From positions 3,456,001 to 3,520,000 of the forward strand of contig OZ241892.1 in the NCBI GenBank assembly GCA_965203485.1: DNA of 64,000 nucleotides, read 5' to 3'. The notes below the pieces were generated by a model. It did not search any database, had not been told where the DNA came from, and saw only the letters and a list, made by a program, of their open reading frames with translations. The stretch is from Longimicrobiales bacterium. GTDB taxonomy: Bacteria; Gemmatimonadota; Gemmatimonadetes; Longimicrobiales; Gaopeijiaceae. This document shows, one piece after another, positions 1-64,000 of this stretch. The stretch's first letter is position 1; each line of letters opens with the position of its first letter. A program made the translations under genes and the position numbers.

Positions 1-80
1 TTGCTGAAGAGATCTATGACGAAATGGATCGAAAACGCAACAGGACGGTCAAAAAGAGATTGACGGAAACCAATTATTAA
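1..80 (+). CDS. 3' end of a gene entering from outside the window
   Basis: The frame from nt 3 reads AEEIYDEMDRKRNRTVKKRLTETNY* (TAA 78-80). It is AT-rich like the neighbouring island genes. Confidence 0.5.
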   Translation, partial: AEEIYDEMDRKRNRTVKKRLTETNY

Positions 81-242
81 TGACGCTTTCCCGATTGATG
101 GGCGTCGTCGGAGGGACGGCATGGACTCTTGGAGCGAGGAGAGCGGATGGAGATGCAGGGTGGCTGTGCGAAGTCGGCGTGGTTGTGCTGGTTGTAATGG
201 GCGTCGGCCTCCGGGCTCGGGCTGGTCGAGAAGGCGGCGGCG

Positions 243-440
243 ATGCCCCGGATGCACCTGTGGAGCATCGTCACCACCGTCGTGTTGAATGCCGCCAACG
301 GCTCGGCCGAGGGCGGCAACAGCCGCATCCAAGCGGTCAAGGCCCGGCACCGCGGCTTTCGCAATCAGGACAGCTTCGCCGCGGCCAGTCTCTTCCACCT
401 CGGCGGCCCCGATCTCTGTTCGCGCCTCACCCAGCAATGA
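243..440 (+). pseudogene. ISL3-family transposase C-terminal remnant
   Basis: HLWSIVTTVVLNAANGSAEGGNSRIQAVKARHRGFRNQDSF...FHLGG matches the ISL3 C-terminal motif N..AEG.N..I..IK....GFRN...F...I.FHLG. Confidence 0.75.
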
Positions 441-515
441 TCCGTTGTTTTCCATGCCATTCCCGCTCGTTCCGGTTCCATGTCCCTCCCCACCACATCA
501 GGCGAAGAACCTAAG

Positions 516-1427
516 ATGTTTACATGGCCGAGACTTCCAGCGAGGTGCGCAAACGAACACGAAATAGCGGATTTTGCAGAACTAGTTTGTTGGCAACGGG
601 GAAGTGTTTCATCTGTTCAACTCGTAGAGGATCTTGAACGCATGGATGATAACGATTATTCATCAACAGGAGTTCAAGAGGACGATGGCAGAAAAGAAGA
701 TGATATGGTTGCGATTTATCAGGAGCTTGAAGACAGGCAAAAAGCGTCTAGAGGAGGCTATCCTTTTGTTGTCGCCCAGCACGGTCATGCATTGCATCGA
801 AGAGAAAAAATTAATGAAAGGATGATGATATATTTTTATCTCTTGCTAGCGACGCGCCTCAACATGAAGACTCAAAGGCGACATAATGATATTGACGGTA
901 CTCTATTGTTCGAACGACTTGCCGCGGATATAGCGCGTACATATTTCGGTGATCGAGCTAGTAGCTATATATTTGGTTCCGATAATAAATCGTCGTTTAG
1001 AAAAAAGATTGATTTATTGTGTAAGGAATATATTAACGAAGGTGATGGACTGTCGGAACAACAACGTGAACCAACGGAACGCGACGGAAAACTAGATGTC
1101 GTCGTTTGGAAGCATTTTTCTGACCGATCCTCGGGAAAACTAATTGGTTTTGGTCAATGCAAGACAGGAACACACTATCGCGAACAGCTCACGCAACTAC
1201 AACCAGATGAATTTTGTCGAAAATGGATGAGAACACAACCGGTATTTACTCCGATCAGGATGTTTTTCGTAACCGAAGCTCTCTCGAGACGTCAATGGCG
1301 AAATATATCTATTGATAGTGGTTTGCTGTTTGATCGATGCCGAGTCGTAGATTTTGCCGATGAAATTCATCCGAAGGTACGCAAGGACATAGAACAATGG
1401 ATTGAAGGAGCATCCTCAATCTTATAA
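516..1427 (+). CDS. Hypothetical protein with a PD-(D/E)XK restriction-endonuclease-like C-terminal domain
   Basis: AT-rich ORF; ATG 516 chosen over 480. The motif DGKLDVVVW...IGFGQCKTG resembles the D..(D)..QxK Mrr-like nuclease core. Confidence 0.6.
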   Translation: MFTWPRLPARCANEHEIADFAELVCWQRGSVSSVQLVEDLERMDDNDYSSTGVQEDDGRKEDDMVAIYQELEDRQKASRGGYPFVVAQHGHALHRREKINERMMIYFYLLLATRLNMKTQRRHNDIDGTLLFERLAADIARTYFGDRASSYIFGSDNKSSFRKKIDLLCKEYINEGDGLSEQQREPTERDGKLDVVVWKHFSDRSSGKLIGFGQCKTGTHYREQLTQLQPDEFCRKWMRTQPVFTPIRMFFVTEALSRRQWRNISIDSGLLFDRCRVVDFADEIHPKVRKDIEQWIEGASSIL

Positions 1428-1444
1428 TAAGAATCAACATCAAC

Positions 1445-1693
1445 TTGAGTTGGCCTGCCGCCGAACAAAACCAGAGGCCGATGCTTTCCTTGCATCCAGG
1501 TGAAGAACCACTCGACAATCCATCTCCGCTTCGCCTGCCGAAGACACCGACCGTCATGCGTCCGCGTTCGATTTGCGCTGGTGCGGCACGCGATCATTTC
1601 GACACCCCGTTCCTGCAATGCGATGTCCAACGGATCGCTATCGTACGCCTTGTCTCTTATCAGGTTCGCAGTCGTGTCCTGCGCGAACGCCAA
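1445..1693 (-). pseudogene. IS5-family transposase C-terminal remnant
   Basis: LIRDKAYDSDPL...RGVEMIA...HDGRCLRQAKRRWIVEWFFTWM is a degenerate DKAYDS / RW.VER IS5 signature. Confidence 0.75.
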
Positions 1694-1790
1694 GGCTCAG
1701 CCACTCCCCCAATCGTCCAACTCCCTTGCTATGCGATGACTTGTGAACCTTCCGACCACACTTCTCTCGGGTACTTCGGACTGGAGATCA

Positions 1791-2648
1791 TTAAAACACA
1801 TGTCGTCGAGTCACTATTAGTTCATCAACGCGCGCATGGTGTGTGGTCTTCATGGAGACTCTAACAGCGATAAAGCCATGACTGCGAATCATGTCAACGA
1901 TGTCGGACGTCATGTTATAGGTCATCAGAAAATCAACATTTTTGTCTGCGAGAAGAGCGAACAAGCGTTTATGATTGATTTTGTGGTACTTGTATAGTCG
2001 TCGTCCGGGACGTTTTCCTCCAGCTGTGTAGGGAGGATCGATAAAAATCGCTATGTCGTCGGACGAAGGCATGGACTCAAGCAAAGACATACCGTCTCCG
2101 TGGTGAAATTCAAGTTTCTTGCGATCTACGTCATCCTTGATTGCGTGAAGACGATTAACCAACGTGTCGCGATACCATCGCGAGGCGACGCCCTTGCCAT
2201 CTTCGCCCGCGCGTATGAATGACGTGCCTGCCGCCAGGATGCCGCCGCGACGTGTTCGATTCAACACGAGCGTTCGAAATCCACGGTCGATGTCATTCTT
2301 GGGCGAACTAGCAAGTATATCGGCTAGGTTCTGCGTCGTTGGCTCGAATTTTTCGATCTTGTTGCAAAGTTCTTCTGTATGATTGAAAGTTGCGCGCCAA
2401 AACGCGGCGACGTCTGGATCGAGTTCGGTGAGGAGGCATTGATCAGCGAGGTTTTCCGCAGCCGCGGTCAGAGAGACGATGCCGCCGCCGCAGAATGGTT
2501 CATATAGAGTATTGGTGCGACGGCGCAACCAGTGCTTGACATGAGGAACCAGCCAAGTCTTGCCACCGGGGTAGCGAAGAGGAGATCGGTGGGGCACGGA
2601 TGACACGTTGTGGGCGGCAATCGACGACGACGGAATGTTGGTCTTCAC
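1791..2648 (-). CDS. DNA adenine methylase (D12/Dam family)
   Basis: SPLRYPGGKTWL, EPFCGGG (SAM motif I) and FIDPPY (catalytic motif IV). Confidence 0.9.
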   Translation of the reverse strand: MKTNIPSSSIAAHNVSSVPHRSPLRYPGGKTWLVPHVKHWLRRRTNTLYEPFCGGGIVSLTAAAENLADQCLLTELDPDVAAFWRATFNHTEELCNKIEKFEPTTQNLADILASSPKNDIDRGFRTLVLNRTRRGGILAAGTSFIRAGEDGKGVASRWYRDTLVNRLHAIKDDVDRKKLEFHHGDGMSLLESMPSSDDIAIFIDPPYTAGGKRPGRRLYKYHKINHKRLFALLADKNVDFLMTYNMTSDIVDMIRSHGFIAVRVSMKTTHHARVDELIVTRRHVF

Positions 2649-2663
2649 TGTGCAATCCGCCCG

Positions 2664-5600
2664 CTACCCGCCCGCCGCCTGCCGCACCACCTGCACGGCT
2701 ACCGACAGCCCCGCCAGCGTCGCCGTTTCCTCGGTGCGCATCTCGTCGAGCAGGGCGTGGAAGCGGTCCAGGGGGCTGCCGTTGCCGCCGAAGTCGAAGG
2801 CCTTGGCCAGGGTCTCGTCGCCTGCGAGGGCGACGCCGGTCAGCCGGCGGCGGATGGCCCCGATGTCGTCGATCAGGCCGAGGCTCCAACGGCGCTCCCA
2901 GCGGCCGCCCTCGACGGCGGCCTTCTCGATCGACGAGACGAGCCAGGGAATGCGGAGCTCCTCGGTGACCCAGTAGTAGGTGCGGGCGGCCTTGACGGGG
3001 TCGGTTCCGGCGGTGCGAGCGAGGCGCAGGATCTCCAAGAGGTGGTCGAAGTAGCGGAGGGCGAAGAGGTTGCGCGCGAAGGGCTCGTCCACGCCGAGGC
3101 GCACGGCCTGCTGGACGCTGGCGAGGAAGGCCTCGCGGTCCTCGCCGGCGACGAGTTCGTGGAACCGGGCGCGCAGGGCCTCGAGTTCCGCGAGGTTGCC
3201 TTCGACGAGGGACGTGGAGGAGTCCTCGGGGTCGCAGTTGGCGAGCACCCAGCGTGTCGTACGTTCCAGGACTTCGGCGAGGCCCATCACCCAGCGGTAG
3301 GCGGATCCGGTGCGGACTTGGGCTTCGCGGGCGCAGATTGCTTCAAGCGTTTTCCTGTGCTGCGTGAGTTGCGAGGCGACCAGCCACGCGCGGGCCACTT
3401 CGTCGGCGGTGCGCCCGGTCTCGCGCGAAACGCGGGTTGGGAAGGCGGCGCCCATCACGTCCACGAGGTCGTTGGTGAGTTGGCTGGCGACGATTTCGCG
3501 GCGCAGCCGGTGACTGCGGGCGCGATCGCGGCCCACCAAGTCCACGGCGGCGGACGGGAAATAGTCGAAGAAGTAGTCGGCGGCGGCGGGGTCGTCGGGC
3601 AACGAAGAGCCCAGCAGCTCGGACTTGAGGTGGAGCTTCCCGTAGGCCAGCAGCACGGCAAGCTCGGGGCGAGTCAAGGACTCGTTGGCTTCCTGCCGGG
3701 CGCGGAGCTCGTCCCATGAAGGGAGACCCTCGGCTTCCCGGTCCAGGAGTCCCGTGCGGACCAAGTCGCCCATGAGCGCCCAGAAGTGGTCGACGCCGCG
3801 GCGGGCGCGGTACTCGTCCAACGAGACGGCCAAGCTCTGGTACTCGTTGTCGCGCAGGACCTGGGCGGCGACCTCGTCGGTGAGCCGGTGGAGCAGCTGG
3901 TTGCGTTCCTCGCTGGTCGCGACCCCCGCCTTCAATGCCTCGTTGAGCAGGATCTTCAGGTTGACTTCGCGGTCCGACAGATCCACTCCGCCCGAGTTGT
4001 CCAGCGCGTCCGTGTTGATGCGCCCGCCTCCGAGGGCGTACTCCACCCGCGCGGCCTGCGTGAAGCCCAGGTTGCCGCCCTCGGCCACCACGCGAGCCTG
4101 CAAGTCGCCCACGTCGATGCGCACGGCGTCGTTGGACGGGTCGCCCACGTCGGCGTGCGATTCGTCTCCCGCCTTGACGTAGGTGCCGATTCCGCCGTTC
4201 CACAGCAGGTCCACTGGGGCCGCCAGCACGGCCCGGATGAGGCTCTCGCTGTCCAGCTTCCGCACGCCGTCCTCCACCCCGAGCGCCGCAGCGGCCTCCT
4301 CGGTGAGGTCCACCGACTTGACGTCGCGCGGCACGATCATCCCGCCCGCCGACAGCTTGCTTCGGTCGTAGTCGTCCCACGACGAACGCCCCAGGTCGAA
4401 GAGCCGCTTGCGCTCCTTGAACGATGTCTCCGGGTCGGGGCCGGGGTCGATGAATACGTGCCTGTGGTCGAAGGCCGCCACCAGCCGAATCGCCCTCGAC
4501 AGCAGCATGCCGTTGCCGAACACGTCGCCGCTCATGTCGCCGATCCCCGCCACGGTGAAGGCGTCCTTCTGGATGTCCTTGCCCTTCTCGCGGAAGTGGC
4601 GCGTCACCGATTCCCACGCGCCGCCGGCGGTGATGCCGACCGCCTTGTGGTCGTAGCCGTTCGTGCCGCCGGACGCGAAGGCGTCGCCCAGCCAGAATCC
4701 GTGTTCGGCGGCCAGCTCGTTGGCCAAGTCCGAGAACGCGGCGGTCCCCTTGTCGGCGGCCACGACCAGATAGGGGTCGAAGCCGTCCCAGCAGACGACA
4801 CGCCCAGGCCGCGCGGCCTCGCCGTCGATGTTGTCGGTGACGTCGAGCATCCCGCGGATGAGCGTGCGGTACTGGGCCTTGGCCTCCTCCGCCATTGCGT
4901 CGCGCCCGGGAAGCGAGCGCAGGCACACGAAGCCGCCCTTCGAGCCGCCGGGCACGATGACCGCGTTCTTGACCATCTGGGTATAGACGAGGCCCTGCAC
5001 CTCCGTCCGGAAGTCGTCGTCGCGGTCGGAATGGCGGATTCCGCCCCGCGCGACCATGGCGCCGCGCAAGTGGACGCCCTCCATTCGCGACGACCGCACC
5101 CAGACCTCGTACTTGAGCCGGGTGGCGTGAATCTCGCGCAGGCGCGCGCACTCGAACTTGAACGAGACGTAGGGGACGCCGCCCGACCTGCGCGCGGGCG
5201 TCCGGCCGCCCGTCAGGAAGTAGTTGGTGCGCGCAGTCGCGTCGATCACTGCCTGGAGCGCGCGCAGCGCCCGGTCGAACGCCAGCGAGCGCACGCCGGC
5301 GAGCCCTGCCGCGATCTCCCGCTTGATCGTCGCGGCCCGAGCCCTGCGGGCCCGGCCGGGGCCATCACCCTCCTCGAACGCGTCCGGGTCGAAGCGGGCC
5401 TCGAAGAGACGGAACAGGCGAAGTCCCACGTCCGGGTGCGTAGCAAGCGCCGTGCGCACGACTTGGCGCGTCGGGACGACTCCGAGCTGGAACGCGAAGT
5501 GAGCATAGGCGCGCAGCACGTCCGCCTCGCGCCACGCCATTCCCGTCCTCTCCACGAGCCGGTTGAACGCGTCGTCCGTGGCGTCGCCGGCGCGCACCGC

Positions 5601-7574
5601 CAGGATGGCCTCGGACAGGACCACGCCCCTGCCCTCCACGTCCACCTTGGCGCCTCCCTCGGCCTGAACCTCGAACGAGTAGATCGCCAAGCCGCCTTCG
5701 CCGCCCTCGTCGCGGAGCTCGAACGGCGACACCGCGATGACCCGGAGGCCGCAGTTCTCCAGTACGGGCATGAAGTCCGACAGCACGATCCGGCTGCGCC
5801 GCACGTAGACCTTGAGCTCCGAGCTCGCTCCCGGTTCGCGCAGGTCGAAGAAGCGCACCGACTCCATCCGTTCGGCGGCCTTCATCGCCTCCAGCTCGGC
5901 GATGTCGCGAACCGCCACTTCGGGGTCGTTCGCGGCTTGGTAGTCCGCCGGGAAGACGGCGGCGTAGCGCTGCGCCAAGCGGCGGGCGTCCTCCGGGGGA
6001 TGGACGGCGTCTAAGCGGTCGCGCAGTTCGTCGTCCCAGGATCGCGTCAGTTGCGCGACGGTCTCCTCGAGTTCGCCCGCGTCGATATCGGCGAGACGCT
6101 TTCGAGGACCGCCCACGTAGAAGTGGAGCCTCGCCTGGTCGCCCTCGCTCATCGCCAGGTGGTAGTTGAGGATCACCGCGTCGTAGCGGTCCACCAGCGT
6201 GCGCTCGAAGTCGCGGCGGAACCCTCCCGAGAAGCGAGCGCGCGGCAGCACCACCATGATCGAGAGCCCGCGGCCCAGCGCGTCGTGGCGCAGGGACACG
6301 ATCACGCCCTCGGTGTTGTATCGCGTCAGGATCGTGCGGACGTCGCGCCGGATCTCCTCTTCGGAGGCCAGGAAGAGCTCTTCCTTGGGCAACGAGTCGA
6401 AGATCGTGATGATCTCCTTGTAGTCGTGCGATCCCTCCGCCACGCCCGACTGCTCCAGCACGCTGGCCAGCTTCTGGCGCAGGATGGGGATGTCCTGCGC
6501 GGCCTCGGCGTACGCCCGCGACGTGAACAAGCCGAGAAAGCGGTGCTCGCCCGCGACGGCGCCGTCCTGGCCCAGCTTCTTGACGCCGATGTAGTCCATT
6601 CGCGCCCGCCGGTGGACCGTGGACTCGGCATTGGTCTTGCTGATGATGAGCAGGGGGCCGGACGTGGCGCGCTCGAACATGCCTTCGGGCAGCTCGCTCA
6701 GCGGCACGGGCTTGGAGAACGCCGACCGGCTCTCGTCCTGCAGGATGCCCAAGCCGGAGCCGGGCTCGACGGCGGCGGCGGGGCCGCTCCCCGCTTCGAT
6801 CTCGCCGATCGTGTACTCGCGGTAGCCCAGGAAGACGAAGCCGCCGTCGCGCAGCCAGCGCAGGAACGCCTGGATCTCGCGGAACTCTTCGCGCCGGTCC
6901 GGCACGTTGCGGATCTGGAAGCCGAGCTCGGACACCACGTCGGCGATCTTGTCCACCATGAGCCCGAAGTCGTCGGTGGCCCGGACCACGTCGCCGAGCC
7001 GGCGGACCGTGCCGTCGCGAAGTTCCTCGCGCTGGGCCGCGTCCGCAACCCGCTCCACCTCGGCATAGACGACGGACTCCTGCGCCTTGCCCGATCCCGG
7101 CGGCGCGAAGCCCGCGACGGCGCCGTCCTCGCCGCGCTCGACGGTCATCAGCGGATAGACGAGGGTCCTGATCTGCAGATCCCGCGACGAGATGAACTCG
7201 CGGATCGTGTCCACGATGAAGGGCCGTTCGGAGACGTTCGCGCGCACGACGGTGAACGGCGCCTGCCAGCCGTCGTCGCCCGGGCCCGGGTTCAGGACTT
7301 CGGCGTCGACCCGGCCCGGCTGGCTGCGGTCCAGGAAGAGAAGGGTGTCGAGGCAAACGTGCGCGAGTTCGGCCGGGCTGCGCTCCACCAGGCCCATGGG
7401 GGCCTTGCCGAGGAAGATCGGAACGAAGCTCTCGGCGAGGCCGGCCATCCGTTCGTCCGCCACGCCGCCGAGGGCGCGGAGCACGTCGGCGACGACCGGC
7501 GAGTTGGCGGCGAACTGGCCGGCCGGCCAGTCGCCCGACGACGCGCGCGGGGAAGACGCGGACGAAGCGTTCAC
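2664..7574 (-). CDS. gdhB: Large NAD-specific glutamate dehydrogenase
   Basis: 1636 aa; ARGGIRHSDR, QMVKNAVIVPGGSKGGF, DPYLVVAADKGTA, GIGDMSGDVFGNG, EGGNLG, DALDNSGGVD. Confidence 0.95.
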   Translation of the reverse strand: MNASSASSPRASSGDWPAGQFAANSPVVADVLRALGGVADERMAGLAESFVPIFLGKAPMGLVERSPAELAHVCLDTLLFLDRSQPGRVDAEVLNPGPGDDGWQAPFTVVRANVSERPFIVDTIREFISSRDLQIRTLVYPLMTVERGEDGAVAGFAPPGSGKAQESVVYAEVERVADAAQREELRDGTVRRLGDVVRATDDFGLMVDKIADVVSELGFQIRNVPDRREEFREIQAFLRWLRDGGFVFLGYREYTIGEIEAGSGPAAAVEPGSGLGILQDESRSAFSKPVPLSELPEGMFERATSGPLLIISKTNAESTVHRRARMDYIGVKKLGQDGAVAGEHRFLGLFTSRAYAEAAQDIPILRQKLASVLEQSGVAEGSHDYKEIITIFDSLPKEELFLASEEEIRRDVRTILTRYNTEGVIVSLRHDALGRGLSIMVVLPRARFSGGFRRDFERTLVDRYDAVILNYHLAMSEGDQARLHFYVGGPRKRLADIDAGELEETVAQLTRSWDDELRDRLDAVHPPEDARRLAQRYAAVFPADYQAANDPEVAVRDIAELEAMKAAERMESVRFFDLREPGASSELKVYVRRSRIVLSDFMPVLENCGLRVIAVSPFELRDEGGEGGLAIYSFEVQAEGGAKVDVEGRGVVLSEAILAVRAGDATDDAFNRLVERTGMAWREADVLRAYAHFAFQLGVVPTRQVVRTALATHPDVGLRLFRLFEARFDPDAFEEGDGPGRARRARAATIKREIAAGLAGVRSLAFDRALRALQAVIDATARTNYFLTGGRTPARRSGGVPYVSFKFECARLREIHATRLKYEVWVRSSRMEGVHLRGAMVARGGIRHSDRDDDFRTEVQGLVYTQMVKNAVIVPGGSKGGFVCLRSLPGRDAMAEEAKAQYRTLIRGMLDVTDNIDGEAARPGRVVCWDGFDPYLVVAADKGTAAFSDLANELAAEHGFWLGDAFASGGTNGYDHKAVGITAGGAWESVTRHFREKGKDIQKDAFTVAGIGDMSGDVFGNGMLLSRAIRLVAAFDHRHVFIDPGPDPETSFKERKRLFDLGRSSWDDYDRSKLSAGGMIVPRDVKSVDLTEEAAAALGVEDGVRKLDSESLIRAVLAAPVDLLWNGGIGTYVKAGDESHADVGDPSNDAVRIDVGDLQARVVAEGGNLGFTQAARVEYALGGGRINTDALDNSGGVDLSDREVNLKILLNEALKAGVATSEERNQLLHRLTDEVAAQVLRDNEYQSLAVSLDEYRARRGVDHFWALMGDLVRTGLLDREAEGLPSWDELRARQEANESLTRPELAVLLAYGKLHLKSELLGSSLPDDPAAADYFFDYFPSAAVDLVGRDRARSHRLRREIVASQLTNDLVDVMGAAFPTRVSRETGRTADEVARAWLVASQLTQHRKTLEAICAREAQVRTGSAYRWVMGLAEVLERTTRWVLANCDPEDSSTSLVEGNLAELEALRARFHELVAGEDREAFLASVQQAVRLGVDEPFARNLFALRYFDHLLEILRLARTAGTDPVKAARTYYWVTEELRIPWLVSSIEKAAVEGGRWERRWSLGLIDDIGAIRRRLTGVALAGDETLAKAFDFGGNGSPLDRFHALLDEMRTEETATLAGLSVAVQVVRQAAGG

Positions 7575-7677
7575 GCGCGGGCGGCGCCCCGCTCGTCAGG
7601 TCGGCCCATCCGATTCTGCTCCGTTTGGGTTGTGCCTGCGCCCGGCCGCGCGCGTGAGGACGACAGCAATCCCCAAA

Positions 7678-8532
7678 CTACGGCGCACTCGACAAAAATA
7701 CGCCTTGCGCGACACTCCCGCTACGACCGCGTTGCGCCCGGCGGCCGGGGCGCCCGCCCGCCCGGATGCCCACGAACGCGGCGTGCCTTCCGGCGTCTCC
7801 GTGCCGGTGCGAGAACCAGCGCGCGTCGCACCGGGTGCACTCGGGGCTCCGCGAGACGTTCTCGGGCGCGAGTCCCGAGCGAGCCAACCGCTCGTGCAGG
7901 GCCGCGTGCAGATCGAGGAAGGCGCGGCCGCCGCCGGGGTGCGGCTCGGGCAAGTCCGGGCGGCGGCCGGGCGGACCGCTCTTGCGTCGCTCGCCGTGGT
8001 TCTCGAAGACAGCCGCGACCTCCACGCCGACCTCGTAGCAGCACGGGCCGATGGCGGGTCCCAGGTGCGCCAGCAGGTCGGCCGGGCCGCTTCCGAAGGC
8101 GTCGCGCAACGTCGCCACTCCCGCCTGAACCACGCCGGCCGCGGCGCCGCGCCAGCCCGCGTGCAGCAACGCGACGGCCCGCCGCACCGGATCGGCCAGG
8201 AACACGGGCGCGCAGTCGGCCGCCGTCACGGCCAGCAACGTTCCCGGGACGTCCGTCGCGTGCCCGTCGCCATCGCCCGCGAGCACGACGCCGTCACGCC
8301 CGTCCCGGTGGACCCGCACCAGGGCGCCGTGAACCTGCCGGGAGCGCACGACGGACGACCAGCCGCCCTGCGCCTGCAACGCGCGCCAATCTTCCAGCGC
8401 GTCGCCCGGCGGCAACCCGAAGTCGGGACGTCCGTCCGGCCCGCGCTGGGTCGTGCCCGCGTGCAACCAGGGGTGCATTGCGGCCCAGCCAGGCACGGGG
8501 GAGACGGGCAGATTCGGTGCTCGCGCGGACAT
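7678..8532 (-). CDS. pgeF: PgeF/YfiH polyphenol-oxidase (laccase-domain) family protein
   Basis: QVHG, DGH.T, TAADCAPV, LHAGWRG, GPAIGPCCYEVG, CTRC...FSHR. Confidence 0.9.
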   Translation of the reverse strand: MSARAPNLPVSPVPGWAAMHPWLHAGTTQRGPDGRPDFGLPPGDALEDWRALQAQGGWSSVVRSRQVHGALVRVHRDGRDGVVLAGDGDGHATDVPGTLLAVTAADCAPVFLADPVRRAVALLHAGWRGAAAGVVQAGVATLRDAFGSGPADLLAHLGPAIGPCCYEVGVEVAAVFENHGERRKSGPPGRRPDLPEPHPGGGRAFLDLHAALHERLARSGLAPENVSRSPECTRCDARWFSHRHGDAGRHAAFVGIRAGGRPGRRAQRGRSGSVAQGVFLSSAP

Positions 8533-8564
8533 GCTCCGTAGAGAATAGCTTATCGTTACACGTC

Positions 8565-11525
8565 ATGAACGGAATTCGATTCGACGGCCCGAACGCCGCC
8601 TACGTGCAGGAACTGCTGGAGGAGTTCGCCCGCAATCCCCAGGGTGTGCCGCCCGAGTGGCAAGCCCTGTTCCGCAACGGTCGGGACGACGTGCGCGACG
8701 CTGGGCTCTTGCCTCCGGAGGCGTGGAACGGTCGGCGCGGCCGGGACGCCGCCCCGGCGCCTTCCCGTCGCGCCCCGGACGAGACCGCGAGAGCGTCCTC
8801 GCCGCCGCCCGTCCGCGCTTCGAGCGTCGTTGCGTCGCGCCCGCCGAGCGCCCCGTCGCCCGCGCCGGAGCCCCCGCTCGAGCCCTCGGCTCCGTCCCTC
8901 GCCGCCGAATCGGCCCCCGGCACGCCCCCCGCGCTGGACGGCCTTCTGCCGCTCGTCGCCCGCGCCGCCAACCTCCTGCAGGCGTTCCGCGAGCACGGCC
9001 ACCAAGCCGCCCGCATCGACCCGCTCGGCAGCGAGCCGCCGGGCCACCCGCAGCTCGACCCCGCCTACTTCGGCACGACGATGGACGAGCTGGCGGCCAT
9101 CCCGGCGTCCGTGCTCTTCCCCGGGGCCGGCGACGACTCTCTCGCCGCCACGCTCGGCCGCCTGAAGTCCACGTACAGCGGCGCGCTGGGCTACGAGTTC
9201 GAGCACCTGGAGGACCCGAAGAAGGTCGAGTGGCTGTGGGACCAGGTGGAACGCGGCACGCACTTCGCCGGCCTCGCGGACGAGGACCGGTTGCGCGCCC
9301 TGGAGCGCCTGACGCAGGTCGAAGGGCTGGAACAGTTCCTCCATCGCGCCTACCTGGGCCAGAAGCGCTTCTCCATCGAAGGCACCGACATGCTCGTGCC
9401 CATGCTCGACGAAGCGATCGAGCAGTCGGCCGAGAACGGCGCCGCGGAAGTGGTCATCGGCATGGCGCACAGGGGCCGCTTGAACGTCCTGGCGCACGTG
9501 CTCGGCGTCCCCTACGGCGAACTCCTGGGCGAGTTCGAGGGCCAGACCAGCCCCGGGAGCGCGCTCTGGGTGCCCGACCCGGGAACCGGCGACGTCAAGT
9601 ACCACCACGGAGCCGCGCACGACTACGAGTTGCGAACCGGCCGGTCCGTGCGCGTGCGGCTCGCGCCCAACCCGAGCCACTTGGAGTACGTCAACCCGGT
9701 GATCCTGGGCATGACGCGCATCAGCCAGCATCCCGACGGCGAGAGCGACGCGTCCCGCGACCCCGATCGCGTCGTGCCCGTCCTGATTCACGGCGACGCG
9801 GCCTTCGCGGCCGAGGGGGTCGTGGCCGAGACGCTCAACCTGGCCCGCCTGCGGGGCTACGAAGTGGGCGGCGCTATCCATGTCATCGCCAACAACCAGA
9901 TCGGGTTCACGACCAATCCGGCGGAGGGCCGCTCGACCCGCTATTCGAGCGACTTGGCGAAGGGCTACGACATCCCGGTCGTCCACGCCAACGGCGACAA
10001 GCCGGAGGAGTGCCTGGCCGCCGTGCGCTTGGCGATGGCGTACCGGGCGCGATTCCACGACGACATCGTGATCGACTTGGTCGGCTACCGGCGCCACGGA
10101 CACAACGAGGGAGACGAGCCCGCCTACACGCAGCCCGAGCTCTACGCGCGGATCGCCGAACACGCGACGACGCGATCGCTTTGGGCCGACGAACTGGTCG
10201 AGCGCGGCCTGATCACGCGCGAGAAGGCGGACGAGCAGGCCGAGGAAATGCAGGCGCGTCTTCGGGACATCCAGGACGCGCGCAAGGAGTCGTCCGCGGA
10301 CAGGACGCCGATGCCGTGGACGCATCCGGACTTCGGCGTGGTCGAGCAGGACAGCGAGCCCTACACCCAGGTGTCGCTCGAACGGATCGAGCGCCTCAAC
10401 GCGACGCTGCTCGAACGCCCGGACGGCTTCACCGTGCATCCCAAGCTGAAGCGCCAGCTGGACAAGCGCGGCGGCGGATTCGGTCCCGACTTTCAGCTCG
10501 ACTGGGGTCACGCCGAGGCGCTGGCGGTCGCCTCGCTGCTGGACGACGGAATTCCGGTCCGCCTGTCGGGACAGGACTCCGAGCGCGGCACCTTCAGCCA
10601 TCGCCACTTCGTGCTCAACGACGCGCGCACCGGCGCCCGGTTCACGCCGCTCGCGAACGTGAGCGACACGCGCTTCGAGGTCCACAACTCGCCGCTCACC
10701 GAGGCGGCGGTGATCGGGTTCGAGTACGGGGCGGCGGTGGCGGCGGACCGCGACTTGGTGGTCTGGGAGGCGCAGTTCGGGGACTTCGTGAACGTCGCCC
10801 AGGTCATGATCGACCAGTTCCTGTCGGCGGGCTGGTCCAAGTGGGGACAGCGCTCCCGGCTCACGCTGCTGCTTCCGCACGGCTACGAGGGCCAGGGACC
10901 GGAGCACTCGAGCGCCAGGCTGGAGCGCTTCCTTCAGCTGTGCGCCGAAGACAACATGCGCGTCGTGTATCCCACCACGCCGGCCCAGCTCTTCCATCTG
11001 CTGCGCTTTCAGGCTTTGGTCGAGCCCGAGCGGCCGTTGATCGTCATGTCGCCCAAGAGCCTCCTGCGCCACCCCTCCGCCAAGTCGTCCGTGCGCGAAC
11101 TGGCGGAGGCGGGCTTTCGCAGGGTCATCGACGACTCCGCCGTAGGGGTGAAGAACGCAGACCGGATTCGGCGGCTGCTCCTCTGTTCCGGCAAGGTGTA
11201 CTACGACTTGGTGGGATCGGAGCTCCGGGGGCGGGCCGCGACCACCGCGATTGCGCGCGTCGAGTCGCTGTATCCCTTCCCGGACGACGAGATCCGGGCC
11301 CTCGACGACCGCTACCCGAACGTCGACGAAGTGATTTGGGTGCAGGAGGAGCCCGCGAACATGGGGGCGCTGTCGTATGCGAAGCCGCAGCTCGACGAGG
11401 CGTTCGGCACCGCCGTCCGGATCGGGTCCGTCTCTCGTCCGGGCCGCGCCAGCCCCGCGGCCGGCAACTTGGGGTCGCACGCCAAGGAACAAAGCCGCAT
11501 CTTGCGGAACGCGCTGGGCGGCTGA
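8565..11525 (+). CDS. sucA: 2-oxoglutarate dehydrogenase E1 component
   Basis: MNGIRFDGPNAAYV start; KRFSIEG, GMAHRGRLN, GDVKYH, HGDAAF (ThDP motif), GHNEGDEP, WEAQFGDF, GPEHSSAR. Confidence 0.95.
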   Translation: MNGIRFDGPNAAYVQELLEEFARNPQGVPPEWQALFRNGRDDVRDAGLLPPEAWNGRRGRDAAPAPSRRAPDETARASSPPPVRASSVVASRPPSAPSPAPEPPLEPSAPSLAAESAPGTPPALDGLLPLVARAANLLQAFREHGHQAARIDPLGSEPPGHPQLDPAYFGTTMDELAAIPASVLFPGAGDDSLAATLGRLKSTYSGALGYEFEHLEDPKKVEWLWDQVERGTHFAGLADEDRLRALERLTQVEGLEQFLHRAYLGQKRFSIEGTDMLVPMLDEAIEQSAENGAAEVVIGMAHRGRLNVLAHVLGVPYGELLGEFEGQTSPGSALWVPDPGTGDVKYHHGAAHDYELRTGRSVRVRLAPNPSHLEYVNPVILGMTRISQHPDGESDASRDPDRVVPVLIHGDAAFAAEGVVAETLNLARLRGYEVGGAIHVIANNQIGFTTNPAEGRSTRYSSDLAKGYDIPVVHANGDKPEECLAAVRLAMAYRARFHDDIVIDLVGYRRHGHNEGDEPAYTQPELYARIAEHATTRSLWADELVERGLITREKADEQAEEMQARLRDIQDARKESSADRTPMPWTHPDFGVVEQDSEPYTQVSLERIERLNATLLERPDGFTVHPKLKRQLDKRGGGFGPDFQLDWGHAEALAVASLLDDGIPVRLSGQDSERGTFSHRHFVLNDARTGARFTPLANVSDTRFEVHNSPLTEAAVIGFEYGAAVAADRDLVVWEAQFGDFVNVAQVMIDQFLSAGWSKWGQRSRLTLLLPHGYEGQGPEHSSARLERFLQLCAEDNMRVVYPTTPAQLFHLLRFQALVEPERPLIVMSPKSLLRHPSAKSSVRELAEAGFRRVIDDSAVGVKNADRIRRLLLCSGKVYYDLVGSELRGRAATTAIARVESLYPFPDDEIRALDDRYPNVDEVIWVQEEPANMGALSYAKPQLDEAFGTAVRIGSVSRPGRASPAAGNLGSHAKEQSRILRNALGG

Positions 11526-11619
11526 CGAAAAGAGCCGCGCGGGACGTTCGCGGGGTTGTTGCGCGGCGTGCGGCCCTCGGTGGGATGCGGTCGCTTGCCC
11601 ATTTCCAAGGAGAAGAAAG

Positions 11620-12726
11620 ATGCGCTCGTCGCTCGACTCGCGGCTCCCAGCGGCTGGGGCGGGATTCCGGTGGCCTTGGCGAAGAGGATGGATGCGCTCG
11701 CCGCTCAAGACGTGGCGGCCGCGGCCGGCTTCGTCGGTTGCGGTAGCGGCCTTGGCGGCTTGCTCGCCGGTGGTGCAGCCGGAGGCGATGCCGGTGGCGT
11801 GCACTCTGGCGAACGCTCCTCTCGACGTGGGCTTCTACGCGTTCTTCGCTCCGGTGAGCTACAGCGCGAGTCCCGATCCGTCGTTGGAGGGCTTCGACGT
11901 CCATGTCGGCTACGAGGCCGACTTGCTGACCGCGATGGAAGCGATGAACCCGGGCGAGACTTCGTTCGCGCGGCGAGCGATTCCGACGTGGCCCGGCATC
12001 TGGCTCCGGTCCTCGGACCTGTTCGACATCGTGGGCGGAGGCATCACGATCCTGCGTTCCCGCACGCTGGGCCCCGACGGATTGCGTGTGGTCAAGTTCA
12101 CGGCTCCGCACATCGCCTTCCGGCAGTCGTTGCTGGCGCGCTCGTCGGACCAGTCCCGCTTCGACGGCTACGAGGACTTGACCAGCGACGTGCGCGTGGG
12201 CGTGCTCGCCGGGACGACGGGCGAGGCGCGGCTGCTCCGCATCACCGGAATCGCAGGCGAAGGTGGAACGCTGGCCGCCGGAACGCGCGTGGAGACCCCG
12301 CGCGGCACGGTCGTCGCCGACGGGACGGGGGCGTACTTCATCACCGCGGCGGGGGCGTCGGAGAACCTCCGGGGCCGCCGTCGGCTGGAACCGCCCGCCC
12401 GCGACATGCCGCGGGTCGTCTACCTGGGCGATGCGGAGGGCGAGGCCGAGCTGCTTGCCGCCCTGCGCTCGGGCGAGATCGACTTGGTGGCCCGGGGCGA
12501 GATCGGCAACACCGAAGCCGCGCGCGAGTCCGGCGGCGCCTTCGCGGTCGTGGCGCTCGACGACGAGGCCGAGCACGGGGGCTTCACGATCGATTCGGGC
12601 AAGCCCCGCCTGCTCGCGTGCTTCGACCACAAGATCGACTGGCTGACGGACGGCGGCGAGATCGGATACGCGGAGTGGCGCGAGGACGCCTCCGTGTTCA
12701 TGAAGCGCGCCGAACTGGCCCGCTGA
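11620..12726 (+). CDS. Amino-acid-type (family 3) substrate-binding lipoprotein
   Basis: AAGGAG RBS before ATG 11620 (alternative start 11692); lipobox LAAC; GYEADLL, FDIVGGGIT, VKFTAP, VGVLAGTT. Confidence 0.7.
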   Translation: MRSSLDSRLPAAGAGFRWPWRRGWMRSPLKTWRPRPASSVAVAALAACSPVVQPEAMPVACTLANAPLDVGFYAFFAPVSYSASPDPSLEGFDVHVGYEADLLTAMEAMNPGETSFARRAIPTWPGIWLRSSDLFDIVGGGITILRSRTLGPDGLRVVKFTAPHIAFRQSLLARSSDQSRFDGYEDLTSDVRVGVLAGTTGEARLLRITGIAGEGGTLAAGTRVETPRGTVVADGTGAYFITAAGASENLRGRRRLEPPARDMPRVVYLGDAEGEAELLAALRSGEIDLVARGEIGNTEAARESGGAFAVVALDDEAEHGGFTIDSGKPRLLACFDHKIDWLTDGGEIGYAEWREDASVFMKRAELAR

Positions 12727-12773
12727 GGCCCGGCCACGATGCGCCGCCTGGATACGGGACCCGGGCCGCGACG

Positions 12774-13988
12774 ATGAGGCTGGCCCGGCCCACCGCCGAT
12801 CGGGCCGCCCCCGCGCTTGGGTCCGTTGCCTCGGTTGCGGCGAAACGGACCGGCCGGTTGCGGGCAGGGGCCGCCGCCGCCCTCGCGTTCGCGGGTCCCG
12901 CCTTCGTTGCGGCGATCTTGGTCGTTTCGGCGCCCCAGGGGTCCGCGAGCGCGCGGGAGGCGGACGGCGCCGTCGAGTCGCGCGGCTTGGCCGGCTTGGC
13001 CGTCGTGGGCCCCGACACGGCGGACGCCGGGCTCCGGCTGGTGGTCCTTGGCACGGGAACGCCCAACGCCGACCCGGAGCGTTCCGGCCCCGCGCTGGCC
13101 GTGATCGCCGGCGAACGGGCGTATTTGGTGGATGCCGGGCCGGGAATCGTCCGCAGGGCGGCGGCGGCCCGGGCGCGCCACGGGATCGAGGCCCTCGACG
13201 CGGCGCGGCTCGACCGGCTCTTCGTCACCCACCTGCACTCGGACCACACCGTCGGGCTCCCCGACGTGATCCTGTCGCCCTGGGTGCTCGACCGGCCCCG
13301 CCCCATTCGAATCCACGGTCCGCCCGGCACGGCCGCCATGGTCGCGGCGATTCACGACGCATGGCGCGAGGACATCCACATGCGCCTCTTCGGCTTGGAG
13401 CCCCGCGAGGCCAATCCGGACGCCTACCAGGCCGACGTCCACGAGTCGACGGGCGGTCCGGTCTACGAGGACGAGAACGTGAGCGTCACGGCGATTCCGG
13501 TGCGGCACGGCTCCTGGCCGCACGCGCTCGGCTACAAGTTCGAAGCGGCCGGGCGCTCGGTCGTCGTGTCCGGCGACGCGCGCCCGAGCCCGGTCTTGGC
13601 GGACGCCTGCGATGGGTGCGACATCTTGGTCCACGAGGTCTACTCGGCGCGCCGGTTCGAGACCCGTCCGCCCGAGTGGCAGCGCTACCACGCCCGCGCC
13701 CACACGTCCACCGCCGAGCTCGCCGAGCTGGCTGGGCAGGCCCGGCCCCGCTTGCTGGTGCTGTACCACCAGCTCTACTGGGGCGCCTCCGACGAAGATC
13801 TGCTGGCGGAGCTCCGCGAGGCCGGCTACGCGGGCGCGGCCGAGTCGGCGGCCGACCTGGACGTCTACTCGGCCGAACGGGCGGCGCGGGCGCGCCCGGA
13901 GCGCCGCGAAGCGCGGGAGCCCGGAGCAGATTCCGCCGCCGCCGAGCCTCCGGCCTTGCGACTGCGCCCGGGGCCGGTAGATTCATGA
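12774..13988 (+). CDS. MBL-fold metallo-hydrolase (RNase Z/arylsulfatase-like), probably secreted
   Basis: LGTGTP, LVDAG, THLHSDH, SGDA, LVHE. The start is uncertain. Confidence 0.85.
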   Translation: MRLARPTADRAAPALGSVASVAAKRTGRLRAGAAAALAFAGPAFVAAILVVSAPQGSASAREADGAVESRGLAGLAVVGPDTADAGLRLVVLGTGTPNADPERSGPALAVIAGERAYLVDAGPGIVRRAAAARARHGIEALDAARLDRLFVTHLHSDHTVGLPDVILSPWVLDRPRPIRIHGPPGTAAMVAAIHDAWREDIHMRLFGLEPREANPDAYQADVHESTGGPVYEDENVSVTAIPVRHGSWPHALGYKFEAAGRSVVVSGDARPSPVLADACDGCDILVHEVYSARRFETRPPEWQRYHARAHTSTAELAELAGQARPRLLVLYHQLYWGASDEDLLAELREAGYAGAAESAADLDVYSAERAARARPERREAREPGADSAAAEPPALRLRPGPVDS

Positions 13989-14049
13989 CCCTGCTTCGTC
14001 CCCCGGGGACCGCTTCCGGCGGCCGGGCACGTTCCCCCTCGCAAGCAAG

Positions 14050-15075
14050 ATGACGCGCTTCTCCCCTGCACGGGCCTTCTCGGCCTTTGCCTTCTCGGCC
14101 GCGCTCGCGGTGGCCGTCTCCGCTTGCGGATCCGACTCCGACGTCGCTCGCGGGAAGCTCGTCTTCGACGCGTGCTCGCCTTGTCACGGCGACGACGGAG
14201 CAGGCGACCAGCTCCTCGGAGCGCCCGCCATCGCCGGCGCCGATCCGTGGTACTTGAAGATGCAGCTGGAGCGCTTCCAGGGGGACGGACGGGTCTACCA
14301 GCGCGGCTACCACCACATGGACGAGGGCGGCCTGAGGATGCGCCCCATGGCCCGCGTGCTGCGCACCGAAGCGGACCTCGACGCCGTGGTTGCGTACGTC
14401 GCCGCCTTGCCGATGGCGGATCCGCCGCCGACGGGCCACGGCGACGCCGAGGCCGGCCGGGAAGAGTACGCCCGCCTGTGCGCGAACTGCCACGGCGACG
14501 ACGGGCGGGGCGCGCAGGACCTGAGCGCGCCCTCGCTGCTGCACCTGAGCGACTGGTACGTCGCCTCGTCGCTGCGGAAGTACCGCGACCAAGTGCGCGG
14601 CGCCTCCCCCGGCGACGCGGCGGGCGCCACGATGCGGGCTCCCGTCGCCGCCTTCTCCGATGCGCAGATCGACGACGTGACGGCCTATGTCGTCAGCATG
14701 CCGAGGCTGCCCCGCAAGATCGCCGTCGCGGGCGCCGCCCCGCCGCCGTTGCCGCCGCTGGACGTGGACCCCGCCGTCCTCCCCGAAGGCGTCACCGCCG
14801 AGATGGTGGCGGAGGGCCAGGACATCTTCCACGGCGCTGGCATCTGCCTCACCTGCCACCTGCGCGGCGGCGTCGGCGGCCCCTTGGCGCCCAACCTCGC
14901 GGACGACGTCTGGCTCAACATCGACGGCGAGTACGAGTCGATCGTGGGCATCGTCGAGACCGGCGTTCCCCAGCCCGTCGAGCACCCCGGCATGATGTTG
15001 CCGCGGGCCGGCGCCGCGCTGACCGACGAGCAAGTGCGCTCCGTCGCCGCGTACGTGTTCGCCCTGAGCCGGTGA
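14050..15075 (+). CDS. Tri-heme c-type cytochrome lipoprotein (c4-like diheme plus an extra c domain)
   Basis: Lipobox AVSAC; heme motifs CSPCH, CANCH and CLTCH. Confidence 0.9.
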   Translation: MTRFSPARAFSAFAFSAALAVAVSACGSDSDVARGKLVFDACSPCHGDDGAGDQLLGAPAIAGADPWYLKMQLERFQGDGRVYQRGYHHMDEGGLRMRPMARVLRTEADLDAVVAYVAALPMADPPPTGHGDAEAGREEYARLCANCHGDDGRGAQDLSAPSLLHLSDWYVASSLRKYRDQVRGASPGDAAGATMRAPVAAFSDAQIDDVTAYVVSMPRLPRKIAVAGAAPPPLPPLDVDPAVLPEGVTAEMVAEGQDIFHGAGICLTCHLRGGVGGPLAPNLADDVWLNIDGEYESIVGIVETGVPQPVEHPGMMLPRAGAALTDEQVRSVAAYVFALSR

Positions 15076-15080
15076 CCGCC

Positions 15081-15257
15081 ATGGACGCCAACCTGTCCCA
15101 CCGCCCCACGCACGCCGAACTGGCCGCGCAGATTCCCGCCCCGCCGCCGGACGAGGAGAACGAGTCCATCCAGTTCGCCAAGAAGACGTTTCAGTGGACG
15201 GCGTTGCTCGTCGTCCTCTTCGTCGGCGCGGCGGTGGTGTACACGATGCTGATATGA
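15081..15257 (+). CDS. Small single-TM membrane protein of the oxidase operon
   Basis: 58 aa MDANLS...WTALLVVLFVGAAVVYTMLI, filling the gap between the cytochrome gene and coxB. Confidence 0.6.
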   Translation: MDANLSHRPTHAELAAQIPAPPPDEENESIQFAKKTFQWTALLVVLFVGAAVVYTMLI

Positions 15258-15324
15258 CCAAGAAATCGGCCTGCGCCCGCGCGGCGGCCGTTCGGGGGCC
15301 GGCAGCCCCCTCGACGAGCCCTTC

Positions 15325-16017
15325 ATGATCGACACGAACTTCTTCGCGGGCCTCATCGACGCCGCATCGTCCTACGCGGGCGAGATCGACTTCCTGATTC
15401 TTGTCGTGCTGGTGTCCGTCGGCATATGGTTTATCGCCGCCGAGGCCATCTTCTTCGGGTTCATTCTCAAGTTCAGGGCCAAGCCCGGGCGGAAGGCCGA
15501 GTACATCGACGGCAAGAACAAGCGGCACAAGCGATGGGTGACGTATCCTCACTTGGCGGTTCTAGCGTTCGACGTCGGCATCATCGTGATCTCGTTTCAG
15601 GTGTGGCACCACGTCAAGCTGGACCTTCCCGACCACCCGGATTCCGAGATACGGATCATCGGCCAGCAGTGGGCCTGGACCTTCCAGCACCCCGGCGCCG
15701 ACAACGTGCTGGACACGGACGACGACATCTTCAAGGTGGACGAGCTCCACGTCCAGAACGACAAGACGTACCTGTTCCAGCTCGAGGCCAAGGACGTGCT
15801 CCACAGCTTCTCCGTGCCGGTCTGGCGGATCAAGCAGGACGCGGTTCCCGGCCGCCGAATCACCGGCTGGTTTCAGCCGACGGAGACGGGCGTCTTCGAT
15901 GTTCAATGCACCGAGATATGCGGCTTCGGCCATGGCGTGATGAAGGGGGAGGTGTACGTGGAAGACGCCGACGAACACGCTGCGTGGATTTCGGCCAACG
16001 CGCCGGCTGCCCCGTAG
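15325..16017 (+). CDS. coxB: Cytochrome c oxidase subunit II (CuA)
   Basis: Two TM helices, GQQWAW, DVLHSF, CTEICGFGHGVM. Confidence 0.93.
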   Translation: MIDTNFFAGLIDAASSYAGEIDFLILVVLVSVGIWFIAAEAIFFGFILKFRAKPGRKAEYIDGKNKRHKRWVTYPHLAVLAFDVGIIVISFQVWHHVKLDLPDHPDSEIRIIGQQWAWTFQHPGADNVLDTDDDIFKVDELHVQNDKTYLFQLEAKDVLHSFSVPVWRIKQDAVPGRRITGWFQPTETGVFDVQCTEICGFGHGVMKGEVYVEDADEHAAWISANAPAAP

Positions 16018-16046
16018 CTTAAGCGACTTAATGGAGGTGCCGACCC

Positions 16047-17771
16047 ATGGCTGAACCCGCTGTCGCGCCGGTCTCGCCGGCCCCCGCCCACGAGGAGGAC
16101 CACGCGCATCACGGTCCCACGGGGTGGCTGAAGTACGTCTGGTCCACGGACCACAAGGTCATCGCCATGCAGTACATGTTCACGGGCATGTTCATGGCGC
16201 TGGTGGGCGGGTTCATGGCGTACGTGTTCCGGATGCAGCTTGCGTTTCCCGGCGCGGAAGTCTTTCCCTTTGGGCTGGTGTCGCCGGGGGAGTACAACGC
16301 GCTGGTGACCAACCACGGAACGATCATGATCTTCTGGGTGGCCATGCCGGTGCTGCTGGCCGCCTTCGGGAACTACCTGATTCCGCTCATGATCGGAGCG
16401 GACGACATGGTCTTTCCGAAGATCAACCGGCTGTCGTTCCAGGTGTTCTTCGTCAGCACGATCGTCATCCTGGCGTCGCTGTTCGTGGAGGGAGGAGGGT
16501 TTGCGGGCGCGTGGACGGCCTATCCACCGTTGTCCGCCAGCGCCGAGTACAACCTCACGGACCTGGGCAGCACGCTGTGGCTGATCGGGGTGGGACTGGA
16601 GTTCGTGGCGTTCCTGCTGGGGGGCATCAACTTCATCACGACGCTCATGAACTCGCGGGCGCCCGGCATGCGCGCCTTCGACGTGCCCGTCGTGGTGTGG
16701 ATGATCGTGATCGCCAGCATTCTGTTCATGCTGTCGGTGGGGCCGCTCCTGGCCGGCGCCGTCATGCTGCTCTTCGACCAGACGCTCGGCACGGGCTTCT
16801 TCGATCCGGCGGCGGGCGGCGACCCGATTCTTTGGCAGCACCTGTTCTGGTTCTTCGGGCATCCGGAAGTGTACGTGGTGCTGTTGCCCGCCATGGGCGT
16901 CGTGGCTGAGATCATGACCACGTTCGCTCGCAAGAAGCTGTTCGCCTACCGCACGGTGATCTTCACCGTCGTCGCGACCGGCGTGCTGAGCTTCTTCGTG
17001 TGGGCGCACCACCAGTTCATCGCTGGAATCGATCCGCGCATGGCGAACGTCTTCACGATCACGACGTTGCTCATCTCCGTGCCGATCGCCGAGCTCTGCT
17101 TCGTCTACATCGCCACGCTGTACGGCGGATCGATCACGCTCAACACGCCCATGCTCTGGGCGCTCGCCTTCATCGCGGAGTTCCTGATCGGCGGGGTGAC
17201 GGGCATCTTCCTGGGCGCGGCGGGAGCGGACATCTACTTCCACGACACCTACTTCGTGCTGGCCCACTTCCACTACACGTTCTTCCCAATAGCCATCATA
17301 GGCACCTTCGCCGCGTTCACGTACTGGTTCCCGAAGATGTTCGGCAAGATGATGGACGACCGGTTGGGCAAGATCCACTTCTGGGGCACCATCATACCCT
17401 TCAACTTCATCTTCATCCCGCTGTTCGTGCTGGGCATGGGCGGACAGCACCGGCGCATCTACAACTACGACCACTTCCCGGAACTGGCCGGCGACAACTT
17501 CCAGTTGATGAGGGTGATCGCCACCATTTCACTGCTGGTGATGCTTGCATTCCAGCTCGTGTTCTTCTACAACTGCTGGAAGTCGTGGCGGGCCGGGAAG
17601 CGAGCGTCGAAGAACCCGTGGAAGGCCAACTCCCTGGAATGGACCACGGAATCTCCGCCGCCTCACGGCAACTGGCGTCCCGACGATATGCCGGTCGTCT
17701 ACCGCGGGCCCTACGAGTACAGCGTTCCGGGCCGGGACGACGACTACTGGCCGCAGAACTCGCCCGCCTGA
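16047..17771 (+). CDS. coxA: Heme-copper oxidase subunit I, A1-type motif
   Basis: STDHK, NHGTIM, WFFGHPEVY, WAHH, HDTYFVLAHFHY, HRR; GGAGG RBS. Confidence 0.95.
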   Translation: MAEPAVAPVSPAPAHEEDHAHHGPTGWLKYVWSTDHKVIAMQYMFTGMFMALVGGFMAYVFRMQLAFPGAEVFPFGLVSPGEYNALVTNHGTIMIFWVAMPVLLAAFGNYLIPLMIGADDMVFPKINRLSFQVFFVSTIVILASLFVEGGGFAGAWTAYPPLSASAEYNLTDLGSTLWLIGVGLEFVAFLLGGINFITTLMNSRAPGMRAFDVPVVVWMIVIASILFMLSVGPLLAGAVMLLFDQTLGTGFFDPAAGGDPILWQHLFWFFGHPEVYVVLLPAMGVVAEIMTTFARKKLFAYRTVIFTVVATGVLSFFVWAHHQFIAGIDPRMANVFTITTLLISVPIAELCFVYIATLYGGSITLNTPMLWALAFIAEFLIGGVTGIFLGAAGADIYFHDTYFVLAHFHYTFFPIAIIGTFAAFTYWFPKMFGKMMDDRLGKIHFWGTIIPFNFIFIPLFVLGMGGQHRRIYNYDHFPELAGDNFQLMRVIATISLLVMLAFQLVFFYNCWKSWRAGKRASKNPWKANSLEWTTESPPPHGNWRPDDMPVVYRGPYEYSVPGRDDDYWPQNSPA

Positions 17772-17787
17772 GCCCGAGACGAGACCG

Positions 17788-18357
17788 ATGAGACCCATCG
17801 CAACCACCCGCGCGGCCACCGGCATCGCGACCGGGAAGCTGGCCGTCTGGTGGGTTCTGGCGTCCGAGGTAGTGATCTTCGGCGGCCTGCTGGCGTCCTA
17901 CGTCATGTACCGCTTGGGCCACCCCGAATGGGCCGACGCGGCCGCCGTCACCAACATGCAGATCGGCGCCTTCAACACCTTCGTGCTGCTCACGTCGAGC
18001 CTCACGGCGGTCTTGGCCCACCAAGCGGCCGAAAGGGGCGACGGCAAGACGGCGGCCAAGTTCCTGTACTTCACTATCCTGGGGGCGGCCACGTTCATCG
18101 GCGTGAAGACGTACGAGTGGTGGTACGAGATTTCCCACGGATACACCATCACCAGCAACACGTTTTGGGCCTTCTACTACTCCGCGGCCGGACTGCACGC
18201 CTTTCACGTGATCGCCGGGGCGGTGATCATGGCGTTCGTGGCGCGAGACGCGAAGCGCGGTCTCGAGTTGCACCGCGTCGAGCTCATCGGCATCTACTGG
18301 CACTTCGTCGACATCGTCTGGATATTCCTCTTCCCCCTGCTCTACATCGCGAAGTAG
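17788..18357 (+). CDS. coxC: Cytochrome c oxidase subunit III (short form)
   Basis: LASEVVIFGGL, NTFVLLTSS, GLHAFHV, YWHFVDIVW. Confidence 0.9.
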   Translation: MRPIATTRAATGIATGKLAVWWVLASEVVIFGGLLASYVMYRLGHPEWADAAAVTNMQIGAFNTFVLLTSSLTAVLAHQAAERGDGKTAAKFLYFTILGAATFIGVKTYEWWYEISHGYTITSNTFWAFYYSAAGLHAFHVIAGAVIMAFVARDAKRGLELHRVELIGIYWHFVDIVWIFLFPLLYIAK

Positions 18358-18360
18358 ACC

Positions 18361-19008
18361 ATGTCCGCTCACTCCGATCCCAGCGCCGGCTGGCTGTCCA
18401 ACCACTACGTCAAGGTCTACTTGGCGTTGCTGGTCTTGCTCGTCGTGAGCATCCTGGGCCCGGAAGTCGCGCCGCGGCTGGGCCAGGGCGAGATCCCCGG
18501 CGTGGGCATCCGCCTTTCAACGTTCGCCATGCTGGTCACCGCATTCGGGATCGCCGTGGTGAAGGCATGGCTGGTCGTGAAGAACTTCATGCACCTGTCG
18601 ATCGAGCGACCCATCGCCAAGTGGTTCCTCGCTGCTTCCGTGCTGCTGCTCGCGCTGTTCTGGGGCGGCATCGCGCCGGACGTGCAGAGCCATGCGGGCG
18701 CCAACTGGGAAAACGTGGCCGCTCGGGCGGCGGTCGAGCGGGGCATCGCGTCGCCCGACGATCACGCGGACGATCACGCCGCCGAAGCCGGTCGCTCGGA
18801 AGAAGCGGCCCCGCCCAGCCTGGTGCCGACCTCCAAGTCCACCGGGCACCTGCTTCCCGGCGGCTATAACTTCACGCACTTGGCGTTCTGGACCGTCGTG
18901 GCGCTCGTGGCCGTCGGCACCAACGCCGTGGCGATCATGCTGACCGTAGGTGCGGGCCTGCTGGTCCTGGAGACCGTGAAGGGCCTGCGCCGCAAGCGCG
19001 AGGCGTAG
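18361..19008 (+). CDS. Cytochrome c oxidase subunit IV-family protein with C-terminal extension
   Basis: YVKVYLALL...IAVVKAWLVVKNFMHL motif; operon position. Confidence 0.75.
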   Translation: MSAHSDPSAGWLSNHYVKVYLALLVLLVVSILGPEVAPRLGQGEIPGVGIRLSTFAMLVTAFGIAVVKAWLVVKNFMHLSIERPIAKWFLAASVLLLALFWGGIAPDVQSHAGANWENVAARAAVERGIASPDDHADDHAAEAGRSEEAAPPSLVPTSKSTGHLLPGGYNFTHLAFWTVVALVAVGTNAVAIMLTVGAGLLVLETVKGLRRKREA

Positions 19009-19029
19009 GCCTCGAGGCCCCCGGCGCCC

Positions 19030-19626
19030 ATGTCCGCCGACTCTTCGGTCATTCCGTTTCGGCCGCGTCCTAGTCGGGCCGACAGAGTCGCGTCGAACGG
19101 CGTGATGGGCATGGTCCTGTTCATCTTCGTCGAGGTCATGCTCTTCGCCGGCTTCATTTCGGCGTTCGTGATTGTGAAGGCGCGCGCCCCCGGCTCCGTG
19201 TGGCCGCCGCCGGGCCAGCCGCGCCTGCCCTTCGAGCGCACCGCGCTGAACACGACAGCGCTGGTCGCGAGCGGCGTCGTCCTGTTGCTGGCCCACCGCG
19301 CGTTTCAGCGAGGCAAGACGGACGTCGGCGGATGGTTGCTGCTCGCCACGGCGCTGGGCGGCGCCTTCGTCGCCCTTCAAGGCGCGGAGTGGGTCGCGTT
19401 GCTGGGCGAGGGCCTGACGCTCACGTCTTCCACCTACGGCAGTCTGTTCTACACGATCATCGGCGCCCACGCCCTGCACGCGGTCGTGGCGATCGGCGCG
19501 CTGGCGTGGGCTTGGACGCGGCTTCGGGCCGACCGCTTGACCAAGGAGACGCTGTCGACGGTGGCCTTGTTCTGGTACTTCGTCGTGCTGGTCTGGCCGT
19601 TCCTGTACTTCCAGGTGTACTTGTAG
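19030..19626 (+). CDS. Second cytochrome c oxidase subunit III paralog
   Basis: FIFVEVMLFAG, LNTTAL, GAHALH, WYFVVLVWP. Confidence 0.85.
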   Translation: MSADSSVIPFRPRPSRADRVASNGVMGMVLFIFVEVMLFAGFISAFVIVKARAPGSVWPPPGQPRLPFERTALNTTALVASGVVLLLAHRAFQRGKTDVGGWLLLATALGGAFVALQGAEWVALLGEGLTLTSSTYGSLFYTIIGAHALHAVVAIGALAWAWTRLRADRLTKETLSTVALFWYFVVLVWPFLYFQVYL

Positions 19627-19630
19627 GGCG

Positions 19631-19858
19631 ATGAGGGGACGCGGCTTCGCGGCGACCGTGGTTGCGACGGCGGCCTTGCTCGTGCTGGCTCCGGGCGAGG
19701 CGTGGGCGTGTCCCGTGTGCTTCGACCGGGACGACGAAGCGCGCATCGCCTTTCTGGCCACGACCGGACTGCTGACCCTGTTGCCGCTGGGCATGGTCGG
19801 CGGCGCCGTGGTATGGGTGCGGCGAAGGGCTCGGGGACAGGTAGGTGGTGATGGATGA
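19631..19858 (+). CDS. Small secreted/membrane protein with CPVC motif
   Basis: Signal peptide ending AWA, then CPVC and one TM helix; 4 bp after the coxC paralog. Confidence 0.65.
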   Translation: MRGRGFAATVVATAALLVLAPGEAWACPVCFDRDDEARIAFLATTGLLTLLPLGMVGGAVVWVRRRARGQVGGDG

Positions 19859-20264
19859 GAAGAATGCCAACATGGGGGCGTACTGGCGAAGATCAGATGT
19901 CGTCTGATGCAACCACTTTGCGGCTTTTGGTATCGACGGAGATATCGGACTCGCGAATCCTAGTCAGCGGTCTCTATCGAGACTACACCGCAGCTGGTCG
20001 TAGAATGCAGATCGGCCGCTTGATTCGCAGGCGAGGATCGTCGCCGTGGACGCATTTTGAAAGTGTGAATAGCGACGATCTGAAGGAAGGCCGCAACGCG
20101 TAGATGCGCCCCTCGTTGTCCATGGCGCGCATGGCGGACGCACCAGCCGTGTGACGCGCTGAGTTTGCAAGCATGTTCGATTCGAGAAGCGCACTCTGGC
20201 ATCAAGCAATCCGTGGATGTCGCTTTTCCGTGACCTACGCCGCTTAGGCGCCGAAACGCCGGCC

Positions 20265-20831
20265 TCACCGTCTCAAGGCGTCTTCCAGTCCGGCCAGGAA
20301 CGCCGGGTCCCCTTCGGGCACGGGTCCGACCCAGCTGAAGTAGACTGCCTCGCGGCGGTCGATCAGGACGGTAGTGGGGAGGCCGCGAGCCCGGAAGACG
20401 TCCTGCGACTTGGCGTCCGGGTCCAAGACGATGTCGTACTCGACGCCCATCTCGGCGACGTATTCCTTCACGGCGTCCCGATCGGCGCGACGGTCCACCG
20501 ACACGCCGAGGACGCGCAGGCCGTCTTCCCTGTGCTCGCGGTACAGCGCCTGCAAGTATGGCGTTTCTTCGCGGCACGGGTGGCACCAAGTGGCCCAGAG
20601 GTTCACGAGCAGCGCATCGCCCGCGTAGTCGTGCAAGGAAACGTGAGGCCCGCCGCCTAGGGGCTCCGCGACGAAGGCCGGCGCCGGGTCGCCGCGGCGA
20701 AGGGGCAAGCCGTCCGATTGGGCGCAACCCCATCCGGAGACGGCGAGAAGGAGACAGGCGGCTGTTGCATGGCACGCTCGCGACCGCGTTGGGCGAAGGT
20801 GCTTCGGCGGAGCGCAGGCGGTGCGGCGCAT
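20265..20831 (-). CDS. TlpA/ResA-family thiol-disulfide reductase
   Basis: NLWATWCHPC, GLPTT; the ATG overlaps the upstream stop (ATGA). Confidence 0.88.
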   Translation of the reverse strand: MRRTACAPPKHLRPTRSRACHATAACLLLAVSGWGCAQSDGLPLRRGDPAPAFVAEPLGGGPHVSLHDYAGDALLVNLWATWCHPCREETPYLQALYREHREDGLRVLGVSVDRRADRDAVKEYVAEMGVEYDIVLDPDAKSQDVFRARGLPTTVLIDRREAVYFSWVGPVPEGDPAFLAGLEDALRR

Positions 20832-22669
20832 CACCGCGGGCTCACGAACTCCGTGGTGAACGGGCCGACGCCGTGGACCTGGATTGTCGTCTCGCCTTCG
20901 GCCCACATGAAGGCCGGCGTTCCAGCGGGAACGGCGATGTAGCTTCCCGGTCCGTATTCGCTGGCGGCCATGCGGTCCATTGTCTCGCCCAGCCCGACGA
21001 AGAAACGCCCCGAGAGGACCGTCATGTGCTCGGCGACGGGGTGAGTGTGCGGCGCCATCTCGAACCCGTCGCGGACTTGAAGGCGGAACGCGAAGGACTC
21101 GCCGGGCTCGGACGGCTCGCCGTACAAGGACACGATGCGCATTGCGTCGCCGTAGTCCTCCCAGTTCAGCGAGTCGCCGCGGTGGAAGACGGCGCCCGCG
21201 GGATCGTCGCCGGACTCGCCGTCGCCCGCGGTCTCCAATATCCAATCCGCGATGATCTCCATCGACTCGACGGACCACGTCTCGTCGATGGTCGCGTACT
21301 CGCTGGGCGCGCCGGTCTCGGCATGCTGGAACAAGTGGTTGTGGTCCGGCAGCATGTGGATTTCGTAGCGCGTGTTTCCGCCCCGCTCCAGCGCGGCCTC
21401 GATTTCGCCCAGGTTCTCCTCGCTGGGCACCTGCAAGTCCTTCTCGCCGCCGACCGCTAGGACCGGCACGGTCACGCGCTCGAGGAACTCCGCCGGCTCG
21501 TGCACGAGGAAGTAGCGGAACCAGGGCGAGTTGACCTGTCGCACTTCGGTGGCGACCGCGTGCTCGAACGATGCGCTGTCGGTGATGCCCGCCTGGGCGC
21601 GCTCCTCGGGCGTCGCCTCCTCCAGATGCGCGCGCACCAGCGCCTCCATCGCGGACGCGGACGATTCCGGGTCTTCGTTGGTCTTCAAGATGGCGAAGAG
21701 CTCGGCCTGCAGTTCGCGCGTCGCGGCGACCCGCGCTTCGGACATGCCTGCCGCCCGCCCGATCAGCTCGGCCTGGGCGTAGAGGATGCGCTCGCCGTTC
21801 ACCCCCGGCCCCGCCATCAGCACGATGTAGGCGACGTCGTCCGAGGCGACCGCGGCCATCGGCGCGATCAGGCCCCCTTCCGAATGTCCGGCCAAGCCGA
21901 TTCGGTCCGGCTCCACGTCGTCGCGGGTCTGCAGGTAGGCGACGCCAGCCAGCGCGTCCGAAGTGAAGTCCGCGGAAGTGGCGGTGGCGAAGTCGCCGGT
22001 GGACTTGCCGACGCCCCGGTCGTCGAAGCGAAGCACTGCTATTCCTCGCCGGGTCAGATGGTCGGACAGGACCAGGAACGGGCGATGGCCCAACAACGCT
22101 TCGTCGCGATCCTGCGGGCCGGAGCCGGAGACGAGGATCACCGCCGGGAACGGGCCGCCGTCGTTCGGCCGCGTGAAGGTGCCGGCAAGGCTGTGGCCGC
22201 CGTCCGGATTCGGATAAGCCACGTCTTCCGCCAGGTAGGGAAGCGGTTCCTCCGGGTCCTGGGGACGCCGCGCGGCCGCTTCGGCCTCTTCTTCGGACAC
22301 CCGCTCCAGGCGCAAGGGCATTGGGGCGCCCATCTGGGTGAACGTGCCTTCGATCGCGCCGCCGTCGTCGGACAGGGTTCCCTCGAACGATGCGCCGACG
22401 GACGGCATCGTCATCGACAGCTGCGGTCCGTCCGTCTCCACGGTCTCGACCGCGATCTCGGCGTTGCCTTGGTCGATGGAGTAGAGCGTCGCCGCCAAGC
22501 CGTCGTCGTTGCGGGTCACGTCGAACCGCAATCGCAGCGTGACACCGGCGCCGGGCACGTCGAGGCTGCCCGACCAGTTGCCGACGAACGGGTCCGGCGC
22601 GTCCTGCGCTTGGAGGTCCGCAGCGCCGAGCGGGACCAGGACAAGAGACAGCAAGAGACTCCGCTTCAT
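20831..22669 (-). CDS. Secreted alpha/beta hydrolase with C-terminal cupin domain
   Basis: Signal peptide MKRSLLL; SGSGPQDRD, GHSEGG nucleophile elbow, GEKDLQV, HNHLFQ; then cupin PHTHP..EHMTVLSG. Confidence 0.85.
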   Translation of the reverse strand: MKRSLLLSLVLVPLGAADLQAQDAPDPFVGNWSGSLDVPGAGVTLRLRFDVTRNDDGLAATLYSIDQGNAEIAVETVETDGPQLSMTMPSVGASFEGTLSDDGGAIEGTFTQMGAPMPLRLERVSEEEAEAAARRPQDPEEPLPYLAEDVAYPNPDGGHSLAGTFTRPNDGGPFPAVILVSGSGPQDRDEALLGHRPFLVLSDHLTRRGIAVLRFDDRGVGKSTGDFATATSADFTSDALAGVAYLQTRDDVEPDRIGLAGHSEGGLIAPMAAVASDDVAYIVLMAGPGVNGERILYAQAELIGRAAGMSEARVAATRELQAELFAILKTNEDPESSASAMEALVRAHLEEATPEERAQAGITDSASFEHAVATEVRQVNSPWFRYFLVHEPAEFLERVTVPVLAVGGEKDLQVPSEENLGEIEAALERGGNTRYEIHMLPDHNHLFQHAETGAPSEYATIDETWSVESMEIIADWILETAGDGESGDDPAGAVFHRGDSLNWEDYGDAMRIVSLYGEPSEPGESFAFRLQVRDGFEMAPHTHPVAEHMTVLSGRFFVGLGETMDRMAASEYGPGSYIAVPAGTPAFMWAEGETTIQVHGVGPFTTEFVSPR

Positions 22670-22764
22670 TCGGGCATCGCTCCTTCGCCAGTGGGGTTGC
22701 TCGTTCTTCGTGCGACTGAGGAATCTACGGCGAGCGTCGGCGTTTTCTTCTGTCGGGGGCCGAT

Positions 22765-23181
22765 CTACTCCGGCGGACGGGCTTCGCGGCGGTGCACGAA
22801 ACGCAAGGCGGACCAGTCGTCGTCGATGGCGCACACCTTGTTGTCGACGAGGCCGCCTTCCAGCCCCGCTCGTCGCACGTCGGAGTCCCGCACGTCGCTG
22901 GCGAGAGGACTGCTCCTCTTCGGCCACGCGAGCCAGAGTCCGCCCGTCCACTTGAGCAGAGGCCGAAGTTGCCCGACCAAGCCGGCCAGCGCGGCCAAGT
23001 CGGGAACGAACGCCACGACGACGTCGTAGCTTCTCGGCACGGCCAAGCGGTGATCCACGACCACCGCGGGGCCGAGCCTCAACGCTTCGGAGAAACTGTC
23101 GGGCGCCTGGCGCCAGCCCACGCGGTCGCCGCGAGCGATGCCGAGCTTCTTGGACAGCGGGGTATCCGAGTAGGCCGTCAC
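22765..23181 (-). CDS. DUF3052-family protein
   Basis: YSDTPLSKKLGI, LWLAWPK, GLVDNKVCAIDDDWSALRFV. Confidence 0.8.
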   Translation of the reverse strand: MTAYSDTPLSKKLGIARGDRVGWRQAPDSFSEALRLGPAVVVDHRLAVPRSYDVVVAFVPDLAALAGLVGQLRPLLKWTGGLWLAWPKRSSPLASDVRDSDVRRAGLEGGLVDNKVCAIDDDWSALRFVHRREARPPE

Positions 23182-23355
23182 AGGCTACTTTCCGGTAAAG
23201 CGTCTTCGTGCGCCGTCGTATTCGAGGCGGCGCATCCTGTGGGCGAGCGCGCCACCAATCGCGGCCGGTCGGCGCATTGGTCCGCAGGGCCGTTCGGGAG
23301 GTTGCCGCGGTTCTGGTCGGCACTACCACGATCCCAAGGAAGATAGGAGGTGGCC

Positions 23356-24813
23356 ATGGGCCGCAGCGAGGCAGGTGCAGTCGCGCGGGAGGCGAACGCG
23401 ATCCGGGCGAAGGCGGCCACGAGTCGCGCGCGTCTTGCGAATTGCGCGGGGCGGCGGACGGGTCGCGCCGCGCGGATCGTGGTTGCGGCTCCGGCGTGGA
23501 CGCCGCGCCAGTGCGACGTGCAGGCCCCTTGCGCGCGTCGCGTCGTCCGGACGGCGGCATCGGCGCTGGCGTGTTCCACGTTAATGGCGGCCGTCGCGTG
23601 CGGCGGCGCCGAAGACTCCGGGGGCAACGCGGCAGCGGGCGGCCTGAACGGCCCCGACGTCATGCTGACCGCCGTGACCGAGCCGGTGTACACGGTGGGC
23701 AAGCCGGCGGGCGAGGACTGGGAGCTTCTGGGAAGAGTGGCGTCCCTTGCGTTCGACGACGGCGGCAGCCTGTACCTCTTCGACGCGGTGGCGCAACGAA
23801 TCGTCGTGGTCGGACCGGACGGCCAGTTCGCGGGGTTCGCCGGAGGGCCGGGGGAGGGGCCGGGCGAGTTCGACAACGCCTCGGCGATGGCGTTGTTGCC
23901 GGGCGGGCGCATCGCGGTCTTCGAGTTCGGATTGCCGGGCACGTTCGAGATTCTCGAAGCGGACGGAACGTACGTCGAGTCCGTGCAGGTTGACATCACC
24001 AAGGCCGCCCCGGCCGCCAAGGCGGAGCCGTTGCCCGACGGCCGCTTGATCTCCACGGGCGGCCCTCGGGTGTCGATGGCGCGCGCGCCGGACCAGGACG
24101 GCGAGGTTGCGCCGCCCGGCCGCCGCGCCATGGACATCTTCCCGCTGGACGGCGCCGATCCCGGGGCCTTCTACTACGCGTGGGGGCCTCCGCCTGCGAA
24201 GGGGGACTCGACGACGGTCCAGCTGGAAGAGGGAATGATGTTCACGCTGCCCCCGCAGACCGCGTTGGAGCCCGGCCTGCATTGGGCGGTCTTGGCCGAC
24301 GGCCGGATCGCGATTGCGGACTCCATCGGCTACCAAGTGAAGTTGGTGACGCCGGACGGGGCGGATGCCGGGCGCATCGAGCGGCCCATCGAGCCATTGA
24401 CGGTGACCGAGGCCGTCAGGGATGCGGTGCGCGCCGCGGCCAGGGCGGATCTCGAGGGAGCCGCGAGCTTGGGTGTCACTGCGGCTTACGAGACGGCCAT
24501 GCCGCCTGCGTTGCGCGAAGCGATGGAACGCGGGATCGAGGAGATGACGTTTCCGAACGAGATTCCTGTCGTCGCGGGCTTGGCGGCCGACCGGGAGGGC
24601 CGCCTGTGGATTGAGCGGTCGGGCCTCGACGGCGTTGCTGACGGACCCATCGACATCGTCACGCCGGACGGCGGCTACGTCGGCACGCTCGCGCCGGATG
24701 GACCCCGGCTTCCGAACGCGTTCGGCCCCGGCGGATTGATGGCGTATCTGGTCGAGGACGACATGGGCGCTCAAACCGTGCGCGTGGTCAGGCTGGCATC
24801 CTTGGACCGCTGA
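23356..24813 (+). CDS. 6-bladed beta-propeller surface protein
   Basis: AGGAGG RBS; GGPGEGPGEF motif, DREGRLWIER, DGGYVG blade repeats. Confidence 0.75.
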   Translation: MGRSEAGAVAREANAIRAKAATSRARLANCAGRRTGRAARIVVAAPAWTPRQCDVQAPCARRVVRTAASALACSTLMAAVACGGAEDSGGNAAAGGLNGPDVMLTAVTEPVYTVGKPAGEDWELLGRVASLAFDDGGSLYLFDAVAQRIVVVGPDGQFAGFAGGPGEGPGEFDNASAMALLPGGRIAVFEFGLPGTFEILEADGTYVESVQVDITKAAPAAKAEPLPDGRLISTGGPRVSMARAPDQDGEVAPPGRRAMDIFPLDGADPGAFYYAWGPPPAKGDSTTVQLEEGMMFTLPPQTALEPGLHWAVLADGRIAIADSIGYQVKLVTPDGADAGRIERPIEPLTVTEAVRDAVRAAARADLEGAASLGVTAAYETAMPPALREAMERGIEEMTFPNEIPVVAGLAADREGRLWIERSGLDGVADGPIDIVTPDGGYVGTLAPDGPRLPNAFGPGGLMAYLVEDDMGAQTVRVVRLASLDR

Positions 24814-24816
24814 TCC

Positions 24817-25779
24817 GTGCGCGCGCGCTCTCTTCTGGGCGGGCTGGCTCTCGCGGCAGGCGTGGCGTCCCCGGGGCTCGCGGGCGGTGGCGCACCGGCC
24901 GTTTGGGGCTTCACGGGCCACGAAATGGCCGCGCGGGCCGCGGCCCGTGCGTTGCCGCGCTCCATGCCGGCCTTCTTCCTGGATTCGGGCGACCAGCTGG
25001 TGTACTTGAATCCCGAGCCGGATCGGTGGCGCGTGCAGGAGTCCGTGGAGATGAACGAGGCCTTCGCGTACGACCACTACGTCGACCTTGAGAACCTTCC
25101 CGGCGGCGCCTTGGACGCGCCCGACCGGTTCGCCTATCTGAGGATGCTCTACGAGGCCGAACTCGAGCGCCCCGAGCGGGACGGCGGCTTCCTGCCCTAC
25201 CGGATCGTGGAGCTTCACCAGCGTCTCACCAGCCTGTGGCGCCGCTGGCGAACCGAGCAGGACCCGCGCCGCCGCACATGGCTGGAACAGCGCATCGTCA
25301 ACGACGCCGGCGTCTTGGGACACTACGTGACGGACGCGTCCCAACCGCACCACACGACCATCCACTTCAACGGATGGAACGCCCGAACGTCCAATCCCGA
25401 GGGCTACACCCGCGACAACAACTTCCATTCGCGCTTCGAGCGGCACTTTGTCGAGGCGCACGTGAGGCGGGCCGACGTCGAAGGGCACATGCGCGCTCGG
25501 AGGCCGGCTTGGCTTGCGGAACGTGCGGCCAAGGCGGAGGACGACGTCCCGCAAGCCGTTCAGGAACACATCGCCGAGTCGCACGCCGAGGTGGAGACGC
25601 TCTACCGGATCGAGCGGGACGCCGGCTTCGAACCCGATCAGCCGGTGCAAGCAGCCGCTCGGGACTTTGCCGCCAGCCGCTTGGCGGCCGGCGCCGACAT
25701 GCTCGCCGTCCTTTGGCTCGCGGCGTGGAATGGCAGCGCCGAGGAGGAGAACGGGTCCGGCCCGCGCTGGGAGCGCTGA
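24817..25779 (+). CDS. S1/P1 nuclease / Zn-dependent phospholipase C family protein
   Basis: Signal peptide then W-G-x-x-G-H; HYVDLE, GHYVTDASQPHH, HSRFE zinc ligands. Confidence 0.8.
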   Translation: MRARSLLGGLALAAGVASPGLAGGGAPAVWGFTGHEMAARAAARALPRSMPAFFLDSGDQLVYLNPEPDRWRVQESVEMNEAFAYDHYVDLENLPGGALDAPDRFAYLRMLYEAELERPERDGGFLPYRIVELHQRLTSLWRRWRTEQDPRRRTWLEQRIVNDAGVLGHYVTDASQPHHTTIHFNGWNARTSNPEGYTRDNNFHSRFERHFVEAHVRRADVEGHMRARRPAWLAERAAKAEDDVPQAVQEHIAESHAEVETLYRIERDAGFEPDQPVQAAARDFAASRLAAGADMLAVLWLAAWNGSAEEENGSGPRWER

Positions 25780-25839
25780 TGGATTCCGGCGTAGTTTCGT
25801 GGCCGCGCGGCCGTGGTTGCGTCGCGCGCGCGAGGGCCG

Positions 25840-27291
25840 TCACCCGGCCATGGCTTCGCCCAGGACTTCGAGCAATGTGTCCACTGTCTCCTTCCGGGTT
25901 CGGAAAGCGAGGGCGGCGAAACGCAGCCAGACTTGCTGGTCCAGATAGGTCGACGAGATGAACACGCGGCCGTCGGCGTGGACGCGCTCGACGAGCGCTT
26001 GGTTGGCGGCGTTCGGGTTGCGGCCGGGCGGCACGTGGCGGAACAGCGAGACCGAGAGTTCGGGAGCCGGGCCGGTCTCGACGTGGGGCAAGGCCTGGAC
26101 GCGCTCGTGGAAGTAGCGGGCCAGCCAGATCTTCTCGCTCAGGCAGGCGCGGAAGGCGGCGACGCCGAACAGTTGCAGGGGCAGCCATAGCCGCAGGGCG
26201 CGGAAATGGCGGCTGAGCTCGGGCGAGTGATATGCGGGAGAAGGGGACTCTTCGCTTTCCCAGGTGTCTCGCAGATACGGCGGGGCGTGCCAATGGGCGT
26301 TTCGCAGGGCATCGCGGTCGCGCACCAGCACGGCGCCGCTGCCGTAGGGGAGGAACAAGCCCTTGTGGGGGTCCAGGACGAGCGAGTCGGCCCGGTGGAG
26401 AGCCGCCAGCGACGGCGGGGCCTCCGGGCAGAGCGCGAAGAATCCGCCGTAGGCCGCGTCCACGTGGAACCACATGTCGTCTGCGGCAGTCGTGGCGGCC
26501 TCGGCGAGCTCGTCCACTGGGTCCACTGCGCCCGTGTCGGTCGTGCCCGCGGACGCGACGACCATGAAGGGACGCAGCCCGGCCTTCCGGTCGGCGGCGA
26601 TCTTGCGTTGCAGGTCGCCGGGGATCATGCGAAAGCGGTCGTCCATCTCGACGTGCCGGACGGCGCATTCGCGCAACCCCGCGATGACGCGCGCCTTGCC
26701 GACGCTGTGATGCACGTGGCGCGTGGCGTAGATCACCGAGCGCGGCACGTCCGCCGCCCGAATCCCGAGGGCCTCCCGGGCCGTGACGATCGCGACCAGA
26801 TTGGCGATCGATCCACCGCTCGTGAGGTCGCCTCCCGCCCCGGACGGATAGCCCACGAGCCCGGCCATCCAGTCGAGGAGCAGGTTGCCCATCCGCACCG
26901 CGCCCGGCGAAGCGAAGCAGATGCCCGCGAAGCGGTTGGCCGTCGCCGCCATGTAGTCGCCCAAGGCTGCGGGATAGATGCCGCCGCCGGGGATGTACCC
27001 CAGGTGTCCGCCCGAGGCCGGGTTCAGCCCGAAGCCGTCCACGGAGCGCTCGACCAGTCTCACCAGTTCCGAGATCGGACGGCCTTCCTCCGCAATCGGA
27101 AAGTCCAGGATCTCCGCGGCGCCGCTGTCCGGCGTCACGTACGTCTTGGCGGCGGGCAGCCGGTCCAGGAAGCGACGCCCGTAGCCCAGCGCTTCTTCCT
27201 CTAGCCGCCTGCGGTCCGCCGCTTCCGGATCGAGCCGCCGGGACAGCGGAGCTAGTTCGGCGATGCGCGCCTCGATCTCCTCGATCGTCAC
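25840..27291 (-). CDS. PLP-dependent (group II) amino acid decarboxylase
   Basis: TSGGS, HHSV, SAGTTDTGAVD, HVDAAYGG, LDPHK (PLP lysine). Confidence 0.9.
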   Translation of the reverse strand: MTIEEIEARIAELAPLSRRLDPEAADRRRLEEEALGYGRRFLDRLPAAKTYVTPDSGAAEILDFPIAEEGRPISELVRLVERSVDGFGLNPASGGHLGYIPGGGIYPAALGDYMAATANRFAGICFASPGAVRMGNLLLDWMAGLVGYPSGAGGDLTSGGSIANLVAIVTAREALGIRAADVPRSVIYATRHVHHSVGKARVIAGLRECAVRHVEMDDRFRMIPGDLQRKIAADRKAGLRPFMVVASAGTTDTGAVDPVDELAEAATTAADDMWFHVDAAYGGFFALCPEAPPSLAALHRADSLVLDPHKGLFLPYGSGAVLVRDRDALRNAHWHAPPYLRDTWESEESPSPAYHSPELSRHFRALRLWLPLQLFGVAAFRACLSEKIWLARYFHERVQALPHVETGPAPELSVSLFRHVPPGRNPNAANQALVERVHADGRVFISSTYLDQQVWLRFAALAFRTRKETVDTLLEVLGEAMAG

Positions 27292-27338
27292 AGCGGCGCG
27301 CAGGGGCGCCGCGGCGTGCGCGGGCCCGCAACGGGAGG

Positions 27339-27439
27339 GGTCACGCCCATCCCGCGCGGAGGCGAAGCTGACGGCCCCGGCGGCCCCGGAGCCCGCCCGT
27401 CACGGTCACGCCCGTCCCGCGCGGAGGCGAAGCCGCCGG
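27339..27439. repeat. Imperfect 36-bp direct repeat duplicating the desaturase 3' end
   Basis: GGTCACGCCCATCCCGCGCGGAGGCGAAGCTGACGG (27339-27374) vs GGTCACGCCCGTCCCGCGCGGAGGCGAAGCCGCCGG (27404-27439). Confidence 0.85.
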
Positions 27440-28431
27440 TACTCGCGAAACGAAATGAGCTTTCGGCGCGCCTCGTCCCAGAGCGCCAAGTTGAGCGTCT
27501 TGAAGCTGTCGAGAAGAGTCATTCGCTTCACGGACCAGAGTTCGCGGTTCTCGTCGTGGCAGCGTTGCAGCCTGTAGTTGGGAATGCGGCTGCTCAGGTG
27601 ATGGACGTGGTGCAGTCCTATGTTCGCCGTCAACCACTGCAACGGCTTGGGAAGTTGCAGAAACGAGGAACCGTGAAGGCCGGCGTCGTAGTAGTTCCAG
27701 TCCTCGTGCCAGTGCCAGTAGGCTTCCTCGAACTGGTGCTGCACGTAGAACAGCCAGACGCCCAGCGCGCAAGCGAACAGCGTAACGGGAAGCTGAACGA
27801 GCAAGAAGCGGTCCAATCCGGTCGTCAGCCATGCCGCCAGCAGCAGACCGGCCAAGGCGGCGTTGGTCCACCACACGGAACGCCACTCCCGCCTCCAGCG
27901 CCAGGGAATGTCCCAAGGGAATCGGTGCTTGACCAGGAAGTGGAAGGCGGCGCCGGGGCCGAACAGCACGAAGGGATTGCGGTATATGCGATAACCCAGG
28001 CGCTGCAGGCGCGACATCGCCTCGTATTCCTCGACGGTCTTCGTGCTGATGTCGCCGAAGGTGCGCAGGTCCAAGTCGCCGGAGTGAGCGTGATGGATGG
28101 CGTGCGTCTTGCGCCAGTAGTGATAGGGCGTCAGCGCCAGGACTCCGATCACGGAACCCACTGCGTCGGCCAGCTTCTGGGAGCGGAAGTACGACCCGTG
28201 GCCGCAGTCGTGCTGAATCATGAAGAGCCGCATGAGCATGGCCGAGGTGGGCACGGCCAGAAGCACCGTGAGCCAATAGCCGACTTCGAGCGACGCGAAC
28301 ATGAGCGCCCAAAGTCCGGCGTAGAGACTCGCGGTGACTGCAAGTTGGGCGGCGCTGCGCCGGTGGTCGGGGCCGAAGTAGGGGGACAGGATCTTCTTCC
28401 ACCGTTCGACTTGTTCGCGGTCGAGCTTCAT
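27406..28431 (-). CDS. Membrane fatty acid desaturase
   Basis: Three His boxes: HDCGH, HAIHH, HHVHH. Confidence 0.92.
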   Translation of the reverse strand: MKLDREQVERWKKILSPYFGPDHRRSAAQLAVTASLYAGLWALMFASLEVGYWLTVLLAVPTSAMLMRLFMIQHDCGHGSYFRSQKLADAVGSVIGVLALTPYHYWRKTHAIHHAHSGDLDLRTFGDISTKTVEEYEAMSRLQRLGYRIYRNPFVLFGPGAAFHFLVKHRFPWDIPWRWRREWRSVWWTNAALAGLLLAAWLTTGLDRFLLVQLPVTLFACALGVWLFYVQHQFEEAYWHWHEDWNYYDAGLHGSSFLQLPKPLQWLTANIGLHHVHHLSSRIPNYRLQRCHDENRELWSVKRMTLLDSFKTLNLALWDEARRKLISFREYRRLRLRAGRA

Positions 28432-28702
28432 GCTGCGGGTTGGTTGCGGGGATTGAAGGCGTTGCGGGGATCGAGGTTGGCGGAGAATGGGGGACGCGCG
28501 GAGGATGCGGGAGGAGCGCGGAGGCTGGAGCTGGCCGCAGGACTAACCGAAATCGGTTGCGGCGCCGCACAAATGTAGCCTCCGGCGGCTCGCCCGCCCG
28601 CCGCTTCGCCGCCCTCGCGCCGGAAGTGCGTCGCGCAATCCCGGCTCGGCTCCCGTCGTCGCTTGCGCGCCCCTTCGCAGCGGCCTGCCGGACCGCCCGT
28701 AC

Positions 28703-30265
28703 CTAACGCCGCTCGGCCGGCGCGCCGTAGGGGTACAACGCGGCCAAGTCGACGTTCTCGTAGGGCAGGGCGTCGAGGAAGGTGGTGCCCACGAAGGGCT
28801 CGGGGGCTTCGACGACGACGATGGTGCGCGCGAAGCCCGTCTCGTCGAATCCTCTGCGAAAGTGGACGCGCGACTTGACCACGAACACGTCGTAGTCGTC
28901 CGGATTCACCGGCCCCAGCCTGAACGATTCCGGATGGAGGATTTGCGTGTAGGCGGGGGTCAGGAACGCCAAGTTGCCGGCGCCGAACGACACGGCCGCA
29001 ACGGTGTCGTGGCCCAGGCCCCCGCCGAAGTGCTCCAACTTGCCCCGGATGCGGTGCGGCGCGCCGCCCGAGGGCGTGAAGCCGCCGATCTCGGCGTCGA
29101 AGGAATCGCCGGCACGCACGTCCGCCTCCGCCAGGGCCTCCAGCGTTGCGGGCGACGTGATCGCGCCGTAGAGGACCCTCTCGATGCCGGCGCGCTCGAA
29201 CGCGGCCAGGACGTGAGTGGCGTCGCCCGGACGGTCGCTGTGGTCGCCGACCGCCACCGGCGCCTCGCCTCGGGCCAGAGCCTCCGCAACGACGCGGGCC
29301 GCTTCGTTCGGCGGCGGGTAGGCTCCCGTCGCGAACTCTTCGCGCACCCTCCACATGAAGTCGCTCATGTCGTCCGCGATGCGGTCTGCGAGCGCTTGGT
29401 CGTCGTTGGTCACGACATGGACGGTCGCCCCCACGTCGGGCACGTCGGACCAGGGATAGCCGTAGAAGACGCTCACGAAGGCGCCCGGCTCGCGGGCCTC
29501 CCAACGGCGCGCTCGCTCCATGATGTCCATGGACGGAGACGCGCCGGTCCACTGAAGCACGGTGGCGGTGACGATGCCGGGCTTGCGGGTGGCCGACGTG
29601 GCCGTGTACTCGCCCTTGGCGGCCAAGCGGAGGGCGCGCGCGGCCCGTTCGCCCTGGGCGCGGGCGTCGTAGTGCGGGTAGCGCTTGGTGACGAACGCGA
29701 AGTCGGCGTGCTCCAGGAAGGCGGCGTCCTCGTTGCCGTGCAGGTCGAAGGTGGCGGCGATGGGAACGCCGGGCCCGACCGCCTCCCGAAAGCGCCGGGC
29801 GATCTCGGCTTCGGGGCGCGCGACGTCGCGGACGGCCATCGCGCCGTGGAGAGCCAGGTAGACGGCATCGACCGGCGCCTGCGTCTCCAGGTCCGCCAGC
29901 ATCGCGTCCAAGAAGTGGTCGAAGGTCGCCTTCGTGTTCCAGCTGCGCGACGAGCCGCCGAAGACCCCGTTCGGAGACTGAAGCGGGGCCAGTTCGACGT
30001 CGCCGAACTCCCCGGCCCGGCTGGCGAAGCCGCGGACGTAGGGATCCGACGCCAGAAGCGCGCCGCCCGTCAAGGGCTCGCTTTGCCGGAGCCAGTCCGC
30101 CACCTCGGTGTCGCCGCCGGGGCAGAAGGTGCACGTCTCGTGCTGGAACTTCGCGACGGCGAAGCGCAGGGGCGGCGGCGCGGCGGAAGCGCACGACGCG
30201 ACGAGGAGCACGGCGGCCAGCGCGGTGGGGCGGGTCAATGGGCCGATGGGCTTGGGCGTTTGCAT
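28703..30265 (-). CDS. M81-family metallopeptidase (MlrC-like), exported
   Basis: FQHETCTF, YLALHGAM, FDLHGN, YPHYD, VVKSRVHFR; signal/lipoprotein peptide. Confidence 0.85.
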   Translation of the reverse strand: MQTPKPIGPLTRPTALAAVLLVASCASAAPPPLRFAVAKFQHETCTFCPGGDTEVADWLRQSEPLTGGALLASDPYVRGFASRAGEFGDVELAPLQSPNGVFGGSSRSWNTKATFDHFLDAMLADLETQAPVDAVYLALHGAMAVRDVARPEAEIARRFREAVGPGVPIAATFDLHGNEDAAFLEHADFAFVTKRYPHYDARAQGERAARALRLAAKGEYTATSATRKPGIVTATVLQWTGASPSMDIMERARRWEAREPGAFVSVFYGYPWSDVPDVGATVHVVTNDDQALADRIADDMSDFMWRVREEFATGAYPPPNEAARVVAEALARGEAPVAVGDHSDRPGDATHVLAAFERAGIERVLYGAITSPATLEALAEADVRAGDSFDAEIGGFTPSGGAPHRIRGKLEHFGGGLGHDTVAAVSFGAGNLAFLTPAYTQILHPESFRLGPVNPDDYDVFVVKSRVHFRRGFDETGFARTIVVVEAPEPFVGTTFLDALPYENVDLAALYPYGAPAERR

Positions 30266-30422
30266 GGCGGTTGGCGTGGCTGGAAAGGAGCCGATCCGGG
30301 TCCGGGGCCGGGCGCGCCAAAGTTGCGGCGCCGGGCCTCCGTCCACCATACTACCGTCCGAATCCATCCACGACACCCCGGCCCTGCCTTTCGGCGGCGC
30401 CCCGACCCCCGGACGTCCCCCC

Positions 30423-31691
30423 ATGGAATACAATCCCGACCTCCCCTGGTACCGGCGGCTTCACTGGCAGGTCGCCGCCGCCATGCTCCTCGGTGCGCTC
30501 GTCGGTGGCTTCGGCGGCGAGTCGGCGGCCGAAGCGCTGGGCTGGATCGGCGACCTCTTCATGCGCCTCCTGCGGATGATCATCGTGCCTCTGGTGCTCA
30601 CGTCGATCGTGTCCGGCGTGGCGTCCGTGGGCGGAGGGCGGGCCATCGGGCGGCTCTTCAGCAAGACGCTGGGCTACTACGTCACGTCGAGCCTGCTGGC
30701 GGCGTGCGTGGGCGTGCTGATGTTCAACCTGTGGAGTCCGGGCAGCGGCGCCGACCTGAGCGCGGCGGCCCAGGAGGAGTTGCCGCAACTCGACACGCCG
30801 ACCGGCATCGACCTGCTCCTGAACGTCGTGCCGCGCAACTTCATCGATGCGATGGCGTCCGGCGACATGCTGGCGATCATCTTCTTCTGCATCGTCTTCG
30901 GGGCCGCCGTCACGACCCTGCCCGAAAAGCCGCGCACGCTGGTCACCGACATCTTCGAGTCGTTCTTCAAGGTCATGATGAACCTCACGTCGGGGATCAT
31001 CAAGTTCCTTCCCATCGGCGTGTTCGCGCTGATCACGCGGATGGTCGGCAACACGGGCTTGGACGCGTTCGCCCCGCTGCTCAAGTACGTGGGCACCCTG
31101 GGCTCGGGCTTGGCGATCCACTTCTTGGTCACTCTGCCGCTTCTGCTGATGTTCGTGGGCCGGATCAATCCGTGGATTCACCTGCGCAACATGCGCAACG
31201 CTCTAGTCACGGCGTTCTCGACGAGTTCGTCGGCGGCGACGCTCCCCGTGACGATCGACTCGGTCCGTTCGAAGGTCGGCGTGTCCAACAAGGTGTCGTC
31301 GTTCGTGTTGCCGATGGGCGCCACGGTGAACATGGACGGCACCGCGGTGTTCGAGTGCATCGGCGCATTGTTCATCGCGCAGGCGCTGGGCATCGAGATT
31401 ACCGTCATGCAGCAGTTCCTGGTCGTCGCCACCGCGTTGCTGGCGTCCATCGGGGCCGCGGCGGTGCCGTCGGCGGGCTTGGTGATCATCTTCATCGTGC
31501 TGGACGTGATCGGCCTGGGCGACAATGCGAACGCCACGGCAATCGTGGGAATGATGCTGGCCATCGACCGCCCGCTCGACATGTGCCGCACCGCCGTCAA
31601 CGTCTACAGCGATTCGTGCGGCGCGGCGATCATCGCGCGTTCGGAGGGCGAAGAGGGGGTGGACGCGGAAGTGCAGGGACAGGTGGCGTGA
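30423..31691 (+). CDS. Dicarboxylate/amino acid:cation symporter (DAACS)
   Basis: AFSTSSSAATLP, GATVNMDGT, SIGAAAVP, DMCRTAVN. Confidence 0.93.
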   Translation: MEYNPDLPWYRRLHWQVAAAMLLGALVGGFGGESAAEALGWIGDLFMRLLRMIIVPLVLTSIVSGVASVGGGRAIGRLFSKTLGYYVTSSLLAACVGVLMFNLWSPGSGADLSAAAQEELPQLDTPTGIDLLLNVVPRNFIDAMASGDMLAIIFFCIVFGAAVTTLPEKPRTLVTDIFESFFKVMMNLTSGIIKFLPIGVFALITRMVGNTGLDAFAPLLKYVGTLGSGLAIHFLVTLPLLLMFVGRINPWIHLRNMRNALVTAFSTSSSAATLPVTIDSVRSKVGVSNKVSSFVLPMGATVNMDGTAVFECIGALFIAQALGIEITVMQQFLVVATALLASIGAAAVPSAGLVIIFIVLDVIGLGDNANATAIVGMMLAIDRPLDMCRTAVNVYSDSCGAAIIARSEGEEGVDAEVQGQVA

Positions 31692-31755
31692 CAAGAACGG
31701 GTGGCACGCAGGATTGTTCGCACCGCCCGTCGATGCTATCCGGCGTTAGCGTCGC

Positions 31756-33051
31756 TTGGCCAAGGCCAGTAGGTTGCTAGTCTCCTTCGCCGTTACGAAC
31801 TGGGCCTGCTTCCGGGATCGGCAGGAACTCTCCGCCGAGGCCGTGGGCCGGACTGGCGACGCTTTCGCGTTCGACACGGGCGTACGCCGGATTCCTCGGC
31901 TCAATCGCGTGACCGCCGTCTACGGCGCCAACGGCAGCGGCAAGTCGCGCTTGTTGCAAGCGTTGGGATTTATGAAGGAATACGTCGTGGGTTCTGCGAA
32001 GAAGGGTCAGGCGGGAGACGACATCGGCGTCGTGCCATTTCTCTTCGACGCGAAGACGAGGAAGCAACCAACAGTCTTTGAAGCCTGTTTCATCACCAAC
32101 GACGGGATCGTGTATGATTATGCGTTCTCAGTAGACGACAGGCGGGTCCACGAAGAACGACTGTCGTGTTGGATGCCTGGGAGCCGCAGACGCGGATTAT
32201 TGCACCGCAAGTATGACACGGTAACCGCAGTAGAAGAATGGCGTTTCGGCGCAGCGGTTCGGGGCCCAAAATCTGTTTGGCGATCCAGCACGCGTGAGAA
32301 TGCACTCCTTGTTTCGGTGGCCGCGCAACTGAACAGCGATACGTTTCGCCCGGTCGTCGATTGGTTTCAGCGTTTGGGTTTTGTCACGCCTAAATATCCA
32401 GGTCCTACGTACACGGCATCGAGAATTGCCGTTGAAGATGAATTCCGAATAAGAGTGATGAACCTACTTCGAGACGCAGACATTCACGGCGACGCTCTCG
32501 AAACTCGAAAAACGAGCGTTGCGGTAGATGATATCCGTCCTCATGTGGCACCAAGCTTGCTGAAGCAAGTGATTGAAAAAGGCAAATCCACATTCGACGT
32601 GATCGATACTAGCATCGTGCACCCCGTGGCTGGTGATGCCACGCCGTGTGCATTGGACATGACTGAAGAATCGGATGGAACTCAAAGACTCTTTTTGCTG
32701 GCTGGACCTTGGCTCGATGTGCTTGACAACGATCGCATCGTAATTGTTGATGAACTGGACAGCAGTCTGCATCCGTTGTTGGTGACGGCGTTGGTGAGAA
32801 AGATCAACGAAGGGAACGGAAGACCTGGCCGGGCACAGCTCGTGGCAACGCTTCACGACGTGTCGCTATTGCGCGGTGTTTTCCATAGAGGTCAAATTTG
32901 GCTTGCTGAGAAGACGAGGAACACTGGCGCGTGCAGGATTAAGGCGTTGTCCGATTATCGTCGCCGCCGTAAGGAGGAAGTCATGACTGACTACCTAGAA
33001 GGACGATTTGGAGGCGTACCAGTGATTGCCGGATCGAATTCGGCGGATTGA
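31756..33051 (+). CDS. ABC-type ATPase (RloA/AAA_21-like)
   Basis: YGANGSGKS Walker A, ESDGT signature, IVDELDSSLHP Walker B, ATLHD H-loop, YLEGRFGGVP terminus. The start could be TTG 31774. Confidence 0.85.
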   Translation: MAKASRLLVSFAVTNWACFRDRQELSAEAVGRTGDAFAFDTGVRRIPRLNRVTAVYGANGSGKSRLLQALGFMKEYVVGSAKKGQAGDDIGVVPFLFDAKTRKQPTVFEACFITNDGIVYDYAFSVDDRRVHEERLSCWMPGSRRRGLLHRKYDTVTAVEEWRFGAAVRGPKSVWRSSTRENALLVSVAAQLNSDTFRPVVDWFQRLGFVTPKYPGPTYTASRIAVEDEFRIRVMNLLRDADIHGDALETRKTSVAVDDIRPHVAPSLLKQVIEKGKSTFDVIDTSIVHPVAGDATPCALDMTEESDGTQRLFLLAGPWLDVLDNDRIVIVDELDSSLHPLLVTALVRKINEGNGRPGRAQLVATLHDVSLLRGVFHRGQIWLAEKTRNTGACRIKALSDYRRRRKEEVMTDYLEGRFGGVPVIAGSNSAD

Positions 33052-33071
33052 AATCACTGCTGAGGATATAA

Positions 33072-33707
33072 GTGAGCAAGAAGCGACGACGGTGGGGAAG
33101 ACGAGCGGCGACCAAGGACGTTGCACCACGGATACTTATATTGTGCGAAGGAGCAAAAACGGAAATCACGTACTTCAACGCAATCAAGAGATCTCTTCAA
33201 ATTCCAAGCATGGATATCAAGCACTGCAAAGGAGTGAAAGGTGTGGTGGCGTATGTGAGTGACGACAAGATAGGAAATTTTAATGAGATATGGTGCGTTG
33301 TGGATCACGATGAGAGATATGAAGATGTACGAGTTTTGATTGATCGCATAGAAATGATACGCAAACGACGCCGAAAGCGATACGAATTGAACAGAATAGA
33401 GACGATCATATCCATCCCATGCTTCGAATACTGGTTACTACTTCATTTCGAAAACATCACCAGAGCATATAGAGGACTCCCAGGCAGGTCCGCATGCAAA
33501 CAAGTAACGAAGCAATTGGAAAAGCACTTGCCTGGCTACGATAAGGCGGATCCTCATATCTACGACGTTTGCTACGACTACTTGGAAACGGCAATTGAGC
33601 GTGCGAAGAAGAACCGCGAGCCTTCGCATTCCTCGACTGATGTGTGGAAGCTGATCGAACGGCTTCAGAATATGGTGCGTGATGACACGTGTGGCGTTGA
33701 TCACTAA
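33072..33707 (+). CDS. rloB: RloB-family protein
   Basis: ILILCEGAKTEITYF, IWCVVDHD, SIPCFEYWLLLHF, YDK, AIERAK, STDVWKLI. Confidence 0.85.
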   Translation: MSKKRRRWGRRAATKDVAPRILILCEGAKTEITYFNAIKRSLQIPSMDIKHCKGVKGVVAYVSDDKIGNFNEIWCVVDHDERYEDVRVLIDRIEMIRKRRRKRYELNRIETIISIPCFEYWLLLHFENITRAYRGLPGRSACKQVTKQLEKHLPGYDKADPHIYDVCYDYLETAIERAKKNREPSHSSTDVWKLIERLQNMVRDDTCGVDH

Positions 33708-33724
33708 TCCATGCATCGTCTCCG

Positions 33725-36136
33725 ATGCTACTTGCTGGGCTTGGTTTGAGAGGACGGCGCCAGTTTCCGCTGAGCGATTCCATTAGGGAGCGCCTGCGCC
33801 TGGGCAGGACGCTCTTCGTTCATCGGTGGCACGCCGCGCAGACGATCGGGGAATGGTGCGGCAACGACTCGGTCGGCGAGCGCTTCGAGCACATCAACCA
33901 CGCCCGGTCGCTGGCGGAGTACGTCTGGAGTTGCGGCCCATTCAAGGAAGACGCCGACGGTTCGGGGCGAGTCGCGCTTGACGGGGACGGCCTGAAGGCC
34001 ATCGTCGCGCCGGTGGCCAGGAAGGGGCGGTCGGTTTTGTCGACCGCGGTGCGTCATGCGGCGACGCTCGGGAGCGACGCGCGGGCGGGCTCCGGTCCCT
34101 TGGACGCGGGCACGCAGCAGTTCGCAACCCGCCTGCTCGGCTTGCACCGGGCCATGCTTCCGTACTACGTCGAGATGCGGTACTTGACGCCGGCGCAGGC
34201 CGAGGGCTTTCGCCGTGGGCCGGTTCCGTTGTTCGAGCCGTTGCTGGCGGCGAACGGGCGGGCTCGCGAGGGAACCGACACCTCGGAGTTGCCGGAGGAC
34301 TTGGTGGCGGCGCTTCAGCGCGCCTTCGCGGTGAACATCTACAGGGCATTGGCTTGCCGCGCACGGGCGGAACTGTTCGAGACCGTGGTCCGGAGTCATC
34401 CGCGGGGAGCGCGTTTCGCAACCGTGGCCACGGGACGCGCGTCGAGGTTCGTCGTCGCGGCGGGTGCGCTGGTGGACGGCGTGCACCGCCAGTTCGTGAT
34501 CCGCGACAAGGCGCTGGCTTCGATGTTGCAGAGCATCGACGAGCCGCCGTTTCCCGCCGTGTTCCGCTGGCTCGCGGCCTTCAAGACGTTCGTGTCCACG
34601 ACGATCACGGCGATGCCCGTGTTCATAGTCAAGAATTTCTTCCGCGACACGCTGGCCGGGTTCGTGGCGGGCCGGTACTTCCAGTGGCCGTTTCTTGGCA
34701 CGCTTGCGGGCGGTTGCCACGCCTTGCACGACATGGCGACGAAACGGTCGCGCACCATGCGCGAGTACCTCCTCCAGGGTGGTTTCTACTCCGGGCTCGT
34801 GGAATCGGAGACGGACTTGGGCCCAACGCGGAACGAGAGGGGCGCGATCCGCCACGCCGTCGTGGCCAAGCGGAAGTGTGGCCTTCTCGTCCACGTATTG
34901 ACTCGTCCCGCATGGCTCGCCGAGGCGGGGACCCGCGTCAACCAGTTTCAGCGAGCGCGGAGGGCCGGCGCGACCAACTACGCCGCGGCCCGGGCCGCGC
35001 GGATGGTGTCCTCGGACTTCGCCAACATCGGGGCATCGAGACCTTGGCGAATGTACGTCCACACGGTTCCGTTCCTGAACGCCGCCATCCAGGGAATCGA
35101 CCAGCTCTACCAAATCGTTCGCTGTCGCTTCCGCGCGGAGCCGTCGGCGCGCAAGTGGAACCTCGAGCAGCGCCGCCACGTCCGCAAGATGATGCTGGCC
35201 GGCCTCTGTCTCGCCGGCGCCAGCTGGGCCGCGTGGAGGTACAACACGTCCGATCCCGCCCGCGTGGCCGCCTACGAAGCCGAGACGGAGTACGACAAGG
35301 CGTCGTGGGTGACCCTGTACGACATTGCCGGCGACGCCGATCTTCGAATCCCCGTGCCGTTCCAGATCGGCGCGGCTTTCGTCAAGGTGCCGGAGATCGC
35401 CTTCGACTTGGCGGCGGGAACCGAGACGCTCGCGGGGATCAGGTTCGCGTGGTCGCTGGTGCACGGCAATCTGTGGATGGGCTGGAAGCCGGCCGTGGTC
35501 CAACCCGTCATCGAAGTCTACACGAACCGCAACTTCTTCGGTTCGGAGATCATTCCGTCCTACATGAGAAACTGGCCGCCCGAGGACCAGTACTTTCATC
35601 GGTCGACGCCGCTCCCGTATCGTCACGCCGGCGAGCGGATCGGCGTCTCGCCGCTGCACGTGCAGACGTTTTGGCGAAGTTGGACGGGCCATCTGGGCAA
35701 CGCAACGGTCGTCTTCCTGGACGAACAGCTGTGGGACGAGACTGAGAACGGACCCAAGCCGTTCTTGCGGACGAAGCGGTTGCTCACCGGCTTGTACAGC
35801 CTTCAGGCGCCCCTGCCGCGCACCTACACGCGCTACGGCGACGAGTTCTACGAAATCGCCGACTGGGCCGACGCCAACGTCCGGGGCCAGAACTGCCGCA
35901 ACGCTTCCAGCCTGACGCCCGAAGCCGCGAGCGAGTGCCGGGCCAACACGCTGACCAACCGAGTGGCTAGAGAAGCCTCCCGCCTGCGCAGAGCAGGCGA
36001 CGACGTGCGCACGGATCGCACCAGGAGTCGCGCAGCCAAGGAAGCCGCGCTGATCGCCATCTACGAGGAGATCGACGACGGCTTCCGCGCGATCCTGCCG
36101 GAGCTGAGGGAGTTGCGCCGCAACGGCGGCGGATGA
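33725..36136 (+). CDS. Stand-alone LPD38-domain protein (C-terminal part of phage large polyvalent proteins)
   Basis: T..P.FIVKNFFRD, E..TR...F, DF..IG, PFLNAAIQG, RIPVPFQIG...KVPE, P.V.PVIE..TNRNFFG..I.P, SP..V.....SWTG..G. Confidence 0.7.
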   Translation: MLLAGLGLRGRRQFPLSDSIRERLRLGRTLFVHRWHAAQTIGEWCGNDSVGERFEHINHARSLAEYVWSCGPFKEDADGSGRVALDGDGLKAIVAPVARKGRSVLSTAVRHAATLGSDARAGSGPLDAGTQQFATRLLGLHRAMLPYYVEMRYLTPAQAEGFRRGPVPLFEPLLAANGRAREGTDTSELPEDLVAALQRAFAVNIYRALACRARAELFETVVRSHPRGARFATVATGRASRFVVAAGALVDGVHRQFVIRDKALASMLQSIDEPPFPAVFRWLAAFKTFVSTTITAMPVFIVKNFFRDTLAGFVAGRYFQWPFLGTLAGGCHALHDMATKRSRTMREYLLQGGFYSGLVESETDLGPTRNERGAIRHAVVAKRKCGLLVHVLTRPAWLAEAGTRVNQFQRARRAGATNYAAARAARMVSSDFANIGASRPWRMYVHTVPFLNAAIQGIDQLYQIVRCRFRAEPSARKWNLEQRRHVRKMMLAGLCLAGASWAAWRYNTSDPARVAAYEAETEYDKASWVTLYDIAGDADLRIPVPFQIGAAFVKVPEIAFDLAAGTETLAGIRFAWSLVHGNLWMGWKPAVVQPVIEVYTNRNFFGSEIIPSYMRNWPPEDQYFHRSTPLPYRHAGERIGVSPLHVQTFWRSWTGHLGNATVVFLDEQLWDETENGPKPFLRTKRLLTGLYSLQAPLPRTYTRYGDEFYEIADWADANVRGQNCRNASSLTPEAASECRANTLTNRVAREASRLRRAGDDVRTDRTRSRAAKEAALIAIYEEIDDGFRAILPELRELRRNGGG

Positions 36137-36197
36137 CCGTCGCGCAGATCGCGCCGGTGCTCAAGTCCTGCTATGGGCCGACGCGAACTCGCCGGGA

Positions 36198-37688
36198 CTA
36201 CGAGACTTCCCATCCAGCTCTGTACTCCCGCGTCAGCCACTGATTTGCCGCTTCCACGTTGGCAATGCGCATCGCCTCGCCGTCGTAGTGGATTTCCCGG
36301 CCTTGGCCCGCGCGCAACGCGACTATGCCCAGCAGCATGATTTCGGTGAGCCGGGAGCCGTAGTCGAACGGACAGGACGCGGCGCCGCCGGTCTTGCAGG
36401 CGTTCACCCAGTTCATCTGGTGCGACTCCCCTATGCGCGGCAGCGTCTGGGGCACGTCTTCGGCCTGGGCCGCCAGCCGCTCCGGGTATATCCTGGGGTC
36501 CTGGCCGTAGGTCTCGTGAAGCAGCAGGCCGTCGCGACCGGCGAAAATGACGCCGCCCGTCCGGTTCAGTTCGACGTCGGCGGGAAGCGCGGCCGGACGG
36601 GGAGGCATCAGGCCGCCGTCGTACCAGTGCAGGTCCACGGGCGGAGCGGCGCCGCGGGCGGGGAAGCGGAAGTGGGCGCGCATGGCGAGGGGGAACGTCG
36701 CGGGGTCTTCCTCCGGGCCGCCCCAGGGCGTCGACGTGGCTTCGACGCTCGTCGGATAGCCGAGGTCGAGCGCCCACACGGGATGATCGAACAGGTGCGC
36801 TCCCATGTCGCCCAGCGCGCTCACGCCGAAGTCCACCCAGCCGCGCCAGTTGAAGGGATGGTACACGGGATGGAACGGGACGTCCTTGGTCGTTGGGCCG
36901 AGATAGAGGTCCCAGTCCATGCCCGGGGCCTTTGGATAGTCGGCGTTCATTACGTCGGCGGCCAGCGACAGGATCGCGCCTTGGTGCCATTGCTGGTACC
37001 AGCCCGGATTCAGTCCTTCTTCCCATTGCGCCGGACGAAGGACGCCCTGCGGCCAGATGGGCCGGTTGGTCCAGATGTGGACCTCCGCGACCGGGCCGAG
37101 GACGCCTGCCTGAATCCACTCGACGACGCGGCGCCCGTCGTCCCAGGAATGCCCCATGGCGCCCATCTGCGTGACGACGCCCGTGCGGCGCGCGATGCGG
37201 TCCAGCGCGCGCGCCTCCTGTACCGTGAAGGTGAGCGGCTTCTCGAGATAGATGTGCTTGCCGGCCTCCATGACGGCCTTCGCGATCGGAGCGTGCAAGT
37301 GGTCCGGCGTGGCGACGACCACCGCGTCCAAATCGCTCTCCATGGCCAGCAGCTCCCGGAAGTCCACGTACTGGCGCGCTTGAAGGAACTGTTCGCGCCA
37401 ACGGTGCGCCTTCGCCCGGCGTTCGGGATCGTCGTCCTCGAGGAACTCGGTGGAGCGCCGGTGCACGATGCCGAAGTCCACGTCGCATACCGCCACGATC
37501 CGCTCCGAGCCCAGCTCGAATCCGTTCTCCACTCCCTGGCCGCCGGTGCCGATCACGGCGATGTTGAGCTGGTCCGACGGGGCCTGCCGACTCGGGCCGC
37601 CCACGACGCGCGCCGGAACCACCATCGCGCCCATCGCCATCTTCGACCCGCGGTCGACGAAGCCCCGGCGGCTCAGTTGCTCGGACAT
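36198..37688 (-). CDS. Gfo/Idh/MocA oxidoreductase, Tat-exported
   Basis: SRRGF Tat motif, IGTGGQG, ATPDHLH, EKPL, GDMGAH. Confidence 0.92.
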
Positions 37689-37849
37689 GGTGCCCCTCCC
37701 GTGTTTGAGTGGCTTTAGTTGCGAGGCGCGCGGCGTCCCGTCCAAGCCTGGTCCGCCTGCGATTCAGCGTCGCGTCCACGCGGTCTTGCCCTGGGCTCCG
37801 CGGGCGCGAAAACTTACCAAACGACCCGTCCCGCACCAACCAAGGAACG

Positions 37850-38764
37850 ATGATGCGCATTTCCAGTTCTCGGCAAGTTCAGCGGCTCCCGGCCCTGGCC
37901 GCACTACGCCTCCGGTTGCGGCCCGCGGCGGTGTTCGGATGGCGCCGAGTCGGTCGGCTCGCGGCGGTTGCCTTCGGTCTCGTCCTCGTGCCCTCATGGC
38001 TGTCGGCGACGTGGTCGGTCGTCGCAGTCGACACGCGAACCGGCCAAGTGGTCATTGCGTCCGCGACGTGCGTGGCGCAGGGACGCTTTGCGGGCTTTCC
38101 CGCGAAGGGGCTCATGGACATTCAGGCGATCGTGGTTCCGGGCGTCGGAGTGGCCGCGGCGCAGGCGGGGGTGGACGGGACGCGGGCGAACCAGCGACTC
38201 GTCCACGAGGAGATGAAGAAGGGCACTCCGCCGGACCGGATCATCGAGATGCTGTCCGCCGATCCGCAGTTCGAGCGGCGCCAGTTCGGGATCGTCGATC
38301 TGCAGGGACGTTGCGCGCATCACTCGGGCGCCGACAACGGAGCGGCGTCGCTGGCCGTGGCCGACAGCATTCCCGCCGAGGGCGTCTACTTCTCGGTGCA
38401 GGGAAACATCCTGGCGTCGGACGACGTGGTGCACCTGGCCGTGGCAGCCTTCCACGAGGCCGCGGGCGGAACCATGGCCGACCGGGTCATGGCCGCCATG
38501 GAGGCCGCCGACGCCGCCGGCGGCGACCGCCGTTGCACCTGCGAGACGGACCCGCAACCCCAAGGCGTCCCCTGCACGGCCAAGACCTCGCACGTGGCGT
38601 ACCTGCTGGTGGCGGAGGCCGCCGATCCGGAAGGCGAGTCCTTCAACGACGGCGACCACTCGCTCTTCATCGACGTGACCGACGAGAACATCCGGCCGGG
38701 CGAGGACGCCAATCCAGTCGCGACCCTGCGCATGCGCTACGAACGGTGGAAGGCGGGCGGATAG
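37850..38764 (+). CDS. DUF1028 family (Ntn-hydrolase-like) protein
   Basis: Signal peptide then TWSVVAVD; RQFGIVD, VQGNILA, AGGDRR. Confidence 0.8.
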   Translation: MMRISSSRQVQRLPALAALRLRLRPAAVFGWRRVGRLAAVAFGLVLVPSWLSATWSVVAVDTRTGQVVIASATCVAQGRFAGFPAKGLMDIQAIVVPGVGVAAAQAGVDGTRANQRLVHEEMKKGTPPDRIIEMLSADPQFERRQFGIVDLQGRCAHHSGADNGAASLAVADSIPAEGVYFSVQGNILASDDVVHLAVAAFHEAAGGTMADRVMAAMEAADAAGGDRRCTCETDPQPQGVPCTAKTSHVAYLLVAEAADPEGESFNDGDHSLFIDVTDENIRPGEDANPVATLRMRYERWKAGG

Positions 38765-38846
38765 GACCGCTCTCCCTTGGCCGAGCCGCCCGCTTCGCCT
38801 TACGTTGCTTGGCCTCGACCGGACCCGCCGCTTCCGCGAGTGACCG

Positions 38847-41800
38847 TTGCCGCGCGCCTCGTTCCTTCCCGAATGCCCACCCGAATCCGGCGATCTCGTC
38901 CAGTTGCGCTCGCGCCGCTGGCTGGTCGAGGCCGTCGAAGCGCCGACTCGCGCGGGGAACTCGGCCGTCGTGCGACTGGCGTGCGCGGACGACGACGCGC
39001 AGGGGCAGGAGTTGCAGGTATTTTGGGACTGCGAGCTCGACCGGAAGATCCTGAAGGACGAGGGCTGGGGCGATCTCGCCGGGCGCGGCTTCGATGATCC
39101 CCGCCAGTTCGCCGCCTTCTACCACACCCTGCGCTGGAACTGCGTGACGGCGACCGATCCGAAGCTCGTTCAGGCGCCGTTTCGCGCCGGCATCAAGCTC
39201 GACGCGTACCAGATGGAGCCCCTGCGCAAGGCGTTGTTGCTCCCCCGCGTCAATCTCTTCATCGCCGACGACACGGGCCTCGGCAAGACCATCGAGGCCG
39301 GCCTGATCGCGCGCGAGCTCCTGTTGCGCAAGAAGGTCGACAGAATCGTGGTGGCCGCGCCGCCGTCAGTGCTGGAGCAGTGGAAGAGCGAGCTGGAGGA
39401 GCGGTTCGGCCTGATCTTCGAAGTCCTCGACCGCGCCTATGTGGCCAAGATGCGCCGCGAAAGGGGATTCGGCGTGAATCCCTGGCGCACGCACAGCCGC
39501 TTCCTGGTGTCGCACCGGTTGCTGGCGAACGCGGCCTACGCGGATCCGATGCGCGAGTGGCTGGGCGACCTGCTGCCCGGAAGCCTTCTGATTCTGGACG
39601 AGGCTCACCACGCCGCTCCGTCGTCCGGCAGGCGCTACGGCATCGAGAGCAAGTTCACGCAAGCGGTGCGCGATCTGTCGGAGCGCTTCGAGCACAGGTT
39701 GTTCCTGTCGGCGACGCCTCACAACGGACACTCCAACAGCTTCTCCACGCTGCTGGAGCTCCTGGATCCGTACCGGTTCACGCGAGGCGTCAAGGTGCAG
39801 AGCCGAGCGCTGGAAAACGTCATGGTCCGCCGCCTCAAGGAGGACGTCCGAGAGGTGCAGGGCGCGTTCCCGAAGCGCAACGTCGTGGCCGTCAAGGTGG
39901 ACGGGTTGCCGCCCGACGCTCCCGAGATCGTGCTGTCGCAGTTGCTCGACGAGTACCGGGCCGCTCGCGAGCGCCGTCACGCGACCGCCGCGCGGGGGGT
40001 CCAGGCCGCCGCTCAACTGCTGGTCGTGGGACTGCAGCAGCGGCTTCTGTCGTCGATCGAGGCGTTTGCGCGGAGCCTTCGCGTGCACCGGGAGACGGTG
40101 GAACGGCACTGGGCGAAGTGGGAGAAGGAAAGCAAGAAGTTGCCCCACGGGGATGAGCAGGAGAGTCCCGAGGGCATCGGAGGGGAACCGGGAAGCGAGG
40201 CCGCGACGGGGCGCGCGCCGCCGGGCCGGGCCGCCCAGATGGTTGCGAGCGATCCGGCCGGTGGCGCAGGAACGCATCCCTTCTTGCGGGCGCCGGACGC
40301 GGACGACGAGCGCGGCCAGTGGACCGAGAAGGAAACCGACGCGGAGGAACGCCGCCAGATCGAGGCGCTGACGACGGCCGCCCACAGCGACAACCCGGAA
40401 CAGCAGTGGGCCCGCGAGCAGCGTCTCCTCGACCAAATGCAGGAAATCGCCGAGGAAAGCCGTGCCCGGCCCGACGCCAAGACGCACCGCCTGCTCGACT
40501 GGATCCGCGAGCGCCAGTGCCCGGACCTGCCGCCCTTCGACCATGCTCTGCCGCCCGACGCCCCGACTCCCCGCTGGAACGACCGCCGCGTTCTCATCTT
40601 CACGGAAAACCGCGAAGGCACCAAGCGCTATCTGCGCACCGTGCTTGAACACGCCGTCAAGCACACCGACCGGGCCGAAGACCGCATCGCAGTCATCGAC
40701 GGCCATACCAGCGGCCCCATGCGCAAGGCCGTGCAGCGACGCTTCAACGCGCATCCCGCGGACGATCCCCTCCGCATCCTCCTCGCCACGGACGCCGCGC
40801 GCGAAGGACTCAACTTCCAAGCCCACTGCACCGACCTGTTCCACTTCGATCTACCGTGGAACCCCGGCCGCATCGAGCAGCGCAACGGCCGCATCGACCG
40901 CAAGCTCCAGCCGGCGCGCGAAGTCAACTGCCACTACTTCGTGCTGCCCCAGCGCGTGGAAGACCGCGTGCTGGAGGTGCTGGTGAAAAAAACCGAGACG
41001 ATCAGGCGCGAGCTGGGCAGCCTGCCCACGGTGATCGACGACGTGGAGCGCCGGTTGGGCAAACGGGGAATCCGCCACGCCGACGCCGACGCATTGAAGC
41101 GCAGGATCGAAGACGCCGACCTGGAGCCCGCCAAGAAGCGCGCCGTTAAGGACGAGCTGGAAGCCGCTCGCGACCGGCACCAGGAGCTTGAAGCCCAGAT
41201 AGACCGGTGCCGCGCTTTGCTGCAACGCTCGCGGCAAAGGACGGGCTTCGGAGCCGGCCCGTTCCGCAACGCCCTCTCGTGCTCGCTGGAATTCCTGGGC
41301 GCGCCGCCGCTGGCGCCGGCTGCCGACCCGGAAGGCAAGTCCGCGTGGGCGTTTCCGGCCTTGGACGGCAAGGTTGCCGCCGACGCCACCTGGACCGCCA
41401 CGCTGGACTCGCTGCGCGCTCCGCAGAAGCTCGGCGAAAACACGGCCGACTGGCGGCGCGACGCTCCGATCCGCCCTGTCGTCTTTGAAGACGCCGGTGT
41501 CCTCACCGACGACGTGGTGCATCTGCACCTGGACCAGCGCGTGGCCCAGCGATTGCTGGCCAGGTTCAGGTCGCAGGGATTCGTGCACCACGACCTGTCC
41601 AGGGCTTGTTTGGCTCAGAGCCGGGATTCGATTCGCCGCGTGGTTCTGCTGGGCCGCCTCTCGCTGTACGGGCGGCGCGCCGAGCGCCTGCACGAGGAGC
41701 TGGTGCCCGTGGCCGCCCCCTGGTCCGACCCCCGCGAGCGCTCCGGGCCGCTCAAGCCCTACGGCCGCGACGGCGAAGCCCGCACGCTGGATCTTCTGAA

Positions 41801-42254
41801 CGAAGCCATGGCAGACGGAAGCAGCGGGAACGGGCGCGCCGACTTCTTCCCGAACGATGTCGTGCGACAACGCCTGTTGCGCTCGGCCGCGGACGACATC
41901 GAGGATCTGAAGCCGTTGCTGGAAGCACGCGCGGCCGACTTGGCGGCCAACGCCGAGAAGCGCCTGACCGCGCGCGGCCAAACCGAAAGCCGCGCCCTGC
42001 ACGAGACGTTGGAGGCCCAGCGATGCCGCGTCCGCGAGACGCTGGCCGAGCACGAGGGCCAGCGGCAGCTTGAACTGCAATCGGCCGCCGAGCAGCGCCA
42101 GCTCGAAGCGGACGTCCGCCACTGGCGCAAGCGCCTGAGCAAGTTCGACGACGACTTGGAGTGCGAGCCCGCCCGCGTCCAGACCTTCTACGAGGTGCGT
42201 GCCTGCCGCGTCGAGCCCGTGGGTTTGGTTTATCTTTGGCCGGAGACGAACTGA
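38847..42254 (+). CDS. drmD: DISARM SNF2-like helicase DrmD
   Basis: IADDTGLGKT, DEAHH, SATPHNG, REGLN, EQRNGRIDR, C-terminal EPVGLVYLWP; context with drmMI/A/B/C. Confidence 0.9.
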   Translation: MPRASFLPECPPESGDLVQLRSRRWLVEAVEAPTRAGNSAVVRLACADDDAQGQELQVFWDCELDRKILKDEGWGDLAGRGFDDPRQFAAFYHTLRWNCVTATDPKLVQAPFRAGIKLDAYQMEPLRKALLLPRVNLFIADDTGLGKTIEAGLIARELLLRKKVDRIVVAAPPSVLEQWKSELEERFGLIFEVLDRAYVAKMRRERGFGVNPWRTHSRFLVSHRLLANAAYADPMREWLGDLLPGSLLILDEAHHAAPSSGRRYGIESKFTQAVRDLSERFEHRLFLSATPHNGHSNSFSTLLELLDPYRFTRGVKVQSRALENVMVRRLKEDVREVQGAFPKRNVVAVKVDGLPPDAPEIVLSQLLDEYRAARERRHATAARGVQAAAQLLVVGLQQRLLSSIEAFARSLRVHRETVERHWAKWEKESKKLPHGDEQESPEGIGGEPGSEAATGRAPPGRAAQMVASDPAGGAGTHPFLRAPDADDERGQWTEKETDAEERRQIEALTTAAHSDNPEQQWAREQRLLDQMQEIAEESRARPDAKTHRLLDWIRERQCPDLPPFDHALPPDAPTPRWNDRRVLIFTENREGTKRYLRTVLEHAVKHTDRAEDRIAVIDGHTSGPMRKAVQRRFNAHPADDPLRILLATDAAREGLNFQAHCTDLFHFDLPWNPGRIEQRNGRIDRKLQPAREVNCHYFVLPQRVEDRVLEVLVKKTETIRRELGSLPTVIDDVERRLGKRGIRHADADALKRRIEDADLEPAKKRAVKDELEAARDRHQELEAQIDRCRALLQRSRQRTGFGAGPFRNALSCSLEFLGAPPLAPAADPEGKSAWAFPALDGKVAADATWTATLDSLRAPQKLGENTADWRRDAPIRPVVFEDAGVLTDDVVHLHLDQRVAQRLLARFRSQGFVHHDLSRACLAQSRDSIRRVVLLGRLSLYGRRAERLHEELVPVAAPWSDPRERSGPLKPYGRDGEARTLDLLNEAMADGSSGNGRADFFPNDVVRQRLLRSAADDIEDLKPLLEARAADLAANAEKRLTARGQTESRALHETLEAQRCRVRETLAEHEGQRQLELQSAAEQRQLEADVRHWRKRLSKFDDDLECEPARVQTFYEVRACRVEPVGLVYLWPETN

Positions 42255-42545
42255 TGCCATCATCCACCACACTCCGCCGAGGCGCGTCCGCATGCCGAAC
42301 GGGATGGGCCTGTTGCCGCAGATGACCTGCAGGCTCGACTTCTACGCCGCTAGCGAGTGCGCACCCGGTCGATACCGGGTCGACGCTTTAGGGCTGTCAT
42401 TCGCAGCCGAATTTGTCGACCCTCCAGAACCACCTCGGCGAACAGTAGTTTTCGCCCTTCGAGCACAACGCCACCGTTGCGCACTCCTTCCAGTTGCCAC
42501 ACCGGTAACCGGAGAACGACGCGTATCAACGACGGATTAAGCCCA

Positions 42546-45009
42546 ATGAAGACATCCTCTTTTTCCGTTCGCCTGTTCTATAGCTATTCTCACAAGGACG
42601 CTCAATACCGAGATGCCATGGAAGATGCCCTCAGTTTGCTCAGAACCCAGGGGCATTTGACACAGTGGTCGGATAAAAACATTCTGCCCGGTCATAGAAT
42701 CTCAACGACTATTGGGCAGGAAATGGAGCAAGTCGATATTGTCGTTTTCTTAATCAGCAATTCATTTTTGGCATCAGATGAATGCATGAAAGAATGGAAG
42801 CGAGCCAAAACGATGCACGTTGCTTCCCACCGACCACTTCGTGTTCCGATTATCGTCAGCACATGTGCGTGGAAGGATTTGCTTGTCGAAGACGATATAA
42901 AGGTGTTGCCGAATGACGGAAAGCCCGTGAAGACGTTTAGCGATTCTGATGCGGCATGGAGCCAAGTATATGAAGGCATTAAATCACTCATTGACAGCTT
43001 GCGAGCGGATTTTTCGCCAAAGACCCGATTTATGACACAACTGCGGAATATTGATGATGTCGTCGTTTCACAACGAACAAGTACGCTAGATGACCTCTTT
43101 GTATTTCTCCCGCTATCAAACTACCAGCCTAGCAAGATTGAAAGGCACGCAGTTGACGAAAAAACCATAACGAACTTAGACAATCTTTTGCGATTGGGTC
43201 ACATCCTTATCCACGGCGACGACCAAAGTGGCAAGACGGCGCTTGGCCGGTACATCGTTTTGTCGCTGATCAATAAGGCGCAGCCTGTCCTTCTTGTCGA
43301 TCTGCAAGTGGTTAAGATAGCTAGTGATATTCGATGATGTTCTAGCAAAGGTATATCATGATCAATTTCGTGGCGATTACATGAAGTGGCGCGACTACCA
43401 ACACACAACCATTGTGCTCGACAATCTGTCGTCCAAGCCTGCATCGATACCCTTCCTGACTGCTGTCCTGAGCAGATTCGATAACGTTGTTGTGTTAGCA
43501 TCCACCAACACATATGTGTCTTATTACCGCGATGACGCCCGCTTGGCGACGTGCACTATTTTGCAGATTTCTCCGCTCACACACGTCTTGCAAGAAGAAT
43601 TGATTCGAAAACGACTTGCCTTGATGAGTAACAGCACGGTGTATGACGGTGCCGTTGATCAAATAGAAAAGCGAGTCAATGCTATCATTAACACTAGAAT
43701 ATTGCCACGATATCCGTTCTATGTTCTATCGATTCTTCAGACACTTGAAGCATTCATGCCACGAGATATGGCGGTTACATCACATGGTCATTGCTACTAC
43801 ATCTTTATTGTAGCAAGACTAATGAATGCAGGCATTTCCAGGGGTGATGAAGCCATCAATGTGTGCTTAAATTTTGCGGAACAATTGGCGTTTGCTATTT
43901 ACAGTCATAACTCGACCGAGCAACATTCGTTTTCCCGATCGGCGTTTGATCGGTTTGTCGCTGACTATAAGAAGCAATATGTCTTGCCAGACTCTATTCG
44001 GCACAGATTGATTGGTCGAGATTATGGCATTTTGGCCGATGACGGCAGATTCCAGCATCCCTACATGTACTATTTCTTTCTCGGGCGGTACTTGGCCGCG
44101 CACGAAGACAATCAAATAATTGAGCAAATGTGTCGGGACAGCCATGTGTCGGAAAACCATTTGACGTTGCTTTTTATAATACATCACGCGACAAATGATG
44201 AAATAATTGAAGAAATCCTGATCAGAACGATGTGTTCATTGGACAACATTCCGCCAGCGCGTTTGAATCCGGAAGAAACAAAACGGTTTCGAAGTATCGT
44301 TGCGCGATTACCGACTGACATCCTTTCTGGTCGTTCAGTGGAGGACGAGCGAAAAGCCGACCGACGTACACGTGACGGTGACGACAACGAAAATGAAGTG
44401 GACAATAGATCCGATCATTCGGTTAATCGAATGATATACCAAATATTGAAGAACAACGAACTGTTGGGTCAGGTATTAAAGGTGAGATATGGCAAGCTCA
44501 CCAAAGGACAAATATCAGATATTGTTGAATCGATTGCAGACAGTGGACTACGGCTCGTGAACGTGTTGCTGAGCGACGAAGACGATATATCCGAGTTAGC
44601 GCGATATTTGCACGCCCGTGTCCCCAATTTATCTGAATCGAGAATCAAGAAATTGTTGCAGGGAATGTCGTTCGTGTGGACAATGATCAATATTGAACTT
44701 GTGGTGAATGCCGTGTCACACAAGGATATCGCACCAATAGTTCGCGATCTGGTTGAGAAGAGAGCAAATCCAGCTTATGACGTGATCGGATTTTTCTGCG
44801 CCTTGGATAGTGCAAATGAATTGACGTCGAACTTGCGAAGAGAACTGAGGAAGCTACTGAAGCGGCACGACGATTCGTTTGTTCGAGGCGTATTGTCGCT
44901 CAGAGTACAACATTATATGAATACACATAGGAGTAGTGCAAAAATCGAACAAGGCATTTGCGCGGATCTTGGAATAAGATATCGACATCGCATTATGGCG
45001 GCACAATAG
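42546..45009 (+). pseudogene. TIR domain + P-loop (STAND-like) NTPase, split by a frameshift near 43330
   Basis: ORF1 42546-43337 has TIR (LFYSYSHKD, FLISNSFLASDECMKEW, VPII) and Walker A GDDQSGKT. ORF2 43324-45009 has Walker B-like IVLDN and FQHPYMYYFFLGRYL. Removing one base fuses them into about 820 aa. Confidence 0.75.
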
Positions 45010-45178
45010 AATCGGGCTCTCCCAGAATGAACGTCAATACTGCCGAAGACACGATGGGCCATTGGTCCCGGGCCGTTGCGGGGTCGTATTCGGAGACGTG
45101 GTGTTCGCACGGCTTCAATGGAGGGTGGCGTTTAGCGGTGCCTAGCCGACCCAGGCGGGGTGCTAAGGTGTAACCATC

Positions 45179-48100
45179 ATGGCCAAAGTCAACCCGGACA
45201 TCGCGACCCACTTGGAGTGGCTCGGCTTCGTCCGGCCTACTGGCCTCGTGGTATCGCCGACGACATTGGTTCGTGCCGGCGCCATCCTTCAGCGTCGGGA
45301 CAACGAAGGACAGGCTCGGCTGAAGGAATGCCTCGCGACCGAAGCGACGGGTGCTGGCGTTCTTGCCTTTTCCCGCTTCCGCGAGTTCGCCAACAAGGTC
45401 TTGGACTGGAGTTTCTCGCCCAAGGGCTACGCCGGAACCGCGGATGCACCCGTGCCCCGGGAACTGGAAGTCGTCATGCCGGACACCGGCAGGGCCGTCC
45501 GGCCCCACTATGCGGTCCGCATGGGACGGGACGAGGCCGAGTGGCAGCTCTTGGTCCTCGTGTGCGAGCGAGGACGCGACTTCGATGCCTCTCAAGCCAG
45601 GTCGGCCGCGGCTCAGGACACCATGGAGCGCCTGTTGCGCGGCACGGGCGCACCCGCCGGCATCCTCTTCAACGGCGAGGCGTTGCGGCTCGTCTCGGCG
45701 CCGAAGGGCGAGAGTTCGGGATGGCTGGACTTCCGCGTGGCGGACATGGTGGAGACGGCTGGACGGCCTATTTGCGCGGCCATGCGCCTTCTCTTGGGCG
45801 AGACGCGGTTGCTGTCCGTGGCCAAGGACAAGCGGCTGGCCGCGCTCATGGCCGAGAGCCGCAAGTTCCAGAACGAGGTCAGCCAGGATCTGTCGGGGCA
45901 GGTGCTGCACGCCCTGTATGAATTGTTGCGCGGATTTCAGGCCGCCCACGACGGATCCGGCCGCAAGCTCTTGGAGACGCCTCTGCGCGAGAACCCGGAC
46001 GAAGTCTACCGGGGCCTGCTCACGCTGGTGCTGCGCCTGATCTTCCTGCTGTACGCGGAAGAGCGCGACATGCTGCCGCAGGACGAGGTGTTCCTCGGCG
46101 GCTATTCGGTAGCCGGACTGCACAAGCGCCTCCGAGAGGACGCGGCACTCCACCCCGACACCATGGACCAGCGCTACGGCGCCTACGCCCAGTTGCTGTT
46201 TCTGTTCCGCATGGTTCACGACGGAGTTCGGATTGATACCATGATACTACCACCTCGCCACGGCGTCCTGTTCGACCCCGACCGCTACCCGTTCCTGGAG
46301 GGCCGGGGCGCGCAGGTCGCCGGCGGACGCCAAGTCCACGAGCGCATCGAGCCGCCCCGGGTGTCCGACGGCGCCGTCTACCGCGTGCTCGAAAAGTTGC
46401 TGGTGCTCAACGGCGAACGCATCTCGTACCGAGCGCTGGACGTGGAGCACATCGGCTCCGTCTACGAGACGATGATGGGCTTCCGGCTGGAGACTGCGAA
46501 GGGCCGGTCCGTGGCGATCAAGGCGGAGGGGAAGCACGGTGCGCCGGCCACGGTCGACTTGGACGCGCTGCTCGCGCAACCGTCCGACAAACGCGTCGAG
46601 TGGGTCCGCGACCGCACCGATCGCAAGCTCACCGACAAGGTCGCGAACGCGGTCCGCCAAGCGGGCGCCATCGAGGCGTTGCACGCCGCTGTGGCGCCGG
46701 TCGTGGACTCCGTAGCCACGCCCGACCTGATCGCGCGCGGCTCCATGATTCTTCAGCCCAGCAAGGAACGTCGCAGTACCGGCTCGCACTATACGCCCCG
46801 CGAGCTGACTGAGCCGATCGTCCGCGACGCGCTGAAGCCCGTGCTGGACCGGTTGAGCGCCGAGACGGGCGGGTCGCCCACGCCCGACCAAGTGCTGGCC
46901 TTGAAGGTGTGCGATCCGGCGATGGGCTCGGGTGCGTTCTTGGTTGAAGCCTGCCGCCAGCTGGGCGCGGCGCTGGTCGATGCGTGGCACGCGGCCGACG
47001 CTGTGCCCGACGGCCTCGAGGGAGAGGACGAACTTGTATTCGCCCGCCGGGAGGTGGCGCGGCGGTGCTTGTACGGCGTGGACCGCAACCCCATTGCCGT
47101 GGACTTGGCCAAGATGTCGCTGTGGCTGGCGACGCTGGCCAAGGGCCTTCCCTTGACGTTCCTGGATCACGCCCTGCGCCACGGCGATTCGCTGGTGGGA
47201 CTGACGAAGCGCCAGATCGGCGCGTTCCATTGGGACGAGAAGGCGCCTGCGCTCCAGTTGGGGTTCGAGGCGGACAGGGCCAAGGACGATCTGGATCGAG
47301 TCAGGGACATGCGCCGGCGCATTCGGGAAGCGGGCGACGGCGTCTCTGACCGGAAGTTGCGAGCCGTGCTGGGCGAAGCCATGTCGGCGACGGCCTCAGT
47401 CCGCAGAACCGGCGACTTGGTGCTTGCGGCATACTTCGACGAGGCGAAGCCGAAGAAACGCGAAGCAAGGAGAGTCGAGCTTGCAGCGTGCGTAGCCGAG
47501 GGCAGAGCGGAAGAGTACACAAGCTGGTTGGACGAGCAGCGCGACGCTGATCCGCCTCTGGCCCCGTTTCACTGGGAGATCGAGTTTCCCGAGGTCTTCG
47601 AACGAGACGCCCCGGGGTTCGACGCGATCGTCGGAAATCCGCCCTTCGCGGGAAAGAACTCGATGGCGAATGCCAACGTGAGGCACTATCCCCTTTGGCT
47701 GAAGCAGGCCCACCAGCAAAGCCACGGCAACGCCGACCTGGTCGCCCACTTCTTTCGCCGTTCGTTCGACTTGATCCGGCCCAACGGCACGTTCGGCCTG
47801 ATCGCGACCAACACCATCGGCCAAGGCGACACCCGCTCCACCGGCCTGCGCTGGATATGCCAGCATGGCGGCGAGATCTTCAAGGCCACGACGCGGGTGA
47901 AGTGGCCGGGGATGGCAGCCGTGGTCGTGAGCGTGGTGCACGTGGCCAAGGGCCGGGCTTCCAGCCAGCGGTTCCTCGACAAGCGTCCGGTCGAACGGAT
48001 CACGGCGTTTCTGTTTCATCGGGGCGGTCACGGCGACCCGGCACAACTCAAGGCGAACGCGAGAAAGAGCTTTGTAGGTAGCTACGTCCTAGGAATGGGC

Positions 48101-49201
48101 TTCACCTTCGATGACACCGACACGAATGGGGTCGCGACACCGATTGCCGAGTTGGACCAGCTGGTCGAGGAGAACCCGGGCAACAAGGACGTGATCTTTC
48201 CGTACATCGGCGGCAAGGAACTCAACACCAGCCCGACGCACGCGCACCATCGGTACGTCATTAACTTCCGCGACTGGCCGCTTCGCCGAGACGACATCGG
48301 CGAGACGTGGAAGGAAGCGGACGATCATCGACGCAAGGAGTTGCGACGCCAACCCGTAGTGCCGAGTGACTATCCCGATCCCGTGGCCGCGGACTGGCCG
48401 GAACTGCTGGACATTGTGAGGAACAAGGTCAAGCCACGACGCGCTCATTTGACGCGCAACCCTATCGGGAGAAGGCGGGCGACGTACTGGTGGCAGTATG
48501 GTTCATCAGCGACACAACTCTATGCGGCGACTGCACGCAAGCAACGCGTGCTGGCCATCAACTGCGGCGCAACCCCGCATCATGCCTTCACGTTTCTTCC
48601 GATCCGCATGGTCTTCGCCCACGTACTTGCCGTCTTCCCCCTCGACACCCACGCTGCCTTCTGCACCCTCCAGTCTCGCGTCCACGAGATTTGGGCGCGC
48701 TTCTTCGGCTCGTCCCTTGAGGATCGACTCCGCTACACCCCCTCCGACATCTTCGAGACCTTCCCGTTTCCAAATAAGTGGGAGACCCATCCGTCCCTCG
48801 AAGCCGCCGGCAAGGCGTACTCCGACTTCCGCGCCGACCTCATGGTCCGCAACGCCAAGGGTCTCACCAAGACCTACAACCACTTCCACGATCCCAACGA
48901 GGCCGCTCCGAAAATCGTCCAGCTCCGCGACCTCCACGCCGCCATGGACAGGGCGGTCCTCGACGCCTACGGCTGGACCGACGTCCCCACGGACTGCGAT
49001 TTCGTGCTCGACTACGAGATCGACGAGGAGGAATGGGGCCGCAAGAAGAAGCCGTACCGCTACCGCTGGCCGGACAACGTGCGCGACGATGTCCTCGCAC
49101 GCCTTCTCGAACTCAACGGCCAACGCGCCGCCGAGGAAGCCGCCGCCTGCAAGGCCGGACGCGACGAGGCCACCCGTTCGCGGCCCGGGAAGCGCCGATG
49201 A
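45179..49201 (+). CDS. drmMI: DISARM N6-adenine methyltransferase DrmMI (type IIG-like)
   Basis: HLEWLGFVRPTGLVVS, GSHYTP, CDPAMGSGAFL, YGVD, IVGNPPF. Confidence 0.9.
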   Translation: MAKVNPDIATHLEWLGFVRPTGLVVSPTTLVRAGAILQRRDNEGQARLKECLATEATGAGVLAFSRFREFANKVLDWSFSPKGYAGTADAPVPRELEVVMPDTGRAVRPHYAVRMGRDEAEWQLLVLVCERGRDFDASQARSAAAQDTMERLLRGTGAPAGILFNGEALRLVSAPKGESSGWLDFRVADMVETAGRPICAAMRLLLGETRLLSVAKDKRLAALMAESRKFQNEVSQDLSGQVLHALYELLRGFQAAHDGSGRKLLETPLRENPDEVYRGLLTLVLRLIFLLYAEERDMLPQDEVFLGGYSVAGLHKRLREDAALHPDTMDQRYGAYAQLLFLFRMVHDGVRIDTMILPPRHGVLFDPDRYPFLEGRGAQVAGGRQVHERIEPPRVSDGAVYRVLEKLLVLNGERISYRALDVEHIGSVYETMMGFRLETAKGRSVAIKAEGKHGAPATVDLDALLAQPSDKRVEWVRDRTDRKLTDKVANAVRQAGAIEALHAAVAPVVDSVATPDLIARGSMILQPSKERRSTGSHYTPRELTEPIVRDALKPVLDRLSAETGGSPTPDQVLALKVCDPAMGSGAFLVEACRQLGAALVDAWHAADAVPDGLEGEDELVFARREVARRCLYGVDRNPIAVDLAKMSLWLATLAKGLPLTFLDHALRHGDSLVGLTKRQIGAFHWDEKAPALQLGFEADRAKDDLDRVRDMRRRIREAGDGVSDRKLRAVLGEAMSATASVRRTGDLVLAAYFDEAKPKKREARRVELAACVAEGRAEEYTSWLDEQRDADPPLAPFHWEIEFPEVFERDAPGFDAIVGNPPFAGKNSMANANVRHYPLWLKQAHQQSHGNADLVAHFFRRSFDLIRPNGTFGLIATNTIGQGDTRSTGLRWICQHGGEIFKATTRVKWPGMAAVVVSVVHVAKGRASSQRFLDKRPVERITAFLFHRGGHGDPAQLKANARKSFVGSYVLGMGFTFDDTDTNGVATPIAELDQLVEENPGNKDVIFPYIGGKELNTSPTHAHHRYVINFRDWPLRRDDIGETWKEADDHRRKELRRQPVVPSDYPDPVAADWPELLDIVRNKVKPRRAHLTRNPIGRRRATYWWQYGSSATQLYAATARKQRVLAINCGATPHHAFTFLPIRMVFAHVLAVFPLDTHAAFCTLQSRVHEIWARFFGSSLEDRLRYTPSDIFETFPFPNKWETHPSLEAAGKAYSDFRADLMVRNAKGLTKTYNHFHDPNEAAPKIVQLRDLHAAMDRAVLDAYGWTDVPTDCDFVLDYEIDEEEWGRKKKPYRYRWPDNVRDDVLARLLELNGQRAAEEAAACKAGRDEATRSRPGKRR

Positions 49202-50415
49202 ACGCGCCATCCGCCGACCGCCGCCTCGTAACCCGAGCAAGAGTCCGCAACTACCGCAACATCGCGGCCTGCGACGTGGAGCTGGCCCAACTGTCGTTGG
49301 TCGTGGGCCCCAACGGAGCCGGCAAGAGCAACTTCCTGGACGCGGTTGGCTTGGTGGGGGACTGTCTTCGCTCGTCGTTGAGCGACGCCCTTCGGCGGCG
49401 AGGCGGCGCCAGAGAGATTGCACGGCGGACGTCCGGTCGGGCAAAGCACTTCGGGATCCGTCTTGACTACAACCTTGGAGTCGGCACGGGGCATTACGCC
49501 GTTTCCTTGGGCGCGGGCCGAGACGGCAAGCTCGACGTCCGGAGAGAGGAATGCCGGCTGGTTCGCGGGGTCGAAGCCCACTTCTGCGCACTCGATCACG
49601 GTCGGGTAAGGGAGTGCACTGTTTCGCATCCTCCGCCCGCGCCCCAGGATGACCTTTACCTCGTGCGTCTGGCGTCCGTGCCCGAATTCCGCCCCGTCTA
49701 CGATGCGTTGTCGGATGTGTGCGTCTATCGGCTCAATCCGGACGCGATCCGCGAGCTGCATGAACCCGAGCAGGGCCTTCTACGATCTGACGGACGCAAT
49801 GTGGCAAGCGTATTGGAAGCCATCAAGCGTCGGTCTCCAAAGACCAAGGAACGACTGGATCGATACCTGCAAGCCGTGGTGCCGGAGTTGGCGGCCGTGG
49901 ACAAGCTGGCCTTGGGTCCCTGGCGCACGCTTGCGTTCAAGAAGGTGGTGCGCGAGGGAGCGCGGCACCGACGATTCCTGGCACGAGACATGTCCGACGG
50001 CACGCTCAGGATCGTGGGCGTGCTGGCGGCCTTGCTCCAGGGCACCGGCGCAAACGTTGCTCGCCACGGCCTAGTATGCCTGGAAGAGCCGGAGGCGGCC
50101 CTTCATCCGGGCGCGCTCGAGGTTCTGTTGGACATGTTGGCGGACGGAGCGGAGAGGACACAGGTGGTCGTGACCAGCCAAAGCGCCGACCTGCTGGATC
50201 ACAAGCAGATATCCGTGGACTCCATCGTGGTCGTCGGGTCGGACGAGGCCGGCGGGCGCCTCGGTCCCATCGACGAAGCCGGCAGATCGGTGATCGAGAA
50301 CGGCAACTTCACCGCGGGCGAACTGATGAGAATGGAGCAACTTCTGCCGGACGAGAAGGCGTCGCGCCTGCGTCCGTCCCAGGTCTCCCTGTTCGGCGCA
50401 CCAAGGTCGCGATGA
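49198..50415 (+). CDS. ABC-type ATPase (AAA_21)
   Basis: VGPNGAGKSN, MSDGTLR, LEEPEAALHP, VTSQS; ATGA overlap with the drmMI stop. Confidence 0.88.
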   Translation: MNAPSADRRLVTRARVRNYRNIAACDVELAQLSLVVGPNGAGKSNFLDAVGLVGDCLRSSLSDALRRRGGAREIARRTSGRAKHFGIRLDYNLGVGTGHYAVSLGAGRDGKLDVRREECRLVRGVEAHFCALDHGRVRECTVSHPPPAPQDDLYLVRLASVPEFRPVYDALSDVCVYRLNPDAIRELHEPEQGLLRSDGRNVASVLEAIKRRSPKTKERLDRYLQAVVPELAAVDKLALGPWRTLAFKKVVREGARHRRFLARDMSDGTLRIVGVLAALLQGTGANVARHGLVCLEEPEAALHPGALEVLLDMLADGAERTQVVVTSQSADLLDHKQISVDSIVVVGSDEAGGRLGPIDEAGRSVIENGNFTAGELMRMEQLLPDEKASRLRPSQVSLFGAPRSR

Positions 50416-51020
50416 CTCTCGACGTCGCGGTCGTCGTCGAAGGGAAGGGCGAGACGTTGGCCGTGCCGGTGCTCTTGCGCAGGATCGCCGCTGTTGTGAC
50501 GCCCGGCCTCGACCTGAGGATCGACGTTCTGAGACGAGGAAGGCAACAGGTCGTCAAGAAGCCGCACTTCGAGAAGTCCATCGACTTGGCCGCCCGGCGC
50601 GTCGGGCCGAAAGGGGTGATTCTGGTCCTGCTGGACGCCGACACCGATTGCCCGGCGGAGCTGGGGCCGCAGTTGGTCCGGCGCGCCGCGAGAGCCCGCC
50701 CTGATCGAGTCACGCGCGTGGTCCTCGCCAAGTCGGAGTACGAAGCGTGGTTTCTCGCGTCGGCCGGATCGCTGGCGGGAAAGCACGGAATGCGGGTGGA
50801 CCTGACTGCTCCGGCAGATCCGGAGAGCATCCGGGATGCCAAGGGATGGCTGAGCCGCCATCAAGCAGACGAGCGATCGTATCGGCCCTCGGTGCACCAG
50901 ACGTCGCTCACGGCGGCCTTCGACATGGCGGCCGCAAGATCCGCGCCGTCGTTCGACAAGCTGTGGCGCGACGTGGCAACCGAGTTGCGCTTGCGCTACC
51001 GCGGAGGCCCGAATCTGTAG
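50412..51020 (+). CDS. DUF4276-family (TOPRIM-like) protein
   Basis: VVEGKGE, LLDADTDCP, EYEAWFLA, DAKGWL, SFDKL; ATGA coupling to the ATPase. Confidence 0.8.
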   Translation: MTLDVAVVVEGKGETLAVPVLLRRIAAVVTPGLDLRIDVLRRGRQQVVKKPHFEKSIDLAARRVGPKGVILVLLDADTDCPAELGPQLVRRAARARPDRVTRVVLAKSEYEAWFLASAGSLAGKHGMRVDLTAPADPESIRDAKGWLSRHQADERSYRPSVHQTSLTAAFDMAAARSAPSFDKLWRDVATELRLRYRGGPNL

Positions 51021-51065
51021 GTTGCCGATGAGCCGGGGATGCTCGTCTTGCGAGAGCCGGAACCC

Positions 51066-51134
51066 GCTCGGGGCCGCCTCAGCGCTTCGCCAAGCTGTCG
51101 TGCCTGCGCGACTCGGGCTCTTGGATGGGTCCAT
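51066..51134 (-). pseudogene. Internally deleted remnant of an Rpn gene copy
   Basis: 51066-51096 matches 54358-54388 (1 mismatch, TGG to TGA) and abuts a copy of the Rpn 5' end. Confidence 0.7.
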
Positions 51135-51292
51135 GCGACGCAGCCTGCAATGCGGGGTCGCCCGCCTCGCCGGTGCACGCGGACCGCGTCCCAGAGCAGG
51201 CCGGGAGAGAATACGACCGCCGAATCAGCGTTCCTTCATCGTGCACGCTACCGTCGAGTCCGGCAGGCGTCGACCGTGGTATGTTCCTCCTT
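51097..51292. repeat. ~200-bp direct repeat, copy 1 (Rpn 5' end + rpn/drmA intergenic region)
   Basis: Aligns to 54977-55176 with scattered substitutions and one 4-nt indel. Confidence 0.92.
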
Positions 51293-51467
51293 AAGCGGAA
51301 GTTCCGGGGGCAAACGGGGCGAGCGTCTGCTGGACCGCAGGCCGTCGAGGGGCCGCTCGCTGGCGGCGGCGATGGCGCTGGCGCGGATTCTCGAGCCCGG
51401 CTCGAAGCTGGCGACGGCGCGGGGGTTGAGTCGCGAGACGCTGGCCGGCACGCTGGGCGAGGAGCTC
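51290..51467 (+). mobile_element. IS1634-family remnant (possible terminal IR + internal transposase fragment)
   Basis: 51321-51467 reads ERLLDRRPSRGRSLAAAMALARILEPGSKLATARGLSRETLAGTLGEEL, typical of IS1634 transposases. CTTAAGCGGAAGTT at 51290 resembles their ends. Confidence 0.65.
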
Positions 51468-51689
51468 TGCCGCCCAATCGCCGCTCTCGAGCCGCTCCAC
51501 GTCTCTTGGGGCCGCTCCAAGCCCAATTCCGCGAATTCCGCGCGTTCGCACCGTCGAGAGCCCGGTAAACCGCTGTGTCCCGCCAAGTTTCGTCGCGGAT
51601 GCGCCAAATCCGTTTATCCACGGGCTGCTAGCCATCCGGTCAAGGCTCGCCCGCCGCACGGACGGCTTCGCTGTTTGCCAAGCCGTGTA

Positions 51690-52442
51690 GGAGTCACCAT
51701 ATTCGGGAACGTTCCGATCAATACTCCGTCCCCCCCCAGCCGTTCATTGGATTTGTACTCCCTGGACGGAACGCGAGAAACTTTCTATACCGCATGGAAT
51801 ATTCCCAGCGAGGCTGAAGATTTGATGTTGGAGGAAGCTCAAGGCTCCTACAGGGCCATCGTCAACGTCAAGACGCCACCCGAATTTGCGCCACCATTGT
51901 TGATCGATGTCTTGTCGGATGGCCTTGTGGCTCTAGTCGATTCCACGGGATATCGAATCAAATTGATATCCCCTGCTGGAACTATCGCAGGCACGCTGGA
52001 CAGGTCGATCGAGCCTATGGACGTAACGCCGGCGATCAAGCAAGCAGCGCGAGACCGAAGAGCGGGCGCGAGCGTCTCAGTCCTTGGAGCTGACATATCC
52101 GAGCAGGCGCGTCGTGCGCTGATGCGCCAACTCCAGGACGACGCCGCGAGTCGAATGACGTTTGCAGAGCAGATTCCTGTGATCAACAGGATGGCCGTGG
52201 ACTCGGAAGACCGCATTTGGGTCGAACGCACGGGAAGAGACGGTTTCTCCGACGGGCCGACAGACGTGTTTGACGCCGACGGTACCTACTTGGGCACGTT
52301 GTCCGCTGACGGCCTCCGCATTCCTCGCGCCTTCGGACCCGACGGGCTGATGGCGTACATCCAGCGAGACGAACTCGATTCTCCCTTCGTGCGCGTCATC
52401 AGATTGCTGGCGCTGGAGCGGTCCGGGGATCCGTCGAACTAG
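51690..52442 (+). pseudogene. C-terminal half of a 6-bladed beta-propeller protein (paralog of 23356-24813)
   Basis: FYTAW, VDSTGYRIKL, EQIPVI, RIWVER, DGTYLGTL, AFGPDGLMAY align with the intact copy; no native start. Confidence 0.8.
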
Positions 52443-52537
52443 AACCGCCGATTGGCCAATCGGCCCGAGCCTGTACATCGCCCGCCTTCCGCGCTATCAT
52501 GCCGGAACGGTATGGATCCCCATCGGCGTCCTGCCGC

Positions 52538-52675
52538 TCGTTGAGCGACGCCCTTCGGCGGCGAGGCGGCGCCAGAGAGATTGCACGGCGGACGTCCGGT
52601 AGGGCAAAGCACTTCGGGATCCGTCTTGACTACAACCTTGGAGTCGGCACGAGGCATTACGCCGTTTCCTTGGGC
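52538..52675. repeat. 138-bp near-identical copy of 49375-49512 (internal piece of the ATPase gene)
   Basis: Direct comparison shows 2 mismatches. Confidence 0.92.
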
Positions 52676-52838
52676 ACGCACCCGGCCGGTGGCGGTCTCC
52701 AATGCGGGCGCGCGCACACGGTCGCTCGTCTTGGCAGGCGCCGATGGCGTCTCGAGAGCAGGCCGCGACAGAATGCGCGTTTTGCGGATTCTCCACATGG
52801 TGGCGCACAAGAATTGCCACACTCGCACCAGTCTGCGG

Positions 52839-53378
52839 CTCGATGAGCTAGGACTGGCCCGCCGGTTCGGCGTCGTCGAATTAGCCTCTGGAAGCAATCT
52901 ATACCGAGCAACCGTCAAGAAGGACGACGCCAGCGCAGAAGCTGTGTTGCCGGATGTCGGCTTCGGCGTTTCCCAGGTCTTGCCCGCGCTCGTTCTCCTC
53001 TACTACGTTCCCCGTGGTTCCATCGTACTGATGGAGCAACCGGAGATTCATCTTCATCCCTCGGCTCAAGGGGGATTGGCCGATGCGATTCTGTCCGCCG
53101 CCAAGGCCCGAGACCTTCAGGTAATTGTAGAGAGCCACAGCGAGCACCTCTTGCGACGACTTCAACGTCGTGTCGCCGAAGAAGAAGCGTCGTCTGATGA
53201 CGTGAAGCTGTACGCTACTAGCGTCATGGGCGGTAGGGGCGAAATCTCCGACTTGGAACTCACACCCCTTGGCGAAATTCGGAAATGGCCAGAAGAGTTC
53301 TTCGGCGACGAACTGGGCGAGATATTGGCGATCAGGCGAACCGCGCTTTCTCGCAGGTTACAACCTGGTGGCGAATAA
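52839..53378 (+). pseudogene. C-terminal fragment of an ABC ATPase with DUF3696-like tail
   Basis: DVGFGVSQVLP signature, MEQPEIHLHP, ESHSEHLLRR, WPEEFF; Walker A is absent. Confidence 0.8.
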
Positions 53379-53868
53379 TCGACGGTGTGTGGTTGTCGAC
53401 ACGAACGTTCCGATTGCCGCCAACGGACGCGACATGCACGCCGATGTGGCGTGCCAACTTGCTTGCATAGAAGCAATCAAGGAGACATACAATAACCGGC
53501 TGGTCGTCCTCGATCACGGAGAGTTGATCTTGGACGAATACGCGAAGCACCTAAACCGAAGTGGCGAACCAGGCGCAGACGACGCATTCTTCGAGTATCT
53601 GTTTATGCACGGCTACACGCCCAGTCGCGTGCACCGGGTGTCGCTAACGCAGATCGGAGACGAGAGCCGTGGGTTTGCGGAGCTGCCGGTGAACGGCTTT
53701 GATCCTGGGGATCGGAAATTTCTGGTTGCCGCGCTGGTGGCCGATGCGGCGATTATCAACGCCACGGACGGCGACTGGCACGAGCAACGAGCATGTTTGA
53801 AACGTTGAGAGGTGGTTGTGGAACAGCTGTGCCCACAACACGCGGTCAAGTTGGCGATGGCTACATGA
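53368..53868 (+). pseudogene. PIN-domain protein with a probable premature stop at 53806-53808
   Basis: VVVDTNVP, ILDEY, DPGDRKFL, NATDGDW; the frame continues past TGA as EVVVEQLCPQHAVK. Confidence 0.65.
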
Positions 53869-53899
53869 CCGCAATCGAAGTTCGCGAGATGAATTGGTG

Positions 53900-54235
53900 C
53901 TATTGGGAACGTCGCCTGACAACCCTGCGTCCTGCGGCCTCCAACAGCTCGTCGCCGGTGTCGCAATCGACCACGGCGTCCCCGACCCGAGCCAGCTCGT
54001 CGGCGCCCATCCCCTCGACCAGTCCCTCTAGCTGTTGCGCCGTCTCCGCGCCGAACCGTCGCGAGGCCAGCCGCAACACCATCGCTTGGCGCTCCTCCGT
54101 CCGTCCCCGCTCCAGCCCCCTTTCCATGCCGCGCTCCATGCCACGCTTTATGCCGCGTTCCATGCCGCGCTTCATGCCCCGCTTCCATCCCCGCTGTTCG
54201 TGGCCTCTTGCCCAGTCGTCGTAGGTCTCGCTCAT
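53900..54235 (-). CDS. Predicted in-frame internal product RpnS (111 aa)
   Basis: GGGAGGAGAAGACGAC-ATG strong RBS immediately before MSETYDDW, at the start of the repeat domain. Confidence 0.6.
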   Translation of the reverse strand: MSETYDDWARGHEQRGWKRGMKRGMERGIKRGMERGMERGLERGRTEERQAMVLRLASRRFGAETAQQLEGLVEGMGADELARVGDAVVDCDTGDELLEAAGRRVVRRRSQ

Positions 54236-55018
54236 GTCGTCTTCTCCTCCCGGTTGGATGATCCACCGCACGGCTTGCCGCCGACGCTCCTCCGGTCCCC
54301 GTGCGGCTCGCAACCGCTCGCCGGTCCAGACGGCCAGCGCCTTGCGCAAGTCCGAGTGCTCGGGGCCGCCCCAGCGCTTCGCCAAGCTTCGGCGAACCCT
54401 CGGCAGGCTCGTCCAAGGAGCCGTCTCCATCGCCGCGATCCAGCCGAGCAGGCTGTCGCTGGGAAGCAAGTGTTGCGCGAAGGCCGACTGCAAGTCAAGC
54501 ACGCGGTGGCCGTGGGCGTGCAGCCAGTCGCCCCTCAGGCAATGCGTTGCTTCCGCCAGCGAGGGCGCCCGTCTGCGGGCGAGTTCAGTCAATGTTGGGA
54601 CGGCGCTCCAGGGCTGCCCGCCGGAGTGGACGACGATGGACATCGTGTGCGGCATGGCGCGGCCCGGGTCGAGCAGGCTGGGATAGCGATGAAACACGAG
54701 GTGCGCCGCTTGGCTGTAGCTCATGGTGCGGAAGACCATGTCGTGATCCACGGATGACTGGAACTCGACGAGAAAGACGACCGATGCTCGGCCGTCCTTG
54801 AACCAAGCCCGCCATGCGCAGTCGCCGAGCTGGCGCTTCAGGTCCGGGCTGACGGTCTCGGTGGCGAACGGCTCGACGGTCGAGAGGTCGAGCGCGTGGC
54901 TCCAGCCCTTGGCGGCGAAGTCGCGGATCAGGTCGGTGGCGGCCTGGGCGTGCGAGAACAGGAGCTTGTAGGTCTGGTCGTGCCTGCGCGACTCGGGCTC
55001 TTGGGCGGGGCGGTCCAT
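53900..55018 (-). CDS. Rpn/YhgA-family recombination-promoting nuclease (PD-(D/E)XK)
   Basis: HDQTYKLLFSH, LDLSTVE, LGD, LVEFQS, variable GxxR repeats, RLASRRFG C-terminal module. Confidence 0.88.
   Translation of the reverse strand: MDRPAQEPESRRHDQTYKLLFSHAQAATDLIRDFAAKGWSHALDLSTVEPFATETVSPDLKRQLGDCAWRAWFKDGRASVVFLVEFQSSVDHDMVFRTMSYSQAAHLVFHRYPSLLDPGRAMPHTMSIVVHSGGQPWSAVPTLTELARRRAPSLAEATHCLRGDWLHAHGHRVLDLQSAFAQHLLPSDSLLGWIAAMETAPWTSLPRVRRSLAKRWGGPEHSDLRKALAVWTGERLRAARGPEERRRQAVRWIIQPGGEDDMSETYDDWARGHEQRGWKRGMKRGMERGIKRGMERGMERGLERGRTEERQAMVLRLASRRFGAETAQQLEGLVEGMGADELARVGDAVVDCDTGDELLEAAGRRVVRRRSQ
54106..54195. repeat. 12-bp tandem repeat inside rpn (GWKR-GMKR-GMER-GIKR-GMER-GMER-GLER)
   Basis: TTCCATGCCGCG-like units, seven copies visible in the translation. 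Confidence 0.85.
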
Positions 55019-55176
55019 GCGACGCGGCCTGCAATGCGGGGTCGCCCGCCTCGCCGGTGCGCGCGGACCGCGTCCCGGAGCGGGCCGGGAGAGAATGCGA
55101 CCGCCGAATCAGCATTCCTTCATCGTGCACGCTACCGTCGGGTCCGGCAGGCGCCGACCGTGGTATGTTCCTCCTT
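54977..55176. repeat. ~200-bp direct repeat, copy 2
   Basis: Aligns to 51097-51292. Confidence 0.92.
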
Positions 55177-58100
55177 GAGCCAACCGATCCCGCCTGCGAT
55201 CCCACGATCTTGCCACGCACATCCGCGCAAGTCCGCGACCAGCTCGTCGAGTCCTTGCAACTCGACTTGATCGGTCCGTGGCCCGGCCACGCCTTCGAGG
55301 AAGAGCGGTTGCCGGGTTGGGAGCGACCCTCGGTGTGGTACTTGACCGGCTTCCTGGTCCCGTCGGGCGCCCCGCCGGAACACCGGGTGGACGCAGACGA
55401 AGACGACGAACTGGACGAGACGCCCGAAGTCGCAGGCCTCGGGGAGGAGTCCAACGAGGAGCGCAGGGCCGCGAAGAAGACGTTCTTTCCGTCGTCCATG
55501 GGGCTGAGCTTTCTGGTTCCGCCTGGAATTGGTTCGCTTGACGTAATCGTCTCCTGGGGCGACTACGAACGAGACAAGATCGAAGGGGGAGCCCAAGGGA
55601 GCGAAGGGAACCGCAAGCCCGTCGATGTCTGGCGGAGACGCCCGCGCAGCGAGACCGTGCCCGTGCTTCTTGGCCACGGGTTGGAGCCCGTCGTCGTTGG
55701 CGTGCCGGACTCGGGGGGTCTCGAGCTTCACTTGGTCTGCCGACCAACCGCCGCGAGCGGAGCCCTCGCGGGCAGGCTTCCCGCCGACACCCGGGCAACA
55801 TCGGTGTTCTTGGTCAATCGCAGGGCGGCGGTGGACGCCCCGGAGGGCGACGGCGACACGGCCTTCGCCTTTCAGCCGTGCGTCGAAGTGCGTTGCGCCG
55901 CGCCCTTCGTGGCCCGGCCGGACCCTCGGCGCTCGGTGCTCGGCGACTGGGACGAGCAGGTGGCAGACCTTCACTACGCCGACTCGCCCGAGTACGCGGC
56001 CGGCCATGGCGTGTCCGCCGACTGGGATGTCGTGGACGGCCGGTGCCGCGTGGTCCGCACGGCCTGGATGCCGCGCGCTCAAGTCGAGAAGACCGAGACG
56101 ATGGATGACGTGTCCGGTGCCGCGTTGGCGATGGACGATCTTGGTGCGCTGGCGGACGGCGACGCGGCGAAGGCCGTCCTGTCGCCGCTGGTGGATCGCT
56201 ACCGCGGCTGGATCGAGGAACGCCGCCGGGAGCTGAAGGCGCCGGGCGGCCATGGGACATCCGGCGTCGGCGCCGGCCCCGCCGACCCTCGCAATCGCGC
56301 GGTTGCCGACACGCTCGACGCCCAGCGCCGCGAGACGGCGGAGTATCTCCTGGACTTGGCCGGACATGCGGCCGACCGCATGGAGCGCGGCATCGATGCC
56401 TTGGCTGGAGACGGCGACCTTCTGGACGCGTTCCGCATGGCCAACCGCGCGGTGGCCGCTGCGCTTCGCCGGCGTCCAGCGCCGATCGCGCCCCGCCCCT
56501 CGTCGTGCGCCGAATCGCCTCGCTGGAGGAGCTTCCAACTCGCTTTCGTCCTGCTGAACCTGTCCGGCTTGGCCGATCCGGCTCATGCGGACCGCAAGAC
56601 GGTGGACTTGTTGTTCTTTCCCACAGGCGGAGGCAAGACCGAGGCGTACCTGGGGCTGGCGGCCGTCGCCATGGCGTTGCGGCGGTTGCGCGACCCGGGA
56701 CCGGTCGAGCACCGGGGCGCGGGCGTGTCCGTCGTGATGCGCTACACGCTGCGCCTTCTCACGTTCGACCAGCTGGCGCGCGCCGCCGGACTCGTGTGCG
56801 CCCTGGAGTTGGAACGCGAGCGCGATCCGGACCGCTACGGCGAATGGCCCTTCGAGATCGGCTTGTGGGTCGGCAAGGCGGCGACTCCCAACGTTCTCGG
56901 CGCCAAGGGCGACACGCGCCGCGACACGGCCCGCGCGCGCACCATCCACTACAAGCAGGACCCCCGCAACAAGCCGTCGCCCATCCCCTTGGAAGATTGT
57001 CCTTGGTGCGGCACGCCGTTCAGCGCGGATTCCTTTCAGCTGGAGCCCGACGACGACAATCCTCGCAACTTGCGCATCGGGTGCGCGAACTTCGAGTGCG
57101 ACTTCGCCGGCGACCGCCCGTTGCCGATCGTCGCGGTGGACGAACCCTTGTACCGCCGCCTGCCCGCGTTCGTCGTCGCGACCGTGGACAAGTTCGCTTC
57201 GTTGCCATGGACCGGTGCGTGCGGCGTGCTGCTGGGAGGCGCCGACCGTGCCGGTCGCGGTGGCTTCTACGGCGCTTCGGAGCCCGGGAAGGGAGACCGG
57301 CTGCCCGCGCCGCTGCCTCCGCCCGACCTCATCGTCCAGGACGAGCTGCACCTGATCTCGGGTCCCCTCGGCACCATGGCCGGCCTGTACGAGACCGCGA
57401 TCGAAGAGCTGTGCGAGAGTGCCGGGCCGGCTCCGAAGATCGTGGCGTCCACGGCCACCGTCCGCCGGGCCCAGGACCAGATACAGGCGCTGTTCGCCCG
57501 CCCCGCGACGCAAGTGTTTCCGCCGCCCGGTCCCGCGCGCGGCGATTCCTTCTTTGCGCGCACCGCGCCTGCGTCCGGGACGCCCGCCCGCCTCTACTTG
57601 GGCCTCGCCGCCCAGGGTCGCAGTCCCAAGTTGGTGATGAGACGGGCCGTGCTGGCCCTCATGGGAGCGGCGGAGAAGGCGTACCGCGAGGCTGGCGGAC
57701 ATGCCGCCGAGCACAACCCGGCCGACCCCTACATGACGTTGCTGGGCTATTTCAACAGCCTGCGCGAACTGGGCAGCGCCCGGCGCATCTTGGAGGAGGA
57801 GGTGCGCAACACGCTTCAACGCATCGGCGCCCGGCGCCGGATTGCGGCGGGCCACGCATCCGGGACGGCGCCCGCCGGACTGTTCCGCAACCGTCGCACG
57901 GTCGGCGACGTGGTCGAACTCACGTCGCGGGTCTCGACCGGCAAGGTGGCCGAAGCCCGCCAGCGACTGGGCCGCGCGTCCCACGAACAGCGCTCGGTCG
58001 ACTACGCCATTGCGACCAACATGATTTCGGTCGGCCTCGACATTCCCCGCCTGGGACTCATGTTCGTCGTTGGCCAGCCCAAGACGCACGCCGAGTACAT

Positions 58101-58743
58101 CCAGGCCACGAGCCGCGTGGGCCGAGACAGCGCCCGGCCCGGCTTGGTCGTGACGCTGCTCAACGTCCACAGACCTCGCGACCGGTCGCACTACGAGACC
58201 TTCCGCAACTATCACGAGACGTTCTATCGCTCCGTCGAGGCGACCAGCGTAACGCCGTTCGCCGCGCGCGCGCTCGACCGCGGCCTGGCGGGCGCTCTCG
58301 TGGCGCTGGCCCGTCACGGCCGTGCCGCGCTCGCGCCGTTCACCGGCGTGGAGCGACTGGGCGACGAACGCAACGATGTCGAGCGTCTTCTGTTGCGGGC
58401 CTTTCTGGATCGGGTCGAGCACCAGCCGGGCGTGTCGGACGGGGAGCGCGATGAGCTTGCGCGTAGCGTCCGCAACCGGATAGTGGATTTGCTGGATTCC
58501 TGGCAGCACGTGGTGAGCGACTATCGACATGCGGGCGTGGGCGTCCAATACCAGAAGCACGAGAAGCGCGGACCGGCTCTGCGGCCTCTGCTTCGCGAGA
58601 TGCTCGACCGGGAGTTCGAGTCGGAGCATCACGCCAAGTTCCGCGCCAACCGCTCGTTGCGGGACGTCGAGCCGGAAGTGAACGTTTACGTGAAGGAGCC
58701 TGGCGGGGCGAGCGGCGGCGGCTCGCCGGGAGGCGGACGATGA
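55165..58743 (+). CDS. drmA: DISARM SF2 helicase DrmA
   Basis: LQLDLIGP, PSSMGLSF, WRSFQLAF, FPTGGGKTEAY, QDELHLI, STAT, ATNMISVGLD, QATSRVGR. The start is uncertain (55165 or about 55210). Confidence 0.9.
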   Translation: MFLLEPTDPACDPTILPRTSAQVRDQLVESLQLDLIGPWPGHAFEEERLPGWERPSVWYLTGFLVPSGAPPEHRVDADEDDELDETPEVAGLGEESNEERRAAKKTFFPSSMGLSFLVPPGIGSLDVIVSWGDYERDKIEGGAQGSEGNRKPVDVWRRRPRSETVPVLLGHGLEPVVVGVPDSGGLELHLVCRPTAASGALAGRLPADTRATSVFLVNRRAAVDAPEGDGDTAFAFQPCVEVRCAAPFVARPDPRRSVLGDWDEQVADLHYADSPEYAAGHGVSADWDVVDGRCRVVRTAWMPRAQVEKTETMDDVSGAALAMDDLGALADGDAAKAVLSPLVDRYRGWIEERRRELKAPGGHGTSGVGAGPADPRNRAVADTLDAQRRETAEYLLDLAGHAADRMERGIDALAGDGDLLDAFRMANRAVAAALRRRPAPIAPRPSSCAESPRWRSFQLAFVLLNLSGLADPAHADRKTVDLLFFPTGGGKTEAYLGLAAVAMALRRLRDPGPVEHRGAGVSVVMRYTLRLLTFDQLARAAGLVCALELERERDPDRYGEWPFEIGLWVGKAATPNVLGAKGDTRRDTARARTIHYKQDPRNKPSPIPLEDCPWCGTPFSADSFQLEPDDDNPRNLRIGCANFECDFAGDRPLPIVAVDEPLYRRLPAFVVATVDKFASLPWTGACGVLLGGADRAGRGGFYGASEPGKGDRLPAPLPPPDLIVQDELHLISGPLGTMAGLYETAIEELCESAGPAPKIVASTATVRRAQDQIQALFARPATQVFPPPGPARGDSFFARTAPASGTPARLYLGLAAQGRSPKLVMRRAVLALMGAAEKAYREAGGHAAEHNPADPYMTLLGYFNSLRELGSARRILEEEVRNTLQRIGARRRIAAGHASGTAPAGLFRNRRTVGDVVELTSRVSTGKVAEARQRLGRASHEQRSVDYAIATNMISVGLDIPRLGLMFVVGQPKTHAEYIQATSRVGRDSARPGLVVTLLNVHRPRDRSHYETFRNYHETFYRSVEATSVTPFAARALDRGLAGALVALARHGRAALAPFTGVERLGDERNDVERLLLRAFLDRVEHQPGVSDGERDELARSVRNRIVDLLDSWQHVVSDYRHAGVGVQYQKHEKRGPALRPLLREMLDREFESEHHAKFRANRSLRDVEPEVNVYVKEPGGASGGGSPGGGR

Positions 58744-60755
58744 GCTCAAGAGCGCACGGCCAGATTCGGCGAGGCCAAGTGATCACCACATGGGGCCCGG
58801 GCTCCCTCATCGACATGCCGAACCACGCGGCCGTGATGGGCGGACTGGAAACGTGGCCCAGCCTGGACCATCTCAAGGAGATCGTGGAACCCCGGCTCTC
58901 CCGCAAGCTGGAGGCCATGACCAACTTGCCCTTCCCCCGGCTCTATGCGCCGCCCGCCGCGGAAGGACGCAAGCCTTGGGAAACGCAACTGGGAATTGGT
59001 GCTTGGCGGTTCCCCGAGTGGTTCTTGGTGCAGGAAGATCCCTACAAGGGAAGCGGATCCGGGCCGGACAAGCGTGGAAGGCGCGGCGGATCGCGCCGCT
59101 TGGTGCACCGCAAGGCGCTGGACGAAAGAGGCCGCTTCGACGGCCGCCCAGTCGTGCCTGCGGTTCACGTGCGCGCGTGTCCCCGCGGTCACCTGGACGA
59201 CCTCGACTGGTCGGCGTTCGTGCACGCGGCGGACACGGCTGGCCCGCACGGCACGCCCAGCACGCAGGCGGGCAGCGGGGTCGGCGGCTCGTACTGCGGC
59301 CGCGCTCTGTGGCTGGACCAGACCGGGACGGCGGGCGACCTGGGCGAACTCGTGGTGCGTTGCGAATGCGGCAAGCGCCGCCGCCTGTACGAAGCGGCCG
59401 ACGTGTCGCTGAAGACCCTCGGACAGTGCACGGGCGCCCGTCCATGGCTGGGCAGGAACGCCAACGAATCGTGCGGCCACCCGGCCCGGTTGCTGGTGCG
59501 CACTGCGTCCAACGCCTATTTTCCGCAGATCGTCGCCGTCTTGTCGCTTCCCGATCCGGGCTCCGAGATTCGGCGCGCTGTCGAGTCCCTCTGGAACGAC
59601 TTGACAATCGTGGACGACGCCGCCGGTCTCGCGTTCATGAAGCGCAAGCCCGACGTAGCGGCGGCGCTGGCCCCGTTCGACGACGAGCGAGTGCTCGAGG
59701 CAATCGCGGAGAAGAAGGGGGGACGTGGAGGCGATCAGCCCGTGAAGCGGGTCGAGCTCGACGCCGTCTTGAATGTCCCGGAGGGATACGGCGACGACGT
59801 GCCCATCGATCCCAAGTTTCACGCCCGGCGCCTTCCGGACTCGGCGTGGCGGCGCGACGGACGGCTGCGCCCACCGCTCGACGAGGCTCAGCGGGATTCG
59901 CAGGGCGGGGGTCCGCACGCCGGAGCTTCCGCCGATGCACTGGCACCTGTCGCTGTCCCGCCATTCAGCTCGCCGGGAGCGGGGTCCCGCGCCGGAACTT
60001 CCGCGAGTTCGCGCATCGCGAGCGTTGTCCAGTTGCACCGCCTCCGCGAAGTGATGGCCCTGGTCGGCTTCACGCGCTTGGAGGCGACCACCCCCGACAT
60101 TCACGGCGAGTACGACTCGGACGTGGAGCCCGCCGCCTTGGCGCGGGTCCCGGAATGGTTCCCGGCGGTGGAAAACCGGGGCGAGGGCGTGTTCGTGCAG
60201 CTGGACACGGGCGCCGTTTGCGAGTGGCTCGAGCGCGACGCCGTCCAGGACCGCTTGGCCGCTCTGGAGCGGGGCCACGAAGCGTGGTGCGAAGACCGCA
60301 ATGCCACGCGCGCCTTCCCCGGTGGCCCCTACATCCTGCTCCACACTCTGTCGCACCTGCTCATTCAGTCGCTGGCGATGCGGTGCGGCTATCCCGCCAC
60401 GTCAATCCGGGAGCGCGTGTACGTGGAAGGCGACCGCTACGGCATCCTCCTCTACACAGGCAGCCCCGACGCCGACGGAACCTTGGGCGGGCTCGTCCAG
60501 CAGGCACGCCGCATCGAGGACCACCTGGACCATGCCTGCGGGGCCGCCGTCCTGTGCTCCAACGACCCCATCTGCGCCCAGCACGCCCCCGAAACCGCGC
60601 TGGAAGGCCATCTGCTCCTCGGCGCCGCCTGCCACGCCTGCGCGCTGGTCGCCGAAACCTCGTGCGAAATGCGCAACGACTACCTGGACCGCGCGCTGGT
60701 CGTGCCTGTGATCGGCCATGAAGGCGCGGCCTTCTTCCCGGCCCCGTCCTGGTGA
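58740..60755 (+). CDS. drmB: DISARM DUF1998 protein DrmB
   Basis: IRRGQVITTWGPGS, CPRGHLDD, RGEGVF, LHTLSHLL, GTLGGL, CSNDPIC...ACHAC...ETSCE; ATGA overlap with drmA. Confidence 0.92.
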   Translation: MSSRAHGQIRRGQVITTWGPGSLIDMPNHAAVMGGLETWPSLDHLKEIVEPRLSRKLEAMTNLPFPRLYAPPAAEGRKPWETQLGIGAWRFPEWFLVQEDPYKGSGSGPDKRGRRGGSRRLVHRKALDERGRFDGRPVVPAVHVRACPRGHLDDLDWSAFVHAADTAGPHGTPSTQAGSGVGGSYCGRALWLDQTGTAGDLGELVVRCECGKRRRLYEAADVSLKTLGQCTGARPWLGRNANESCGHPARLLVRTASNAYFPQIVAVLSLPDPGSEIRRAVESLWNDLTIVDDAAGLAFMKRKPDVAAALAPFDDERVLEAIAEKKGGRGGDQPVKRVELDAVLNVPEGYGDDVPIDPKFHARRLPDSAWRRDGRLRPPLDEAQRDSQGGGPHAGASADALAPVAVPPFSSPGAGSRAGTSASSRIASVVQLHRLREVMALVGFTRLEATTPDIHGEYDSDVEPAALARVPEWFPAVENRGEGVFVQLDTGAVCEWLERDAVQDRLAALERGHEAWCEDRNATRAFPGGPYILLHTLSHLLIQSLAMRCGYPATSIRERVYVEGDRYGILLYTGSPDADGTLGGLVQQARRIEDHLDHACGAAVLCSNDPICAQHAPETALEGHLLLGAACHACALVAETSCEMRNDYLDRALVVPVIGHEGAAFFPAPSW

Positions 60756-60830
60756 GGCCCGAGGCCTCGTCCCGGTTCCAGCGGCCGCCGCGGCCCTTCC
60801 GGCACCGGTTGCCTCTCGGCCGCGCACGTC

Positions 60831-61622
60831 TTGGCTGACCTGGCCCGTCTGGCTGATCTGCCGGCGCATGTTCGCCGCCGCTTGGAGGCCGCGCTGGAGT
60901 CCGGCTTGGTCACCGCGTCGTCGCCTCCGTCCGCACTGCGCGCCGCGCTGGGCTCGGAACTCGGCGCGAGTTCAGCGGATGTGGCGGCTGGCCTTCGCGA
61001 ACTCCATGCCCTCGGGATCAGCGGCCGGGTTGCCGCCGCGTGGTTGCGGACGACTGCCCAAGGCGCCGGCCGGGCCCGCGCGGCGGACTTGGTGTGGTCC
61101 GGCCCGGAGGTCGCCGGACTCCACGCCAGGGACACCCGTCGCGTCTACGAGGAGCTGATGGGCGCCGCCCAGCGATCCCTATGGGCCAGCACCTTCGCCT
61201 TCTTCGACGGCCCGCAAGCCTTCGCCGTGCTGGCCCGCCGCATGGAGGAGAGCCCCGCCTTGTCCGTGACGCTGCTGCTCAACATCCAGCGCCGTCGCGG
61301 CGACACCACCGACCCCGCCCACCTCGTCCGGCGGTTCGCCGACCGCTTCTGGAGCGCTGACTGGCCCGGCGCCGCCCGTCCCGACGTCTACTACGACGCC
61401 CGTTCGCTCGATCCCGCCGGCCCCACCAGCGTCCTCCACGCCAAGGCCGTCGTGGCCGACGACGAATCGCTCTTCGTCACCTCCGCCAACCTCACCGAGG
61501 CCGCGCTCGACCGAAACATCGAACTCGGCTTGCTGGTCCGCGACCGCGCCCTCGCGCTCAACGTCGTCGGCCACTTCCAAGGGCTGATCGACCGCGGTCT
61601 CCTGGCGCGATTGCCGGAGTGA
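60831..61622 (+). CDS. drmC: DISARM phospholipase D-like nuclease DrmC
   Basis: LVWSGP, single HKD motif LHAKAVVAD, TSANLT, NIELG. Confidence 0.9.
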   Translation: MADLARLADLPAHVRRRLEAALESGLVTASSPPSALRAALGSELGASSADVAAGLRELHALGISGRVAAAWLRTTAQGAGRARAADLVWSGPEVAGLHARDTRRVYEELMGAAQRSLWASTFAFFDGPQAFAVLARRMEESPALSVTLLLNIQRRRGDTTDPAHLVRRFADRFWSADWPGAARPDVYYDARSLDPAGPTSVLHAKAVVADDESLFVTSANLTEAALDRNIELGLLVRDRALALNVVGHFQGLIDRGLLARLPE

Positions 61623-61701
61623 CGGGCCACCTCGGGGCCACGAATGATATCATGATACTACCACCTGCCACGTCGGCGGTCGGCCGCCGTGCGTCGGCAA
61701 C

Positions 61702-63069
61702 CTACGCGCGATGCTGCCGCCGCCCCAGTAGTCGCCTGCTCATCGCGGCCAGCGCCGCAACGCCCGCCGCGTAGCCGATCTGCGGGGGAACGGCCCCGCC
61801 GATCATCTTGGACACGTTGCTTCTCGACAACGGTTTGCCGTCGACCATCCGGAACTCGAACGTATCGGGAAAGCCTTGAATCCTGGCGGCCTCGCGCGGC
61901 GTGATCGTTCTTCGCAGTTCCGGATGGATGAATCGGCCGCGTCCGGGCGTATTGAAGCCGGTTGTTATCGTGCCTGCCGGCCGGTCCCAGCGCAACCGTC
62001 CGTAAATCGATGGATACGTGTGGCCGTTCCGGTGGCAGGCGGGACGCCAGTCGTTCGGCAAGTCGAATTCGTCGTGGCTGAACAAGTAGTCGATCCTGTC
62101 GCGATTGACGTCGGACAGCTCGGCCGGCACGTCCAGGAAATCCCGTGCCTCGCGCTGGACTAGGTCGCCAATCACCCACCGCAGGTCCCGCGCCGGACGT
62201 GCAGTGGCTTCAACGGCCGCAGACAAGTCCGGTTGCTTGTCGATGGACGCAACCAAGATGTGACGCTTCCTCGTTTGCGGCAATCCGAGACGGGTCGCGT
62301 CGATGACCGCCTCGTCCACGTGGTATCCCCTGGAGGAAAACAACGCCTTTGCTTCTTCGAGTATTTGCCGGCGATCGTGTCTGATGCCGGGAACATTCTC
62401 GACGATCACCGTCTTTGCCTTCAATGCGACAGCCAGCGCCGGCATCACGACGTAGTACATGTTGCGTGGATCCGAACGCCGGCTGACGTTGTTGGACGTC
62501 GAATGACCTTCGCACGGTGGCCCGCCCAACAAGACATCCAACTTGCCGACCGCCGCCAACAGCGTTTCGTCCACAATCCTGGGTTCGCCTACGAACCGGG
62601 CTCTTCCATTGCGATAGGAATAGCCGGTTGTCACCGACGTCCAGATGTTCCTCGACGACCAGTGTCGCGGATCAAGGTTTCTCCGGTAGACGTCCAGTGC
62701 AACCGGATTGTTGTCTCCAGCCAAGACAAATCGCGGAATCATCCCGGCCGCCAGCACCGCCTCCCGAACGCCGTACGACAGACCACCAGCGCCGCAGAAC
62801 ACATCTGCAATCGTTACATGGCGCCCGTCGTCGCGAGTCGCATGTTCCACTTGTCCCCTGAGCAAGGCGTGATCGAAGCACGACTGCAACGAGGTCGTCC
62901 CCACCTCGTCGCCCAGCTCGAGTCGGGTTCGACACGACGAACGGCCGACAAGGCCACACAGGTCCAGCGTCTTGACTACCCGCGAACGAGTTTGCGAAAA
63001 CGACTCCAATACGCCGTCGTTCTTCGCGATTGCGCTCGATGCCTGTCGAGCTCCGGGCATGTTGATCAC
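61702..63069 (-). CDS. dcm: DNA cytosine-5 methyltransferase
   Basis: DVFCGAGG, GGPPCEG, ENV, QTRKR, YGRL, REAARIQGFP. Confidence 0.92.
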   Translation of the reverse strand: MINMPGARQASSAIAKNDGVLESFSQTRSRVVKTLDLCGLVGRSSCRTRLELGDEVGTTSLQSCFDHALLRGQVEHATRDDGRHVTIADVFCGAGGLSYGVREAVLAAGMIPRFVLAGDNNPVALDVYRRNLDPRHWSSRNIWTSVTTGYSYRNGRARFVGEPRIVDETLLAAVGKLDVLLGGPPCEGHSTSNNVSRRSDPRNMYYVVMPALAVALKAKTVIVENVPGIRHDRRQILEEAKALFSSRGYHVDEAVIDATRLGLPQTRKRHILVASIDKQPDLSAAVEATARPARDLRWVIGDLVQREARDFLDVPAELSDVNRDRIDYLFSHDEFDLPNDWRPACHRNGHTYPSIYGRLRWDRPAGTITTGFNTPGRGRFIHPELRRTITPREAARIQGFPDTFEFRMVDGKPLSRSNVSKMIGGAVPPQIGYAAGVAALAAMSRRLLGRRQHRA

Positions 63070-63836
63070 GCGCGCTTCAGGTCGCGGCTGTGACTCTCGA
63101 GCAACGACCGCAGCTCGCCGTCGCTCATGAACTCGAAGGCGTAGACGCTATGCAAGTGCCTCAATCGCTTGTATAGCTCCCTGATGCTACCGTCACCCGT
63201 GTTGCGAAGATAGGTCTTTTTGGTCGTCGGATCGGGATACTGAAACCTCACCAACGCACGTGCCAAGTTCCTGCACCATCCGTATCTGATCCGGATAAGT
63301 CCCGACTCGATGAAGTCGGTATGCAAGAATCTTTCTGCAAGGTGATACGCGTTCTGGGGATCGGCGTCAGGATCGTACAGCATGTCGGCTCGCAGCCACA
63401 ATATCCCGAGCCGGCACTGTCCAATGTCGTGCCTGTCAATGCCGTAGTTGGTCAGATTGGCTTCTCGTCCCTTCGGACCGCCGTGGCGCGCTTCGATGAT
63501 GTCGGCCAGCTGCTCCACCGCCAGCCATCTCCAAAAGTCCGCTGAAGCCGCAACGCTGGGCGGCAACTGGAGTTCCCTGTGGAGCATCGAACACGCCAGC
63601 CTGTCGAAGTTGAACGCATCGACCTTGCGACCGTGCTGGACGAGATTCTCACGTAGCTTGAGAATAGAAGCACACGCTCCGTCGACCACTGCAGCATCCC
63701 ATTCCGACGCGAGTTCGATCGTGCCGAAGTCCCGCGCCAGAAGCTTCCATGGGCGGCCTCGGCGCCGGTTGGTGACCGCAACCCGCGCCTTTTCGCTGGA
63801 AAGCGTCCTGACTCTACTCGAGTCATCTACCATCAT
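63066..63836 (-). CDS. Hypothetical protein (DUF6339-like) coupled to the C5 methylase
   Basis: 256 aa with AASADFWRWLA and RLGILWLRA; GTGA overlap with dcm. The family call is from memory of motifs. Confidence 0.55.
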   Translation of the reverse strand: MMVDDSSRVRTLSSEKARVAVTNRRRGRPWKLLARDFGTIELASEWDAAVVDGACASILKLRENLVQHGRKVDAFNFDRLACSMLHRELQLPPSVAASADFWRWLAVEQLADIIEARHGGPKGREANLTNYGIDRHDIGQCRLGILWLRADMLYDPDADPQNAYHLAERFLHTDFIESGLIRIRYGWCRNLARALVRFQYPDPTTKKTYLRNTGDGSIRELYKRLRHLHSVYAFEFMSDGELRSLLESHSRDLKRA

Positions 63837-63857
63837 GAACCTCGCTCAAGCCCCACG

Positions 63858-64000
63858 TCACGCGACAACGCCGATGATCTTGGCGATATGCGACCGAAGC
63901 GCCAGCAAGTCCTCCTCCTGTCCCAAAGCGCGAATATCGGCGTACGCCATGCCGCTTGCGCTCGCGAGCTTGCCATAGACCTGTCCAACCAGGGTCTCAT
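63858..64000 (-). CDS. 3' end of an upstream gene in the same operon
   Basis: The minus frame reads ETLVGQVYGKLASASGMAYADIRALGQEEDLLALRSHIAKIIGVVA*, ending 21 bp before the next start. Confidence 0.55.
   Translation of the reverse strand, partial: ETLVGQVYGKLASASGMAYADIRALGQEEDLLALRSHIAKIIGVVA

Follow-up and report, generated by a model that had tools for sequence, protein, structure and literature searches.

It has long been asked why A-family oxidases need a K channel in addition to a D channel that can carry most of the protons. According to two sources, mutants in the K-channel lysine are blocked in reduction of the oxidised site (PMC12901375, PMC8079940). K-less A-family oxidases as such are not new, and K-less subclades of both A1 and A2 type have already been listed (Degli Esposti et al., 2021; PMC8239418 Table S1, Fig. 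S7 table). These include the A1 "KC channel" subclade, with Elusimicrobia, Ca. Calescamantes HR19, and Methylacidiphilum, and a separate "Oligoflexia" K-less subclade (PMC8239418). For acidophilic iron oxidisers (Acidithiobacillus rus operon), a preprint describes K-less A2-type oxidases that have lost K354 and COX2 E78 and kept the D channel (bioRxiv 2020.03.01.968255). In the C family (cbb3), the KC channel is lysine-free, and the equivalents of positions 300, 319, and 327 (helices VI-VII) are polar.

The oxidase analyzed here is encoded in a window of 64,000 nucleotides, the whole stretch of DNA that was analyzed, from a Longimicrobiales bacterium (assembly GCA_965203485.1, contig OZ241892.1). 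It carries a P-x-A-E motif in helix VIII of subunit I and is herein referred to as the PxAE oxidase. The following genes were found at the locus:

14050..15075, + strand: tri-heme cytochrome c (three CxxCH motifs, at 42, 144, and 266; Pfam PF00034/PF13442)
15081..15257, + strand: small ORF of 58 aa, read from its sequence as having a single C-terminal hydrophobic helix
15325..16017, + strand: coxB, subunit II with CuA site (230 aa; PF00116; PDB matches)
16047..17771, + strand: coxA, subunit I, A1-derived, without canonical K channel (574 aa; PF00115, 444.7 bits)
17788..18357, + strand: short COX3 homolog a (PF00510)
18361..19008, + strand: prokaryotic COX4-like subunit with C-terminal extension (PF03626; TIGR02229 slightly below cut-off)
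19030..19626, + strand: short COX3 homolog b (PF00510)
19631..19858, + strand: small conserved membrane ORF with CxxC

Both coxA and coxB are intact ORFs. Among 20 clade loci (L001-L019 and L036), the tri-heme cytochrome c gene was found upstream of coxB in 19, the exception (L017) being cut off, and none was detected beside coxAB in the L100-L113 subgroup. Its product is the probable electron donor to CuA. The two small ORFs had no Pfam or NCBIfam match; in the same 20 loci, homologs of the first were found only in L001 and L004, and homologs of the second follow cox3b in 13. The COX3 doublet is kept across clade loci. This doublet is shared with the operon of A1 subtype a-III (PMC6431628); for that subtype the K channel is given as intact, whereas the PxAE enzyme has none and the tri-heme cytochrome c heads its operon. 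The Rfam search of the window gave zero matches, and promoter and terminator scans of it gave chance-level signals only.

Residues are given in R. sphaeroides numbering, set via a canonical relative aligned to 6PW1/6CI0 (CoxA offset +12, helices II-X). The positions that distinguish the PxAE oxidase, or are retained in it, are as follows:

15526..15528, + strand: CoxB H68, at the E101 (K-channel entry) position
15550..15552, + strand: CoxB H76 (P108+1), PxAE-specific
15571..15573, + strand: CoxB D83 (W104+12, about G116 counted without gaps), helix 2, a carboxylate predicted to be buried
16599..16601, + strand: CoxA E185 (S197 position), helix IV, in the serine zone of the D channel
16860..16874, + strand: CoxA HPEVY, with CuB ligand H284, E286, and cross-linking Y288
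16905..16910, + strand: CoxA A287 and E288, the lost K-channel residue (S299>A) and an acid at position 300
16965..16991, + strand: CoxA T307/T311/S315 (positions 319, 323, and 327), a hydroxyl stripe of helix VII
17076..17078, + strand: CoxA S344 (A356 position), helix VIII, the best tracker of lysine loss across A-family lineages
17082..17105, + strand: CoxA PIAEL (17082..17096) to V, with T359>I, I361>E, K362>L, and S365>V
17178..17180, + strand: CoxA E378 (L390 position), helix IX, Glu in most but not all members
17277..17279, + strand: CoxA T411 (V423 position), helix X, adjoining heme ligands

The fold of CoxA is the 12-helix fold of canonical A1 aa3 oxidases (R. sphaeroides 1M56/2GSM, P. 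denitrificans 1AR1, M. smegmatis 6ADQ, and C. glutamicum 7QHM): its AF2 model (pLDDT 93.6) has 12 long helices and matches aa3/bo3 oxidases in Foldseek with TM-scores of 0.83-0.88. Sequence identity to these oxidases is ~37-40%, with shared six His, HPEVY, D132/N139/E286, and a CuA subunit II. The PxAE enzyme lacks their S299, T359, K362, and S365, has a relaxed subunit II E101 site, and gains E197, S356, E361, T319/T323/S327, Q335, T423, and the His and Asp of subunit II. Its operon also adds the tri-heme cytochrome c and the COX3 doublet.

Helix VIII of CoxA aligned with solved A-family chains without gaps (HMMER). This alignment confirmed the earlier note, which had read PIAEL, T359>I, K362>L, S365>V, and a new Glu361 by hand, and it placed neither Lys nor Thr at the CoxA K-channel positions; position 360 is also changed (G360>A). 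E361 was found in 55 of 56 PxAE loci, the exception being L015 (Puniceicoccaceae bacterium K14), which has Ile there, and K362 in none of the 56. The note had further suggested that the K channel is lost in both subunits. For CoxA this stands, with S299 as an additional loss (0/55 PxAE vs. 86/86 Lys-bearing). In CoxB the alignment (H68 = E101, W71 = W104, P75 = P108) does place His at the entry position, but across the clade this site is relaxed rather than lost, with Glu in 19/51 members vs. 75/75 of the Lys-bearing outgroup. The unusual His and Asp that it had seen in the CoxB helix are conserved in the clade: H76 is present in 51/51 PxAE and 0/15 sister-grade sequences, and D83 in 51/51 and 15/15, respectively. 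Its claim that the D channel, the Tyr, and the His ligands are retained is correct for D132, N139, N121, N207, Y33, S142, E286, Y288, and H102/284/333/334/419/421 (R481/482 are kept as well) and does not extend to the serine zone, which reads S197>E, S200>A, and S201>F. HPEVY is present in all 55 covered PxAE sequences, and the CuA ligands of CoxB (H160, C195, E197, C199, H203, and M206) are all kept and are invariant or near-invariant in the clade.

Position 300 is E/D in 120 of the 121 nearest homologs. In helix VII of PxAE proteins, position 319 is T/S in 55/55, 323 is T in 51/55, and 327 is S in 55/55; Ile323 is found in 85/86 Lys-bearing proteins. Position 319 is a published wall position of the K pore, whose width is set by P358-A319 and M316-K362 (PMC9687966). 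T423 was found in 55/55 PxAE, 17/17 sister, and 0/86 Lys-bearing sequences. A Glu361-Glu390 dyad was rejected as the core substitute: it is invariant in the 121 nearest sequences, but in the 56 PxAE loci of the wider clade position 390 is E in 36, A in 12, T in 5, S in 2, and D in 1.

The P-x-A-E motif was found in 121/121 rows (the query and its 120 nearest homologs), and the PxAE clade is well supported and spans at least five phyla, so the variant, whose possible uniqueness the earlier note had raised, is not confined to the source assembly. Contigs of four sequencing runs, all from one study that is possibly the source of the assembly, showed zero alternative letters or indels over 14000-19900, and dN/dS was ~0.10 against two relatives, with a third comparison saturated. 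Homolog conservation, run contigs, and dN/dS together rule out an assembly artefact or a pseudogene. In a plasmid search, zero clade members were found, all 1080 matched records being below 60% identity.

In the tree, rooted on two A2-type rows, CoxA sits in a 100/100 clade with Lys-bearing A1 sequences, in agreement with the A-family assignment of the earlier note. It scores 593 bits against NCBIfam CtaD_CoxA (TIGR02891), below the cut-off of 670.75, and matches ba3 at E 1e-8 to 1e-10 vs. 1e-120 for the A family. B-family oxidases lack the D channel and have a Thr/Ser/Tyr K analogue; here the D channel is present. The six His and helix VI Tyr, E286, the D channel, the CuA subunit II, and the tree placement are those of A1; since the A1 K-channel set (K362, T359, S299, S365, and II-E101) is not present, CoxA was filed as an A1-derived, non-canonical variant.

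The PxAE clade is nested inside a K-less sister grade that has Phe359, Leu/Met299, and Ala323, and no new charge in helix VIII. Glu361 occurs in 0/120 of this grade, which rules it out as the change that allowed the lysine to be lost. The PxAE lineage groups at 100/100 with L021 (Ca. Calescibacterium), and the phylum Ca. Calescamantes falls inside it. L021 matches the HR19 row of the published table (S291=F, K354=T, T351=F, E292) and belongs to the same starred clade as the PxAE enzyme. With the "KC channel" subclade (PMC8239418) the PxAE enzyme shares the A1 motif and the absence of K354, and it has Leu362 and polar E300, T319, and S327 at the KC-equivalent positions. That subclade is a sequence classification, and the columns of the Fig. 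S7 table omit Glu361, Ser356, Glu197, and the CoxB His/Asp; none of its rows combines A1 Ile/Leu/Val at T351 with Leu/Met at K354, the PxAE state. The likeness to the C family is by analogy only, since the PxAE enzyme has the catalytic Tyr in helix VI, a D channel, and CuA. The Acidithiobacillus oxidases belong to a different lineage and, unlike the PxAE enzyme, keep T351. A joining with the PSV group was supported at 84/66 in one tree and was not recovered in the paired CoxA/CoxB tree.

Two residues were found to track lysine loss. Ser356 was present in 56/56 PxAE, 18/18 sister, and 0/86 Lys-bearing loci. In a wider set, mostly 50%-cluster representatives and largely separate from the loci in which the pattern was discovered, Ser/Thr356 was found in 30 of 31 sequences with a hydrophobic residue at 362 and in 1 of 96 Lys-bearing ones. 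A carboxylate in CoxB helix 2, counted at W+3 to W+14 from W104, was found in 51/51 PxAE, 15/15 sister, 9/10 other K-less, and 0/75 Lys-bearing sequences, and on the paired CoxA/CoxB tree in 35/36 K-less vs. 0/38 Lys-bearing; the alignments put a gap of ~4 residues at D83 in the Lys-bearing sequences. In L070/L074 and L078 the acid is likewise at W104+12, although the soluble domains of their CoxB most resemble those of acidobacterial, Lys-bearing CoxB (59 and 83%, respectively). An acid at subunit I position 353, on the same helix stripe as 356, was found in 10/31 hydrophobic-362 vs. 0/96 Lys-bearing sequences. Ser356 alongside Lys362 occurs in C. glutamicum 7Q21 and in P0170, P0258 is a hydrophobic-362 lineage without Ser/Thr356, and the K>Q lineage is mostly without Ser/Thr356 and without the CoxB acid. 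The K>Q fusion type was also sought in 121 genomes, with no matches, but the cut-off was so strict that this result is uninformative.

On the careful tree about 9 independent K-to-hydrophobic changes were counted at 362. For S356, a position chosen after a scan of all helices, the starred (well-supported) branches gave 5 pairs, 4.8 concordant and 0 opposite (p ~0.06); the CoxB acid gave p 0.25. None of the careful-tree tests reaches 0.05, and the quick tree gave p 0.03-0.06. As judged from these sequence comparisons, Ser/Thr356 and the CoxB helix-2 carboxylate appear to track lysine loss, and Glu361 is a late addition. In literature queries, which were mostly without host taxa and are thus weak evidence, no PxAE motif, Ser356, or CoxB helix-2 carboxylate was found as a K362 substitute.

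Two COX1-family genes were found in the source genome, the other being NOR-like and without the Tyr. The genome also has CtaA and an ACIII-like (alternative complex III) cluster, and no cytochrome bd was found in it. In 27 family relatives carrying the PxAE oxidase, bd was found in none, the PxAE oxidase was the only Tyr-bearing heme-copper enzyme found in 26, and it was the sole COX1-family gene in 13. Thus, it appears to be the only O2 reductase of its host.

Given the residue states, conservation, tree order, and genome context observed, the reading we favor, at roughly even chances, is that the enzyme reduces O2 and has a rewired proton site on the K side. The enzyme would be a working aa3-type cytochrome c:O2 oxidoreductase, with O2 activity and heme type presumed, most likely receiving electrons from alternative complex III and the tri-heme cytochrome c as its putative donors. 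The D channel would supply the pumped and most of the chemical protons. The job of the lost K channel is to deliver or charge-compensate the Tyr288 proton while the oxidised site is being reduced. This job most likely falls to a substitute polar site made up of Ser356, one turn above the lost Thr359 in helix VIII, and CoxB Asp83 from helix 2, a candidate K362 substitute. Helical arithmetic and the expected packing suggest that these two would be neighbors and that protons would pass there. By the same arithmetic, W104+12 lies ~22 A along the CoxB helix from E101, and the E101-Y288 distance is ~22 A in MD of the canonical enzyme in R. sphaeroides numbering (PMC9687966). In the PxAE clade the site would most likely be reloaded from the cytoplasm, the presumed side, by one of two ways: the old pore with a new hydroxyl lining (acid 300, Thr319, Thr323, and Ser327) or, where helix VIII meets CoxB, a pair formed by Glu361 and CoxB His76. 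The sister grade has bulky Phe359 and Ala323, so such a pore is not a general solution. A broader and more tentative proposal is that one convergent module may have replaced K362 between five and about nine times in the A family. It would consist of Ser/Thr356 and a carboxylate level with Tyr288, provided by helix 2 of subunit II or by position 353 of subunit I, and form a second, lysine-free route to protonate the catalytic Tyr, to which the PxAE clade would add a Glu361/His relay opening a cytoplasmic path along the subunit I-II interface.

The earlier note had left open a rewired path, a D-channel-only enzyme, and altered chemistry or ion coupling. The rewired path fared best, and the main rival is supply through the D channel alone, which we regard as rather doubtful. 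The K side would be plugged, a D channel remodelled by the new Glu197 near Glu286, S200>A, and S201>F would deliver all eight protons, and Ser356 and Asp83 would do no more than adjust the pKa of Tyr288 or the potential of heme a3, or keep the two subunits joined. An acid at 197 is indeed present in 55/55 PxAE and 119/119 covered sister proteins and in none of 86 Lys-bearing ones, and Phe359, Leu/Met299, and the lack of a new charge in helix VIII of the sister grade point the same way. According to reviews, as few as one of the eight protons may travel by the K path (PMC12901375, PMC8079940), and K-less, D-retaining oxidases have been proposed (Degli Esposti, 2020). However, Glu197 is not the general answer, because the PSV, Oligoflexia-type, L070, and L078 K-less lineages carry Ser/Thr356 and the CoxB acid without an acid at 197; moreover, three sister members (L093, L098, and L099) have Ala197, and between the D-channel end and the Tyr a high barrier has been proposed. 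Supply from the periplasm, with the substitute site protonated via Asp83 from the P side, is quite improbable. Asp83 sits in the P-side half of CoxB helix 2 at roughly the height of Tyr288, 14/15 sister CoxB have a second Asp at W+16, and the N-side entry Glu is relaxed; PxAE members, however, lack the second Asp and gain N-side polar groups (E361, His76, T319, and T323), and P-side uptake is regarded as barred in working oxidases (PMC8079940). Such uptake would make one or two chemical protons non-electrogenic and lower the yield per O2.

Na+ coupling and NO reduction are both unlikely. A Na+ site built from Glu361, Glu390, and CoxB His76, with O2 reduction driving Na+ translocation, would account for several new hydroxyls and as many as three new glutamates in the membrane (197, 361, and 390), and we give this very little credence: position 390 is Ala in 12/56, the D-channel proton pump set is complete, and no Nqr or Rnf was found in the 95% complete source genome. 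Na+-type c rings carry a Glu-Ser/Thr motif, whereas the source ATP synthase c subunit has Glu-Gly. Slightly less credible still is altered chemistry, be it NO reduction, peroxidase activity, or a relic without catalysis. Canonical K-channel mutants retain only partial (peroxidase) activity, according to PMC10095113, but the PxAE oxidase is under purifying selection, it is the sole COX1-family gene in those 13 relatives, and the source genome has the separate Tyr-less NOR-like enzyme. In the heme-copper superfamily O2 reduction requires the Tyr, and loss of this redox-active residue is the mark of c/q/e/b/s/gNOR and nNOR (PMC11214002); here Y288 is invariant. Altered chemistry and altered ion coupling are thus disfavored by the intact Tyr288 and CuB ligands, the status of the enzyme as the sole O2 reductase found, and the search for Na+ cycle markers, which found none.

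A natural K362-less enzyme that is apparently its host's only O2 reductase bears on the purpose of the K channel. The cross-lineage comparison singles out two residues that nearly always accompany a change of the Lys to a hydrophobic residue, turning a catalogued oddity into a specific hypothesis testable by mutagenesis. If it is true, K362M in R. sphaeroides or P. denitrificans might be rescued by grafting both residues, which would reveal that purpose.

A paper on M. xanthus NmpR was set aside, as it concerns a true cbb3 operon. Many members of the PxAE clade carry the database label "cbb3-type", an annotation issue by which a high O2 affinity is wrongly implied.

The oxidase operon has the gene order tri-heme cytochrome c, small ORF, coxB, coxA, cox3a, cox4, cox3b, small ORF. 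The genes for both analyzed subunits are intact:

15325-16017, coxB, intact ORF
16047-17771, coxA, intact ORF

R. sphaeroides numbering, used here unless query numbering is stated, was set via a canonical relative (L058) aligned to 6PW1/6CI0, with an offset of +12 from helix II to X. CoxA helix VIII aligns to the solved A-family chains without gaps, confirming the substitutions previously read by hand: T359>I, I361>E, K362>L, and S365>V. S299 is absent as well. The earlier note had the K channel apparently lost in both subunits. This stands for CoxA; CoxB has His at the E101 position, but among oxidases with P-x-A-E in helix VIII (the PxAE clade) this site is relaxed, not erased, with E101 in 19/51 members vs. 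75/75 Lys-bearing operons. Retention of the ligands and D-channel residues was borne out: heme, CuB, and CuA ligands, Y288, E286, D132, N139, N121, N207, and R481/482 are all kept. The AF2 model of CoxA (pLDDT 93.6) has a continuous helix 330-358 and matches aa3/bo3 oxidases. The dN/dS is ~0.10, and no alternative letters were found in contigs of four runs, which belong to one study and are not independent of the source. Further clade-fixed polar gains in CoxA (query numbering) are Asn89, one residue before H90 (a heme a ligand), Arg128 and Gln132, close to the mouth of the D channel, Gln323 following the CuB HH pair, and His468 preceding the Arg pair; the outgroup's conserved helix XI His is Phe in the clade.

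The PxAE oxidase is real and conserved. Uniqueness of the variant to this assembly was refuted, the motif being present in 121/121 rows of the nearest-homolog alignment. The clade accounts for 20 of the 80 genome loci, with a common operon order as far as contigs extend and with titles naming Gemmatimonadota, Myxococcota, Bdellovibrionota, Verrucomicrobiota, and Eisenbacteria. The nearest members are Longimicrobiales (Gemmatimonadota; 85-88%). Additionally, 56 CoxA proteins were scored at ≥64% identity to the query, a group set by identity rather than motif that also draws on metagenome loci and on genomes of the order of Puniceicoccaceae bacterium K14 (19/201 match). E361 was found in 55/56 of these proteins, K362 and T/S359 in none, and S299 in 0/55; S299 and S/T359 were found in all 86 K362-bearing loci. 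Within the window's family, the clade oxidase was found in 27/50 sampled genomes vs. 1/100 in the order's other two families. The clade's distribution is patchy, suggesting possible transfer.

One PxAE operon (L008) groups with Myxococcota sequences, and its contig, which bears the title of a Klebsiella pneumoniae MAG, is probably mis-binned. The coxA gene of L036 is split across two frames, and the CoxA of L029, with substitutions at CuB His positions and K362, may be degenerate or mis-assembled. Many clade members, P0020, P0023, and P0051 among them, are annotated as "cbb3-type cytochrome c oxidase subunit I" despite A1 derivation; CoxA scores under the TIGR02891 cut-off.

With the intermediate L020 as query, 120 sister proteins were retrieved, all devoid of the lysine, with Phe359 in 119/120, Glu361 in 0/120, E/D197 in 119/119 covered, S356 in 120/120, and T423 in 119/120. 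In a tree computed after removing trait columns, PxAE rows form a single clade (support 100/100). This clade branches from within the Phe359 grade (34 rows, 100/100), to which Ca. Calescibacterium L021 also belongs, and the grade in turn sits in a clade together with Lys-bearing A1 enzymes. Because the PxAE clade is nested in a K-less grade without Glu361, the tree places lysine loss first; on this topology Glu361, CoxB His76 (51/51 PxAE vs. 0/15 sister grade), Thr323, and, mostly, Gln335 were gained afterwards.

Polarity shifts were scanned over all helices. The cleanest K-side gain was S356; E197 and T423 shift too, yet the remaining K-less groups do not share those shifts. In alignments of CoxB, Asp was seen at W104+12 (counted along CoxB helix 2), and both S356 and the CoxB acid were then tested beyond the clade. 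In a set of 143 rows, consisting mostly of 50%-cluster representatives and filtered for complete helix VIII, S/T356 was found in 30/31 rows with hydrophobic 362 vs. 1/96 with Lys; the other 16, polar at 362, were kept apart. Subunit I position 353 is acidic in 10/31 vs. 0/96. Once 41 Lys rows of mitochondrial-like type had been thinned out, the careful tree gave nine changes and five well-supported pairs, 4.8 concordant and 0 opposite (p ~0.06; bootstrap not quite settled), and a quick tree gave seven pairs (p 0.03-0.06). CoxB D/E within W104+3 to +14 was found in 51/51 PxAE, 15/15 sister, 9/10 other K-less, and 0/75 Lys-bearing rows, omitting those unaligned at W104 (3, 0, 3, and 4, respectively). 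Among the K-less rows, only L029 is without the acid, and its CoxA appears degenerate. Such Asp residues are present in an Oligoflexia-type K>F lineage and absent from the K>Q enzyme L185. In a 74-row paired CoxA/CoxB tree, the acid occurs in 35/36 K-less vs. 0/38 Lys-bearing rows, with six lysine changes but only four well-supported pairs, three in the same direction (p 0.25). The S356/carboxylate pattern is strong by counts and borderline after kinship correction, with site 356 picked post-scan.

In L078 and L070/L074, the acid occupies the same W+12 site while the rest of CoxB is closest to Lys-bearing neighbours, which favours convergence over transfer. Together with L159, these loci show that Acidobacteriota-type oxidases lost the lysine recently on two separate occasions, each time with Thr356 and, for loci with a CoxB sequence, the W104+12 acid; with their Lys-bearing relatives they form natural near-isogenic pairs. 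A different solution is seen in the P0151-P0246 group and L185, a large lineage in which position 362 is Gln or His. These enzymes often have acids near the N207 region of helix IV, and most of them lack S/T356.

K-less A-family oxidases are already catalogued. Enzymes retaining the D channel were reported in iron oxidisers (bioRxiv 2020.03.01.968255), and PMC8239418 describes A1 subclades without the lysine, "Oligoflexia" and "KC channel," the latter from Elusimicrobia, Ca. Calescamantes, and Methylacidiphilaceae. Since L021 of the Phe359 grade matches the HR19 row of its table, the PxAE oxidase probably falls in a lineage whose lack of the lysine had been recorded before. This table has no row with the state of the PxAE clade and no columns for 197, 356, 361, or CoxB His/Asp. 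The COX3 doublet of this operon recalls subtype a-III (PMC6431628), which, unlike the PxAE oxidase, keeps the K channel. The step beyond the catalogue is a signature shared across lineages, S356 together with a carboxylate, by which the role of the K channel becomes directly testable. No published description of such a substitute module was found in a literature search of limited scope.

In the genome that contains the window (G000; 3.56 Mb, 95% complete), two COX1-family genes were found. The second protein (L081) has no Tyr four residues past the first CuB His and is therefore NOR-type by the Tyr criterion for O2 reducers (PMC11214002). Two loci are relevant here:

G000:C1:2483249-2488838, NOR-type heme-copper operon L081, without catalytic Tyr
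G000:C1:2762000-2768400, ACIII-like cluster: penta-heme cytochrome, 1091-aa Fe-S protein, NrfD, mono-heme cytochrome

Besides a short CuA subunit II, the L081 operon has genes for an SCO-like protein and an Rrf2-like regulator, together with a divergent cytochrome b-ferredoxin fusion that is the sole PF00033 match in the genome. The L081 enzyme is presumably an eNOR. The ACIII-like cluster is likely the quinol oxidiser feeding the PxAE oxidase from upstream. CtaA is encoded, and no bd oxidase was found in this genome. Of the 27 family relatives with the clade oxidase, 13 encode it as their sole COX1-family gene and 11 add just the same Tyr-less enzyme. Other NOR/NOD-like enzymes accompany it in two relatives and cbb3 in one; bd oxidase was found in 0/27. 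Together, these gene contents point to a working O2 reductase, probably the host's only one. A relative of the window's family encodes a COX1-family protein without the first CuB His (L191, G127:C34:70183-71403), by its look presumably of the NO dismutase type.

In the PxAE clade, Thr or Ser occupies positions 319, 323, and 327, and the residue at 316 is smaller, so hydroxyls were gained on the old pore wall. Position 323 presumably equals human I280. Human I280 is described as an active-site disease position (PMC3706435). In K-channel MD, P358-A319, M316-K362, P315-E101, and P315-S365 serve as channel widths, and E101 lies ~22 Å from Y288 (PMC9687966). By helical arithmetic, 356 and 353 fall on one stripe, 361 and 365 on another, and CoxB W104+12 ~22 Å above the E101 position. 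At the K entrance, a cavity is bordered by helices VII and VIII and by CoxB helix 2, and carboxylates introduced there rescue E101 mutants (PMC10095113). Of the eight protons, the K path may deliver just one, in the reductive phase (PMC12901375, PMC8079940, PMC7196763).

The earlier note left a rewired path, a D-channel-only enzyme, or altered chemistry or ion coupling. On these grounds we favour rewiring, to which we give an even chance: S356 and the CoxB Asp would form a substitute proton or charge-compensation site, refilled through the re-lined pore or through E361/His76, in either case from the cytoplasm. Delivery by the D channel only, through E197, would be a distinctly weaker candidate, and proton supply from the periplasm is rather unlikely. 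Na+ coupling is very improbable: a search for Nqr/Rnf in the 95% complete genome found neither, and the ATP synthase c subunit is without the Na+ motif, both of which argue against it. Altered chemistry is, if anything, slightly less probable still.

Elsewhere in the window, three low-GC islands (43-53% GC vs. ~69%) were found:

480-1427, low-GC island
31972-33707, low-GC island
42546-45009, low-GC island

An NCBIfam scan, applied to island 480-1427 only, gave no match. By sequence and motifs, the island ORFs presumably represent an AAA ATPase paired with an RloB-type protein, and a TIR-like protein next to a partner.

Follow-up and report, generated by a model that had tools for sequence, protein, structure and literature searches.

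AbiL of Lactococcus and RloAB of Campylobacter are systems that pair an ABC ATPase with a TOPRIM protein, encoded by two genes in that order, and they are described as related to PARIS in the accessible parts of PMC13064643 and PMC10440598. LPD38 (PF18857) is found near the C-terminus of the large polyvalent proteins of phages (PMC5512222), such as PTXU04 gp25, phi24B gp47 and JC1 gp69. According to the available portion of a preprint (bioRxiv 2023.09.18.558157), the LPD38 protein of PTXU04 was required for efficient infection. The LPD38 giants of phi24B and JC1 are virion-associated in the accessible portions of their sources, and that LPD38 proteins make up a conduit for DNA is in turn proposed, as worded in the available part of the phi24B preprint.

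The window analysed here is a stretch of 64,000 nucleotides from a Longimicrobiales bacterium (genome G000; contig OZ241892.1, positions 3,456,001 to 3,520,000), in which a pair of this ATPase-TOPRIM kind and an LPD38 gene lie side by side. The genes and their flanks are as follows.

30357..31691, + strand: DAACS transporter (PF00375), left host flank of a variable slot, outside the system; syntenic in the congeners G001 and G002
31756..33051, + strand: rloA, AbiLi-type ABC (SMC-like) ATPase, 431 aa (PF13304, PADLOC AbiLi)
33072..33707, + strand: rloB, AbiLii-type TOPRIM-like nuclease, 211 aa (PF13707, PADLOC AbiLii)
33725..36136, + strand: stand-alone LPD38-module protein (PF18857), 803 aa when counted from its first ATG
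36198..37688, - strand: GFO/IDH/MocA oxidoreductase (PF01408), right host flank of the slot, outside the system; syntenic in G001 and G002

The sequence-only reading had placed three co-oriented genes, with gaps of 20 and 17 bp, between the transporter and the convergent oxidoreductase, and these ORFs, gaps and flanks were real. DNA contigs of four runs from one study covered the window, with zero differences in the three genes. The 17-bp gap between rloB and the LPD38 gene holds with the ATG at 33725 and is lost with other starts: the start of the closest relatives, a GTG in G001 and a Met in P0002, corresponds to a CTG at 33770 in the window, giving 788 aa and a gap of 62 bp after rloB, and an in-frame TTG at 33746 would leave 38 bp. 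No terminator-like site was found in this gap; scans for promoters and terminators did no better than chance. The contrast in GC content that had been pointed out was confirmed (rloA 0.551, rloB 0.469, LPD38 gene 0.669). The share of 1-kb genome windows equally low in GC was 1.5%, 0.2% and 22%, respectively, and GC3 was 0.53-0.59 for rloA and rloB against 0.86 for the LPD38 gene. As had also been stated, the window showed no family of capsid, terminase, portal or integrase proteins among 24 ORFs searched with Pfam and 33 with PHROGs, two sets that overlap and leave some small ORFs outside both. A DISARM class I island, absent from the earlier description, starts 2.7 kb downstream of the three genes.

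The product of rloA matched PF13304 (E 6e-31) and PADLOC AbiLi (E 2e-72), and it carried Walker A (57), a signature-like motif (305), Walker B (328) and an H-loop (364). The product of rloB matched PF13707 (E 6e-33, 115 bits, cut-off 31.5) and PADLOC AbiLii (E 1e-29), with a TOPRIM glutamate motif at 23 and DxD at 78. AbiLi and AbiLii were the best PADLOC models, and the gene order is the same as in AbiL and RloAB. The orthologues at the same slot of G002 share 56.5% (RloA) and 41.7% (RloB) identity, and rloA stands directly before rloB, with no LPD38 gene alongside, in G002 and five other genomes of the phylum. Judged by domains, motifs and two-gene layout, rloA-rloB is an AbiL/RloAB-type ATPase-nuclease pair; it keeps the catalytic motifs of such pairs and is an ordinary one, with nothing unusual found in its features. 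By analogy with PARIS, the pair may act alone, with the sensor ATPase letting go the TOPRIM nuclease.

The three genes had been proposed as one system, in which the LPD38 protein might sense a phage and switch on the ATPase-nuclease. The common strand, the close spacing and the gap without a terminator-like site favour this, and the adjacency was retained in a minor related strain of the same study, where the rloB end was joined to the LPD38 gene too (33664 to 33761; short side of 39 letters, at a depth of 26 vs about 780), so that it outlasted about 13-15% sequence divergence. However, rloA or rloB was found at 0 of 24 homologous LPD38 loci, with queries that do pick up homologues of 24-34% identity elsewhere. 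RloB was present in 2 of 26 LPD38-carrying genomes and in none of the 23 outside the genus. No LPD38 match came from five further genomes of the phylum that carry rloAB, in a profile search that included no positive genome, the same profile finding the window gene. Each part also occurred alone in the congeners: the slot of G002 reads DAACS-rloA-rloB-GFO without LPD38, a broken LPD38 gene lying 460 kb off, and that of G001 holds an LPD38 stub without RloB. The difference in GC3 points the same way. The adjacency was seen only in the window and the one minor strain, at the same slot. Since the linkage did not recur at independent sites, an outcome named beforehand as refuting, the three-gene idea was dropped; it is already largely refuted and extremely improbable, and activation of RloAB by an LPD38 sensor is likewise unsupported, given the missing linkage and the congeners with one part each. 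The rloAB pair and the LPD38 gene were gained and lost separately, and they are very probably two separate units in one variable chromosomal slot. The better reading was the earlier caveat, by which the genes may be neighbours only incidentally.

The third ORF had been called an intact LPD38 gene, and both points were upheld. PF18857 covered residues 516-666, passing its cut-off (E 4e-24), as the single Pfam family in 803 aa, and the 2.4-kb open frame keeps the family-invariant residues. The protein is mainly helical with a net charge of +27, an N-terminus without a hydrophobic stretch, and moderately hydrophobic helices at 279-306, 486-504 and 574-592. Six charged residues (R307, D308, E400, R404, R426 and D431) are invariant and common to the family and the phage proteins. 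The AlphaFold2 model (pLDDT 82.8, pTM 0.83) was aligned by Foldseek over its whole length to the C-termini of phage polyvalent proteins (TM 0.70-0.75; PTXU04 0.71), and the predicted fold matches their whole C-terminal module. No solved relative was found by sequence or by fold (Foldseek, PDB), which does not imply a new fold. In a wide VIA structure search, the list was taken up by C-terminal helices and no channel structure was matched. Model residues 28-379 matched PhiM1 8VB2 weakly (chain 558-998, Z 4.9, rmsd 5.2, 179 aligned), at rank 41 of 50 beneath generic helical bundles and with the model aligned undivided; from its length, this chain is inferred to be the tetrameric ejection protein of PhiM1. 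A homodimer prediction for residues 275-772 gave no answer (score 0.00), and no PADLOC model matched the protein.

The LPD38 protein belongs to a stand-alone family of 750-970 residues, which was found in 28 of 401 genomes of the order with up to three copies per genome, and which has members in Acidobacteriota and moved across phyla. The window protein has 119 relatives of 54-84% identity (median 831 aa), and a second subfamily is of about 775 aa. Occurrence is patchy (17/51 and 6/16 genomes in two genera). In unrooted trees, 14 short and 18 long proteins were split at 100/100 with a branch of 0.78, and 35 of 37 short rows fell on the same side of a larger tree. The closest long phage proteins showed 21-34% identity; there was no close match among 50,697 phages, and in IMG/VR viral contigs a single query found no close relative and a profile only six weak matches (23-25%). 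ESM Atlas lists three LPD38 clusters, of proteins with 778-809 aa and 91-95% viral, at a recognition score below threshold, so that the short form may occur among ordinary phage genes or their fragments as well. Family dN/dS had a median of 0.17 (180 of 435 pairs), and that of the window copy was 0.20-0.39 with dS near saturation. From these comparisons the family is bacterial, conserved and selected, and it retains no more than the final ~800 residues of the giant polyvalent proteins of phages, which are presumably injected along with the DNA; the accessible literature on LPD38 does not describe it. The proposed domestication of a phage module was borne out in part, by the missing N-terminal enzyme domains, the prophage-free DNA and the purifying selection.

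A functionless, decaying prophage remnant would agree with the broken copies in both congeners, in G310, G320 and G305 and as the second copy of G089, and with the CTG as homologous start codon in the window. Both dN/dS values, the constant length across a deep clade, the absence of phage genes nearby and the retained open frame with its invariant residues argue against it and make it highly unlikely.

The surroundings of relatives were counted over 31 sites, which are not independent of each other. A pair of HTH regulators and cassettes of Hsp70/DnaJ/GrpE/TerB were the usual neighbours, and integrases were often close by. No virion genes were found near the 31 sites. Terminase, portal and major capsid were absent among 158 accessory proteins from relatives' sites, and PF03237 occurred in 3 of 26 genomes, never near the LPD38 gene; the portal family PF12236 had no match anywhere, controls included, and is therefore uninformative. 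The family might instead serve mobile elements, carried by integrative mobilisable elements or satellites that would see to its packaging or delivery along with their own DNA; the window copy would then be a stranded passenger. This would suit the tyrosine integrase in the fetched DNA at 12/31 sites, the NikA/MobC genes at some sites, the DUF932/TIGR03299 phage-plasmid gene at 9, the dispersed copies with their cross-phylum spread and the C-terminal HhH DNA-binding domain in 10/120 relatives. Such a role is nevertheless rather doubtful: 19 sites were without tyrosine integrase, packaging genes were not found at relatives' sites, 72,556 plasmids gave no match, some copies stand among housekeeping genes, the window has neither integrase nor NikA/MobC genes, and the window's genome is without the integrase family, DUF932, HTH, TerB and 311-aa genes.

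The 311-aa protein was considered as an obligate partner, since it adjoins at 15/31 sites. It occurs in 86 of 401 genomes of the order, usually together with its HTH gene but no LPD38, and the partnership was rejected. It gave zero matches in PDB, Pfam, PHROGs, NCBIfam and PADLOC, and its fold prediction was poor (pLDDT 32). PADLOC on 24 neighbours of relatives matched only kinase/AAA, PD-(D/E)XK, metallo-beta-lactamase and Sel1, all of a generic domain kind. With no PADLOC model for the LPD38 protein and only generic matches among neighbours, the majority of sites do not count as classic defence islands.

Chaperone genes were within 3.5 kb of the LPD38 gene at 14/31 sites, and the neighbouring J-domain and GrpE-like proteins seem membrane-anchored from their sequences. 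This could hint at an inner-membrane abortive-infection effector or entry block, whose refolding into a channel would be curbed by Hsp70/DnaJ/GrpE and freed on infection, or which would jam the conduit in the way of SieA, a precedent for blocking ejection proteins in the accessible part of PMC10883804. The three conserved helices and the six invariant charged residues shared with phage proteins are in line with it. Yet the cassette is absent at 17/31 sites and in the window genome, where the gene is still intact, the hydropathy peaks of the family are weak (mean up to 1.64), and no channel structure was matched, so this reading is unlikely.

Whether the LPD38 protein has some anti-phage role at all is about an even question. 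The family behaves like defence genes in being patchy, multi-copy, often broken and spread across phyla, and the window copy adjoins rloAB and is close to DISARM. We tentatively favour a decoy, an option already named from the sequence; domesticated from the phage module, it would join with the giant ejection protein of an infecting phage and ruin the progeny. It would be made in the cytoplasm, and when a short-tailed phage of LPD38 type infects, it would co-assemble with the giant protein or be packaged instead of it. Progeny virions would then be deprived of the N-terminal enzymes or of a functional conduit for DNA. Beside many relatives, the membrane-anchored DnaJ/GrpE/Hsp70 proteins may fold or restrain the decoy, and the divergent HTH pair may regulate its gene; the window copy lacks all of these partners. 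The 21-34% identity to long phage proteins is low for co-assembly, unless the true target phages are unsampled. On a broader view, it is conceivable, if still improbable, that several phyla of uncultured bacteria domesticated a podophage packaging-and-ejection module as a decoy with its own regulator and membrane-anchored chaperones, and that the family marks a natural boundary of the LPD38 module.

LPD38 giants occur commonly and are associated with virions, and one of them was shown to be needed for infection. A selected bacterial family consisting of their conserved C-terminal module alone offers a construct of 800 residues, ready-made by nature and confidently modelled, for work on structure and function. 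Should the family turn out to protect against phage, the defence would have been made from the phage's own injection machinery. Among known proteins, P22 SieA would be alike by action, being a precedent for a cell-encoded superinfection exclusion protein that beats the phage via its ejection proteins (as given in the accessible part of PMC10883804), and the T7 gp16-like ejection protein of PhiM1 (PDB 8VB2; PMC11440229, available in part) is a structural lead only. The phage polyvalent proteins are the closest. PF18857 stands near the C-terminus in both, the similarity spans the last 550-860 residues and mostly ends a few dozen residues from the phage C-terminus, and the predicted fold and invariant core residues are retained. 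In contrast, the phage proteins have 1,400-4,500 aa with several effector domains per chain, whereas the family has about 800 aa without N-terminal enzyme domains. The phage proteins are encoded in virion modules, while the family forms a separate branch outside virion operons, in chromosomes and islands of bacteria where regulators and chaperones lie next to it.

Three co-oriented ORFs were identified between a DAACS transporter and a convergent GFO/IDH/MocA oxidoreductase:

31756-33051, plus strand: rloA, 431 aa, AAA_21/AbiLi match
33072-33707, plus strand: rloB, 211 aa, RloB/AbiLii match
33725-36136, plus strand: LPD38 gene, 803 aa, with the LPD38 domain at residues 516-666

The spacing was 20 bp between rloA and rloB, and 17 bp between rloB and the ATG of the LPD38 gene. 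ORF positions and family matches bore out the coordinates, gaps, flanks and all three domain calls of the sequence-only reading, which had proposed a single three-gene system. DNA similarity of the congener G001 to the LPD38 gene begins at CTG 33770, which aligns with a GTG of G001 and the Met of the relative P0002 (81% identical); the start is therefore uncertain, and the real gap may be 62 bp. In a host genome of 69% GC, rloA (0.551) and rloB (0.469) were AT-rich and the LPD38 gene (0.669) was host-like, the contrast between the last two being as first described; GC3 was 0.59, 0.53 and 0.86, respectively. GC drops along rloA (window 31756-32400): it is about 0.7 at the 5' end and falls to about 0.5, both in the window's genome (G000) and in the congener G002, and DNA similarity between them extends from the transporter into rloA; the 3' part of rloA together with rloB has possibly been replaced repeatedly. 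Scans of window ORFs with Pfam (24 ORFs) and PHROGs (33 ORFs) turned up no virion or integrase family, in agreement with the earlier remark on phage genes. Elsewhere in the window, a 1,636-aa NAD-glutamate dehydrogenase (2664-7574, minus strand) is overlapped by the long open 5' extension of a plus frame (6051-11525), in which the actual start of 2-oxoglutarate dehydrogenase E1 lies near 8565; this is a high-GC effect and no true gene overlap.

A DISARM class I island with more defence genes begins 2.7 kb downstream of the LPD38 gene:

38847-62904: DISARM class I island
38847: drmD
42357-43337: TIR protein, AT-rich, inserted
43324-45009: STAND-like NTPase, inserted
45179: drmMI
49198-51020: HEC-01-like ATPase and DUF4276 pair, inserted
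53900-55018: Rpn/YhgA-like transposase, inserted
55255: drmA
58779: drmB
60882: drmC
61702-62904: C5 methyltransferase, inserted

The proposed linkage of rloAB with LPD38 did not recur. None of 24 homologous LPD38 loci (one-per-species genomes, at most 10 kb per side, several shortened by contig ends) gave a tblastn match to rloA or rloB, and the same queries detect 24-34% identical homologues elsewhere. In whole-genome searches with PF13707, RloB was present in 2/26 LPD38-carrying genomes (the window's own and G002), and in 0/23 outside the genus. Seven of 401 genomes of the phylum have RloB; rloA adjoins rloB in each of the five RloB genomes outside the genus, where no LPD38 match was found (that search set contained no positive genome). 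The slots of both congeners hold one part each: G002 carries DAACS-rloA-rloB-oxidoreductase, its LPD38 gene being broken in pieces 460 kb away, and G001, without RloB, carries DAACS, a small ORF, the first ~120 LPD38 codons, two AT-rich ORFs and the oxidoreductase. In favour of one system, a minor related strain (~85-87% identical), seen in DNA contigs of the one study holding the locus, has rloB joined to LPD38 as well (short side of 39 letters; depth 26 vs ~780); the adjacency is therefore inherited at a single site in close relatives, with no independent recurrence, and a three-gene system is highly improbable. Another contig joins the transporter end to LPD38, skipping rloAB (30 letters; intervening sequence not known). 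Between G000 and G002, dS was 2.1 for rloA and saturated for rloB, far above the 0.63 of the transporter, which suggests a variable slot with allele replacement. The two overlapping AT-rich ORFs that stand for most of the LPD38 gene in G001 (L033:10413-11730; 199 and 263 aa) had one unnamed PHROG and no Pfam, NCBIfam or PADLOC match, and are a candidate defence pair.

What stood of that interpretation is a stand-alone LPD38 module under selection. A protein search confined to 441-1,406 aa gave 176 matches among 7,994 scored candidates, the best 119 relatives being 54-84% identical with a median of 831 aa; because of that limit longer proteins were searched separately, giving 52 matches of 21-34% identity. 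Searching 1.84 billion representatives with a profile added further ~800-aa forms (P0173, P0175, P0181, P0184 and P0192), of which P0184 heads a second subfamily of ~775 aa. In a FastTree of C-terminal regions, 35/37 short rows fell on one side (support 100), the other two, nested among long proteins, probably being fragments; IQ-TREE, run on 14 short and 18 long rows, reproduced this split (100/100, branch 0.78), both trees being unrooted with rows picked via the family's own profile. Judged from these sequences, the LPD38 protein belongs to a family and is not a fragment. No description of the clade was found in the literature searched, and it appears to be a previously undescribed variant of known LPD38 proteins.

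LPD38 matches occurred in 31/401 genomes of the order: 28 were stand-alone-clade copies or pieces, all within the window's family, and three (G185 included) were weak, one a 2,070-aa protein. Presence was patchy (17/51 and 6/16 genomes in two genera), and single genomes had as many as three copies; full copies in 2/201 genomes of an Acidobacteriota order were placed inside the diversity of the window's family, and Gammaproteobacteria and Rhodospirillales appear among the source labels too. Copies are broken in G001, G002, G310, G320, G305 and, as a second copy, G089. The selection check gave a family median dN/dS of 0.17 (0.13-0.54; simple counting, the 180/435 pairs whose dS lay between 0.02 and 1), and 0.20-0.39 for the copy in the window at near-saturated dS. 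That the gene is a remnant is very unlikely.

The surroundings of relatives were examined at 31 sites of 6-62 kb (24 homologous loci, one metagenome contig and six others, excluding a 2.4-kb contig and contig-end fragments). A home-made gene finder, applied to them plus five comparison sites, called 1,378 ORFs; among these, 158 cluster representatives of at least 230 aa without homologue in the window's genome, trimmed to 520 residues, contained no terminase, portal or major capsid, in line with the view of the relatives as prophage-free; three matched tail/structural families over short stretches, probably through Ig-type or similar shared domains. Terminase PF03237 was present in 5/14 control genomes and in 3/26 LPD38 genomes, where it lay 690 kb from the gene or on a different contig. 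Searches of viral contigs, of 50,697 phages and of 72,556 plasmids yielded weak matches or none. Pointing the other way, ESM Atlas has LPD38 clusters, 778-809 aa long and 91-95% viral (recognition score below its threshold), which could be fragments, split phage genes or relatives.

An integrase lies at 12/31 sites, and service to a mobile element is a doubtful yet serious reading of the module. Head to head with LPD38 lie a divergent HTH gene and the gene of a 311-aa protein, the latter gene within 700 bp at 15/31 sites; DUF932 follows at nine, and a palindromic motif occupies the spacer in 10/29 upstream regions. The 311-aa gene has matches in 86/401 order genomes (G115 among them) and the pair often occurs without LPD38; it thus resembles a regulator that was borrowed. 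Chaperone genes, either a J-domain protein or a GrpE-like/Hsp70/kinase-AAA/TerB cassette (GrpE likeness and membrane anchors judged from sequence, not by family match), lie within 3.5 kb at 14/31 sites, and the HTH-311aa or chaperone set at 22/31, counts that are not independent as the sites are related. The protein has three moderately hydrophobic helices and no hydrophobic N-terminal stretch. A membrane effector kept in check by the chaperones, or an entry block, is rather unlikely. None of the partners was found in the window's genome.

Several arrangements were seen besides. The HTH-311aa pair occurs at L003:8553-9873, L162-L180 and on a Euzebya plasmid, the subgroup linked to LPD38 having a palindromic, operator-like motif, and ESM Atlas points weakly from the 311-aa protein to ubiquitin-fused fungal proteins. 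At six sites (L009:12502-20912, L010, L016, L019, L020 and L096) the cassette comprises a coiled-coil/membrane GrpE-like protein, Hsp70, a kinase-AAA fusion, TerB and a protein of 650-750 aa whose beginning is J-like; PADLOC has no system model for it, and it could represent a separate conflict system, so far undescribed. At L013, L092, L093 and L095, LPD38 is extended at its C-terminus, with an HhH domain in matching proteins of the protein search (at the end of 10/120 family proteins), and at three of the four it faces a divergent metallo-beta-lactamase-fold gene; such pairing of DNA binding and nuclease is familiar from competence genes. At L181:6345-11327 (G463, Acidobacteriota) LPD38 directly follows a Ser/Thr kinase-TPR gene.

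The confident AlphaFold2 model of the LPD38 protein (pLDDT 82.8, pTM 0.83) is mostly helical, and the protein has a net charge of +27. Of predicted viral structures, 73 match the model at E <=0.001, the best being C-terminal parts of polyvalent proteins, including that of phage PTXU04 (~900 columns, 15-19% identity); because of this span, the conserved end module is predicted to be the whole protein, beyond the 150-residue Pfam stretch. The LPD38 protein of PTXU04 is reported to be critical for infection (bioRxiv 2023.09.18.558157), and SieA blocks P22 via its ejection proteins (PMC10883804). The stand-alone protein would be a cytoplasmic copy of the conserved phage module only, and its simplest action would be to join the assembly of the infecting phage as a non-functional subunit. 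The family appears to behave like a defence gene, since it is selected, patchy, mobile and often lost; such an anti-phage decoy is the foremost reading, though itself less likely than not, and the low identity to known phage proteins (21-34%) weighs against it. The remaining probability falls to functions other than those weighed here.

Compared with known systems, the LPD38 protein shares its predicted fold with the C-terminal parts of phage polyvalent proteins (TM 0.70-0.75), whereas solved structures gave no clear match by sequence or fold, the PhiM1 ejectosome aligning in one weak row (model residues 28-379, Z 4.9, rmsd 5.2, 179 residues). AbiL and RloAB are described as ABC ATPase and TOPRIM systems akin to PARIS, with a mechanism assumed rather than demonstrated (PMC13064643, PMC10440598). 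The rloA of the window has all ATPase motifs and its rloB the TOPRIM acidic motifs, by which the pair is classed as an ordinary AbiL/RloAB-type pair of already known kind.
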